Assembly: GCA_047651235.1 (NCBI GenBank)
Contig: CP178758.1
Location: 2,820,001 to 2,852,000 of the forward strand
Length of the DNA: 32,000 bases
Origin: Candidatus Electrothrix yaqonensis
Lineage (GTDB): Bacteria > Desulfobacterota > Desulfobulbia > Desulfobulbales > Desulfobulbaceae
Direction of reading: 5' to 3'
A program made the translations under genes and the position numbers. The notes below the pieces were generated by a model. The model saw nothing but the letters and a program-made list of their open reading frames with translations. It ran no database searches and was not told the origin of the DNA. Below, one piece after another: positions 1 to 32,000 of the stretch (position 1 is its first letter; each line of letters starts with the position of its first letter).

Positions 1-2361
1 GCTGAAAATACCCAGGATCTGGACATCCCTGAAGAACTCCCCATGATGGCCGTTCGGGACGTGGTGGTCTTCAATTATATGATCTTGCCCTTGTTTGTCG
101 GGCGGCCCGGCTCTGTATCTGCGGTGAATGAGGCGATGGAGGGCGACAAGCTGCTGATGCTGGTCACCCAAAAAGATGCGACCAGTGATGAGCCGGAACC
201 GGATGACCTCTACAAAGTCGGCATGGTTTCCATGATCATGCGGACCCTGAAACTGCCGGACGGTCGCCTGAAGGTGCTGGTTCAGGCCCTGTCCAAGGCG
301 GAAATTAAAGAGTATACGCAGAAGAAACCGCATTTCCGGGTAAAGATTGCTCTGGCTGAAGAAGAGGAAGCGGAAAAAGTTACAGTGGAAGTGGAAGCCC
401 TGATGCGTCTGGTCCGGGAGCAGACCGAAAAGATTATGTCGCTGCGCGGCATCCTTTCCGCTGATCTGATGGCGATTGTCAATAATATCGAAGATCCGGG
501 CAGGCTTGCCGATCTGGTAGGGTCCAATCTCCGTCTTAAAGTGGCTGAGTCTCAGAAGATTCTGGAGACCACGCATCCGATTGAACGGCTGCGCCTGGTT
601 GCCAAACTGCTGAATAAGGAAATGGAGGTGGCCACGGTCCAGGCCAAAATCCAGTCCGATGCCAAGGAAGAGATGTCGCGCTCCCAGCGGGAGTATTTTC
701 TCCGGGAACAGCTCCATGCCCTGAAAAAAGAGCTGGGCGATGAGGATTCCTATTCCGAGGAGATCGAAGATCTGCGCAAGAAGCTCAAAAAGAAGAAAAT
801 GCCCAAGTATGCCCGCAAGGAGGCACGCAAGGAGCTGAAGCGGCTCGATATGATGCATCCTGATGCGTCTGAGGCCAATATCATCCGAACCTATATCGAA
901 TGGATCATTGACCTGCCGTGGAAAAAATCTTCCAAGGATCTGCTGGACCTGGAAAAAGCGGCGCGGGTACTTGACGAAGATCATCACGGACTGGAGCGGA
1001 TCAAAGAGCGGATTCTTGAATTTCTTGCCGTACGTAAGCTGAACAGCGGGACAAAAGGGCCGATCCTCTGTTTTGCCGGACCTCCCGGAGTGGGAAAAAC
1101 CTCGTTGGGTCAGGCTGTAGCCAGGGCGATGGGCCGTAAATTCTATCGCTTATCCCTCGGCGGGATGCGGGATGAAGCGGAGATCCGGGGGCACCGCCGG
1201 ACCTACATCGGTGCCATGCCGGGCCGGATCCTGCAGGGCCTGAAAAACGTGGGTACCAACAATCCGGTCTTTATGATGGACGAAATCGACAAGATCGGCT
1301 CGGATTATCGCGGCGATCCTTCCTCAGCCCTGCTGGAAGTCCTTGATCCGGAACAGAACAATACCTTTTCCGATCATTATATGAACATGCCTTTTGATTT
1401 ATCCAAGGTCATGTTTATCACCACAGCCAACCGGACAGATACCATTCCCGGTCCGCTGCTCGACCGCATGGAGATTATCCGGCTTGCCGGATATACTCAG
1501 GAAGAAAAAATGGTGATTGCCCGGAAATACCTGCTGCCGCGACAGGTCAAAGAGAACGGGATCAAACCCCGTCTGATCAAAATAGATGACAAGAATCTGG
1601 AGACGGTCATCACCAACTATACTCTGGAAGCCGGGGTGCGGAATCTGGAGCGGGAATTAGGCAAAATCTGCCGGAAGTTGGCCCGAAAGATTGCTGAAGG
1701 CGGCAAAGGGCCGTATACAATCTCGAAAAACACCTTGGAAAAATATCTCGGGCCGCCGAAATTCCTTCCAGAAACAGAACTGGATACCCTGCAGCAGCCC
1801 GGGCTGGCCATCGGGCTGGCCTGGACTTCCGTCGGGGGCGCTCTGCTCCATATAGAAACTTCGGTTCTGCCGGGCAAAGGCAAGCTGATCCTGACCGGTC
1901 AGTTGGGTGAAGTGATGAAGGAATCGGCTCAGGCTGCGGTGACCTACTGCCGCAGCCGGAGCAAAACCCTCGGTCTGGAGGACGGATATTTTGACAAGAT
2001 TGATATCCATGTGCATGTCCCGGCCGGAGCAATTCCCAAAGACGGTCCGTCAGCCGGGATCACCATGACCACGGCTCTCTGTTCCGCGATAACCGGTCAG
2101 ATGGTGAAAAAGGGAGTTGCCATGACCGGCGAAGTTACCCTGCGCGGTCGGGTGCTTCCCATCGGCGGACTGAAAGAAAAGGCACTCGCAGCTCTGCGCG
2201 CCGGAATTAAACGGATTATTATCCCCTATGATAATGAAAAGGATCTGGTGGAGATTCCGGAGGAAATGCGTAAAAAAATCTCCTTCTTTCCGGTGAAGCA
2301 TATGGATGAGGTAATTGAACTTACTCTCGGCAGCTGCAGAAAGTCTGCGGGTGAAAAGTAG
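1..2361 (+). CDS. lon: ATP-dependent Lon protease, 5' end runs off the window
   Basis: Frame 1 is open from base 1 ([24 protein letters not shown]...), which matches the Lon N-terminal region, so the true start is upstream of the ATG at 43. Walker [10 protein letters not shown], Walker B FMMDEIDK, catalytic Ser in [10 protein letters not shown] and Lys in IGGLKEK. Confidence 0.95.
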
Positions 2362-2432
2362 CTGTTTCTTCTTTAAGCTGGATAACTGCAGCAGAATGAA
2401 TTCCCCTTTTTTAAGGGAAGCAGACCGGGAGC

Positions 2433-4328
2433 TTGGCTGTGAAGCCTGACTTTGTTGAATATATCCGGAATCACGTTGTCCTCGGAGACGGTGCTCTCGG
2501 TTCCTATCTCTTTGAACGCGGGGTGGAACGGGGCAGGAATCTCGATCTGCTGAACGTGCAGGCGCCGGAGATGATTTTTGCTGCCCATGAGGAATATATT
2601 CGGGCTGGCAGTCAGCTGATCGAGACCAATACCTTTGGGGCGAACAGGTTTACCCTGCGGGAAGTCGGTGCTGAAGATCGGATGGAGGAGATCAACCGGA
2701 CCGGAGCCGAAATTGCCGTCAAGGCGGCCGGACACCAGGTCTATGTGGCTGGATCTGTGGGACCGACCGGGATCATCTTTCCCCGTGACGAGGAAGAATT
2801 CACTCTGGATGATCTCAGGGAGAACTTCAGGGCGCAGGTACGCGGACTGGCTGATGGCGGGGTTGATCTCCTGATTCTGGAGACCTTTTCCAGCCTTGAC
2901 GAGGTGCTGCTTGCCATAGAGGTTGCCCGGAGCGAGGTGCCGGATCTTCCTGTGATCGGCCAGATGGTCTTTCCGGCACGGGGCAGGACGGTACAGGGAA
3001 AGGACGCTCTTGCCTGCGGCCGGGAAATGCATGCTGCCGGTGCCGCTCTGGTGGGAACCAACTGCGGTCGCGGCAGTGATGCTATGATAACGGCAATCAG
3101 CAGAATGTCGCCGTTGGCAGGGCAGGGGATTCCGCTCTCTGCTTTTCCCAATGCCGGGATGCCGGAACTGGTGGGCCAGCGCACGATATATCCGGCGCAA
3201 CCGGGATATATGGCCAAGCGAGCCAGAGAGATGATCCGCAGCGGGGTACATCTTATCGGCGGCTGCTGCGGCACCACTCCGGCGCATATTCAGGAGTTCC
3301 GGACAGCGCTGAAGATCAGGCCGGTGCGGATTCAGGTGCGGGAAAAGGAAAGCAGAAAGAAGGTTAAGGAGGAGAAGAACAGAGAAGTACGGAACGGCGG
3401 TTTTCTGGATTCTCTCCGACCGGGCAGACTGCCGATTATCGTTGAACTTGATCCGCCCACCCATCTTGACCTTGAACCTGTTCTGACCGGCGCGGAACGG
3501 CTGGCAGAAGCCGGGGTGGACGCTATTTCCCTTGGAGAAAATCCTCTTGCCATCCTGCGGGCCGGAAATCTCGGCGTGGCCTCGCTGATCCGGCAGCGGA
3601 CAGGGCTGCAGACCATCCTGCACCAGACGGGCAGGGATCTGAATGCCTTGGCTCTGCAGTCCCGGATGATGGAAGCGCATCTGCTCGGTATTGAGGCGGT
3701 GCTGGCTGTTTCCGGCGATTCTGCCGCCAGTACGGATCAGCCGGGTGTCAGCGGGGTCTTTGATCTGCGCTCCTATGGACTGATCGGGATGCTGGACGGG
3801 TTGAACCGGGGGGTGAACATGGCCGGGCGGTCTCTGAAACAGCAGACGAATTTTTCCGTCGGCGCGGCCTTCAGCTTCCGGCCTTCCAACCCTGATCTGC
3901 AGATCAGACGCCTTGAGAAAAAAGCCGCGCTCGGTGCCTGCTTTGCCATGACCCAACCGCTTTTCTGCACTGATGAAATTGAACAGATGATAGAACTGGT
4001 CGGACATCTTGATCTGCTGATCTTTCCCGGTATTTTTCCGTTGATCTCCTCCCGCAATGCCGAGTTTATCCATAATGAGGTGCCGGGGATTTCCGTGCCT
4101 GATGAACTGCGGGCCAATCTGGCCCGTTTTAACCAGGTCGCTGACCAGCGTAAGGTTGCTCTGGAATATACGACCGGACTGGTTGAGAAAATTTCACCTT
4201 TTATTGATGGATTGTACCTGATCAGTCCGCTCAACAAATGGGACATTGTGCTTGATTTTGTTGTCCAGGCCCGTGCGGCAGGCTGGAAGGGTAGCGGTCG
4301 AGCTGACAGGCAGGAATCGGTTCGGTAA
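2433..4328 (+). CDS. bifunctional homocysteine S-methyltransferase / 5,10-methylenetetrahydrofolate reductase (YitJ-type fusion)
   Basis: The N-terminal ~300 aa is homocysteine-methyltransferase-like (LGDGALGSYL, ETNTFGAN, Zn-ligand cysteines in GTNCG and GGCCGTTPAHI). The C-terminal ~300 aa is MTHFR-like (IIVELDPP, ILHQTGRD, LAVSGD). The ORF track uses TTG at 2433. GTG at 2439 lies 7 nt after GGGAG and is an equally plausible start. Confidence 0.9.
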   Translation: MAVKPDFVEYIRNHVVLGDGALGSYLFERGVERGRNLDLLNVQAPEMIFAAHEEYIRAGSQLIETNTFGANRFTLREVGAEDRMEEINRTGAEIAVKAAGHQVYVAGSVGPTGIIFPRDEEEFTLDDLRENFRAQVRGLADGGVDLLILETFSSLDEVLLAIEVARSEVPDLPVIGQMVFPARGRTVQGKDALACGREMHAAGAALVGTNCGRGSDAMITAISRMSPLAGQGIPLSAFPNAGMPELVGQRTIYPAQPGYMAKRAREMIRSGVHLIGGCCGTTPAHIQEFRTALKIRPVRIQVREKESRKKVKEEKNREVRNGGFLDSLRPGRLPIIVELDPPTHLDLEPVLTGAERLAEAGVDAISLGENPLAILRAGNLGVASLIRQRTGLQTILHQTGRDLNALALQSRMMEAHLLGIEAVLAVSGDSAASTDQPGVSGVFDLRSYGLIGMLDGLNRGVNMAGRSLKQQTNFSVGAAFSFRPSNPDLQIRRLEKKAALGACFAMTQPLFCTDEIEQMIELVGHLDLLIFPGIFPLISSRNAEFIHNEVPGISVPDELRANLARFNQVADQRKVALEYTTGLVEKISPFIDGLYLISPLNKWDIVLDFVVQARAAGWKGSGRADRQESVR

Positions 4329-4385
4329 TATCCTCGCACACCTATTAGGTTTTTTAACAATACTCAACAAGTTACGGAGCTATCT

Positions 4386-5549
4386 ATGTCGAGTCATCTT
4401 TTTACCTCAGAATCTGTTTCCGAAGGCCATCCTGACAAGGTGGCTGATCAGATTTCAGATTCTATTCTGGACGCCATTCTGGAGCAGGATACCCATGCCC
4501 GTGTTGCCTGCGAGAGTCTGGTTACCACCGGATTGGCCATGATTGCCGGGGAAATCACCACGACTGCCTGGGTGGATATGCCGGAGATCGTCCGCCAGAC
4601 CATCCGGGGCATCGGTTATAATTCCTCGGACATGGGCTTTGACTGGCAGTCCTGCGCAGTCATGACCTCTATTGATAAACAGTCCCCGGATATTGCCCAG
4701 GGCGTTGATGAGGGAACCGGACTTGATCTGGACCAAGGAGCCGGGGATCAGGGCCTGATGTTCGGCTATGCCTGTGACGAGACCAGCGTACTCATGCCCA
4801 TGCCCATCACCTATGCTCATCGCTTGATGAAACGGCAGGCCGAGATACGGAAAAACGGCGTCCTGCCCTGGCTGCGTCCGGATGCCAAGAGTCAGGTGAC
4901 GATTCAGTATGAGGACAACGTGCCCAAGCGCATTGAGGCGGTGGTTGTGTCCAGTCAGCACAGTCCGGATGTCTCCTATGCCGATCTGAAGGAAGGGATT
5001 ATGGAGGAGATCGTCAAGCCAACCCTTCCTGCCGAGATGATTGATGCTGAGACCAAATATTTCATCAATCCAACCGGTCGTTTTGTCATCGGCGGCCCGG
5101 TGGGGGACTGCGGGGTGACCGGTCGTAAAATCATTGTGGATTCCTACGGCGGACGCGGTTCCCACGGCGGCGGCGCCTTTTCCGGCAAGGATCCCTCCAA
5201 GGTGGACCGTTCTTCCTCCTACATGGGACGCTACGTGGCCAAAAATATTGTTGCTGCCGGACTGGCCTCCGCTGTGGAGGTGCAGGTCGCTTATGCCATC
5301 GGCATTTCTCAGCCGGTTTCCATTAACGTCAACACCTTCGGCACCGGCAAGGTGTCTGAGGAACGGCTGGTGGAGCTGATCAGGGAGGTCTTTGATCTGC
5401 GGCCCAAGGCTATTATCCAGCAGCTCAACCTGCTGCGTCCCATCTTTCGTCAGACAGCGGCTTACGGTCATTTCGGCCGGGAGCTGCCCAATTTTACCTG
5501 GGAAAAGACAGATAAGGCCGAGGAACTGAAGGCTGCTGCGGGTATCTGA
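4386..5549 (+). CDS. metK: S-adenosylmethionine synthetase
   Basis: Classical MetK sequence: [52 protein letters not shown] lies upstream of the ATG. Confidence 0.97.
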
Positions 5550-5573
5550 TTTTTTGGTCATAAATTTTCTGCG

Positions 5574-5607
5574 TAGGGGCGATTCGCGAATCGCCCTTAC
5601 TTTTTTT
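5574..5607 (+). terminator. Rho-independent terminator after metK
   Basis: Perfect 20-nt palindrome GGGCGATTCG/CGAATCGCCC (5577-5596), extendable by flanking pairs, followed by T7 (5601-5607). Confidence 0.8.
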
Positions 5608-5649
5608 CAATAATCAATTTCGAGAATATCGAGCAACAGGAGTAACGCT

Positions 5650-6936
5650 GTGAGCGATTATAAAGTAAAAGATATGAGCCTTGCTGAATGGGGACGCAAG
5701 GAAATTGCCATTGCCGAGACTGAGATGCCCGGCCTGATGGCCCTACGGGAAGAGTACGGCAAAGACAAGCCCCTTAAAGGCGCCCGGATCGCAGGTTGTC
5801 TGCACATGACCATTCAGACCGCTGTGCTCATGGAAACCTTGGTGGAACTGGGGGCGGAACTGCGCTGGTCGTCCTGCAATATCTTTTCCACTCAGGATCA
5901 GGCAGCTGCTGCAATGGCAGAGGCCGGTATTCCTACCTTTGCCTGGAAGGGTGAAACCGAGGAGGAGTTCTGGTGGTGCATTGAGCAGACTATTTTCGGG
6001 CCGAACGATTGGCGCCCCAACATGATCCTAGATGATGGTGGTGATTTGACCCAGATCATGCATGAGAAGTACCCGGAGATGATGCAAGATATCCGAGGCA
6101 TCTCCGAAGAAACCACCACGGGTGTGCATCGGCTCAATGAGATGGCCCGTGACGGCAAGCTGCTCTGTCCGGCCATTAATGTCAATGATTCCGTTACTAA
6201 GTCAAAATTTGACAACCTCTACGGCTGCCGTGAGTCCCTGATTGACGGGATCAAACGGGCCACAGACGTGATGATTGCCGGAAAAAATGCGGTGGTTGTC
6301 GGCTACGGTGATGTGGGCAAGGGCTGCGCCCAGGCCCTGCGCGGTATGGGCGCGACAGTCTTTGTTACTGAGATCGATCCGATCTGCGCGCTGCAAGCCG
6401 CAATGGAAGGATACAAGGTTATCACTATGGAAGAAGCCGCGCCGGTGGGAGATATTTTCGTCACCTGTACGGGCAATCTGCAGGTAATCACAAGAGCGCA
6501 CATGGATGCGATGCAGGACCAGACCATTGTCTGCAATATTGGTCATTTTGACTCGGAGATCGACATTGCGGGCATCCGGGAGCTGGAATGGGAGAATATC
6601 AAACCGCAGGTGGATCATGTCATCTGGCCGGACGGCAAGCGGATTATTGTCCTGGCTGAAGGGCGGCTGGTCAATCTCGGCTGCGCAACCGGGCATCCCA
6701 GTTTTGTGATGAGTAACTCGTTCACCAACCAGGTTCTGGCCCAGATCGAACTATGGAATAATTCAGAAAACTATGAACATCAGGTGTATTTTCTGCCGAA
6801 AAAACTTGACGAGATGGTGGCCCGGCTGCATCTGCAGAAAATCAGCGCCCATCTGACCGTGCTCAATCCGGAGCAGGCGGAGTATATCGGGGTTGATGTT
6901 GAGGGGCCGTACAAACCGGATTATTATCGGTATTGA
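5650..6936 (+). CDS. ahcY: adenosylhomocysteinase
   Basis: GTG start 7 nt after AGGAG (5638-5642). Typical AhcY motifs: [22 protein letters not shown]-binding [34 protein letters not shown]-terminal YKPDYYRY. Confidence 0.97.
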
Positions 6937-7003
6937 TCCTCCTTGCTTCTGCAGCCCGCAGAAAGTCGGGACCAACGGCTGCTGTGGAAACGCAGCGGCA
7001 ACA

Positions 7004-7036
7004 GCGGGGCACAGGGGCTTTTTCCTTGTGCCCCGC
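7004..7036 (+). terminator. GC-rich hairpin downstream of ahcY (possible terminator, no 3' U tract)
   Basis: GCGGGGCACAGG (7004-7015) pairs with CCTTGTGCCCCGC (7024-7036) with one bulged T. The T run sits in the loop, not after the stem, so terminator function is uncertain. Confidence 0.3.
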
Positions 7037-7064
7037 TGTCTGCACTGTCTATATTCTTTGCAGT

Positions 7065-7082
7065 GTACTTAACTGTACTTAA
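7065..7082. repeat. tandem direct repeat GTACTTAA-CT-GTACTTAA upstream of the L,D-transpeptidase gene
   Basis: Two exact 8-mers with 10-bp periodicity, ~90 bp upstream of the ATG at 7169. This geometry fits a winged-helix response-regulator site, which is inference only. Confidence 0.25.
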
Positions 7083-7168
7083 AAAATCTTGTTTATTGTG
7101 ATATCCTTGTTCTAAGAGGGGACAGGTGTCTCTGTTCGGGATCCAACTTTACCCAGAATGAACGATCC

Positions 7169-9031
7169 ATGATTTTGCCGAGATTTTCTGCCGGATGTAT
7201 TGCTCTGCTCGCAGTATTATTACTGCTGTGCAGCTTTTCCGTGCAGGCATACATGGATCATGAGAGCGGATACAGGATGCAGGGCATTTCTGCACCAATC
7301 CCGGCAGGGATGATATCCGGAATACAGAAGGAGCTGGTCTGGATACTGAAAAATAATCCTGCTGTTCGGGTCGGCTTTGCTGCTCCGCAGGACGCATCAG
7401 TACCATCTGTACGGTTGAACAGTTTTTTGCTCAACCTGTATATGGAATATAGTTTTTATCCGTTCTGGGTAACAGAACATGGACCGGGCCGCAAGGCCCA
7501 TATCTTTGTCTCGGTTCTCCGCAGAGCAGGAGAAGAAGGACTGAATCCGGAAGACTATCGGACTGCTGCCCTGATAGATTTACTGCGGACCTCGGACGTC
7601 CGGAGTCTGGCCACGCTGGATATCATGCTTACTCTGGCCCTGCATGCCTATCTTTCCGATATACTGGAAGGGCGTGTTTTCCGGTCCCGGCCGATCCCTG
7701 ACTGGTTTTTTGCTGCCCGGACCAGGGAAGCCAGTCTTCCGAAGATGATTCGCCAAGCGCTGAACATTTATGATCTGCTTGCCTTTCTGAATCAACTGTC
7801 CCCCGGATATACGGAATATCACCTACTGAAAAAACTGCTCGCCGAATACCGTCAGCTGGCGACAAAGGGAGGATGGCCTGCTGTTCCGCCCGGAACAACG
7901 CTCAGGCCCGGTATGCAGGACTCCCGCCTCGCCGTACTGGCGGAGCGTCTGTTCATCACCGGTGATCTGCAGGATTTTTCCGTCATTCCCCCTCCTCCCG
8001 GCATTGCAGCTCTGCGCCCGGCTTTTCCTGAACCGCTGTCTGACAGGGTCATAGCAGCACAACTGGTGAGGCCTCCCTGTATGCGCCGCAGCCCGGTCCT
8101 TACGCCCAGCCGTCCGGTGTACGGCAGAACGTTGCTCAGGGCGGTAAAACATTTTCAGCGGCGCTATAATCTGAATCCGGACGGTGCAGTCGGAAAAAAA
8201 ACGCTGGAAGCCCTGAATCTGCCGGTACAGGAGCATATCGACAGGATTCTTCTGAACCTGGAACGCTGGCGCTGGCTGCCGAATAATGCCGAAGGACGCC
8301 GTATTCTGGTCAATATTGCCGGATTCCGTCTGACAGGAAGAAAAGATGATCAGGTTGAGATTGAAATGCCGGTCGTTGTCGGCAAGGTGAAGCACAAGAC
8401 ACCGGTTTTTTCCCATACCATGACCTATATTGAGGTCAATCCGTACTGGAATATTCCGAAAACCATTGCCCGGAACGAAATTGCTGTCAAAGTGCAGGAA
8501 AATTCTGATTATCTGCAGAAGGAGCGTATTCGTGTTTTTGACGGCTGGCAGGAGGGAGCACCTGAGATTCCTCCGGCCAGTATCGACTGGGCAACCATAG
8601 GCGAAGAGCTTGATCAGTTCCGTCTGCGTCAGGAACCGGGGCCGGAGAATGCCTTGGGCACGATCAAGTTTATGTTTCCCAACAACAAAAACATATACAT
8701 GCATGATACGCCCAGTCGCAATCTGTTCAGGCGCATCAGACGTGCATACAGTCACGGATGTATCAGGTTGGCCAGGCCCCTGGAGCTTGCCCGCTATATT
8801 TTATCTCATGATCAACAGCCAGTGACCGGCCAGCAGCTGCACCAGCTGATCGATAGCAAAAAAAGAAAAATATTTATCCTCAATCATCCGCTGCCGGTGC
8901 ATATTATGTACTGGACAGTACGGGTGGACCGCAGAACCGGGACAGCTTATTTTTATGATGATATTTACGGTTGTGATGCGCGGCTGGGCAGCGTACTGTT
9001 TGCCGGAAGGGATCGGCGCAGATATCCATAG
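7169..9031 (+). CDS. L,D-transpeptidase family protein (YcbB/LdtD-like) with peptidoglycan-binding domain
   Basis: Signal peptide MILPRFSAGCIALLAVLLLLCSFSVQA. PG-binding motif VKHFQRRYNLNPDGAVGKKTLEALN. YkuD catalytic motif IYMHDTP...YSHGCIRL. Length (620 aa) is similar to E. coli YcbB. Confidence 0.88.
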   Translation: MILPRFSAGCIALLAVLLLLCSFSVQAYMDHESGYRMQGISAPIPAGMISGIQKELVWILKNNPAVRVGFAAPQDASVPSVRLNSFLLNLYMEYSFYPFWVTEHGPGRKAHIFVSVLRRAGEEGLNPEDYRTAALIDLLRTSDVRSLATLDIMLTLALHAYLSDILEGRVFRSRPIPDWFFAARTREASLPKMIRQALNIYDLLAFLNQLSPGYTEYHLLKKLLAEYRQLATKGGWPAVPPGTTLRPGMQDSRLAVLAERLFITGDLQDFSVIPPPPGIAALRPAFPEPLSDRVIAAQLVRPPCMRRSPVLTPSRPVYGRTLLRAVKHFQRRYNLNPDGAVGKKTLEALNLPVQEHIDRILLNLERWRWLPNNAEGRRILVNIAGFRLTGRKDDQVEIEMPVVVGKVKHKTPVFSHTMTYIEVNPYWNIPKTIARNEIAVKVQENSDYLQKERIRVFDGWQEGAPEIPPASIDWATIGEELDQFRLRQEPGPENALGTIKFMFPNNKNIYMHDTPSRNLFRRIRRAYSHGCIRLARPLELARYILSHDQQPVTGQQLHQLIDSKKRKIFILNHPLPVHIMYWTVRVDRRTGTAYFYDDIYGCDARLGSVLFAGRDRRRYP

Positions 9032-9050
9032 AATATCCGTAGAAAATTAA

Positions 9051-9080
9051 GCTCCCCTGTTGTCCCAAGGGGCGGGGAGC
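9051..9080. terminator. hairpin between convergent L,D-transpeptidase and phoU genes
   Basis: GCTCCCC (9051-9057) / GGGGAGC (9074-9080), a 7-bp stem with a 16-nt loop. No clean U tract on either strand. Confidence 0.35.
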
Positions 9081-9101
9081 GCACTGAAGCATCAGAAGAG
9101 A

Positions 9102-9764
9102 TCAGGAGAGCATCTTTTCCTGATGACGGACAATGTTCCCCTTGATCAGGTAGATAACGTCTTCCGCGATATTGGTGGCATGATCAGCAATGCGTTCCAG
9201 ATATCTGGACACGCTCAGAAAGGTCAGGAGCTGCTGGATGTGCTCCGGGTGTCTGACAATTTCCTCTTCCACTCTGATAAATACTTCGGAATGGATGGCA
9301 TCCACTGTATCATCAGAGGCGCAGACCTCTTCGGCCAGAGCAAGATCCTGATTCACCAGAGCATCCAGAGAGTGGGCGAGCATCTTCTGCACCGCCTGCG
9401 ACATTGTCGGGATGTCAAAAGGAAAATCAATCGGCGGCAGTGTCGTCAGAACCAGAGCCCGCTCGGTGGCGTCCACGGCAAGATCCCCTATTCGTTCAAG
9501 ATCATTGTTTATTTTTAATATCGCAATGATCATGCGCAGATCCACGGCCATCGGCTGATGCAGTGCCAGTGTTTTTAGACATTCCTCTTCAAGATCCACT
9601 TCCATCTGATCAATCTCAAGATCTCCTTTGACGACCTGCTGCGCCAGTTCCTGATCCCTCTTGACAATACTTTTTACAGCCAGATCAACCCGCTCTTCGA
9701 CAATCGCTCCGATGGAAACCAACCGCTTTTTCAGTTTCTGAATGTTCCGATGTAGTAAAATCAT
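9102..9764 (-). CDS. phoU: phosphate signalling complex protein PhoU
   Basis: Two PhoU repeats with the conserved DxxxD-type motifs (INNDLERIGDLAVD and SRYLERIADHATNIAEDVIY). GGAGAAAA lies upstream of the ATG. Confidence 0.93.
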   Translation of the reverse strand: MILLHRNIQKLKKRLVSIGAIVEERVDLAVKSIVKRDQELAQQVVKGDLEIDQMEVDLEEECLKTLALHQPMAVDLRMIIAILKINNDLERIGDLAVDATERALVLTTLPPIDFPFDIPTMSQAVQKMLAHSLDALVNQDLALAEEVCASDDTVDAIHSEVFIRVEEEIVRHPEHIQQLLTFLSVSRYLERIADHATNIAEDVIYLIKGNIVRHQEKMLS

Positions 9765-9941
9765 TGCCTGTTTTCTCCAGTCATCCCTACTTTTTTATTA
9801 ATTTACTGACGCAGCAGAGACAAATATTGTTTATTCATCCCGTCAGGGCGGATTCATCTGCACACGCCTGATACGTTTACAGAGCAGAATAATACATTTT
9901 ACGCATCAGTCAGCATGATTTTTTCAGCTCCCTGAGAGCAG

Positions 9942-9979
9942 ACAAAGAAAACGCAGGGGACATAATGCCACCCTGCGTT
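9942..9979 (-). terminator. Rho-independent terminator of the porin gene
   Basis: On the minus strand, the 9-bp stem AACGCAGGG/CCCTGCGTT (9950-9958 / 9971-9979) is followed by TTCTTTGTC, ~77 nt after the porin stop. Confidence 0.7.
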
Positions 9980-10055
9980 GATAATTAATCGGAATTTAAC
10001 GGTAAACAGGAAAGAGTTGTTTAGTCTATCCGACTGCTGGCAAAAAAACAGGGGA

Positions 10056-11210
10056 CTAAAATTTAAGCCTTACCCCGGTCAGTGCAATGGAAATCGGCTC
10101 GTAATCAGCATCACTGCTGTCCTCAAGCTCGAAACCGCGCCAGGCAGCAAACAGCTCGGTATTGTAAGCGGAGATTTTCTGTACCACCTGGACGCCGAAG
10201 GCTGTGCCTTCCTCGCCGGTATTCTGATTTCCGATATTTTCGTACACACCGTAATCCACTGAACAGGCCGTAGCGCCCGGGGAAAAAATCTTGGCCTTGT
10301 AGCCGATTTTTCCGTACATGAAGGTCGGATCATCACCGCCTGCAGGCATGTTGTCCAGGTCGCGGGAGCCTCCGGCAAGGGTGAAGTTCAGGCCGGAACC
10401 GAACAGCACGGACGCGGACCCGTTGATCTGCGTATAATCCTTGTCCTCACCGGGTTCAACATAGGCAAGCGCTGCTTCCAGCTTGGTCTCTCCTATCGTG
10501 CCGGAGTACAGCAGAGCTGCATCGGCCCGCTCCTCTTCTCCGGCAGATACGGCCAAGGTGAACCCACCGAAATTCTGGGTGTCATAACGCAGCCGGTTCC
10601 GTTTGCTCAGACCGTCCATCTGGTCAAAAATATCACTAACCTTCATATAGCTGCTTTTTTCTTCAGTGTCGTCCTCTGCAGTTGCAGCCAAGATTGCTGC
10701 AGCATCATAAAACGTGAACCCGCCGCCGACATCTGCAACACCTGAGTTCCCGGCCAGAGCCGTGCCGGACAAATCCACCTCCGAGGTTTCGTCGGAAGCC
10801 ATGTAGCCCTGTCCCACAGAGATTTTACCGAACCTGTTGATGTCAAAGTACACCTCCATCTTGCGCTCCTTGAGCTTACCGGAGATGCTTTCCTCTTTCA
10901 TGGACACCTTATCCGAAGGATTGGTCTGCCACTGCACTTCAGCATTGCCGCCGATGGTCAGATTTTCGGACGCGGCAACTTTGGCTTTAAGTCCGACCCG
11001 GCTTTCCGAGTGGGTATTGTCCACATGAAAGAGCTTGCTGTCATCACCGTCATCGGCGACCATCACTGCCCGGTCGATGTGCCCGTACAGGTTCAGTCCT
11101 ACTTTGTCATTCCCTGATTTGATCTCCAGTGCCGAGGCTGCAGCAGCACTTCCCAGCAGCAGAGCTCCGGTTGTCAGGGCAACAGCACCGGCTGAATAAC
11201 ACTTTTTCAT
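10056..11210 (-). CDS. outer-membrane porin (general Gram-negative porin type)
   Basis: I moved the start to the ATG at 11210 (MKKCYSAGAVALTTGALLLGSAAAASA signal peptide) because GGAGGG (11216-11221) lies 5 nt upstream. Alternating amphipathic strands, many G/D/N turns and C-terminal ...GVRLKF (terminal Phe) are typical of beta-barrel OMPs. Confidence 0.8.
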   Translation of the reverse strand: MKKCYSAGAVALTTGALLLGSAAAASALEIKSGNDKVGLNLYGHIDRAVMVADDGDDSKLFHVDNTHSESRVGLKAKVAASENLTIGGNAEVQWQTNPSDKVSMKEESISGKLKERKMEVYFDINRFGKISVGQGYMASDETSEVDLSGTALAGNSGVADVGGGFTFYDAAAILAATAEDDTEEKSSYMKVSDIFDQMDGLSKRNRLRYDTQNFGGFTLAVSAGEEERADAALLYSGTIGETKLEAALAYVEPGEDKDYTQINGSASVLFGSGLNFTLAGGSRDLDNMPAGGDDPTFMYGKIGYKAKIFSPGATACSVDYGVYENIGNQNTGEEGTAFGVQVVQKISAYNTELFAAWRGFELEDSSDADYEPISIALTGVRLKF

Positions 11211-11386
11211 TTTTTCCCTCCGACTTTCTTCTTTTGGTTTAGTATACAATCTGAAATCTGCTCACAGCCTGTTGCCTCAAAGCGGACAGCGCTGTTCGTC
11301 TGTTGTTCCCTTGTATAAAAATGATACAACAAGAGAGGCAAAGAAGAAAAGTTTTTTTGTATAATTTTTTTTACCGAACAATAAGA

Positions 11387-11401
11387 GTCACATTGTGTGA
11401 C
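11387..11401. promoter_or_regulatory. palindrome GTCACA-TTG-TGTGAC in the porin/valS divergent intergenic region
   Basis: 6+3+6 inverted repeat read directly, in an AT-rich 387-bp divergent promoter region. No regulator assigned. Confidence 0.2.
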
Positions 11402-11636
11402 CTATTAGTGCTCTTTAAGTATCACCAAGGTCTATGAATATACGATAAAATTACTTCGGGATACCTGAAAGGGAAAATAAAAAATATTGTACAATTTTGG
11501 CTATACTCAGAACAGCTTGAAAATCTGTTCTCCTTCTCTGCGCTCCTGCCGGTATTTCTTGAAGCCTTATCCGCACTGTTATATAGTGCTCTTTTATTGA
11601 AATTACCACGCCCTTTCCATCTTTTTCCAGGATACC

Positions 11637-14330
11637 ATGAATAAAAAAATCAAATCAGACCAAAGCCCGGCCAAATACGACCTGCCCAAAGCCTATGAAT
11701 TCGAGGAGGTCGAACAACGCTGGTATGAATACTGGCTTGAGCATAAAACCTTCAGTGCAGAAATAGAACAAGGCAGGGACGCCTTTTCCATCGTCATTCC
11801 TCCGCCCAATGTCACCGGCGTGCTGCACATCGGCCATGCCCTGAACAACACCCTCCAGGATCTGCTGACCCGCTACCACCGGATGAAAGGCGATAACACC
11901 CTCTGGGTTCCGGGTACGGATCACGCCGGTATTGCCACCCAGAATGTGGTGGAGCGGCAGCTCGCCACGGAAAAGCAGACCCGCCATGACCTAGGCCGGG
12001 AGAAATTCATTGAGCGGGTCTGGCAGTGGCGGACCGATAAGGGCGGCACTATTATCAACCAGCTCAAGCGGATGGGGGCCTCCTGCGACTGGGACCGCGA
12101 ACGTTTCACGATGGATGAAGGCCTGTCCAAGGCGGTGCGCGAAGTTTTTGTCCGTCTGTATGATGAAGGGCTGATCTATAAGGGCGATTACATCGTCAAC
12201 TGGTGCCCGCGCTGCCTGACCGCTCTGGCTGATGATGAGGTAGAGCACGATCCCACCAAGGGCAAGCTCTACCATCTCCGCTACCCCTATGCGGACGGCT
12301 CCGGTTCCGTAGTCATCGCCACCACCCGGCCAGAAACCATGCTCGGCGACACAGCCGTGGCTGTCCATCCGGAAGACGAGCGCTACGCTGGTCTGCAGGA
12401 TATAGGCATCCGCCTGCCTATCGTTGACCGGACCATCCCGGTGGTCCTGGATCATCATGTCCAACGCGATTTCGGGACCGGTGCCCTTAAGGTCACGCCC
12501 TCCCATGACCGGGATGACTACGAGATCGGTCTGCGTCACGACCTGGATCGGGTCAAGATCATGGATGACCACGGCATCATGAACGAGCAGGCCGGGAAAT
12601 ACGCAGGCATGGACCGCTTTGCCTGCCGGGAGCAGATTGTCAAGGATCTGGACGAGCTGAGCTTTCTCAATAAGATTGAAGACTATGACCATGCAGTGGG
12701 CAAGTGCTACCGCTGCGCCACCGTGGTCGAGCCGACCACCTCCAAACAGTGGTTTGTTTCCGTCCGTCCTTTGGCGGACAAGGCTGTGGCTGCCGTGCGC
12801 GAGGGCCGGATCAAGCTCTACCCGGACACTTGGTACAATACCTTCTATGCCTGGATGGACAACATCCGCGACTGGTGCATCTCCCGCCAGATCTGGTGGG
12901 GTCACCGCATCCCGGCCTGGACCTGTCTGGAATGCGGCAAGTTAATCGTTGCTGTCGATGATCCGGGCTTCTGCTCAAGATGCGGTAAAATACATCTTGA
13001 ACAGGAAACCGATGTCCTGGACACCTGGTTTTCCTCGGCCCTGTGGCCCTTCTCCACCCTAGGTTGGCCCGAACAAACTAAGGAGATAGAGACCTTTTAT
13101 CCGACTTCAGTGCTGATTACCAGCTTTGATATCCTCTTTTTCTGGGTGGCCCGGATGATGATGATGGGCCTGCATTTCATGGACGAGGTACCCTTTCACG
13201 ATGTCTATTTGCATGCCTTAGTGCGCGACAAGCACGGCAAAAAGATGTCCAAATCCACCGGCAACGTGATTGATCCGGTGGACACGATCGCCCAGTACGG
13301 CACCGATGCCTTCCGCTTCACCCTGACCGCCTTTGCCGCCCAAGGCCGGGAAATCAAGATGGATGAGGAGCGCATTGACGGCTACCGCCGCTTTATCAAC
13401 AAGCTGTGGAATGCGGCCCGTTTTGCTCAGATGCACATCAAGGACAGTGATCCGGGCATCGTGGCAGTAACAGAGAAGCCTGCCGAACTCGCCCTGCCCC
13501 ACCGTTGGATACTCAGCCGCACCGATGCCACCATCCGCGACGTACGCAAGGCTCTGGACGGCTACGATTTCAACCTGATCGCCTCAGCCATCTACCAGTT
13601 TACCTGGCATGAGTTCTGCGACTGGTATGTGGAGTGGATCAAGGCAGATCTGTTCTCTGATGACGAGACAAAGCGCGAACAGGCCAGAGGCGTGTTGCTC
13701 TCTGTGCTGGAAAACATCTTGAAAATGCTCCATCCTGTCTGCCCCTTTGTCACTGAGGAGATCTGGAGCCAGTTGCCCGGCGAGCGCGGTACCATCATGC
13801 TGGAGGCTTTTCCCAAGGCCAACCCGGCTTGGCAGGATACTGAGGCAGAGCAGTCTATGCAACTGCTCATGGATGTGATCTCTGCTACCCGCACCATCCG
13901 GAGCGAGGCTGATGTCCATCCGAGCGCCAAGGTTCATGCCTCAATCATCTGCGCCGATGCGGGCAAACGTGATCTGCTGCATGACTTTAACGATTCGCTC
14001 TGCTCCATGACCCGCTCTGAATCTCTCTCAATCATGGAGGCTGGCACCGTTCCTGACGATGCCGGGCATATCCTTACTGAAAGCGGGGTCGAGGTTTTTG
14101 TTCCGCTGAAGGACCTGATTGACGTGGAAGCGGAAATGGAGAAGCTAGCCCGCGAACGCAAGAAGATTGAGCAGGAACTCAAGCGGGTGCAGGGTAAGCT
14201 GGGGAATGCAAAATTCCTGAGCAATGCTCCTGATGTGGTGATAGAGAAGGAAAAGGGCAAACAGGCGGAGCTGGAGAATCGGCTGGCTAAGAATGAAGAG
14301 TCGAAGGCACGGCTGATGAAGTTGGGTTAA
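11637..14330 (+). CDS. valS: valine--tRNA ligase
   Basis: HIGH motif (PPNVTGVLHIGHA), KMSKS motif (KKMSKSTGN), editing-domain and anticodon-binding regions, C-terminal coiled coil. 897 aa. Confidence 0.97.
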   Translation: MNKKIKSDQSPAKYDLPKAYEFEEVEQRWYEYWLEHKTFSAEIEQGRDAFSIVIPPPNVTGVLHIGHALNNTLQDLLTRYHRMKGDNTLWVPGTDHAGIATQNVVERQLATEKQTRHDLGREKFIERVWQWRTDKGGTIINQLKRMGASCDWDRERFTMDEGLSKAVREVFVRLYDEGLIYKGDYIVNWCPRCLTALADDEVEHDPTKGKLYHLRYPYADGSGSVVIATTRPETMLGDTAVAVHPEDERYAGLQDIGIRLPIVDRTIPVVLDHHVQRDFGTGALKVTPSHDRDDYEIGLRHDLDRVKIMDDHGIMNEQAGKYAGMDRFACREQIVKDLDELSFLNKIEDYDHAVGKCYRCATVVEPTTSKQWFVSVRPLADKAVAAVREGRIKLYPDTWYNTFYAWMDNIRDWCISRQIWWGHRIPAWTCLECGKLIVAVDDPGFCSRCGKIHLEQETDVLDTWFSSALWPFSTLGWPEQTKEIETFYPTSVLITSFDILFFWVARMMMMGLHFMDEVPFHDVYLHALVRDKHGKKMSKSTGNVIDPVDTIAQYGTDAFRFTLTAFAAQGREIKMDEERIDGYRRFINKLWNAARFAQMHIKDSDPGIVAVTEKPAELALPHRWILSRTDATIRDVRKALDGYDFNLIASAIYQFTWHEFCDWYVEWIKADLFSDDETKREQARGVLLSVLENILKMLHPVCPFVTEEIWSQLPGERGTIMLEAFPKANPAWQDTEAEQSMQLLMDVISATRTIRSEADVHPSAKVHASIICADAGKRDLLHDFNDSLCSMTRSESLSIMEAGTVPDDAGHILTESGVEVFVPLKDLIDVEAEMEKLARERKKIEQELKRVQGKLGNAKFLSNAPDVVIEKEKGKQAELENRLAKNEESKARLMKLG

Positions 14331-14477
14331 ACGAGATTGATTGAACTACCTCCCTGACTTTGTTGTCGGGGAGGTTCCATGTACCTGAGCAACAGAGATT
14401 GAGTGATGATTGAACAGCTTGAAATCAAAAACTTTAGAGGAATTGAGCAGTTTAAAATTGATAATATTGGTCAGGTT
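14258..14477 (+). repeat. direct repeat copy A (valS 3' end + hairpin + 5' end of ATPase gene)
   Basis: Aligns with 16160-16381. It includes a 43-nt identical core GCAACAGAGATTGAGTGATGATTGAACAGCTTGAAATCAAAAA (14389-14431 = 16291-16333). Overall roughly three quarters identical by eye. Confidence 0.9.
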
Positions 14478-15515
14478 AACCTCCTGGTCGGCACAAACAA
14501 CAGTGGAAAAACATCAATTTTAGAGGCTATTCGTTTGCTCAAATCAGAAGGAAATTCATATGATTTCCTTTCAGTCCTGCTTCAACGAGGTGAAAGAATT
14601 CAAAAAGAATCCGATAGACGTCAAATAGACGGGGACTTATGCAGGCTTTTTTATGGTTTTGAACTGAATTCAACTTCCAATTTTTCCATTAAGGGAGGAG
14701 GCGAAAAGCAGAACGAGGGAATATCAGCTTCCGTGAAAGAAATTCCTGTCCAGTCTGAAGTTTTTGAAAAAGACCCTGACTTTTCAGGCCAGTATCAATT
14801 TGATATTCGTTGGAAAAAAGGAAACGAAGAAATTCATCAAGATATTCCTGTCAGCTTGGACGGAGGACTGTCCTATGATTATATAAGAAGGAAACTCCGT
14901 CTTAAGGCAGGGCCAACAAAAGAGAACAATCTTGAATTTGTACCAACCTCTTCATTGTCATCTCATGAAGTTATCGCTTTATTTGACAGAGTAATCCTGA
15001 CACCTGATGAAGAACTTGTACTGGATGCATTAAGAATCATTGAGCCTGATATTACTCGTCTTGCTTCGCTTGGAGGAGGAGCTCGATATTATCCTTTACG
15101 TTCGGGAGACTATGACCGTGGCGGTCTTTTTGTCAAAAGCAGCAAATGGGAAAAAAGAATTCCCATCGGAAGTTTTGGTGACGGTATCTGGCGGTTGCTG
15201 GGACTGATTTTATCCTTGGTCGGAGCAAAAAACGGCACCTTGCTGGTTGATGAAATCGATACCGGCCTACACCACACCGTTATGTCCAAGATGTGGAAGC
15301 TGATTTGCATCACCGCAAAAAAACTCAACGTGCAAGTCTTTGCCACCACCCACAGCAGCGACTGCTGGAAAACGCTGGCCGACAATGCGGTTGAAGATGA
15401 ATTTGCCGACATGCCCATCCGTATCCATCGGATTGATAAAAACAAAATCCGACCGGAAACCTTTACCAATACGGAGATGCACCTTGCCCTAGATCAGGAA
15501 ATAGAGGTTCGCTAG
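14403..15515 (+). CDS. ABC/OLD-type AAA ATPase (AAA_15/AAA_21-like)
   Basis: N-terminal IEQLEIKNFRGI, Walker A GTNNSGKTS, Walker B/D-loop TLLVDEIDTGLH, H-loop FATTHSSD. Start is GTG 14403 or ATG 14406. Confidence 0.85.
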   Translation: MMIEQLEIKNFRGIEQFKIDNIGQVNLLVGTNNSGKTSILEAIRLLKSEGNSYDFLSVLLQRGERIQKESDRRQIDGDLCRLFYGFELNSTSNFSIKGGGEKQNEGISASVKEIPVQSEVFEKDPDFSGQYQFDIRWKKGNEEIHQDIPVSLDGGLSYDYIRRKLRLKAGPTKENNLEFVPTSSLSSHEVIALFDRVILTPDEELVLDALRIIEPDITRLASLGGGARYYPLRSGDYDRGGLFVKSSKWEKRIPIGSFGDGIWRLLGLILSLVGAKNGTLLVDEIDTGLHHTVMSKMWKLICITAKKLNVQVFATTHSSDCWKTLADNAVEDEFADMPIRIHRIDKNKIRPETFTNTEMHLALDQEIEVR

Positions 15516-15516
15516 G

Positions 15517-16200
15517 ATGGCCCGTCAACATGAGAAGGTTCTTTTGGTTGAAGGAGCGGAAGACCAGCGGGTTATTCCTGAGCTTGTTGAGGCAAATGGA
15601 ATTCAGTGGGGCGAAAAAGAAAAAGACTGGATTGTTCAGATTAAATCCCTGAACGGTGTAGAAAAACTTTTGGATAAAGAACGGATCAATGTCCAGCTGA
15701 AGGCGTCAGGATTGAAAATTCTCGGCATCATCCTTGATGCGGACGATGAGCCTGCTGACCGTTGGCAGAGCATACGCAACTGTCTGCTTGAACGATATCC
15801 GGATATTCCGGAAGAATTACCCGCAACCGGCCTGATCCATCCCGGTGAAATCAAAATCGGCGTTTGGATGATGCCGGACAATCAACAACAGGGAATGCTG
15901 GAGACCTTTCTCCAATTTCTCCTACCTGAAGACGACAAAGAGCTTTGGGAGTTTACCGAGCAGAGTTGCAGGCAGGCCACCAACTACGGAGCGTCTTACA
16001 AAGAACCCCATCTGGATAAAGCAAAAATCCATACTTGGCTGGCATGGCAGAATCCTCCGGGACGGCAGCTGCATAACGCGGTCATGGAACGCATTCTCTC
16101 GCCGACTTCGCCGCAGGCAGCCTCTTTCATGCAGTGGTTTCAGAAATTATTTGAGGTTACAGCAACAGGAGATGCCGGAGACCCGGCTGGTGAAAAATGA
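15517..16200 (+). CDS. small Toprim-like protein (DUF3226/DUF4276/DUF4435-type), partner of the ATPase
   Basis: The ATG is 1 nt after the ATPase stop. KVLLVEGAEDQRVIPELV (Toprim Glu) and KILGIILDADDEP (DxD) lie ~60 aa apart. Family assignment is from motif memory, not from a search. Confidence 0.6.
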   Translation: MARQHEKVLLVEGAEDQRVIPELVEANGIQWGEKEKDWIVQIKSLNGVEKLLDKERINVQLKASGLKILGIILDADDEPADRWQSIRNCLLERYPDIPEELPATGLIHPGEIKIGVWMMPDNQQQGMLETFLQFLLPEDDKELWEFTEQSCRQATNYGASYKEPHLDKAKIHTWLAWQNPPGRQLHNAVMERILSPTSPQAASFMQWFQKLFEVTATGDAGDPAGEK

Positions 16201-16381
16201 AGAATCGAAGGCGAGGCTGGGCAAGTTGGGATAAGCGGGGTTGGTTGAAATGCCTCCTTGGCGTTTTGTCGGGAGGCGCTGTGCATCTTTGCAACAGAGA
16301 TTGAGTGATGATTGAACAGCTTGAAATCAAAAATTTCAGAGGATTTGCTGACTACAAGATTGATGATGTAGGGCAGATCGG
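16160..16381 (+). repeat. direct repeat copy B (relic valS 3' end + hairpin + relic ATPase 5' end)
   Basis: In the valS-like frame, 16184-16234 reads RLVKNEESKARLGKLG* versus the valS C-terminus RLAKNEESKARLMKLG*. A conserved hairpin lies at 16252-16277. The ATPase-like start is at 16305/16308. Confidence 0.9.
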
Positions 16382-16439
16382 TGTCACTCAGGCGCCATTA
16401 TTGCACGAAAATATGCTTTGCGCCTGCATGTCCTGTTAG
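16305..16439 (+). pseudogene. 5' remnant of a second ABC/OLD-type ATPase gene (truncated before Walker A)
   Basis: Encodes MIEQLEIKNFRGFADYKIDDVGQI, near-identical to the first 24 aa of the 14403 ATPase. It then diverges (GVTQAPLLHENMLCACMSC*) and stops at 16437-16439. Confidence 0.75.
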
Positions 16440-16462
16440 TGATATAACTGATTGAATTGGAC

Positions 16463-16495
16463 AAAAAATCCTCCCAACAGAAAACTGTCGGGAGG
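16463..16495 (-). terminator. Rho-independent terminator of the dsbC-like gene
   Basis: On the minus strand, the CCTCCC/GGGAGG stem (16470-16475 / 16490-16495) is followed by ATTTTTTGT. Confidence 0.75.
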
Positions 16496-16537
16496 AAAAA
16501 TCTGCAAATATGGAAAACGCCTTTTCAGCCTGTTCTA

Positions 16538-17353
16538 TTATTTCGGCGTCTCCTTCAGCATCTTCACGATCTCATCCGCATCTCTGTAACCGGGGATAAC
16601 CCGGCCATCCGGCATAATCAGGGTCGGAGTCGAACCTATATATAGTTCCTTGCCCAAGGTGATATTTTTCTCCACAGCATCGTTTTCGCATTCCGGTTCC
16701 GGCAGAGACTTTCCAGCAAGACTCTCGTCCAGCAGGCTCAGGGCCTTGGCATTATCTCCGCCGATTTTTGCGCAGACAATAGTCTGTGCCTTCTGTTTGG
16801 CATGAGGATGCATGATCAGGGGGAACATCTTGACCAGAAAGGCAATATCAGGGTGATCCTCAACCACTTTTTTCATAACCGGGTGCAGCTTGCGGCAGAA
16901 TTTGCACTCCGGGTCGTCAAACACGATGATTTGATGTGCAGCATCCGCTTTACCGAGCAGCAACGCATCCTCCAGAGGAATCCGGGAACGGTCCACTGTA
17001 TTCATTTTAACAAAACTGCTCTTGGTTACGTTCTCGTCACTTTCCAGTTTCAGCACGTTGCCGCTGATCAGATAGCTTTTTGAAAAGTCAAGATAGAGCG
17101 GCACTTTCTGGGGTGTTCCCTGTTTATTGCGGACAACGGCTTCCACATCCCAGAGACCGGGCACCTCGCTACGTTTGACTTCGAGCACTTCGCTGACCTT
17201 TCCCGTGAGCAGCTCAGCAACTTCTTCTTTGCTGACTGCATGGCAGTCCCGGCAGTCACCGGCACCGCAGCCTCCTTTCTGAAAGGCTGACGCCGGGGAG
17301 CCTGCAAGCAGGGCGAGCAGGAAAAACGGAAGAATAACTGTATGAAGTTTCAT
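16538..17353 (-). CDS. periplasmic thiol:disulfide interchange protein, DsbC/DsbG-like
   Basis: Signal peptide MKLHTVILPFFLLALLAGSPASA. N-terminal dimerisation-type domain. Thioredoxin fold with active site DDPECKFCRKLHP and the cis-Pro region GSTPTLIMPDG. Confidence 0.85.
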   Translation of the reverse strand: MKLHTVILPFFLLALLAGSPASAFQKGGCGAGDCRDCHAVSKEEVAELLTGKVSEVLEVKRSEVPGLWDVEAVVRNKQGTPQKVPLYLDFSKSYLISGNVLKLESDENVTKSSFVKMNTVDRSRIPLEDALLLGKADAAHQIIVFDDPECKFCRKLHPVMKKVVEDHPDIAFLVKMFPLIMHPHAKQKAQTIVCAKIGGDNAKALSLLDESLAGKSLPEPECENDAVEKNITLGKELYIGSTPTLIMPDGRVIPGYRDADEIVKMLKETPK

Positions 17354-17519
17354 GATACACTGTAGAAAAAGATTGACTGTTCAGCAGAGCTGTACCGGAG
17401 AGTTTCTGTTCGGATTGTATATATTTTCAACAGGGCAAATTCTGACATAATTTTGGCGATAATGCAAATAGAAAATACTGCACTTTTGCCGCTCATGCCC
17501 GGTCATCTTTTGCAGGCGA

Positions 17520-17548
17520 ATCTGCCAAAAAAATCTGCCAAAAAAAAA
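17520..17548. repeat. tandem 13-nt duplication ATCTGCCAAAAAA x2 plus A run
   Basis: Read directly (17520-17532 and 17533-17545), in the region upstream of the dsbC-like gene. Confidence 0.8.
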
Positions 17549-17600
17549 CATCGGGAATTTTCAATCCGTTTCACCGGACGGTCGCACCGTTGATACCATT

Positions 17601-17635
17601 CAAAATAAAGGCCGCTTCCTCTTCAGAAAGCGGCC
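17601..17635 (-). terminator. Rho-independent terminator of the small secreted-protein gene
   Basis: On the minus strand, the 8-bp stem GGCCGCTT/AAGCGGCC (17610-17617 / 17628-17635) is followed by TTTATTTTG. Confidence 0.7.
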
Positions 17636-17698
17636 CTGTCTTTCCGTCCCCTGCTGAATCCATCCGGCAGAGAGCAGCAGCGGTCTGTCTCAATACGA

Positions 17699-18046
17699 TC
17701 AATAATATGGGTACCAGTCCGGTTCCTTCCAAGAAGAACTCCACTCACGCTCCTTCCAGGAAGGAAGAACCCACTCACAATAGGTCTCGCCGCTATACGA
17801 AGACAGTCCTCCTCTGTAGTCACATGCGGAAAAAGCTGCCCACCGCAGTGCTCTCCAGGCATCCTCGCTGCTCATATGGCTCAGTTCGACAGCGATAGGA
17901 ACGCTTTCGTAGTTGTTGCAAGAGGCAGTACCTGATGCTCCCCAGTAGGCGACTTCGGTTCTTGCCCAATCATCGGCAAAGGCATGTCCGGCCAACAGAA
18001 ATGAAATAAAAAGAACGGCTGCAATGATTGACCTTGAGTGCTTCAT
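17699..18046 (-). CDS. small secreted Trp/Tyr-rich hypothetical protein (115 aa)
   Basis: GAGAGGAA RBS. Signal peptide MKHSRSIIAAVLFISFLLAGHAFA. Own terminator. C-terminal repeated SWKE(R/P)(E/D)W motif. Confidence 0.65.
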   Translation of the reverse strand: MKHSRSIIAAVLFISFLLAGHAFADDWARTEVAYWGASGTASCNNYESVPIAVELSHMSSEDAWRALRWAAFSACDYRGGLSSYSGETYCEWVLPSWKEREWSSSWKEPDWYPYY

Positions 18047-18640
18047 AGTAATTCCTCTCTTGTAAAATTTTTTATTTTATAACAGCGCCCCAAAAAAGAA
18101 AAATATTCTTTCAAGCTTTGCTGAAGTAAACGGAATAATCGTAATCAGTTAGTTTGGGTGGCAAAGGCTGATAAGCTGCTGCAAAAACCGCAGAAAAGTA
18201 TGTACAATAATTCTGCTAAACAGACAACATAAAAAGTATCGTCGGGAGTGTAATGCGGTTGTACTTGTAGAGATGCAGGAACAGGCATACCGGAAGGGCC
18301 TTGCGGAGGGAACCCGCAGACGCCGTCCGGGAGGCGGCAAAAAGGGCGCCCTGCCTGCCGAACCAGGAACCGGGAAGCTGCTCACGGTTGAACTTGAGCA
18401 TGGAAACCTCGACCGCCATTTCTAGGAATTTCCCTTTCAGGCTGTTGATCAGCCCCCGCTGACTCAGGTCGATTTCGTCCACACTGCTCAAGCCTGTTTC
18501 CAGCCTGTCCGGCTGTATATTTTCGGTGGAGAAAGGCGGGGAATTCAGTTATGGTGAGGAATTTATAGAACTCAAGCAAAATAATCCCTCATCCCGCGCC
18601 TATCCGGGGTGAGACAACAACAGATGAAAGAGAGCAATCA

Positions 18641-19480
18641 ATGGATACAGAAAGCTTTTTGCAGGAAAATCAAGAAAATCTCAACAACATCCTCCGACCC
18701 TTTCAAAAAGAGATCAACCGTGGTCAACGGCTGGCTGATTTTCTCAAACAATGTGTGCGTTGCTTGGGTCGTAATGATTTTCTGCAACTGGAAGAGCTGT
18801 TAAACTCCAAGATAGCGCAGAACGTGGAAGACGAAGATGCCTTGAGCGAGTGCGGGCCTCTTTTCCAGACCCTGCGGGAATATGCCGGGGAACAGGTGGA
18901 GAAATATCGCTTTGCGTTTATCGAAGACCTTTCCCGGCTGGCCGAAGAGGCCGAGTTGCCCATTGAAATTGATTTCCCCCGTTTCACCGTGCTCAAAGGC
19001 ATTGAGGGGGAGATTGATTTCAGTAAGCGTACCACCTCCATCAATAAAAAAGTCCTCAAATCCATTGATCCCCGCCGCATTGTCACTGCAGCCCTACGCT
19101 GGAAAAAGCAGCTCTATGATGGTCCCTTTGATCCCCAGACCTTTGTAGACGGTCTGTACGCAACCTATACAAAGATCAATCAACAGGAGGATGCAGCACC
19201 AGGGCATCCAGTGGGGATTCAGCAGTTTTACCTGGAATATGTGATTTCCCTGCAAAGCAAAGCATTTTTCATCAATATGGATAAGAGCAAATTTCGGGGT
19301 TACAGCCTGGAGCAGTTCGGTGTGGATCTGTGGCGATATTTTGAAGCAGGTATCGGCGGCACCTCTGATGGTATGATGTTGCAGCTGCGGCCAGGGCGCA
19401 ACAATTCCCTGTGGCTGATCGACAGTGATGGTGAACGCCGCCAGATTACCGGAATTTCCTTTCAGGAGAGAGCGATATGA
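18641..19480 (+). CDS. hypothetical protein (gene A of three-gene NTPase operon), no recognisable motif
   Basis: 279-aa ORF with an AG-rich RBS-like stretch (GAAAGAGAG) upstream. Its stop overlaps the next start (ATGA at 19477-19480). Confidence 0.7.
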   Translation: MDTESFLQENQENLNNILRPFQKEINRGQRLADFLKQCVRCLGRNDFLQLEELLNSKIAQNVEDEDALSECGPLFQTLREYAGEQVEKYRFAFIEDLSRLAEEAELPIEIDFPRFTVLKGIEGEIDFSKRTTSINKKVLKSIDPRRIVTAALRWKKQLYDGPFDPQTFVDGLYATYTKINQQEDAAPGHPVGIQQFYLEYVISLQSKAFFINMDKSKFRGYSLEQFGVDLWRYFEAGIGGTSDGMMLQLRPGRNNSLWLIDSDGERRQITGISFQERAI

Positions 19481-20766
19481 AGAGTATGGAAGAGCTGGGG
19501 CAGCTAAAGCCCTTCCAGGCCCGCTCTATTATTGAGGAGTTACGCAAAGGCAGTGTTCCGGCGGAGTATGTCCCGTTTTTCACGGTGGGCCGCGATAATT
19601 GGCTCACCTTTATCGAAGATGACCTGGCCAATTACATTGCCGAAGGCGGGGCCAAAGTCCGCTTTCTCAGTGGCGATTACGGGGACGGTAAGACCCATTT
19701 CATGTCAGTCATCCAACACCTTGCCCTGCAGGAAGGTTTTGGTGTCTCCTTTGTGGTCCTGACCCGGGAAACACCGATTCATAAGTTTGAGGCGGTCTAC
19801 CAAGCCATTACCCAACAGCTTCATGGTCGTTTTGAGGGCATCGGTATCCGCAATCTCTTACGGCAATGGTTGGAGACTCTGGCTGAAAAAGAAGAACCCT
19901 CCCTTGCCCAACTGGCTGATATGGCAGAGACCCTACGCAACCTTCCGGGTATGAACATCAACTTTGCCAACGCCCTCACTGCTCTGGCCCATAATCGCTT
20001 TGTGCCCTTGGAAGAGGGCGAGGAGCAGGAAGAACGAGATACTGCGCAGGAAATTATCTTTCACTGGTTTGAGGGCGGCAAGGTGACCAAGCGCGAGTTG
20101 AAACCATTCGGAATTTTTGAGGTGGTCAACAAATCCAACAGCAAGCAATTGCTCAATTCCCTGAATGTTTTTCTGCGCCATTTTGGACACAAGGGCTTGA
20201 TCCTGTTGCTTGATGAACTGGAAACCGTCATTGCCCAGTCTGCTTCCATGCGCAACGCAGCCTATGAAAATGTGCGCCTGCTCATCGACAACTCCGAACA
20301 TGCGGAATATTTTCATATCTTTTTCTCCATTATCCCTGACGTGCTGCTCTCGGAAAAGGGCTTTAAATCCTATGATGCCCTGTGGAGCCGGGTACGCAGC
20401 ATCGGCCAGAAGAAACAACTCAACTACCGGGGCGTGCTGATTGATCTGCATCGCACCCCCTTGACCAGTCAGGAGCTGATAGAGCTGGGCCGCTGTTTAC
20501 GCCGGATTCACGAGATATCCTATCGCTGGAAAGCTGAGGATTCAGTGCCGGACAAGCTGCTGGAGGATGTCTGCACAAATCAGGAAAAGATGGGCCTGCT
20601 CAGTGAGGTGCGCCTATTCATCAAACAGCTCATCAGCATTCTTGATATGGCGGAACAGGGCGAAACACCGACGGAAGAGCTTGATCTTGAGCAGCACGTC
20701 GTGTCCAGCCAGCAGGAAATGGATCAGGAAAAAGTGGAACAACTGCAACCGAGCTGGGATAAGTAA
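19477..20766 (+). CDS. BrxD/DUF2791-type P-loop NTPase (BREX ATP-binding-domain family), gene B
   Basis: N-terminal ARSIIEELRKGSVPAEYVPFFTVGRD, Walker A GDYGDGKTH, Walker B GLILLLDELE. Family call is from motif memory. Confidence 0.8.
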   Translation: MKSMEELGQLKPFQARSIIEELRKGSVPAEYVPFFTVGRDNWLTFIEDDLANYIAEGGAKVRFLSGDYGDGKTHFMSVIQHLALQEGFGVSFVVLTRETPIHKFEAVYQAITQQLHGRFEGIGIRNLLRQWLETLAEKEEPSLAQLADMAETLRNLPGMNINFANALTALAHNRFVPLEEGEEQEERDTAQEIIFHWFEGGKVTKRELKPFGIFEVVNKSNSKQLLNSLNVFLRHFGHKGLILLLDELETVIAQSASMRNAAYENVRLLIDNSEHAEYFHIFFSIIPDVLLSEKGFKSYDALWSRVRSIGQKKQLNYRGVLIDLHRTPLTSQELIELGRCLRRIHEISYRWKAEDSVPDKLLEDVCTNQEKMGLLSEVRLFIKQLISILDMAEQGETPTEELDLEQHVVSSQQEMDQEKVEQLQPSWDK

Positions 20767-20769
20767 GCC

Positions 20770-22014
20770 ATGAGTAAGGATATGCCAGCCTTTGTCCAGC
20801 TCCTGGAAAAGGCAGATAATTTTACCTTGCGACGGGCCGTGGAACGGTTGCGGGAGGGCCTGTTTGATCCTTTTGGGGTGAGCCTGCTCACTGCCCGTGA
20901 GAGCCAGTTGAACAAGGTTTTTGATCAGGGTGCGCAGGATGTAGCCAAAAACAAGAGCACCCATCTCTGCGTCTGCGGCTCCTATGGTCAGGGAAAATCC
21001 CATAGCCTGACCTATCTGCGCCAACGGGCCCTGCAACAGGGTTTTGCAGTCAGCTCGATCAATCTTGACCCCAGGGAAGTGCCCCTGCACGACTTTCACC
21101 AGGTCTATCGTGCTCTGGTGAACCAGATTGCCTTTCCTGACAGCGATGACTCGCTGGTCAAGGTCTGGGAGCAATGGACCAAAGAAGGGTATAAACAACA
21201 GCTCAAAGGCAAAAAGGCTGATCCCCTCTCAGTTATTCCTGACTGTATGCCCCATGTCTTCAAAGCCGTGCTTACGGCCCTGGCGAACGATAATATGCAG
21301 CTTTCCAGGCGGCAAAAAGGCTTGAAAAAACATGCTGCTTTCCGGCCCCGGTAATTTCCCTGGATTCTGACCAATGCCCTGAACGGAAATTCGCCGCCCG
21401 TGGTTCGTCTCAGACAGGCCCTGAAATATCGGGAGGTTTCCTTTTACAAGGAGCAATCCCTGGTGTGCAAGGGCTGGGAGCCGTATTTTGCTCTGGTCAG
21501 AGGACTGGGACTCATGTTTCAGCAGATGGGTTATAAGGGTTGGGTGCTGCTGTTTGATGAGGCAGAAGCCATTGCCCAGACCCGAATTAATCTGCGCCGC
21601 AAAAGCTACGCCATTTTACAACGCTTTTTTTGCCCGGATACGCCGTTAAACGGCCTTTATCCGGTCTTTTCCTTTACCGATGATTTTTTTTCCACGGTCA
21701 AAGGGGAGGATTACGACCGGGTGGATACTCGCGGTGAAACGGAGCAACCCTATTTCGCGGAAAACTATGCCAGGGCCTGGCGTCGCCTCAATATCCATAA
21801 TCTGCACGATCTGTCCAGTCTGGAGTGGCAAGCTCTGGCTGAAAAGTTGATTTATGTACATGGCAAAGCCTATGCCTGGCAAGCGGAACCGAAGCAACTC
21901 CAAAGACAGCTGGCTGCCACGCTCAAGGAAACAGGTTTGCGTGAGGCCCGTTTGAAGATAAAGGCGTTGGTTAATCAATTGGATTTTGTTCAGCAGGGGG
22001 TTGTGCTGGGGTGA
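20770..22014 (+). pseudogene. second BrxD/DUF2791-type P-loop NTPase (gene C), interrupted by one in-frame TAA at 21352-21354
   Basis: ORFs 20770-21354 and 21400-22014 are in the same frame, and the 45 nt between them are open (FPWILTNALNGNSPP). Walker A GSYGQGKSH lies before the stop and Walker B WVLLFDEAE after it. Paralogous to gene B. Confidence 0.75.
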
Positions 22015-22284
22015 GAGAGATACATCAGCAGCGATACGTTATGACTTTTACGGATCAATTTCCCCATGCCGTTGAAGTCTAATCCGTTTTTTTCGCCGCA
22101 AGCGGCGGGGTATTAAAAACCCAAGGCTTCGCAATAAAAGTTTAACCGCCATCAGCGGAATCGATATATACTGTCCCCCGGATAAAGCTGAGCTTTTGGC
22201 ACCCTGGATATCTAACTGATTTCACAAGATTGAATTTGAGCAAAAGAATTTAAATTTTTTCCGGTGCCGAGTATACAAAAGATA

Positions 22285-22322
22285 TTGACAAAAGGTTGTC
22301 TTTTGTTTAATCATATGATTAA
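22285..22322 (+). promoter_or_regulatory. putative arsR-family promoter with operator palindrome
   Basis: TTGACA at 22285-22290. Perfect 16-bp palindrome TTAATCATATGATTAA at 22307-22322, overlapping the expected -10 position, ~40 bp upstream of the ArsR-family ATG. Confidence 0.45.
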
Positions 22323-22360
22323 TAAGTTAATTTATAAAACAACTAATCAGAGAGAGGATA

Positions 22361-22645
22361 ATGGATAATCAAGTCAATGATCTCGCCCTGCTGCTCAAAT
22401 CCATCTCCCATCCCATCCGGCTGAAAATCCTCTGCCTGCTTCAGGAGGGAGAGTTGTCAGTCAGTGCAATTCGGGAAAATGTGGAGACCAGCGGGGCAAA
22501 TATCAGCCAGCATCTGAACATTATGCGCAACCAGGGTATTATTGCTTCCCGGAAGGAGGCAAATTTTATCTACAACCGGATTGCGGATGAGCGGGTTCTT
22601 GAGTTAATGAAGACTATGCGGCAGTTGTTCTGCAGCATCGCCTGA
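22361..22645 (+). CDS. ArsR/SmtB-family transcriptional regulator
   Basis: Winged-HTH signature LLKSISHPIRLKILCLL...LSVSAIRENVETSGANISQHLNIMRNQGII. GAGAGAGGA RBS. Confidence 0.9.
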   Translation: MDNQVNDLALLLKSISHPIRLKILCLLQEGELSVSAIRENVETSGANISQHLNIMRNQGIIASRKEANFIYNRIADERVLELMKTMRQLFCSIA

Positions 22646-22725
22646 GCAGATGTCGGCATTCGGCATGAAGAGGTAAACAGCCCTGATTTTCAGGGACAGA
22701 ACATATTCAAAAACAGGAGGCAATC

Positions 22726-25356
22726 ATGCAGCTATCCAGCAGAGCAATTCAGTTTTCTTTGCACAAACCTCGGGTGGTGACCGCCGTTATGGTGCTGTTC
22801 ACCCTGATCATCGGGGCCTTTATTGTCCGGGTGCATGTGGACACCGACCCGGAGAACATGCTGTCCGAGCATGAGGCGGTGCGCGTCTTTCACGATCAGA
22901 CCAAGAAGGAGTTCGGTCTGTATGACGTGGTGGTGCTGGGGGTGGTCAACGAGCATAACCCGGACGGGGTGTTCAATCCGGAAACCCTGCAGCGGGTCTC
23001 CACCCTGAGTAAATTCGCCGCTACCTTGGCTGATCCTGAGGATCCGGCACGCAGGGTGGTCAGCCGGGACATCATTGCCCCGGATAATGTGGATAATATC
23101 CTCCAGGCCGGGCTGGGGCAGGTGCGCTTTGAATGGTTGATGAAAGAGCCGCCCAAGACCAGAGAGGATGCCCTGAAGATCCGTGATGCCGCCCTGAACA
23201 ACCCTCTGCTTAAAGGGACAATGGTTTCGGAAGACGGAAAAGCCCTGGGGATTTATCTGCCCATCACCAAGAAGGATTTCGCCCATTCCTTGGCTGAACA
23301 ACTGAAAGAAAAAATTGCTGAAATCGGCGCGGGTGATGACGAGTTTCACATCACCGGTTTGCCCGTGGCCGAGGATACCTTTGGCAAGGAGATGTTTGTC
23401 CAGATGGCGGTGTCAGCACCACTTGCTATGCTCATGGTTTTCCTGCTCATGCTCTTTTTCTTTCGTAATCTCCAGCTGATCATCGCCCCGATGATCATTG
23501 CCGTGTGTACGGTGATTGTCACTATGGGGATGCTCATCGGAACCGGCCACACCTTGCACATCATGAGTTCCATGATTCCGATTTTCATCATGCCCATTGC
23601 AGTGGTGGATTCGGTCCATATTTTATCGGAATTTTTTGATGCCTATCAGCAGCGCAAAAACCGAAAAGAGACCCTGATTGAGGTCATGAGGCATCTGTTC
23701 AAGCCCATGCTCTTCACCTCACTGACCTCTTCTGCCGGGTTTGCTTCTCTGGCCTTTACCCCGATCCCACCGGTACAGGCATTTGGTATCTTTGTTGCCC
23801 TGGGTATTCTGCTGGCTTGGTTCCTGACCATTGTTTTTGTTCCGGCATACGTGATGATGATGAAGGAAGAAAGCCTGGAGAATTTCGGAGCAGGTGCAAC
23901 AGAGTCCCATGAAAATTCTCCGCTCAACCGTCATCTGCGCTGGATCGGTAAAACCTCCTCCGGCAAGCCCTGGCTGGTCATCGGTGTGAATATTGGCATC
24001 ATGGTTATCGGTGTAATTGGTATCTTCATGATTCAGGTTAATGACAACCCGGTCAAGTGGTTCAAGAAGAGCCATGAAATCCGGGTGGCGGACCGGATAC
24101 TGAACAGTCATTTCGGCGGAACCTACGAAGCCTATCTGGTATTGAAGGGCAATGTGCAGGAGATGAGCGTTGCCCAGGCAGCTACGCAGTTGAAAGAAAA
24201 ACTTCAATCCTCCTTGCAGGAATCTCCGGCAATCCTGACCTCTGCACTGGAGGATATTAAACAGGAAGCTGCGGACAGAAAAACCGTTGCTGGCTTCAAA
24301 GACGCCTTGGCCCAGCTCTGGAATATGGAACTTGACAATGCCCCGGAAGACGATGATACTGTCTATTATTCATGGGAAAAAGCTTTGGACACCCTGCCAG
24401 GAATAGGCAGTCAGAAAGAGGTATTCAAGCGGCCTGATGTGTTGCGCTATATCTCTGATCTGGATGATCATCTGGTCAAATCAGGTGATGTAGGAAAGTC
24501 CAACACGATTGCCGATGTGGTAAAAAAGGTGCATATGGAGCTCTTCGAGGGTGATCCGCAGCGCTTTTCCATCCCGGACTCGGTCAATGCTGTGGCCCAG
24601 ACCCTGATTTCCTTTCAGAACAGTCATAAGCCCGATGACCTTTGGCATTTAGTCACACCGGATTACACCAAGGCCAATATCTGGTTGCAGTTACGCAGCG
24701 GCGACAACAAGGATATGGAGCGGGTGATTGAGGAAGTGGAGCAGTATTTTGCGGCAAATCCGCCACCAGTGGAAATGAGCCATGACTGGGCCGGGCTGAC
24801 CTACATCAACGTGGTCTGGCAGGACAAAATGGTTACCGGAATGCTGGAATCCTTTCTCTCCAGTTTTGCGGTGGTCTTCCTGATGATGGCCTTCCTGTTC
24901 CGCTCACCGACCTGGGGCTTGCTGGCCATGGTGCCGCTGACCTTTACCATAGGCTTTATCTACGGCGTGATCGGCCTGATCGGCAAGGATTACGACATGC
25001 CGGTGGCCGTGCTCTCCTCGCTGGCCCTGGGACTGGCTGTGGACTTTGCTATCCACTTCCTCCAGCGCACCAGAATGACTATGGCGAAGACCGGAGATTG
25101 GGCCGCAGCTATCCGGGATATGTTTGATGATCCTGCTCGGGCCATCCTGCGCAATATCATTGTTATCGCCATCGGCTTTACCCCACTGCTGCTGGCACCG
25201 CTGGTTCCCTATCAGACCGTGGGTATCTTCCTGGCCACGATCATGTTCTACTCCGGCTTTGCCACTTTGTGGATTCTTCCGGCCCTGTTGACGGTGATGA
25301 AGGGTTGGGTGTTTAAGAAGGAATTGAAGGCTTTTGCTGAGAAGGGTGAGGGGTGA
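22726..25356 (+). CDS. MMPL/RND-superfamily exporter (HpnN-like)
   Basis: 876 aa with two 6-TM bundles separated by large periplasmic loops. Typical RND/SSD segments (FFRNLQLIIAPMI..., SMIPIFIMPIAVVDSVHIL and LSSLALGLAVDFAIHFLQR). AGGAGG RBS. Confidence 0.88.
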   Translation: MQLSSRAIQFSLHKPRVVTAVMVLFTLIIGAFIVRVHVDTDPENMLSEHEAVRVFHDQTKKEFGLYDVVVLGVVNEHNPDGVFNPETLQRVSTLSKFAATLADPEDPARRVVSRDIIAPDNVDNILQAGLGQVRFEWLMKEPPKTREDALKIRDAALNNPLLKGTMVSEDGKALGIYLPITKKDFAHSLAEQLKEKIAEIGAGDDEFHITGLPVAEDTFGKEMFVQMAVSAPLAMLMVFLLMLFFFRNLQLIIAPMIIAVCTVIVTMGMLIGTGHTLHIMSSMIPIFIMPIAVVDSVHILSEFFDAYQQRKNRKETLIEVMRHLFKPMLFTSLTSSAGFASLAFTPIPPVQAFGIFVALGILLAWFLTIVFVPAYVMMMKEESLENFGAGATESHENSPLNRHLRWIGKTSSGKPWLVIGVNIGIMVIGVIGIFMIQVNDNPVKWFKKSHEIRVADRILNSHFGGTYEAYLVLKGNVQEMSVAQAATQLKEKLQSSLQESPAILTSALEDIKQEAADRKTVAGFKDALAQLWNMELDNAPEDDDTVYYSWEKALDTLPGIGSQKEVFKRPDVLRYISDLDDHLVKSGDVGKSNTIADVVKKVHMELFEGDPQRFSIPDSVNAVAQTLISFQNSHKPDDLWHLVTPDYTKANIWLQLRSGDNKDMERVIEEVEQYFAANPPPVEMSHDWAGLTYINVVWQDKMVTGMLESFLSSFAVVFLMMAFLFRSPTWGLLAMVPLTFTIGFIYGVIGLIGKDYDMPVAVLSSLALGLAVDFAIHFLQRTRMTMAKTGDWAAAIRDMFDDPARAILRNIIVIAIGFTPLLLAPLVPYQTVGIFLATIMFYSGFATLWILPALLTVMKGWVFKKELKAFAEKGEG

Positions 25357-25363
25357 TACGGTG

Positions 25364-25412
25364 GAGGTTTTCCCGGCAGCATTCCGGTACAGGGTGTTGT
25401 CGGGAGAGCCTC
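25364..25412 (+). other. long-stem hairpin after the exporter gene
   Basis: GAGGTTTTCCCG (25364-25375) pairs with CGGGAGAGCCTC (25401-12), 12 bp including two G-U pairs. It shares the TTGTCGGGAG motif with hairpins at 14348 and 16252. No U tract. Confidence 0.35.
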
Positions 25413-25460
25413 TGATAATAATATCTTCTTACAGAATTTACAAATTGGCCGTTCAGAAAT

Positions 25461-26072
25461 ATGAAAATAGAACAGATAGTCGGAGAAATATGGATTTACC
25501 TGGTTAAAAATATAGATTGGTTATTTAGCGGGACTGGTGTATTTCTTATTGCTTACCTTGGTTCTTTGATTGCTTCAAATTTTCTCAAGCAAAGTCGTCA
25601 AGTAAACGATACAATCAGCTCTTCGGTAGTCCCTGAAGACGTTGACAATCTTTCCAGACTTCTTGTTCAAAATTTTCAAGTATTAAATCGTTATTATTCG
25701 GAAAATCTTTCCCAGGCACGCACAAGTACAATGGCAAGTCTTTCTATTGCGATTCTTGGATTTCTCGTAATCCTCGCTGGCGTACTAATAACTTTTATAG
25801 GAGATCAGGTGGTTTTGGGTACAGTTAGTTCTGGCGCAGGAATTGTATCCGAAGCAGCAGCGTTACTTTTTTTTAAACAAAACAAGTTGTTTCAAGAGCA
25901 AATGCAAAATTCTCTAAAGAAGCTTGTTTCAACCCAATATCTAATGACCTCTGTTGCTCTTGCTCGTGAACTTCCAGAAGAACAACGGTCAAAAGAACTT
26001 GTATCTATAAATGACCACTTGAGGCAATTAATGGACGTTCTTCATCAGGAGGACATTGTTCGTACAAAATAA
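25461..26072 (+). CDS. hypothetical membrane protein in a low-GC islet
   Basis: A 203-aa ORF in clearly AT-richer DNA, where long ORFs are unlikely by chance. Hydrophobic segments WLFSGTGVFLIAYLGSLIA, MASLSIAILGFLVILAGVLITFI and VSSGAGIVSEAAALLFF. No obvious RBS. Confidence 0.6.
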   Translation: MKIEQIVGEIWIYLVKNIDWLFSGTGVFLIAYLGSLIASNFLKQSRQVNDTISSSVVPEDVDNLSRLLVQNFQVLNRYYSENLSQARTSTMASLSIAILGFLVILAGVLITFIGDQVVLGTVSSGAGIVSEAAALLFFKQNKLFQEQMQNSLKKLVSTQYLMTSVALARELPEEQRSKELVSINDHLRQLMDVLHQEDIVRTK

Positions 26073-26264
26073 GCACCTTCTCCATTGACTACTCTGTAAC
26101 CATCTCGGCAGTCATCAATGTTCGTCACGGATTTGAGTTGAATTCTTCAGAACAAAGTTCGGATACGGTCATAGCTTTTTCTGCAAAAAAGGTGTCTTGT
26201 AAGATGCCAGTATTCTTCAAAGGGGTCGCTTACTGTCGCCTTTTGTTCTTCCGGTACGCGACAT

Positions 26265-26490
26265 CTACTGTTTCACTCCGGTCAGAATTACGCCGAGAAT
26301 GTTCACCTTTAACTTTTTGAGGGTGTCCAGAGCATTGTTGACTGCAGAGCGTGAGGTGCTGTTTGATTTGATAATAAATACGGTGCTACAGGGCTATTCT
26401 GTCAGCGAGAACAGAGTGTTCAATTGCTTCACTTCGTGCACTACTCTCCGGACCGCATAAAAAGCCCTTGCCGATAAAGTCGGGCGCTGA
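26265..26490 (-). pseudogene. C-terminal remnant of a BY-kinase/CpsD-type P-loop protein, frameshifted and 5'-truncated
   Basis: The minus strand reads ...STVFIIKSNSTSRSAVNNALDTLKKLKVNILGVILTGVKQ* (stop 26265-26267). In a neighbouring frame, ...DFIGKGFLCGPESSARSEAIEHSVLADRIAL*. Together these resemble the Walker-B-to-C-terminus part of CapB/PtkA-type tyrosine kinases. No Walker A part is left. Confidence 0.45.
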
Positions 26491-26521
26491 ACAGCCGCGT
26501 AGAGCGGATTACGTCTACCAT

Positions 26522-26550
26522 ATAAAAAGGCGGAGCCTTTCAGCTCCGCC
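26522..26550 (-). terminator. Rho-independent terminator of the 445-aa secreted-protein gene
   Basis: On the minus strand, the 8-bp stem GGCGGAGC/GCTCCGCC (26529-26536 / 26543-26550) is followed by TTTTTATA. Confidence 0.75.
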
Positions 26551-26592
26551 CAATCTTGCACTGCCAGTTAAAATAAGCAGCTGCTTGAAAGT

Positions 26593-27930
26593 CTATTTTT
26601 TCCCGCAGTCGCTCTGGGCGCTTGAGGTAATAATGGATTTTCTCTCCGCCTTGGTAATCAGACCCGCCTTGAACTGTGTCCTTGCTGCGCGCACGACACA
26701 TTTCATATACTGACCATGGTTTTTCCAGTCATTATCACATGGGCATTCAGCATCCACAGAAGGTTCTTCCACAACAGGCTCATCCGTAGGAGGATCTTCC
26801 ACAACAGGTTCGTCTACTACTACTACAGGCTCATCCGTAGAAGGTGCAACCCCGGGTGTATATACAGTCCGTTCCGGGAAAACCTCTCCGGCCCATTCGG
26901 TGGCGTGACAGAATTTGGTGCCGTTGACCTCAAGTTCGAGCATAAAAGGATTCGCGCCAAGCACACTCTCGTCAATGTCAACATCACGCTCTATGAATAT
27001 GACACAGAGTTCCGTTGAAAGCCGGCAGGTTATTTTTTCCTCTCCGTCTCCGACCACTCTGTGAAAGCTCATCCTGTTGCCCTCGACCATGCCTGTGCCG
27101 CTGAAGCTGTAGGCAATGCCGGCTGGAGTCATAACAGAGAAGTCCAAGTCAACAGGGCCAGGTGCTGCAGCATCACCGAGACCGGTCAGACCGGTCATTT
27201 TGAATCTGGCATGATCCTGATCCCCGTGTCCAGGAGTTGTATCAATGGTGATCTGGCCGTATTCAAGGGATGCACTGACATCGCAGACACAGGCGTCATC
27301 CTGGTCCGGATTCGGTATATACGGGCAGTTGTCCTCATCATCCGGTATCAGATCCGCGTCGGTATCAAGTTTAAGGCTGACAGCGTCAAGCAGCATACCA
27401 AGCTGATCATCCGGCCCGACTTCCGCAAAGGCGATGTCGGTCATGTCGGTTTCAGCCATAAATCCGTAGGTTCCATCTCTCCAGTCGATAGCTCCTGATG
27501 CTCCGGAAGCTGTGTGGTAACCGACAACTTCGTCATCAACCAGCACCTCCATCTGATTATCCCCTACTCCTGGGCGTGGTGCCCAAGCGTATCTCAGTAC
27601 ATAACTCTTCCCCGCCTGTGTGACAGCATCCTGTGAAATCCTTGTCGGATCGTAGCTGTCCAGCTCCACATGCTGGTCACCGCTGTAGGGAGACGGCTTC
27701 AGGTTATGCCAGATTTCCAGCAGAGGGTCCTTCTCGTTGCCGTCCGCAAAAGTATGCTCGATAGTCCATCCGGGTACGCTGCTATATGAGCCCCATCCAC
27801 CGGACCTCGCCGGAAGCTCAAAATCTCCGTTCTCGATTAATTCCTGGCTAAATGCCGGAGCGGCTGAAAGGCTGAGTCCCAGTAAAATGCCTGCGGCGAC
27901 TGTTCCTGTTGCGTGTATTCTTGTTTTCAT
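26593..27930 (-). CDS. secreted multidomain protein (N-terminal lectin/DUF642-like domain, thrombospondin type-3 repeat, acidic Pro-rich linker, Cys-containing helical C-terminus)
   Basis: GGAGGAG RBS. Signal peptide MKTRIHATGTVAAGILLGLSLSAAPAFS. NGDFELP...VPGWT...GDQHVELDS. TSP3-like DTDADLIPDDEDNCPYIPNPDQDD. C-terminal CPCDNDWKNHGQYMKCV. Confidence 0.8.
   Translation of the reverse strand: MKTRIHATGTVAAGILLGLSLSAAPAFSQELIENGDFELPARSGGWGSYSSVPGWTIEHTFADGNEKDPLLEIWHNLKPSPYSGDQHVELDSYDPTRISQDAVTQAGKSYVLRYAWAPRPGVGDNQMEVLVDDEVVGYHTASGASGAIDWRDGTYGFMAETDMTDIAFAEVGPDDQLGMLLDAVSLKLDTDADLIPDDEDNCPYIPNPDQDDACVCDVSASLEYGQITIDTTPGHGDQDHARFKMTGLTGLGDAAAPGPVDLDFSVMTPAGIAYSFSGTGMVEGNRMSFHRVVGDGEEKITCRLSTELCVIFIERDVDIDESVLGANPFMLELEVNGTKFCHATEWAGEVFPERTVYTPGVAPSTDEPVVVVDEPVVEDPPTDEPVVEEPSVDAECPCDNDWKNHGQYMKCVVRAARTQFKAGLITKAERKSIITSSAQSDCGKK
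26766..26844 (-). repeat. imperfect tandem repeats encoding the (T)DEPVV(E) linker
   Basis: CTTCCACAACAGGCTCATCCGTAGG / CTTCCACAACAGGTTCGTC / ACAGGCTCATCCGTAGAAGG read on the plus strand. Protein: PSTDEPVVVVDEPVVEDPPTDEPVVEEP. Confidence 0.7.
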
Positions 27931-28184
27931 TTCTTCTCCTCCGATAAGGCTTTCTATTTAGCAAAACAACTTCTTATTTGTATTTTATACCACCTGTATC
28001 TAATGTCAAATTTATTTTACATTATTTAAAAAAATTAAACATGTCTATTTATAGATAGATACATTAAAAAATAATACAACCGCCTGATAAGGGAAAATAT
28101 TTCTTGATCGACATCTATATCTGAAAATAAAATACAGATTATTTCGTACGTAATGGCGGGTTTATAATTATTCGATACATGCAG

Positions 28185-28200
28185 CATTTTATATAAAATG
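28185..28200. promoter_or_regulatory. perfect 16-bp AT-rich palindrome CATTTTATATAAAATG
   Basis: Read directly. It lies in the AT-rich spacer between the two secreted-protein genes. Function unknown. Confidence 0.2.
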
Positions 28201-28387
28201 TGCAGTATAAATAGAATATTATTTTGGGATATGCATTGCGAATTAAGTTTGATGCTGAATCGACGCTTTTTTCAGAAAGACTGAGAATCTGTTTGTCAAA
28301 TAATAACAGAATAGCCTCTGCCCCTGCCGATAAACGACAGGGGGGTAATTCCGATGAGCTGTTGACGGGCAAAAAACAGCGGGTTGA

Positions 28388-29371
28388 TCAGTTGTCCTTT
28401 CTGTACTTGGTCCAGGAGCCGCTGCCGCTGTCAACCTGTGTCCACTCGCCTGTGTTGAGGTACAGATTTCCCCCGACCTCAAGGCTCACGTTCATTTCTC
28501 CGGTGAGCTGCGCGTCAAGCGCATCTCCGTCAAGATTTGTATAGCGGAGCTGGACAGTACATAACTCGGTGTCGAATTTACAGCGTACCAACGTAACGTC
28601 GTCACTGTAGACCAGTCTGTTGCCGCCCACATCAAGCTCGTTACTGTCTGCGGTAAAGGTGATCAGGGTATCGCCAGCTTCAGCGGTGAACGTCAGGCCT
28701 GTGCCGTTGTCCACAGCATCTTGGGCAGCAGCACCGATCCCTTCCATTCCCTGCAGGCTGAAGGCCGCCATATCCCGATCATACACAAAATTTTTGATAA
28801 CGATCTGACCGGTTGTATCCATCGGAATGGCAATTCGGGACAGTGATATCTGCAGCTCGTAGCTGTCACCGATATCTGGTGCATTGCCGGTTACACCACC
28901 TGTGTTATCGTAATCATAGGAGTTGAATTCACCAACAGCGATAATGTAGGTGCCTGGTTCCAAGAAGGTATATTCAAGAAATGAAGCCAAGAAATTTGAG
29001 CCGGGGTCTCCCCAGTTGTCATCGTTATAGGCGAGCAAGTTGCCGTTGGAGTCATACAGGAATAATTCGGTATCGAAATTATTATGGTCGGTATCAAATA
29101 CGCTGGCAGTCGTTCCTGCCAGAGACACATCAAAAGAATAATAATCAAACGTGCCGTCACCTGTGCCCGCAATGGATACCCAAGGCCAGATCTCAGAGTT
29201 CGTGATATCCGGATTCAGCCCGACAGTAAACGACGAAATATCAATATGTTGAGCAGTCGCAATACTGTTGTTCGGTTCTGCTTCTGATATAACCGCAGCG
29301 TTGGCTGCTGAAGTGCAGAGCATGATTCCTGCTGTTGCCAAAAGACCTGTTTTTATACTTTGTGCCTTCAT
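28388..29371 (-). CDS. secreted protein with pre-peptidase C-terminal (PPC)-like domain
   Basis: GAGGAG RBS. Signal peptide MKAQSIKTGLLATAGIMLCTSAANA. EAEPNNSIATAQ...GTGDGTFDYYSF...ELFLYDSNGNLLAYNDD, typical of PPC/bacterial collagenase-type accessory domains. Confidence 0.8.
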   Translation of the reverse strand: MKAQSIKTGLLATAGIMLCTSAANAAVISEAEPNNSIATAQHIDISSFTVGLNPDITNSEIWPWVSIAGTGDGTFDYYSFDVSLAGTTASVFDTDHNNFDTELFLYDSNGNLLAYNDDNWGDPGSNFLASFLEYTFLEPGTYIIAVGEFNSYDYDNTGGVTGNAPDIGDSYELQISLSRIAIPMDTTGQIVIKNFVYDRDMAAFSLQGMEGIGAAAQDAVDNGTGLTFTAEAGDTLITFTADSNELDVGGNRLVYSDDVTLVRCKFDTELCTVQLRYTNLDGDALDAQLTGEMNVSLEVGGNLYLNTGEWTQVDSGSGSWTKYRKDN

Positions 29372-29467
29372 TATGTTCTCCTCTGTTTGTTGATAGCGTT
29401 GGAATATTGCTTCCGAAATAAAACAGTCTGCTCATAAAATCCGAGAGACTGAAAAATACATCTGCCG

Positions 29468-29505
29468 CATTCTGCAGATTATTCCGCAGAATGAACAGTG
29501 TTCAA
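29468..29505 (-). promoter_or_regulatory. putative promoter of the 327-aa gene with an inverted repeat over the -10
   Basis: Minus strand: TTGAAC (29505-29500), 16-nt spacer, AATAAT (29483-29478). The inverted repeat CATTCTGC/GCAGAATG (29468-29475 / 29486-29493) brackets the -10. Confidence 0.35.
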
Positions 29506-29582
29506 TAAATAAGACCGTACAGAAACCAGTACGGATACCGGCAACAAAGAGTCTGTTCTACACTGTGTTGCTCTGTTGCCGG
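29504..29582 (-). terminator. double hairpin plus U-rich tail (terminator after the small ORF / leader)
   Basis: Minus strand: a 12-14-bp stem CCGGCAACAGAG/CTCT(TT)GTTGCCGG (29582-29538), then CCGTAC/GTACGG (29534-29515), followed by TCTTATTTATT. Confidence 0.55.
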
Positions 29583-29755
29583 TGAACCGAGCTGAAAGCC
29601 GCACCAGATCGGACGCACCAATACCCGGCACTGTCCGGACAAGCGAACTGAAATCTTTCTTCCGAAGCGGAAGCGGAAAAATAACTGCGAAGAGAAAACC
29701 AGCCGAATCGGCCGGTGGAAACGATGCGGGCGAAGCCCACCTCTGCGGATTTCAT
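29558..29755 (-). CDS. candidate small ORF (65 aa), hypothetical
   Basis: GGGAGG (29767-29762) lies 6 nt before the ATG (29755-29753). Product: MKSAEVGFARIVSTGRFGWFSLRSYFSASASEERFQFACPDSAGYWCVRSGAAFSSVHRQQSNTV. The stop falls inside the following hairpin. No homology recognised and composition is unconvincing. Confidence 0.3.
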   Translation of the reverse strand: MKSAEVGFARIVSTGRFGWFSLRSYFSASASEERFQFACPDSAGYWCVRSGAAFSSVHRQQSNTV

Positions 29756-29778
29756 AACATACCTCCCGGTAGTAAGAT

Positions 29779-29813
29779 TTATAAAAAGCAGGCAGCCCGG
29801 CTGTCTCTCCTGC
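29779..29813 (-). terminator. intrinsic-terminator-like hairpin inside the leader (candidate expression platform)
   Basis: Minus strand: GCAGG-agaga-CAGC-cgg-GCTG-CCTGC followed by TTTTTATAAAT. Its 3' arm can alternatively pair with AAGCAGG (29901-29895). Confidence 0.45.
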
Positions 29814-30058
29814 GGAGACCCTCGGCTTTCCGACACCGCCTCGCAGCGGTTGTGGCTTTATCAGCTTTCCGTCAATCGACCGGAAAGCACGGCACCTGCT
29901 TACTGAATAAGCGTTGCCATTATGTTATGAGCGTATTTGGAGTTTGTACGTTTTGTTTTTCGGAAAGCTGTACTGCGGTCCATTTCTGTTCAACCAGAAA
30001 AAAACAGCAGTCCACTGGAGCAACCAAGCCTGCGCCAGTAATACTTTCCTGTAGCTTT
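29814..30058 (-). ncRNA. candidate structured leader / ncRNA (unclassified)
   Basis: It lies downstream of a sigma70-like promoter, has no credible ORF, and is dense in GC-rich hairpins (for example the 8-bp GCTTTCCG/CGGAAAGC at 29864-29888). I could not match it to a known riboswitch class. Confidence 0.3.
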
Positions 30059-30065
30059 ACTTCAA

Positions 30066-30094
30066 AAGATACAGGATACTGAACAACACGTCAA
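30066..30094 (-). promoter_or_regulatory. sigma70-like promoter TTGACG-17-TATCTT
   Basis: Minus strand: -35 TTGACG (30094-30089), exactly 17-nt spacer, -10 TATCTT (30071-30066), with an A8 tract upstream (UP-like). Confidence 0.45.
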
Positions 30095-30157
30095 GTTTTT
30101 TTTACATAAAAAAATCAGAATTGTCGTATATTATATCCCGTGTGATTGCTCCGTGCT

Positions 30158-31270
30158 TCAGGTGGGATATTTTTCCCGCAAATTCAAGGACACAGCTCTG
30201 GTGAGTAGCAGCACTTTTTCTGCGTGGTCCAGGCGGAGCGAACCGGTGCCGCAGCTGGGGGTGATCAGTATCTGGCGGAGCAGAGCCGCCTGATCGCGAT
30301 CCGGGCGGACAAGTTTTTTCACCTGATGCTCCCAGAGCATGGTCAGGGACTGCTCGCTTTCTTTTTCGATATCATAGGGCTTGCCGGTCGGAATACCCCC
30401 CCAGGCGAGAATGGACCCTCGATCAAGATAGGCATGCACCTGATCGGTCAGGGCGGCCAGCTTGTCAAAAAAACTGTAGGCATCAAAGCTGAGAATATCG
30501 ATATCCGAATTGAGGAGCAACCCCCATTCCGTGTTGGCGCAGACATGAAGACCGGCCAGTCCGCCTGCCTGATGGATTGCCCCGGCCACCTCGTTGATCA
30601 TCTCCTGAATTTCCGCATTACTCACCGAGATAAAGGCGGAAGACCCCAGTCCGGCCAGAGCCGGTTCATCAATAAACATGATCACCGGCGTGTTCCCGGT
30701 ATTACAGCAGGCTATGAAGCGGGTCTGCCAAGCTGCCTTCATGGCAATACCCTTAATCACCATTTCCCGGATAGTGTCGTCATAATATCCGGCCCGGCCT
30801 TGGGTATCCTTGATTCCGGTGAGCATGGTGAATGGGCCGGTAACCTGACCTTTCACTGCGGCAAGATTCTCGTTGTGCTGCCCGTTCTGCAGGGTCTCGG
30901 CAAAGCTGTATAGGCCCTCGGCCCGTTCCCGGCTCACCCTGAATCTGGCCTCGGCCGGGGCTTCCGGGTTTTCCAGCACCGCCATGTAATCTTCATAAAA
31001 GGCCAGCATCTGCTCCTCAAAATCAGCTCCGCCGGTATCGTAAAAAATGCGGCCTTCCGGGTCACGCAGGTTTTCTTCCCGGATGCAGGGAATACCCTCG
31101 GCGAACTGAGGCATCATGCCTTCGTAGGGATCGCCCGGCAGTTGGGGCCAGAGGGGAATTTCCGGGGTGGCGGTAAAGATGCGGTCAAGGGCTTCCTTAT
31201 GGTTGCTCAGGGGCAGGGAGCCGATGAGGACAGGAAGGCCGTTGGGGGTGAAGTTGCTGGGCAGTATCAT
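30158..31270 (-). CDS. MetE-like (cobalamin-independent methionine synthase C-terminal domain family) Zn-dependent methyltransferase
   Basis: 370 aa. Zn-ligand pattern HVC (GLAGLHVCANTEW) and a late Cys (ITPSCGTGS), as in the Meth_synt_2/core-MetE fold. Substrate and methyl donor cannot be read from the sequence. Confidence 0.65.
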   Translation of the reverse strand: MILPSNFTPNGLPVLIGSLPLSNHKEALDRIFTATPEIPLWPQLPGDPYEGMMPQFAEGIPCIREENLRDPEGRIFYDTGGADFEEQMLAFYEDYMAVLENPEAPAEARFRVSRERAEGLYSFAETLQNGQHNENLAAVKGQVTGPFTMLTGIKDTQGRAGYYDDTIREMVIKGIAMKAAWQTRFIACCNTGNTPVIMFIDEPALAGLGSSAFISVSNAEIQEMINEVAGAIHQAGGLAGLHVCANTEWGLLLNSDIDILSFDAYSFFDKLAALTDQVHAYLDRGSILAWGGIPTGKPYDIEKESEQSLTMLWEHQVKKLVRPDRDQAALLRQILITPSCGTGSLRLDHAEKVLLLTRAVSLNLREKYPT

Positions 31271-31309
31271 TGATCAGTCTAACCTTAAAAATATATTTAA
31301 CTCAACTTT

Positions 31310-31324
31310 CTGAATCAGATTCAG
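31310..31324. promoter_or_regulatory. perfect palindrome CTGAATC-A-GATTCAG in the leader of the MetE-like gene
   Basis: 7+1+7 inverted repeat, 40-55 nt upstream of the ATG at 31270. The loop is too short for a hairpin, so it is more likely a protein site. Confidence 0.3.
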
Positions 31325-31339
31325 CTGCATAATGTACTC

Positions 31340-31365
31340 AAAAAAAAGCTGGAGGTCACCTGGAC
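31340..31365 (-). promoter_or_regulatory. B12-box-like motif followed by U8 upstream of the MetE-like gene
   Basis: Minus strand: GUCCAGGUGACCUCCAGC + U8, compared with my memory of the B12-box consensus AGYCMGGAGACCKGCC. I could not find the other conserved cobalamin-riboswitch elements. Confidence 0.2.
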
Positions 31366-31537
31366 ATGACGCTTTCGGACAATCGATACCCTTTTGTCTA
31401 CCATTAATCGGAATACGTTGACAACGTTTTTTCCACCATGTTATCGTTCCTGTTCTCCTCAAAATGCCGCTTGCCCTGACCAATCCAACCAATCCCGGAA
31501 AAAAAACCTGACTGATCCGCAGGCAAAGGATATGACA

Positions 31538-32000
31538 ATGACCATAACCCGCTTATACCGTCGCATCGACGCCACCCGCGCCTATTGCTTTAATATAGAA
31601 TCCTCCCGCGCCCTGACTGATCAGGAACTGCACCAGCTGTGCCTGCTGCTGGCTGACGGCTTTCTGGCCGATACCATTTCTCAGACCCCGATATTGGCAG
31701 GCGAACGGGTGGTCGAGGTTGGCCCGAGGCTCAACTTTGCCACGGCCTGGTCGTCCAACATGGTCTCCATCTGTCGGGCTATTGGACTGGATTGCATCAG
31801 CCGGGTAGAGCGATCCCGCCGTTATCTGGTGCCGGAGGGCGAGGATATGCAAGCCTTTATCGCGGTCCACCACGATCGGATGACCGAATGCCCCTACCCG
31901 GAGCCGCTGACCACCTTTGCAAGCGGGGTGGAGCCGGAACCGGTCTACGAGGTCGATCTCATGGGTAAGGGACCAGATGCCCTTTCAGACCTGCCTGGTA
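31538..32000 (+). CDS. purL: phosphoribosylformylglycinamidine synthase (large single-chain PurL), N-terminal part, runs off the window
   Basis: Not in the ORF track because it has no stop in the window. ATG at 31538 lies 7 nt after AAGGA (alternative ATG at 31532). Product: MTITRLYRRIDATRAYCFNIE...VEVGPRLNFATAWSSNMVSICRAIGL...RVERSRRYLV...HHDRMTECPY, which matches the FGAM synthase N-terminal domain. Confidence 0.85.
   Translation, partial: MTITRLYRRIDATRAYCFNIESSRALTDQELHQLCLLLADGFLADTISQTPILAGERVVEVGPRLNFATAWSSNMVSICRAIGLDCISRVERSRRYLVPEGEDMQAFIAVHHDRMTECPYPEPLTTFASGVEPEPVYEVDLMGKGPDALSDLPG

Follow-up and report, generated by a model that had tools for sequence, protein, structure and literature searches.

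Probable tandem remnants of a valS-linked unit and an exchanged allele at a putative defence locus of a cable bacterium

The region downstream of valS in the window (the whole 32,000-nt stretch of DNA analysed) raises the question of how the end of valS, a hairpin and the start of an ATPase gene came to stand twice, on either side of a two-gene cassette. The DNA belongs to a cable bacterium, a Candidatus Electrothrix relative. The original prediction, taken here as one recent event, was the invasion of a resident valS-ATPase locus by a diverged allele that carried its own valS tail, for example with an illegitimate right junction. The features considered here are collected in Table 1.

Table 1. 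Features of the valS cassette locus, in window coordinates
Feature	Position	Strand	Description
valS	11637..14330	+	valyl-tRNA synthetase, 897 aa; left anchor of the locus; Pfam tRNA-synt_1 (1e-143), Anticodon_1, Val_tRNA-synt_C
Recently exchanged tract, common with relative L082	13820..15418	+	9 mismatches in 13820-14093; 0 in 14094-15418 (1325 nt)
Repeat copy 1 (functional)	14260..14474	+	last 24 valS codons, 75-nt spacer with hairpin, first 23 ATPase codons
Hairpin 1 (ACCTCCCTGAC...GTCGGGGAGGT)	14348..14375	+	11 pairs, fold -23.8 kcal/mol; without T-run
43-nt segment identical in both copies	14389..14431	+	ribosome-binding region and ATPase codons 1-9
ATPase	14406..15515	+	369 aa from ATG, ABC/SMC-like; AAA_15 (2.7e-27), AAA_21 (1.2e-19)
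DUF3226 protein	15517..16200	+	227 aa; PDC-M38B 6.9e-70 over full length; native part to 16155 (...LFEV)
Unit-to-unit junction (GAGGTTAC/AGCAACAGG)	16156..16163	+	DUF3226 homology to relatives stops, valS homology starts
Repeat copy 2 (relic)	16164..16376	+	valS tail relic 16164-16234, hairpin 2 16252-16277, core 16291-16333, ATPase stump from 16308
Second-ATPase stump (MIEQLEIKNFRGFADYKIDDVGQI...)	16308..16439	+	homologous up to about 16376-16379, short of Walker A; frame continues to stop at 16439
Sequence of unknown origin past the breakpoint	16377..16468		right end of the conserved locus in the window genome
Third CCTCCC...GGGAGG hairpin, with T-run	16469..16496	-	terminator of the dsbC-like gene (terminator scan)
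DsbC-like thiol:disulfide isomerase	16538..17353	-	right-hand neighbour

Extent of the repeat pair and its relics

Local alignment pairs the two copies over 215 columns, of which 166 are identical (77.2%), with two 1-nt gaps; the score of 181 compares with 19.8 +/- 2.3 in shuffled sequences. The end-to-end match of 14258-14477 with 16160-16381, earlier judged to be about three quarters identical, is reproduced within these limits. The valS tails agree at 55 of 71 positions, the first 69 nt of the ATPase gene at 55 and the intergenic part at 69%, and a repeat search gives 79% for the ungapped right part (14369-14474 vs 16271-16376). The predicted 43-nt identical core over the start region is exact (14389-14431 = 16291-16333) and is the sole common exact word of at least 10 nt. 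In blastn, significant similarity extends beyond this core (E 2.7e-43), and the copies are 71.5% identical outside it, at which level a perfect run of 43 nt has a rough chance of about 1e-4. Descent alone would not explain the core, which probably reflects conversion.

It could be asked whether the valS-cassette loci of two co-occurring strains were joined in tandem during assembly. Copy 1 is identical to an allele from other samples, and the exact 43-nt word present in both repeats interrupts short-read contigs. However, two separate short-read contigs from the same sample cover the critical points, one (L001) spanning the DUF3226 gene, the junction and copy 2 at 100% identity, the other (L093) running from the stump to the dsbC-like gene, and the same architecture recurs in unrelated assemblies. 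Because both junctions are covered independently by L001 and L093, the locus is not regarded as an assembly chimera, and an artefact of this kind is hardly credible.

Copy 2 has the composition expected of a relic of a second valS-linked unit, as was predicted, namely valS tail, hairpin and ATPase start. The window ValS is 90% identical in amino acids to ValS of Desulfobulbaceae S24.Bin023 and Electrothrix sp. Rat3, and the translated tail relic, QQEMPETRLVKNEESKARLGKLG followed by a stop, was matched by a ValS query in tblastn (E 0.004). Over the last 14 valS codons, the relic differs from copy 1 by five synonymous and two non-synonymous changes, one of the latter matching the Rat3 allele, while the relic tail of Electrothrix sp. 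GM3_4 shows six changes, all synonymous. The relic tails are thus kept in the valS frame better than an old pseudogene should be, which implies either that the live valS tail has repeatedly converted them or that the events were more recent.

The hairpin is retained in both copies, and both fold as described, hairpin 2 with about 10 pairs. The A-U to G-C double change in the outer pair, which had been read as covariation, is present, but with two sequences only it is weak evidence alone. In the relatives L002 and Rat3, this CC..CTGA..loop..CGGGG hairpin is present with a T-run behind it; judged from this comparison, the hairpin of each copy is homologous to the predicted intrinsic terminator of valS, and hairpin 1 is a decayed form of it, lacking the T-run. 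Hairpins of the CCTCCC...GGGAGG type occur three times in the 32 kb, against 0.43 expected, all at the valS cassette locus. The one at 16469-16496 may be homologous to the valS hairpin as well, which would make it the third; its flank similarity is weak.

The ATPase stump was matched by tblastn with E values of 4e-7 to 8e-9, and its N-terminus (GFADYKIDDVGQ) is close to the ATPase family consensus. Over its first 69 nt, identity is 86% with Rat3 and likewise with L178, compared with 80% with copy 1. The pseudogene ORF proposed at 16305-16439, in which the first 24 ATPase codons recur and break off before Walker A, exists; by homology, its start is the ATG at 16308 and not the ORF start at 16305. 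Past the breakpoint, 16377-16468 has no similarity to the locus of any relative compared, nor was the dsbC-like gene found beside the cassette locus in any of them.

The cassette and the junction behind it

The ATPase matches the PADLOC profiles PDC-M38A (1.1e-83, full length), AbiLi (3e-55) and AriA (7e-28). Its family profile shows conserved ends (columns 1-40 at 0.78-0.90 and 241-340 at 0.74-0.92) around a hypervariable middle (columns 101-180 at 0.25-0.30). The ATPase and DUF3226 genes lie 1 nt apart, and the adjacent PDC-M38A and PDC-M38B matches are what defines PDC-M38 in PADLOC; the cassette therefore belongs to this candidate system, related to AbiL and PARIS, with a putative anti-phage role. 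No mention of PDC-M38 or DUF3226 was found in the literature searched. PARIS consists of the ABC ATPase AriA and the DUF4435 Toprim nuclease AriB (PMC9122126, PMC11464382), and was defined with the DUF4435 (PF14491) partner (PMC9122126). The cassette resembles PARIS and AbiL as a two-gene module in which an AAA_15/AAA_21 ATPase, matched by the AbiLi and AriA profiles, is followed by a small partner, but differs from PARIS in that the partner is DUF3226 and the best PADLOC match is PDC-M38. The DUF3226 protein has no AriB profile match in PADLOC, and Pfam gives only DUF3226 and a sub-threshold OLD-like Toprim (E 0.015, 16 bits vs a cut-off of 23). A search of its AlphaFold2 model (pLDDT 71.6) against PDB with Foldseek returned no match at E <= 0.001, a DnaG primase domain at E 0.08 lying above that threshold. 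Family columns E12, D16, D74 and a D121-like position are invariant.

The 3' end of the DUF3226 gene was predicted to be read out of frame from the relic. This holds: the native protein ends with LFEV at 16155, and codons 214-227 (TATGDAGDPAGEK, then a stop) lie on the valS-tail relic in another frame. Similarity in blastn stops at 16158 against L082 and at 16166 against Rat3. Native ends, FEV or FEV(T/A)R before the stop, are found in L088, L090, L091, L082, L178, the second relic of Rat3, P0123, P0126 and P0129, whereas the stop is lost and the frame read into the relic in the window, P0122/L174, P0124, P0171/L176 and unit 1 of Rat3; the tails elsewhere read ATTGEAGEPAS or ATTGKAGEPTS... The same junction is present in at least three other assembled lineages, namely Electrothrix sp. 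GM3_4 (L176), Electrothrix sp. Rat3 (L086) and L174/L175, with the nucleotide sequence GAGGTyrC/ArCAACAGG (joined at the slash) in common and a CTG-to-CCG change in the window, L176 and L174; at the protein level, P0124 and P0171 show the signature of this junction too. The Rat3 relic resembles valS tails significantly (1-17 of 2000 shuffles). By these alignments, the junction is not private to the window genome, and its occurrence in at least three other lineages points to copy 2 as what erosion has left of an older second unit in tandem. Horizontal transfer of the DUF3226 3' end with the relic, in place of vertical descent, could also account for the common junction.

One alternative is that the unit acts as a small integrative element that prefers a target some 72 nt ahead of the valS stop and brings a replacement tail. 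Repeated site-specific insertion, with tandem accretion, would then have produced the identical junctions, and not common descent. Elements that insert at a gene 3' end with a replacement 3' end give an attL/attR-type duplication, and here too the element stands behind a live gene end, with a displaced copy of that end at its far side. The join point is the same even between lineages with DUF3226 identities of only 59-83%, the relic tails have the look of recent function, GM3_4 has unit and tail away from valS, and other cable bacteria carry the cassette behind a second tRNA synthetase gene, metG. On the other hand, the repeat includes the start of the element's first gene, and the far copy is followed by second-unit remains, not by native downstream DNA. 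The unit (ATPase and DUF3226 only) contains no integrase, transposase or recombinase, and the neighbouring ORFs showed no recombinase domain either. Derived substitutions common to the relics speak for a single origin, the cassettes behind metG lack a tail duplication and keep the native FEV-stop end, and no conserved core site is seen beyond a short AACAGG-like microhomology; both parental sequences contain this possible microhomology (AACAGG / CAGGC). Such an element is improbable.

Replacement of 13820-15418 and the history of the unit

The stretch 13820-15418 was replaced. Sliding identity and the mismatch list show the window to be about 83-84% identical to L082 outside this tract and 97-100% within it, with breaks at 13819/13820 and 15418/15419. 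The identity change is sharp and both breakpoints fall in conserved sequence, so the imported DNA reads as a plain double-crossover tract. It contains copy 1, identical to L082 over its whole length, and ATPase codons 1-338 including the hypervariable middle; the prediction that copy 1 lies on DNA from a diverged lineage is borne out. The window was likely the recipient, because in this single-outgroup comparison the valS part of the tract is 88.2% identical to Rat3, near the L082-Rat3 value of 88.6%, unlike the rest of the window valS (83.3%).

These data bear on the predicted recent private event, in which a circular or linear piece of a diverged relative, with valS tail, hairpin, ATPase and DUF3226, would have inserted before a resident valS-linked cassette, through a single crossover or through one homologous plus one illegitimate join, the resident ATPase being deleted later. 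The 98-100% identity of the DNA under copy 1 to another lineage and the mostly synonymous divergence of the last 14 valS codons are in its favour; the 43-nt core could be a crossover point, and a circularised unit would carry exactly the observed DUF3226-tail junction. However, that junction pre-exists in GM3_4, Rat3 and L174/L175, and the tract ends inside the ATPase gene, about 740 nt short of it, the DUF3226 gene between being again about 84% identical to L082. A crossover in the core would moreover make copy 1 a hybrid, whereas it is of L082 type on both sides. A single recent invasion is thus unlikely.

The explanation we prefer combines an ancestral tandem unit, its lineage-specific erosion and a later allele replacement; taken together, we give it a probability of about 0.6. 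In one cable-bacteria clade, the cassette stands immediately after valS and its terminator hairpin. A 1.9-kb unit, beginning 72 nt ahead of the valS stop and reaching DUF3226 codon 213/214, would earlier have been tandemly repeated, by in-situ duplication or by integration of a circularised unit, which would have created the out-of-frame DUF3226-valS tail junction. The second unit would then have eroded differently by lineage, leaving in the window genome only valS tail, hairpin and 24 ATPase codons, cut at about 16377 by a rearrangement importing the dsbC side. Finally, as the identity profile shows, homologous recombination with an allele of an L082-like lineage replaced the 1.6-kb stretch. 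The crossovers fell within valS and within the conserved 3' portion of the ATPase gene, so that the hypervariable middle was swapped. Since the replacement overwrote copy 1, copy 1 is the donor-lineage allele and copy 2 the older resident, and most of their 23% divergence is between-lineage difference.

The remains expected of a second unit are found in relatives, sampled as one genome per lineage and mostly on short contigs. In Rat3, a decayed valS tail and an inserted decarboxylase gene are followed by the last 212 nt of a second DUF3226 gene (86%), which finishes FEVTR-stop like L082. GM3_4 retains tail, hairpin and part of the ribosome-binding region of the second unit; its unit is preceded by a TPR gene and not by valS, so at least one further rearrangement or unit movement is required. 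L082 and L178 have a single unit with the native DUF3226 end. An ancient tandem paralogue, the alternative named in the original prediction, is therefore partly right: relatives do carry the duplicated arrangement, but their second units are eroded and no intact second ATPase is seen. The proposed comparison of valS flanks found empty (L002), cassette-only (L082) and extra-gene states (Rpn-like gene in L178, decarboxylase in Rat3), and the forecast of a recombination hotspot agrees with the recurrent recombination and gene turnover among relatives. Right-hand synteny comprises SpoU(-), TSCPD and GGDEF/EAL in L082 and L178, SpoU(-) being present also in GM3_4.

Quite improbable is a further proposal, in which the 1.9-kb unit is a recombinase-free circularisable module that travels from lineage to lineage, inserts by homology at the 3' ends of essential tRNA-synthetase genes (valS or metG, depending on the cable bacterium) and is functionally linked to them. 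The linkage might consist in read-through expression from the synthetase gene, the terminator here lacking a T-run, or in a PARIS-like nuclease tied to tRNA charging.

Known parallels and meaning

As a recombination scar, the locus is well documented but of an ordinary kind. As in segmental tandem duplication scars, two ordered direct copies of a head-to-tail 1.9-kb unit meet at a novel end-to-start junction, and the second copy is cut to a stump; here, however, the copies are 23% diverged, one being overwritten by a foreign allele, and the junction is common to lineages, making the scar old but partly refreshed. Defence hotspots flanked by core genes are general beyond P2/P4 elements. Allelic exchange at such hotspots is matched by a defence-type cassette beside an essential gene, a flank whose content varies among relatives and a 1.3-kb tract of 100% identity between genomes about 84% identical; it differs in that the right crossover lies in the conserved 3' part of the defence gene, so only the ATPase middle was swapped. 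The hotspot idea for P2/P4 elements is found in PMC9122126.

For annotation, ORF 16305-16439 is to be read as a pseudogene stump, the last 14 DUF3226 codons as non-native and hairpin 14348-14375 as a decayed valS terminator. In cable bacteria the cassette appears to be a fixed tRNA-synthetase neighbour, of valS or metG by lineage, an unexpected neighbourhood for a module of defence islands and small plasmids elsewhere. The locus offers a clean, dated example of putative defence-gene diversification, in which recombination anchored in the essential neighbour valS and in the ATPase gene's own conserved 3' end region exchanges just the hypervariable middle, with old duplication scars left beside it.

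Two diverged copies behind valS

Local alignment of copy 1, which is functional, with the relic copy 2 gave 77.2% identity (166/215 columns) with two single-base gaps, a score of 181 against 19.8 +/- 2.3 for shuffled sequences and a blastn E value of 2.7e-43; the ungapped right part of the pair was also recovered by a repeat search. The two direct repeat blocks of about 220 bp named in the original prediction are thus present with all their parts: the hairpins of both copies each fold as described, the core and the ORF at 16305-16439 are in place, and tblastn recovers the relic of the valS tail (E 0.004) and the ATPase stump (E 4e-7 to 8e-9). The 43-nt core is identical in both copies and is the sole exact word of at least 10 nt common to them. 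Because identity without the core is only 71.5%, such a perfect run is unlikely under uniform divergence (about 1e-4, a rough estimate). A chimeric assembly was ruled out, since two short-read contigs from the same sample, assembled separately, span both junctions: that between the DUF3226 gene and the relic lies inside L001 (100% over 14402-16320) and that between the stump and the dsbC-like gene inside L093. No further ATPase or DUF3226 relics were found elsewhere in the window, and the exact 38-nt core had no match in viral contigs.

Features of the window and of related loci (L, related loci or contigs; P, homologous proteins)
Feature or locus	Position	Description
valS	11637-14330	
ATPase gene	14406 (ATG) to 15515	ABC/SMC-like; AAA_15, AAA_21
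DUF3226 gene	15517-16200	directly after the ATPase gene
Copy 1	14260-14474	
Copy 2	16164-16376	
Core	14389-14431; 16291-16333	
Stump	16308-16439	second ATPase start
Third hairpin	16469-16496	CCTCCC...TGTCGGGAGG; T-run on minus strand; terminator of the dsbC-like gene
BrxC/BrxD-type ATPase row	18641-22014	279-aa unknown, intact 429-aa BrxC/D-like, then an apparently split second BrxC/D-like gene (194-aa and 204-aa ORFs)
203-aa protein	25461-26072	CyanoTRADDas_TM, 5e-15
L002 (Desulfobulbaceae MAG, ValS 90% aa)		canonical terminator only after valS, no cassette
L082 (43-kb ENA contig)		valS, cassette, SpoU(-), TSCPD, GGDEF/EAL
L082 valS	7065-9925	called as three ORFs (572, 228, 157 aa)
L178		order of L082 plus a 335-aa gene between valS and ATPase; its paralogue upstream of valS
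L178 paralogues	903-1700; 4819-5826	direct repeats flanking valS, about 80% nt identity; 265 and 335 aa
L086 (Electrothrix sp. Rat3)		valS, cassette, pyridoxal-dependent decarboxylase gene, second DUF3226 3' end
Rat3 repeat of DUF3226 3' end	11541-11749; 13138-13349	212-nt direct repeat (86%)
Rat3 decarboxylase gene	11851-13188	flanked by this repeat
L088 (Electrothrix GW3-4)	3977-7757	cassette 62-67 nt behind metG; counterpart of window 11637-16200
L090 (E. aestuarii)	3978-7747	as L088
L091 (Electronema halotolerans)	3971-7684	as L088
Desulfonema magnum		cassette inside a restriction/defence island
Small plasmids, mostly Acinetobacter		distant DUF3226 homologues, several adjoining an annotated ATPase
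Stop-less DUF3226 end, window		FEV, then TATGDAGDPAGEK
Stop-less DUF3226 end, P0124		ATTGEAGEPAS
Stop-less DUF3226 end, P0171 (Electrothrix sp. GM3_4)		ATTGKAGEPTS
Stop-less DUF3226 end, P0122 (L174/L175)		VATGDTGG...
Stop-less DUF3226 end, Rat3		unit 1

The copy 1 hairpin is a homologue of the intrinsic valS terminator of L002 and Rat3 (arms CC..CTGA-loop-CGGGG), and the T-run that follows it in these two relatives is gone in both window copies. Because of this homology and of the lost T-run, the hairpin is a terminator that has decayed, not a special signal for recombination, and transcription could read through from valS into the cassette of ATPase and DUF3226 genes. Hairpins of the CCTCCC type occur three times in 32 kb, all at this locus (0.43 expected), and the third is possibly another remnant of the valS terminator. 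A search for a third repeat copy around it gave no more than a 10-nt arm match, with weak, non-significant similarity of the flanks (16/500, 61/2000 and 10/2000 shuffles).

The junction of DUF3226 and valS tail in other lineages

The native DUF3226 protein ends in FEV in cassettes linked to metG and in FEV(T/A)R in L082, L178, P0123, P0126, P0129 and the second relic of Rat3, in each case directly before the stop. The Pfam model is matched in full by residues 7-213 of the window protein and its relatives end in ...LFEV, so the last 14 codons, TATGDAGDPAGEK before the stop, are read from the relic in another frame, as had been proposed. Five lineages lack the native stop and run into a relic of the valS tail. 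The DNA join is the same (GAGGTyrC/ArCAACAGG, the slash marking the join), and a CTG-to-CCG change inside the relic is common to the window, GM3_4 and L174. The Rat3 relic contains indels, yet its similarity to valS tails is significant (1 to 17 of 2000 shuffles). In GM3_4, the relic extends via the hairpin into part of the ribosome-binding region, the second ATPase gene is lost, and SpoU(-) comes next, which is also the case in L082 and L178; the GM3_4 unit is not located behind valS. In L174/L175, the relic is followed as in Rat3, with only the first part of the decarboxylase gene kept.

The relic of a second valS-linked unit was correctly recognized. Invasion by a diverged allele was, however, wrongly proposed as the origin of the duplication, as other lineages have this junction too. 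In the simplest reading, one older event would have produced a tandem of two units of about 1.9 kb (valS tail, hairpin, ATPase and DUF3226 genes), the second of which then eroded independently in each lineage; in L082 and L178 it would either never have been present or have collapsed. The first event may have been duplication in situ or integration of a circularised unit, both leaving the same junction. Downstream of the native stop of DUF3226, GCAAA(A)CAGG shows by eye a plausible microhomology to GGGCAAACAGG in valS; this short match is visible in both parental sequences, and its use at the junction, together with a loss of CCGCTG, is a suggestion only.

Nothing in any relative corresponds to the right breakpoint (about 16377) or to the 90 nt that follow. 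To the right of the breakpoint, the row of BrxC/BrxD-type ATPases suggests a decayed defence island. Further downstream, the cyanobacterial TRADD-N-associated two-TM domain, of a conflict-system type, occurs here in a Desulfobulbaceae genome.

An exchanged tract over copy 1

In two stretches, valS 11700-13800 and 15419-16158, L082 matches the window at about 83-84% identity. Between them, the two sequences differ at 9 positions in 13820-14093 and at none in 14094-15418. The segment 13820-15418 is a double-crossover homologous replacement, which takes in the final 500 nt of valS, the entire copy 1 and ATPase codons 1-338. It is in this tract that the predicted incoming diverged allele can be recognized. 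Identity to Rat3 over the rest of valS is 88.6% for L082 and 83.3% for the window; the tract allele, at 88.2%, resembles L082 and not the rest of the window's valS, so judging from these identities the window was most likely the recipient. The right crossover falls within the conserved C-terminal region of the ATPase, and the exchange has thus swapped its variable middle.

Copy 2 lies outside the tract, untouched, and looks like an older allele of the resident lineage, with an ATPase start that shares 86% identity with Rat3 and L178 and 80% with copy 1. It differs from copy 1 by five synonymous and two non-synonymous changes in the last 14 valS codons; in the first 10 codons of the relic there are five non-synonymous changes, including a helix-breaking L-to-P. 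The GM3_4 tail has six changes from copy 1 over the last 14 codons, all synonymous. The relic tails have kept the valS frame better than expected of an old pseudogene, and the core is identical although one copy is foreign and the other resident. We infer that the live valS-ATPase region, 1.9 kb away, would have preserved both the tails and the core by gene conversion. A moving unit that integrates by homology would account for the same two features and for the position of the GM3_4 unit away from valS, and is considered improbable.

The cassette and its synthetase neighbours

In PADLOC, the pair fits the candidate system PDC-M38 (ATPase 1e-83, DUF3226 protein 7e-70). AbiLi and AriA match the ATPase less strongly, and AriB does not match the DUF3226 partner. 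PARIS is defined by AAA_15/AAA_21 plus DUF4435 (PMC9122126); the window cassette shares the ATPase, whereas its partner is DUF3226. Since DUF4435 was not detected at the cassette, its layout is PARIS-like, but it is not a PARIS member. The AlphaFold2 model of the DUF3226 protein is of moderate quality (pLDDT 71.6), comparison with the PDB by sequence and by structure gave no significant match, and the Toprim assignment is tentative. No paper in the literature collection that was searched mentions DUF3226 or PDC-M38. Among the ATPase and its homologues (P0001-P0057), near-invariant ends enclose a hypervariable middle (residues about 45-240), and at least two N-terminal subtypes occur (MIT/EQLEIKNFRGFSEYKI... 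and MIKKLEINKFRGFKKYQIDNIGQI...). In the homologue alignment, column identity drops from 0.78-0.90 at residues 1-40 to 0.25-0.30 at 101-180 and rises again to 0.74-0.92 at 241-340, the pattern of a sensor that evolves under diversifying selection.

For both proteins, the closest homologues belong to cable bacteria, Candidatus Electrothrix and Electronema. Upstream in the window lie housekeeping genes (lon, metK, ahcY, an L,D-transpeptidase, phoU), and genes downstream encode dsbC-like and BrxC/D-type proteins. The left neighbour of the cassette is valS in the window, L082, L178 and Rat3 and metG in L088, L090 and L091, where DUF3226 shows 75-82% aa identity and no tail duplications were found. 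Two different class I synthetase genes are unlikely to be fixed left neighbours by chance. In Desulfonema and on the plasmids there is no link to a synthetase gene, and a metagenome scan with the ValS C-terminus found the cassette behind valS in 0/80 loci, all at 72% aa or less. The synthetase linkage is specific to cable bacteria because none of these more distant loci carries the cassette there.

The valS 3' flank is variable in gene content among relatives: empty in L002, with the cassette alone in L082 and with extra genes in L178 and Rat3. L002, the closest species genome with valS, shares no flanks and documents the empty state only, not synteny. One L178 paralogue is inserted between valS and the cassette, displacing the terminator hairpin; the pair has no Pfam hit and by eye is like Rpn/YhgA-type recombination-promoting nucleases. 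The split valS of L082 reflects either frameshift errors of assembly or a disrupted gene. Apart from the origin of the duplication, the original prediction holds in its second-unit relic, its incoming allele and its recombination-prone flank. Known processes, a tandem duplication scar and allelic exchange at a defence locus, are seen here in a new and well-resolved case, and the most unusual side result is that in cable bacteria the cassette is linked to valS or metG.

What the first reader, a model, noticed from the sequence alone, without database searches (positions are those of the whole stretch)
14403..16200. ABC-ATPase + short Toprim-like protein cassette (PARIS/AbiL/OLD-like design) inserted directly after valS
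Seen: the ATPase stop (15513-15515) and the next ATG (15517) are 1 nt apart. The ATPase has the IKNFRG N-terminus, Walker A GTNNSGKTS, Walker B LLVDEIDTGLH and H-loop TTHSSD, with a long insertion between Walker A and B. The 227-aa partner has VLLVEGAEDQRVIPELV and, ~60 aa later, ILGIILDADDEP. That is the Toprim Glu ... DxD arrangement, followed by a helical half with no motif I recognise. Established: split or fused ABC-ATPase plus Toprim modules are the design of OLD nucleases, Gabija GajA, PARIS AriA/AriB and (as I recall) AbiL. Inference: the partner is shorter than AriB/DUF4435 proteins as I remember them. It looks closer to the uncharacterised DUF3226/DUF4276 type, for which I know of no experimentally described function. 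By eye the cassette is AT-richer than valS, consistent with acquisition.
Basis: partly seen in the sequence, partly recalled or inferred. Interest (0 to 1): 0.75.

Follow-up and report, generated by a model that had tools for sequence, protein, structure and literature searches.

The report
Split OLD-like ATPase–Toprim nuclease pair
Right after the valS gene of a cable bacterium sits a tightly coupled two-gene cassette, an ABC-type ATPase plus a small OLD-like Toprim nuclease (DUF3226), that belongs to a candidate anti-phage system already catalogued as PADLOC PDC-M38 but never tested, so the find is real and well read but not new.

Summary
Two co-oriented ORFs lie 72 nt after valS: a 369/370-aa ABC ATPase (14403/14406-15515) and a 227-aa partner (15517-16200), with 1 nt between stop and start. 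All quoted motifs are present. PADLOC models classify the pair as PDC-M38A (1e-83) plus PDC-M38B (7e-70). PDC-M38 is one of 145 untested 'phage defence candidates' from Payne et al. 2024. It is neither PARIS (no AriB/DUF4435) nor AbiL (no AbiLii/RloB). An AlphaFold model of the partner has a Toprim sheet plus a helical domain, and its best PDB match is the C-terminal region of Xanthomonas OLD. E12, D74xD76, E129 and K168 are 83-100% conserved, in the order of the OLD two-metal site. The ATPase precedes DUF3226, with a gap of 0-3 nt in most, in all 92 related loci that have upstream DNA. Its central insert is hypervariable and AT-rich. The likely mechanism is a sensor ATPase gating a Toprim nuclease in abortive-infection defence; this is inferred, not shown. 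An extra finding is a 215-nt direct repeat flanking the cassette, which duplicates the valS 3' end. The same junction occurs in other Electrothrix, so the acquisition is old. Interest is moderate to low.

The parts
11637..14330 (+). valS (valyl-tRNA synthetase), the upstream co-oriented housekeeping gene. It is context and the probable source of transcription for the cassette.
   Evidence: 897-aa ORF. Syntenic valS genes in L004 and L094 carry tRNA-synt_1/Anticodon_1/Val_tRNA-synt_C. No sigma70-like + strand promoter was found between valS and the ATPase.
14260..14474 (+). Direct repeat copy 1. It covers the last ~70 nt of valS, the 72-nt spacer with its hairpin, and the first ~72 nt of the ATPase gene.
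   Evidence: blastn gives 215 nt at 77% identity to 16164-16376. The repeat finder and the alignment agree. An identical 43-nt core lies at 14389-14431 and 16291-16333.
14348..14374 (+). 11-bp GC-rich hairpin between valS and the ATPase, with no U-tract. It is not a canonical intrinsic terminator.
   Evidence: RNA fold of 14328-14405: -24.2 kcal/mol, z = -3.05. It is not listed by the terminator scan.
14403..15515 (+). ABC/SMC-head-type ATPase (PDC-M38A; AAA_15/AAA_21). The likely true start is the ATG at 14406. Walker A is at 14490-14516, signature-like SFGDG at 15171-15185, Walker B at 15240-15272 and the H-loop at 15345-15362.
   Evidence: Pfam. PADLOC PDC-M38A 1.1e-83, AbiLi 3.3e-55, AriA 7.2e-28. 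AF2 pLDDT 87, pTM 0.88. Foldseek matches Rad50, PtuA and SMC heads and TsOLD.
14586..15125 (+). Hypervariable, AT-rich, beta-rich insert of the ATPase (about aa 60-240). It is the proposed sensor region.
   Evidence: Column identity is 0.20-0.37 over aa 41-180 and 0.26 at 221-240, against 0.8 in the Walker regions. GC3 is 28%. The DSSP string shows strands, not a coiled coil.
15517..16200 (+). DUF3226 / PDC-M38B: an OLD-like Toprim domain (aa 1-~120) plus a helical domain (aa ~127-212). Key codons are E12 15550-15552, D16 15562-15564, D74 15736-15738, D76 15742-15744, E129 15901-15903 and K168 16018-16020.
   Evidence: Pfam DUF3226 6.5e-72 and OLD-like_TOPRIM 0.015. PDC-M38B 6.9e-70. AF2 secondary structure. 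Foldseek top hit 6njv, the Xcc OLD C-terminal region, E 9.1e-4, prob 1.00. Conservation in 137 family representatives.
16164..16376 (+). Direct repeat copy 2 (relic). It holds a valS 3' end remnant (frame of 16151: ...QEMPETRLVKNEESKARLGKLG*, stop 16232-16234), a degenerate hairpin, and the first ~24 codons of a second ATPase gene (from about 16305), which then decays.
   Evidence: The relic ATPase 5' end resembles other cable-bacterial alleles more closely than the resident gene does.
16469..16496 (-). Hairpin terminator of the convergent dsbC-like gene (16538-17353, -). It is the first strong hairpin after the cassette.
   Evidence: Terminator scan: 12-bp stem plus T-run on the - strand. Fold -25.1 kcal/mol, z = -3.55. 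DsbC_N/Thioredoxin_2 domains.

Best explanation
The cassette is a member of the PDC-M38 family. This is a two-gene 'split OLD-like' system made of an ABC/Rad50-head-type ATPase and a ~215-aa DUF3226 protein, which is a metal-dependent Toprim nuclease with an OLD-type helical domain. Shown: family membership, invariant gene pairing with translational coupling, the Toprim-plus-helical predicted fold, and conservation of a full set of candidate catalytic residues. Inferred: by analogy with PARIS, OLD, AbiL and HEC-01, the ATPase holds the nuclease in an inactive complex and acts as the sensor through its hypervariable beta-rich insert. On sensing a phage or other mobile-element cue, ATP-dependent rearrangement would free or activate the nuclease. 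The nuclease would then cut nucleic acid and stop growth of the infected cell (abortive infection). The substrate is unknown: the OLD-like fold leans towards DNA nicking or degradation, but tRNA/RNA cleavage as in AriB is not excluded. In this genome the pair has no recognisable promoter of its own and is probably read through from valS. It reached the valS 3' flank by an old recombination event that left a duplicated valS 3' end.
For: PADLOC gives PDC-M38A 1.1e-83 and PDC-M38B 6.9e-70, both full length. Pfam gives DUF3226 6.5e-72. PDC-M38 is defined as an untested candidate found by guilt-by-embedding inside BREX, DISARM, type I RM and Hma systems. In all 92 related loci with upstream DNA an ATPase homologue directly precedes DUF3226, with a 0-3 nt gap in most. 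These loci span cyanobacteria, Planctomycetota, cable bacteria and Gammaproteobacteria. The partner model has a b-a-b-a-b-a-b core with pLDDT 86-92, followed by five helices. Its best PDB hit is the OLD C-terminal region 6njv (E 9.1e-4, 234 columns), followed by the retron Eco2 Toprim and DnaG. E12 is 97% conserved, D16 is D/E in 88%, D74 is 100%, D76 is D 83% / N 15%, E129 is 100% and K168 is 96% in 137 representatives. This order and spacing match BpOLD E400, E404, D455xD457, E508 and K562, which are needed for two-metal cleavage (PMC6755086). The ATPase has intact Walker A and B, signature and H-loop motifs and a confident ABC-head fold. The ATPase evolves faster than the nuclease: 55-65% vs 74-81% identity in cable bacteria, 33-46% vs 47-56% in cyanobacteria. 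That variation is concentrated in the insert, as expected for a sensor in an arms race. The family also occurs on small mobilizable Acinetobacter plasmids next to toxin-antitoxin genes. Some neighbours are defence genes, including pAgo, a type IIG RM and Uma2/PDC-S03, and the window has a BrxD/SngB-like ATPase 3.3 kb downstream.
Against: No experiment on this family was found, so the defence role rests on analogy and on the embedding statistic of others. Most immediate upstream neighbours are housekeeping genes such as metH, topA, aaRS genes and groEL, not defence genes. The helical half of the partner model is only moderately confident (pLDDT 50-76) and the TM-score to 6njv is 0.40. The catalytic-residue equivalence with OLD was inferred from order and spacing, not from a superposition. 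D76 is Asn in 15% of family members. The family is absent from 50,697 phage records and has one hit in IMG/VR. That differs from PARIS and OLD, which are often phage- or satellite-borne.
Confidence: 0.6

Rival explanations
1. The pair is a toxin-antitoxin-like addiction or stabilisation module. The nuclease is the toxin and the ATPase its restraint. It persists because its loss is harmful, and it has no dedicated anti-phage role.
For: Pfam describes AAA_21 as 'putative AbiEii toxin, type IV TA system'. The pair occurs on small Acinetobacter plasmids beside BrnT/BrnA. It has tight two-gene coupling. It is embedded next to essential genes, where deletions are costly.
Against: The hypervariable, AT-rich ATPase insert fits a sensor under diversifying selection better than a simple antidote. 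TA-like behaviour and abortive infection are not mutually exclusive, because PARIS works this way. The family was picked up embedded inside known defence systems.
Confidence: 0.15
2. The cassette is itself a mobile, homing-like selfish element. The Toprim nuclease and ATPase promote its own copying into the 3' flank of conserved essential genes, and it brings a replacement 3' end with it.
For: A 215-nt direct repeat flanks the cassette and duplicates the valS 3' end. The same kind of duplication occurs for groEL in Leptolyngbya L054, at 177 nt and 88% identity, with 37 aa at protein level. Flanking repeats were found in 6 of 69 cassettes against 3 of 204 shifted controls. The upstream neighbour is co-oriented in 57 of 71 loci, the downstream one in 38 of 72. 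The cassette sits after valS, metG, topA, metH, groEL and alaS. It carries no recombinase.
Against: A clear protein-level relic was found in only 2-3 of 49 testable loci. The target genes are unrelated in sequence, which argues against a sequence-specific homing nuclease. Classical homing leaves no target duplication. The Electrothrix junction is old and inherited. Homology-facilitated illegitimate recombination, or a single crossover of circularised foreign DNA anchored in a conserved gene, explains the same pattern without any activity of the cassette.
Confidence: 0.08
3. It is a housekeeping DNA-repair pair analogous to RecF (ABC ATPase) and RecR (Toprim protein).
For: The N-terminus of the ATPase matches RecF, RecN and Rad50 models (TIGR00611 8.4e-12; PDB RecF 1e-4). 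Its fold is that of Rad50 and SMC heads. It is adjacent to housekeeping genes.
Against: These hits cover only the ~45-100 N-terminal residues and lie far below the curated cut-offs (44.9 vs 172 bits). The phyletic distribution is patchy and the cassette occupies different loci in related genomes. It has low GC and a hypervariable insert. It is carried on plasmids. It retains a complete nuclease-type acidic/lysine set.
Confidence: 0.04
4. It is a canonical PARIS (AriA/AriB) or AbiL (AbiLi/AbiLii) system.
For: The ATPase hits AbiLi at 3.3e-55 and AriA at 7.2e-28. NCBI labels some homologues of the partner 'DUF4435 domain-containing'.
Against: The partner has no AriB/DUF4435 or AbiLii/RloB hit at E<=1 in Pfam or PADLOC. 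hhalign of the DUF3226 profile against a genuine AbiLii gives probability 0.3%. The dedicated PDC-M38 models score much higher.
Confidence: 0.02

Closest known systems
PADLOC PDC-M38 (phage defence candidate, Payne et al., bioRxiv 10.1101/2024.01.29.577857)
   Same: Both proteins match the PDC-M38A and PDC-M38B models end to end (1.1e-83 and 6.9e-70). Gene order, strand and adjacency are the same.
   Different: Nothing structural differs. This is a new instance in a cable bacterium. PDC-M38 itself is only a prediction with no phenotype or mechanism.
OLD family nucleases, Class 1/2 (P2 Old, Bp/Xcc/Ts OLD; GajA of Gabija)
   Same: An ABC ATPase is combined with a Toprim nuclease. The partner's best PDB match is the Xcc OLD C-terminal region, which is Toprim plus a helical domain. 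Conserved E, D/E, DxD, E and K residues follow the order of the OLD two-metal site. The ATPase N-terminus matches TsOLD.
   Different: The ATPase and nuclease are separate polypeptides. The ATPase is short (369 aa) and has a beta-rich insert. There is no UvrD-like helicase partner. Sequence similarity to OLD Toprim is marginal (E 0.015-0.019).
PARIS (AriA/AriB, 'Class 4 OLD')
   Same: It has a split two-gene design with an AAA_15/21 ATPase followed by a Toprim effector. It offers a plausible model of sequestration and release. The ATPase hits AriA at 7.2e-28.
   Different: The effector is DUF3226 (~215 aa), not DUF4435 (~300 aa), and gives no AriB hit. The ATPase is ~120 aa shorter than the 53-55 kDa AriA (size). 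The family is essentially absent from phages and satellites, whereas PARIS is often virus-encoded.
AbiL (AbiLi/AbiLii) of Lactococcus
   Same: The ATPase is clearly related to AbiLi (3.3e-55, full length). It is a two-gene operon.
   Different: The partner is not AbiLii/RloB. A genuine AbiL pair coexists with a DUF3226 cassette 2 kb away in Electronema locus L003, which shows the two are distinct systems.
HEC-01 (ATPase plus TOPRIM protein, experimentally active; Payne et al. 2024)
   Same: It is a two-gene ABC ATPase plus separate Toprim protein with a conserved OLD-like metal site.
   Different: Only weak ATPase similarity was found (HEC-01A 8.3e-17), and the partner gives no HEC-01B hit.

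Membership tests
PADLOC PDC-M38 | Protein A matches a PDC-M38A model | tested here: met
   PDLC04611 E 1.1e-83, residues 2-370 vs profile 1-383/383.
PADLOC PDC-M38 | Protein B matches a PDC-M38B model | tested here: met
   PDLC04624 E 6.9e-70, residues 5-213 vs profile 12-219/220.
PADLOC PDC-M38 | A and B are adjacent on the same strand | tested here: met
   Stop 15515, start 15517. The same arrangement holds in all 92 related loci with upstream DNA.
PADLOC PDC-M38 | Confers anti-phage protection | not testable with these tools
   The authors list the family as untested. No later test was found.
Pfam DUF3226 (PF11536) | Score above the gathering threshold over the whole model | tested here: met
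   242.1 bits against a 27-bit cut-off, profile positions 2-208 of 208.
Toprim superfamily | Conserved Glu at the end of strand 1 | tested here: met
   E12 follows strand 7-11. It is conserved in 133 of 137 representatives. OLD-like_TOPRIM aligns residues 6-30.
Toprim superfamily | DxD motif after strand 3 | tested here: met
   D74-A-D76 follows strand 68-73. D74 is conserved in 137 of 137; D76 is D in 114 and N in 21.
Toprim superfamily | Four-stranded parallel sheet flanked by helices | tested here: met
Toprim superfamily | Conserved glycine following strand 2 | tested here: inconclusive
   G70 (96%) and G28 are conserved, but neither can be equated with the canonical position without a superposition.
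OLD family nucleases | Toprim followed by the OLD-type helical domain | tested here: met
   6njv (Xcc OLD C-terminal region) is the only PDB hit with E<=1e-3. It aligns over 234 columns with prob 1.00, though TM is only 0.40-0.43.
OLD family nucleases | Two-metal catalytic set (E, E/D at +4, DxD, E in the first helix of the helical domain, Lys in a later helix) | tested here: inconclusive
   E12, D16, D74/D76, E129 and K168 are conserved and lie in the right order and spacing.
OLD family nucleases | ATPase and Toprim on one polypeptide (Classes 1-3) | tested here: not met
   There are two ORFs separated by a stop codon. None of the top 150 family representatives is a fusion; all are 148-274 aa.
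PARIS | Effector AriB = DUF4435 Toprim protein | tested here: not met
   No DUF4435 or AriB hit at E<=1 in Pfam or PADLOC.
PARIS | AriA-type ATPase | tested here: inconclusive
   AriA models hit at 7.2e-28 and 2.4e-26, far below PDC-M38A and AbiLi. The insert is beta-rich rather than a helical bundle.
AbiL | AbiLi ATPase | tested here: met
   PDLC02336 AbiLi 3.3e-55, full length, but this is second to PDC-M38A.
AbiL | AbiLii / RloB-family partner | tested here: not met
   No AbiLii or RloB hit. hhalign of the DUF3226 profile against a verified AbiLii gives probability 0.3%.
Gabija | Fused GajA plus adjacent UvrD-like GajB | tested here: not met
   GajA matches cover only the ATPase N-terminus (1.7e-20, residues 1-52). 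The next gene is a convergent dsbC-like gene.

The most novel reading that the evidence does not exclude
The ATPase-DUF3226 cassette may be more than passive defence cargo. It could be a unit that spreads into the 3' flank of highly conserved essential genes (valS, metG, topA, groEL, metH). It would carry a replacement copy of the target's 3' end and ride on that gene's transcription. At the extreme, its own OLD-like nuclease and ATPase would drive this homing-like insertion. The flanking 215-nt (valS) and 177-nt (groEL) duplications, the strong upstream co-orientation bias and the lack of any recombinase or promoter are compatible with this reading. They do not prove it.
Probability: 0.1. Interest if true: 0.75.

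Novelty: new member of a known kind. Interest (0 to 1): 0.35.

Why it matters
If the inferred mechanism holds, DUF3226 pairs would be a fifth, minimal branch of the OLD, Gabija, retron-Eco8 and PARIS group of ATPase-Toprim immune systems. The family is large: at least 2,280 clusters at 50% identity and at least 593 species-level genomes. It is concentrated in cyanobacteria, Planctomycetota and cable bacteria, where almost no defence system has been tested. The pair is small (about 1.8 kb). It has a clear set of predicted catalytic residues and a hypervariable sensor insert. That makes it an easy target for cloning, mutagenesis and structure work. For this scan, the practical result is that the finding is genuine and correctly interpreted, but PADLOC already catalogues it. 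Its value is as a candidate for validation, not as a discovery of a new kind.

Tried and rejected
Several searches and ideas led nowhere.
- Sequence searches of the partner against PDB gave nothing significant, either as a single sequence or as a profile. The best was the A. aeolicus RNase M5-like Toprim 1t6t at E 0.26.
- NCBIfam has no model for the partner.
- Literature searches for 'DUF3226', 'PF11536' and 'PDC-M38' returned no papers. Papers that tested other PDC systems did not include M38.
- BFVD gave no significant viral structural homologue.
- tblastn against 50,697 phage records found nothing.
- I considered that the 335-aa ORF between valS and the cassette in L004 might be a recombinase, because of a weak PADLOC 'putative invertase' hit at 1.8e-6. 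Pfam finds nothing in it, and the corresponding gene in L008 is an unrelated TPR protein, so I dropped the idea.
- I considered recent horizontal acquisition. I rejected it because the same DUF3226-valS-relic junction is shared by four Electrothrix lineages whose proteins are only 59-83% identical.
- I tested whether duplication of the upstream gene's 3' end is general. It is not: only 2-3 of 49 loci show it at protein level.
Full report
OBSERVATION. The window comes from Candidatus Electrothrix sp. YB6, a cable bacterium; the partner protein is 100% identical to an NCBI entry from that MAG.

The ORF map shows three co-oriented genes. valS runs 11637-14330. A 370-aa ORF runs 14403-15515 from GTG; the ATG at 14406 gives the 369-aa form found in databases. 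A 227-aa ORF runs 15517-16200. The first gene's TAG stop and the second gene's ATG are separated by one base.

The cassette is AT-richer than its surroundings. valS is 56.2% GC (GC3 70%), the ATPase 42.3% (GC3 40%, only 28% in its central insert) and the partner 49.6%.

WHAT THE TWO PROTEINS ARE. The first protein is an AAA_15/AAA_21 ABC-type ATPase. Its AlphaFold model is confident (pLDDT 87, pTM 0.88). It matches Rad50 heads, Septu/retron PtuA, SMC heads and Thermus OLD at TM about 0.5 and 12-17% identity. The roughly 120-180 residues between Walker A and the signature motif form a beta-rich insert, not a coiled coil.

The second protein is a full-length member of Pfam DUF3226 (E 6.5e-72), with only a marginal OLD-like_TOPRIM match (0.015). 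It has no NCBIfam model and no solved sequence homologue.

With a 38-sequence alignment, its AlphaFold model has a well-predicted b-a-b-a-b-a-b core (residues 1-120, pLDDT 86-92). A less confident five-helix domain follows. Foldseek against the PDB gives one hit at E<=1e-3. That hit is the C-terminal Toprim-plus-helical region of Xanthomonas campestris OLD (6njv, prob 1.00, 234 aligned columns, TM 0.40). The Toprim domain of retron Eco2 and DnaG primase come next.

CATALYTIC RESIDUES. I examined 137 family representatives that are 31-53% identical to the query.
- E12 is conserved in 97%.
- D16 is D or E in 88%.
- D74 is conserved in 100%.
- D76 is D in 83% and N in 15%.
- N122 is conserved in 96%.
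- E129 is conserved in 100%.
- K168 is conserved in 96%.

Schiltz et al. (PMC6755086) showed that Class 2 OLD cleavage needs six elements. These are the Toprim Glu (E400), an acidic residue four positions later (E404), the DxD pair (D455/D457), a Glu in the first helix of the helical domain (E508) and a Lys in a later helix (K562). The DUF3226 residues follow the same order with similar spacing, and E129 lies in the first helix after the last Toprim strand. I could not superpose coordinates, so this equivalence is an inference.

CLASSIFICATION. PADLOC-DB models place the pair in PDC-M38: A at 1.1e-83 and B at 6.9e-70, both end to end. PDC-M38 is one of 145 'phage defence candidates'. Payne et al. 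derived them from genes embedded within BREX, DISARM, type I RM and Hma systems and explicitly left them untested.

The ATPase also matches AbiLi (3.3e-55) and AriA (7.2e-28). The partner matches neither AbiLii/RloB nor AriB/DUF4435. An hhalign of the DUF3226 profile against a verified AbiLii from Electronema shows no relation. The pair is therefore not PARIS, AbiL, Gabija or a fused OLD. It is a catalogued, uncharacterised sister design.

I found no paper naming DUF3226, PF11536 or PDC-M38. Studies that tested other PDC systems did not include it.

FAMILY-WIDE EVIDENCE. The DUF3226 family is large. It has 2,280 50%-identity clusters at E<=1e-3, and the 150 best-scoring are all standalone proteins of 148-274 aa, mostly about 215 aa. 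At least 593 loci occur in species-representative genomes, mostly cyanobacteria, Planctomycetota and cable bacteria.

In all 92 related loci that contain upstream DNA, an ATPase homologue lies immediately upstream on the same strand. The gap is 0-3 nt in most.

The ATPase diverges faster than the nuclease. In cable bacteria the identities are 55-65% vs 74-81%; in cyanobacteria they are 33-46% vs 47-56%. The divergence is concentrated in the insert, where column identity is 0.20-0.37 against about 0.8 around the Walker motifs. This is the pattern expected of a sensor domain.

The family is absent from 50,697 phage genomes and has one hit in IMG/VR. It appears on nine plasmids, among them small mobilizable Acinetobacter plasmids. 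One of these carries it next to BrnT/BrnA.

Defence genes are only occasional neighbours. Among 71 upstream genes there are Uma2/PDC-S03 (8), one pAgo and one type IIG RM. Most upstream genes are housekeeping.

MECHANISM (INFERRED). PARIS, OLD and HEC-01 are ABC-ATPase/Toprim systems with described defence activity. By analogy, I propose that the ATPase binds and restrains the nuclease and senses an infection cue through its variable insert. ATP-driven rearrangement would then activate the DUF3226 two-metal nuclease, which halts the infected cell.

The OLD-like fold leans towards DNA as substrate, but tRNA cleavage as in AriB is not excluded. I give this explanation 0.6 confidence. Family membership is near certain; the biological role is not demonstrated.

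GENOMIC SETTING AND AN EXTRA FINDING. No sigma70-like promoter lies between valS and the ATPase. The spacer holds a strong hairpin without a U-tract, so read-through from valS is likely.

The cassette is flanked by a 215-nt direct repeat of 77% identity, at 14260-14474 and 16164-16376. Copy 2 is a relic. It contains a valS C-terminus (…KNEESKARLGKLG*), a decayed hairpin and the first ~24 codons of another ATPase gene. The partner ORF has lost its own stop codon and runs 13 codons into this relic in another frame.

The same junction occurs in three other Electrothrix lineages whose DUF3226 proteins are only 59-83% identical: P0002, GM3_4/L008 and Rat3/L094. The event is therefore old, not a recent acquisition. 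The low GC is a property of the cassette in all cable-bacterial loci examined.

In cable bacteria the cassette always sits just downstream of, and co-oriented with, a large housekeeping gene.
- After valS: window, L004, L094.
- After metG: L001, L010-12, L095, L096.
- After topA: L003 and three more loci.

Elsewhere it follows metH (seven Pseudanabaena), groEL and alaS. The upstream neighbour is co-oriented in 57 of 71 loci, against 38 of 72 for the downstream neighbour.

An independent case mirrors the window. In Leptolyngbya L054 the last ~115 nt of groEL plus its terminator are duplicated exactly at the DUF3226 stop (177 nt, 88%).

Flanking repeats occur in 6 of 69 cassettes against 3 of 204 shifted control positions. 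Protein-level relics are seen in only 2-3 of 49 loci.

The simplest reading is recombination anchored in a conserved gene. This could be homology-facilitated illegitimate recombination, or a single crossover of a circularised fragment. A self-promoted, homing-like spread is the most novel reading not excluded; I put it at about 0.1.

VERDICT. It is a new member of a known, catalogued but untested kind. Interest is moderate to low (0.35). It is a good validation target with clear mutants to make, plus a small open question about how such cassettes settle behind essential genes.

Noticed in passing
window 14260-14474 and 16164-16376: A 215-nt direct repeat (77% identity, identical 43-nt core at 14389 and 16291) flanks the cassette. 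The downstream copy is a relic of the valS 3' end, a hairpin and the first ~24 codons of a second ATPase gene. The DUF3226 ORF reads 13 codons into it.
   Followed up: yes
L054 4629-4804 and 6635-6802 (Leptolyngbya sp. AN10): Independent parallel case. The last ~115 nt of groEL plus its terminator are duplicated starting exactly at the DUF3226 stop (88% identity; 37 aa at protein level).
   Followed up: partly
L001, L003, L004, L010-L012, L094-L096 and 71 other loci: The cassette lies directly after, and co-oriented with, large conserved housekeeping genes: valS, metG, topA, metH, groEL, alaS. The upstream neighbour is co-oriented in 57 of 71 loci, the downstream one in 38 of 72. The reason is unexplained.
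   Followed up: partly
window 18641-22014 (+): A 279-aa ORF with no family hit overlaps by 4 nt a 429-aa BrxD/SngB-like ATPase (BrxC_BrxD 1.9e-58; PADLOC BrxD 1.5e-44). A second BrxD-like gene follows, split into two ORFs (20770-21354 and 21400-22014), probably a pseudogene. This may be another defence-type module 2.4 kb from the cassette.
   Followed up: partly
window 25461-26072 (+), in a GC trough (0.41-0.45 at 25000-26500): A 203-aa protein carries a CyanoTRADDas_TM domain (5.3e-15), a domain known from cyanobacterial conflict systems, in an AT-rich patch.
   Followed up: no
L003 10712-12618 (Ca. Electronema sp. JM): A genuine AbiL pair (AbiLi 9.8e-77, AbiLii 1.7e-24) lies 2 kb downstream of a topA-linked DUF3226 cassette, separated by rsfS and a phosphoglycerate mutase gene. 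Two different ATPase-Toprim-type pairs are interleaved with housekeeping genes.
   Followed up: partly
window 14586-15125 (ATPase aa 60-240): The ATPase insert has GC3 of only 28%, against 58% in the C-terminal third of the same gene. Some homologues (for example P0279) are near-identical in the C-terminal half but divergent in the insert. This suggests mosaic recombination of the sensor region.
   Followed up: partly
window 2433-4328 (+): A 631-aa protein combines a homocysteine S-methyltransferase domain with an MTHFR domain. It sits next to metK and ahcY, forming a methyl-cycle gene cluster.
   Followed up: no

Follow-up and report, generated by a model that had tools for sequence, protein, structure and literature searches.

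Two BrxD-type ATPases and a protein of a novel family in Candidatus Electrothrix yaqonensis as one half of a four-gene system with a helicase-nuclease

Main finding

The three genes A, B and C found at 18641..22014 of the 32,000-nucleotide stretch of the cable bacterium Candidatus Electrothrix yaqonensis strain YB6 analysed here (the window) are real and conserved but do not constitute a self-contained system: they are the ATPase/adaptor half of a four-gene system. The fourth gene, H, encodes a giant helicase-nuclease, and A, B, C and H normally constitute one operon. In Electrothrix, insertions and rearrangements have parted H from A-B-C, with H itself kept intact. We hold this four-gene architecture, and its split in Electrothrix, with very high confidence. 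Since H adjoins the triad in most loci and is kept intact elsewhere in Electrothrix, the window holds one half of a split Shango-like system. As for the whole, the explanation that we favour, with moderate confidence, is that A-B-C is half of a Shango-like defence system, that its helicase lies apart and that the YB6 copy is probably impaired.

Two known systems are relevant here. Shango, which protects against phage, is listed in the Pseudomonas aeruginosa PA14 locus as a TerB-like protein, an ATPase and a DEAD helicase (PMC10250203). BrxD, an AAA+ ATPase of the ORC/Cdc6 type, is tightly paired with the helicase BrxHI, and a role as helicase loader has been proposed for BrxD (PMC12839542).

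The triad and its surroundings

Gene A (18641..19480, 279 aa), gene B (19477..20766, 429 aa) and gene C (20770..22014, 414 codons when read through) lie on the forward strand. The end of A (ATA-TGA) overlaps the start of B (ATG-A) at 19477-19480, as read directly, and the TAA of B is separated from the ATG of C by a 3-nt gap (GCC), so that the coupled junctions described in the first-pass annotation are present in the window sequence, as are, in the translations, all the motifs that it cited for B and C. Its statement that no PglZ, methyltransferase, helicase, TerB or nuclease gene neighbours the triad also held for those ORFs of the window that were scanned, among which no BrxC gene was found either. 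A tblastn search with the H protein as query gave no match in the window, and no remnant of H was found 3' of gene C or across the whole window.

The large ORFs of the window with a Pfam match encode Lon, a homocysteine methyltransferase/MTHFR fusion, MetK, AhcY, an L,D-transpeptidase, PhoU, a DsbC-like protein, ArsR and proteins with secreted-protein domains (TSP_3/DUF642, PPC). ValS and an MMPL protein were recognised from their translations alone, and the E. gigas orthologue of the latter carries the Pfam MMPL domain; two large ORFs (10056-11249 and 30158-31270) had no Pfam match. The ca. 590 bp upstream of the triad, which the first-pass annotation had taken for decayed-looking DNA, matched nothing in Pfam, Rfam or Electrothrix nucleotide sequences, a result that speaks neither for nor against decay, and a search for triad-flanking repeats, promoters, terminators and Rfam matches rendered nothing informative.

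B and C are paralogous ATPases of the BrxD type

Both proteins exceed the gathering score (22.2 bits) of Pfam PF10923, BrxC_BrxD, the former DUF2791: B with 198.8 bits (E 1.9e-58, residues 14-397) and C with 98.5 bits (E 5.3e-28) in two stretches. Among the PADLOC models, B matches BrxD (1.5e-44) and, over the full profile, SngB (5.4e-35), and C matches the same two (9.7e-26 and 6.5e-12, respectively). The Walker A and Walker B motifs are GDYGDGKT and LLLDELE in B and GSYGQGKS and LLFDEAE in C, and neither motif varies among 79 orthologues of B and 69 of C. Since B can be aligned over its full length with an intact orthologue of C (25% identity, E 3e-23), the two are paralogues, which agrees with their earlier description as paralogous NTPases of the BrxD/DUF2791 type. 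They differ in charge, B being acidic and C basic (median pI of 5.6 vs 9.3). The dN/dS ratio is 0.041 for B, 0.059 for A when compared with E. gigas, and 0.04-0.12 across the three genes.

By analogy with BrxD (PMC12839542), from which the class is carried over, B and C may be ORC/Cdc6-class AAA+ ATPases, an assignment on which only secondary Pfam matches (AAA_16, ATPase_2, AAA_22) bear. No relative of B was found among PDB sequences.

Gene A encodes a well-folded protein of its own family

The partner gene had been described as lacking any recognisable motif, and this holds in the family scans: A has no match in Pfam, PADLOC or NCBIfam, the 83 members of its family have none in Pfam or PADLOC, and neither A nor its 82 relatives match the Pfam families TerB, TerB_N or TerB_C at E<0.01. 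Close homologues number 383, at 58-96% identity, and the homologues fall into 130 clusters at 50% identity. The AlphaFold2 model (pLDDT 96, pTM 0.83) consists of an N-terminal helical hairpin of ca. 100 aa, a five-strand beta-meander and a C-terminal helical/three-strand module. Foldseek comparisons of the full-length model with PDB and BFVD, and of a second model covering residues 104-279 (pLDDT 96) with PDB, gave nothing below E 0.04, and the A-family profile rendered just coiled-coil noise among PDB sequences. A represents a well-folded protein family with neither a Pfam entry nor a significant PDB fold match by Foldseek, and this family marks the system in Desulfobacterota, Latescibacterota and beyond. 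Tandem winged-helix proteins (Stn1, ORC subunits, Cdt1, ESCRT-II) recur in the Foldseek lists for A, at E of ca. 1-5 and a probability of at most 0.3, which makes them a lead only.

H and the four-gene cassette

The triad was located in 80 species genomes, with enough flanking sequence to be informative at 58 loci and too little at the remaining 22. H lies directly after C in 44 of these loci and directly before A in 6, so that it adjoins the triad in 50 of the 58 informative ones; in one more it is found at 7 kb, and in seven it is absent from the flanks. A first reading of the window as a stand-alone operon without a helicase is therefore not sustained. The triad does, on the other hand, recur tightly linked in other species genomes, and B and C do match profiles of the DUF2791/BrxD type, so that neither of the first two grounds named in the first-pass annotation for giving up its view applies.

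The H protein, of ca. 1,900-2,100 aa, begins with 700 aa that make up an SF2 helicase of the BrxHI/SngC (Lhr/Ski2-like) type. Next comes a Cas4/RecB-like PD-(D/E)xK nuclease that carries a Cys cluster, and the C-terminal part is an SF1 (AAA_11/AAA_12, DNA2/Upf1-like) helicase. Pfam recognises DEAD, Helicase_C, AAA_11 and AAA_12 domains, and PADLOC gives full-profile matches to BrxHI (3.4e-87) and SngC (6e-72), as well as matches of the C-terminal part to DpdJ and MkoA. The motifs GIPDLIR, GDIK, QVAFY and CxxCx5C are conserved. Cultured organisms in which the four genes form an intact operon include Desulfobacter curvatus DSM 3379 (L057), D. vibrioformis DSM 8776 (L082), D. latus AcRS2 (L060) and Desulforhabdus sp. 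TSK (L055).

No description of a combination of A, two BrxD-like ATPases and a BrxHI-type helicase was found in PADLOC 2.0 (2023), Pfam, NCBIfam or the literature searched, and the cassette is apparently undescribed, although a name may have been given to it after that release of PADLOC. The architecture had been suspected to be new, which it seems to be, and to be free of a helicase, which it is not. A helicase-free pair of BrxD-like genes can thus be half of a split system, so that searches confined to a single locus can mislead annotation.

Separation of H from the triad in Electrothrix

Orthologues of H were identified in Electrothrix YB6, GW3-4, gigas, aarhusensis, communis and scaldis. 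That of YB6 (P0255) is intact, has 2009 aa and lies on the same 3.74-Mb chromosome, outside the window. In YB6, GW3-4, gigas and aarhusensis, whose triad has no adjacent H, the H protein is 76-82% identical to that of the closest relative. The distance between C and H is 0.3 kb in locus L009, 7 kb in L013 and 22.6 kb in GW3-4, where H lies downstream of C on the same strand. At the nucleotide level, blastn detected 84-92% identity to other Electrothrix genomes (L005, L007 and L009-L013), confined to 18606..22015 on the forward strand, a span that takes in A, B, C and no more than 35 bp upstream; neither flank had a match in this Electrothrix comparison, and both are unrelated.

A nonsense codon in gene C of strain YB6

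Gene C of the window consists of two parts in the same frame, 20770-21354 and 21400-22014, with one in-frame TAA (21352..21354, forward strand) at codon 195, between Walker A and Walker B. Three relatives (L009, L005 and L007) have GAA (Glu) here instead, and C is intact, with 414 aa, in other Electrothrix genomes. An assembly error is ruled out, since the same TAA occurs in both SRR31704081 and SRR31704082, which are independent read assemblies and match the window at 100% identity. Because of this private GAA-to-TAA mutation, the YB6 copy of the system is probably impaired or in an early stage of decay.

It could also be, with a chance that we place slightly short of even, that this copy is already a decaying remnant with no current function, a possibility that concerns YB6 alone and is compatible with the main explanation. 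A real stop, private to the strain, that separates Walker A from Walker B would inactivate the complex. Downstream of the stop, moreover, the YB6 branch shows 5 non-synonymous to 7 synonymous private changes in C, vs 8:53 for the other three lineages together (Fisher p = 0.03), although these substitution counts are small. Against a remnant, the changes in A (2:7) and B (1:17) on the YB6 branch still suggest constraint, H is intact, and neither frameshifts nor deletions are present. In addition, a GTG at 21400 opens a second half of 204 aa, so that C could in principle be produced as two separate halves that come together again.

Distribution, genomic context and possible role

Matches numbered 124 among 185,579 species genomes, in a patchy distribution. 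The Electrothrix A protein is 74% identical to that of Desulfobacteraceae Eth-SRB1, 65% to that of Latescibacterota and 61-64% to those of Desulfocapsa, identities that conflict with taxonomy and thus imply horizontal transfer. The neighbourhood of the triad is like that of a defence island, as had been surmised from a cassette 2.4 kb upstream, which turned out to be a PDC-M38A/B pair (PADLOC, 1.1e-83 and 6.9e-70). Between C and H of GW3-4 lie genes for Ppl (1.6e-155), PDC-S01, a TIR protein and a PIN toxin, and the families that recur in the flanks include DUF4143/AAA_14, PIN, integrase, HipA, Fic and SLFN. One distant member is located on a conjugative element.

Judged by this context, the four-gene system is probably, though by no means surely, an anti-phage or anti-plasmid defence module. 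Its mode of action would resemble that of Shango and of the type-2 BREX pair BrxD-BrxHI. A, B and C would form an ATP-driven heteromeric sensor/loader that brings H to foreign or damaged DNA, or activates it there, and H would then unwind and degrade that DNA. This mechanism, in which A-B-C loads or activates H, is put forward tentatively, by analogy. A more specific version, that A-B-C is a bacterial heteromeric ORC/Cdc6-like loader, with an acidic and a basic AAA+ subunit and an adaptor of novel fold, which loads a dual-motor helicase-nuclease on foreign or broken DNA, seems to us somewhat unlikely. If true, it would represent the equivalent, in immunity, of the loading of replicative helicases, and a new defence system at the family level, kin to Shango and type-2 BREX and part of neither. 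The cassette separates the ATPase-helicase pairing from methylation, PglZ and TerB, and in H the helicase is, by prediction, joined to what is probably the effector nuclease, so that the cassette might allow simpler tests of the helicase-loader model (PMC12839542).

The proteins might instead constitute a housekeeping machine that processes or repairs DNA ends on the host chromosome, with A-B-C as an ORC/Cdc6-like loader or regulator of H and no part in immunity. H, whose two motors belong to different superfamilies and stand beside one nuclease, would be a single-chain dual-motor helicase-nuclease with a layout comparable to that of RecBCD or AdnAB. The strong purifying selection (dN/dS of 0.04-0.12, with A at least 58% identical across phyla), the retention of both halves intact in many Electrothrix species though separated, and the stable synteny of the triad with TonB/ExbBD, MFS and sulfatase genes in six Latescibacterota genomes would also fit such a role, and no close relative of A was found in viral-contig and plasmid collections. 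Against a housekeeping machine stand the patchy distribution, the implied horizontal transfer, the unrelated flanks even between Electrothrix species, and the defence and toxin-antitoxin genes that recur beside the cassette. Furthermore, the sole recognisable relatives of its proteins, BrxD/SngB and BrxHI/SngC, belong to defence systems, and strain YB6 tolerates a nonsense mutation in C. We consider it unlikely.

Linkage to the helicase and distant relatives

Still less probable is that A-B-C acts by itself, without need of a helicase, as a three-gene system based on a heteromeric pair of BrxD-like NTPases, the neighbouring helicase being an optional accessory. Support comes from the loci without an adjacent helicase, namely eight informative ones (seven with no H in the flanks and an eighth with H 7 kb away) and the distant triad L092. 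The Electrothrix nucleotide homology also ends exactly at the borders of A-B-C, and two loci (L026 and L042) show that the cassette can be broken between B and C as well. H is adjacent, however, in 50 of the 58 informative loci, an orthologue of it was found for all four Electrothrix (YB6, GW3-4, gigas and aarhusensis) whose triad has no adjacent H, and the distances of 0.3, 7 and 22.6 kb from C (in L009, L013 and GW3-4) read as progressive separation and not as independence.

The deep branch of the family also bears on this point. A profile search with the distant relatives of A (about 20-29% identical) returned three proteins, and the contexts of all three were examined. PF10923 genes follow the distant A genes: L092/93 and L096/97 each have two, and L094/95 has one, after which its contig ends. 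In L092/L093, no helicase is present in the 0.8 kb left after C, in line with autonomy, whereas L096/97 has the same gene order plus a plain helicase of 715 aa that matches BrxHI at 5.6e-90.

Relation to known systems

The cassette is best read, from its sequences, as a new variant of the Shango or BrxD-BrxHI kind of ATPase-helicase module, in which the novel protein A stands where Shango has its TerB protein and the ATPase is duplicated. With Shango it shares the order of a small non-enzymatic protein, a PF10923-type ATPase and an Lhr/Ski2-like SF2 helicase, as well as the match of B to SngB and full-profile matches of the helicases of related loci to SngC (6e-72 and 1.5e-84). In contrast to Shango, A and its 82 relatives lack the TerB domain of SngA, there are two diverged ATPases (25% identical) instead of one, and the helicase of the clade to which the window belongs is ca. 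1,200 aa longer, owing to the Cas4/RecB-like nuclease and the SF1 helicase. In YB6 the helicase gene is, besides, unlinked from the triad, and the window has no SngC-type gene.

With the BrxD-BrxHI pair of type-2 BREX/Pgl, the cassette has in common a stand-alone ATPase, putatively of the ORC/Cdc6 class, and a BrxHI-type helicase (PMC12839542), with B matching BrxD at 1.5e-44 and H matching BrxHI at 3.4e-87. It differs in that neither the window nor the gene-annotated related loci contain PglZ, BrxC/PglY, PglX or PglW, in its duplicated ATPase and additional component A, and in the fusion of the helicase to a nuclease and a second motor. Both ATPases, moreover, score far below the cutoff of the NCBIfam BrxD equivalog NF033438 (150.6 bits for B and 89.7 for C vs 350). 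The first-pass annotation had also considered that the triad might always be embedded in complete BREX or Shango-type loci; the 50 of 58 loci with an adjoining H go some way in that direction, but no TerB or BREX core gene ever lies alongside. A decayed BREX fragment is ruled out by the lack of BREX core genes in every gene-annotated related locus.

DNA2, AddAB, AdnAB and RecBCD are helicase-nucleases comparable to H. The likeness lies in generic helicase and nuclease domains, and H, unlike them, is one polypeptide partnered by ATPases that appear ORC/Cdc6-like. Its middle and C-terminal parts correspond to their Cys-cluster PD-(D/E)xK nuclease and SF1 helicase, and together with the N-terminal SF2 motor H totals two motors and one nuclease.

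The triad and its fourth gene

Genes A (18641-19480, 279 aa), B (19477-20766, 429 aa) and C (20770-22014) lie on the plus strand. In the ORF table C is represented by two ORFs in one frame, which on readthrough make up 414 codons with one TAA (21352-21354), and the product of A matches NCBI protein ACL93V_13250 with 100% identity. The coupled junctions described in the first-pass annotation were confirmed by reading the sequence, with ATGA (19477-19480) between A and B and TAA-GCC-ATG between B and C. The assignment of B and C to paralogous BrxD/DUF2791-type NTPases was likewise borne out, since both passed Pfam PF10923 BrxC_BrxD (1.9e-58 and 5.3e-28 for B and C, respectively) and matched the PADLOC profiles of BrxD (1.5e-44 and 9.7e-26) and SngB (5.4e-35 and 6.5e-12), and B aligned end to end with an intact C orthologue (25% identity, E 3e-23). 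Also as annotated, no gene for PglZ, BrxC, a methyltransferase, a helicase, TerB or a nuclease was found among the ORFs scanned in the 32-kb window.

Close homologues of A number 383, with identities of 58-96%, and come mostly from Desulfobacterota and Latescibacterota. The position of H, a large gene encoding a helicase-nuclease protein, relative to the triad was classified by tblastn in 80 loci, each from the genome of a different species. H was found directly after C in 44 loci, directly before A on the same strand in 6 and 7 kb downstream of C in 1; it was absent within the available flanks in 7, and the contig was too short to tell in 22. H directly adjoins the triad, therefore, in 50 of the 58 informative loci. 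The earlier reading of a stand-alone three-gene operon thus holds in that A-B-C recurs as a conserved triad, but not in that it stands alone, since H usually accompanies it. In the closest relative of the window (locus L009), whose A is 96% identical, H begins 285 bp after C.

The H proteins have 1,888-2,102 aa. Residues 1-700 match the complete PADLOC BrxHI profile (3.4e-87) and the SngC profile (6e-72), and the last ca. 450 residues constitute an AAA_11/AAA_12 SF1 helicase, DpdJ/MkoA-like. The middle part, bearing the conserved motifs GIPDLIR, GDIK and QVAFY and a CxxCx5C cluster, is read from its sequence as a putative Cas4/RecB-type nuclease, and some members match Pfam Cas_Cas4 or PDDEXK_1.

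Properties of A, B and C

No family was found for A and 82 relatives in Pfam, PADLOC or NCBIfam. The AlphaFold2 model of A is confident (pLDDT 96, pTM 0.83); in it a helical hairpin of ca. 100 aa is accompanied by a meander of five strands and by a helical module with three strands at its end. Foldseek searches with the whole model and with residues 104-279 rendered no significant PDB or viral match; tandem winged-helix proteins recur among the matches of A, with insignificant scores. In B and C, the Walker A and B motifs are invariant. Across the family, the median pI is 5.6 for B (acidic) and 9.3 for C (basic), which suggests that the two could form a heteromer with divided roles. Comparison of Candidatus Electrothrix sp. 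YB6, the cable bacterium of the window, with E. gigas gives dN/dS values of 0.059 (A), 0.041 (B) and 0.117 (C), and of 0.096 for the neighbouring MMPL gene.

A split cassette in Electrothrix

With H of L009 as query, full-length orthologues 76-82% identical were found in many Electrothrix genomes, including GW3-4, communis, aarhusensis, gigas, scaldis and YB6. H of YB6 (P0255, 2,009 aa) is located next to tetrapyrrole methylase genes, on the 3.74-Mb contig that also carries the triad. Electrothrix has, then, a split cassette, in which the helicase has been kept rather than lost. In the closed genome of GW3-4 (CP147990.1), ca. 22.6 kb separate the end of C, near position 2,970,328, from the start of H at 2,992,937, both genes being on one strand. 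In the sequenced ends of this interval there are a defence gene, Ppl, of full length (1.6e-155), an SLFN/AlbA_2-like gene, AAA_14/DUF4143 (PDC-S01), TIR/WD40 and PDDEXK_2 genes and a PhD-PIN pair; it appears that a defence island has developed between the two parts of the cassette. Taken as a series, L009 (H adjacent), L013 (H at 7 kb) and GW3-4 (H at 22.6 kb) suggest that insertions have progressively separated H from the triad.

YB6 shares nucleotide homology with the other Electrothrix loci only over 18606-22015 (84-92% identity), the flanks being unrelated. An arsR-MMPL block (22307-25403) has a counterpart with 81.6% nucleotide identity at positions 2200-5286 of the E. gigas locus (L007); there it flanks A-B-C on the opposite side, and its orientation relative to the triad is reversed. 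This indicates a local inversion or re-insertion of the triad or of its surroundings. Between the two genomes, the triad (89%) is better conserved than this block. The cassette can also break between B and C, since two further loci (L026, 2264-4428; L042, 593-2695) have A and B followed by opposite-strand genes, without C or H. In one of these genomes, that of Desulfococcaceae HSG8, a homologue of H is encoded on a separate contig (P0295).

At codon 195 of C, L009, GW3-4 (L005) and E. gigas (L007) have GAA, and YB6 alone has TAA. The TAA was seen, in identical sequence, in two independent read assemblies and is therefore a real mutation. After the stop, private changes in the YB6 branch are 5 non-synonymous to 7 synonymous, compared with 8 to 53 in the other three lineages together (p = 0.03), and on this branch A (2:7) and B (1:17) remain constrained. 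These ratios, from small counts, fit a recent inactivation of C in YB6, whose copy of the triad is split from its helicase and carries a nonsense mutation.

Distant relatives

Among 1.8 billion representative proteins searched, 130 clusters were related to A, many of them of full-length proteins only 20-30% identical to it. The genomic context of these distant relatives covers three loci. In one (L092/L093) a transposase is followed by A', B' and C', with 0.8 kb of sequence left downstream; in another (L094/L095) A' lies beside conjugation genes (TrwC, coupling protein), with the start of one PF10923 gene ahead of the contig end; in the third (L096/L097), A', B' and C' are accompanied by a helicase of 715 aa (BrxHI 5.6e-90, SngC 1.5e-84). 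The minimal form is therefore likely A, two BrxD-like ATPases and a plain BrxHI-like helicase. The module of A plus two ATPases is old, and the nuclease and SF1 extension of H is specific to the clade of the window. A 3.9-kb contig assigned to Promethearchaeota (L019) also bears a triad, with an A 74% identical to that of Electrothrix; misbinning, rather than presence in an archaeon, is the most likely explanation.

Relation to known systems and possible function

[quoted passage not shown] Shango protects against phages; its components, in the order listed for the P. aeruginosa PA14 locus, are a TerB-like protein, then an ATPase and finally a DEAD helicase (PMC10250203). The cassette differs from Shango in the TerB test and from BREX in the core test, and B and C score 150.6 and 89.7 bits with the NCBIfam BrxD equivalog, below its cutoff of 350 bits. 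It would act like Shango and the BrxD-BrxHI pair but is a member of neither. Searches for a description of it, which covered PADLOC 2.0 (of 2023), Pfam, NCBIfam and the literature, found none. By analogy, A-B-C is proposed to be an ATP-dependent sensor or loader for H, which would in turn unwind the target DNA and cut it.

A role in defence is favoured on homology to BrxD/SngB and BrxHI/SngC, on a patchy and taxonomically incongruent distribution, on flanks that vary in content and carry many integrase, toxin-antitoxin and defence genes, and on the presence of one member on a conjugative element. The main rival is a housekeeping repair role, for which speak the strong constraint, the conservation of both halves across the genus Electrothrix, the housekeeping neighbours in Latescibacterota and the absence of close A relatives from the viral and plasmid collections searched.

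Other features around the triad

The defence-like cassette noticed 2.4 kb away proved to be a PDC-M38A/B candidate defence pair upstream of the triad (14403-16200, directly after valS), composed of an AbiLi/AriA-like ATPase (1.1e-83) and its partner (6.9e-70). Its GC content (about 0.43-0.48) is lower than that of valS just upstream (about 0.52-0.58) and of the downstream DNA (about 0.49), which suggests an inserted element. The 594 bp before A (18047-18640) contain short minus-strand ORFs only, and neither Pfam or Rfam matches nor similarity to the DNA that precedes A in other Electrothrix genomes were found; this stretch may be a decayed gene, a promoter region or an insertion scar. Two large minus-strand ORFs, 10056-11249 (397 aa) and 30158-31270 (370 aa), rendered no Pfam match at E < 1e-5. 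Just after the MMPL gene, 3.4 kb downstream of C and in a low-GC stretch (0.41-0.45), a 203-aa protein (25461-26072) matches Pfam PF20712 (5.3e-15), the cyanobacterial TRADD-N-associated 2-TM domain, which is conflict-system-associated. The ORFs at 26593-27930 and 28388-29371 bear secreted-protein domains (TSP_3/DUF642 and PPC, respectively).
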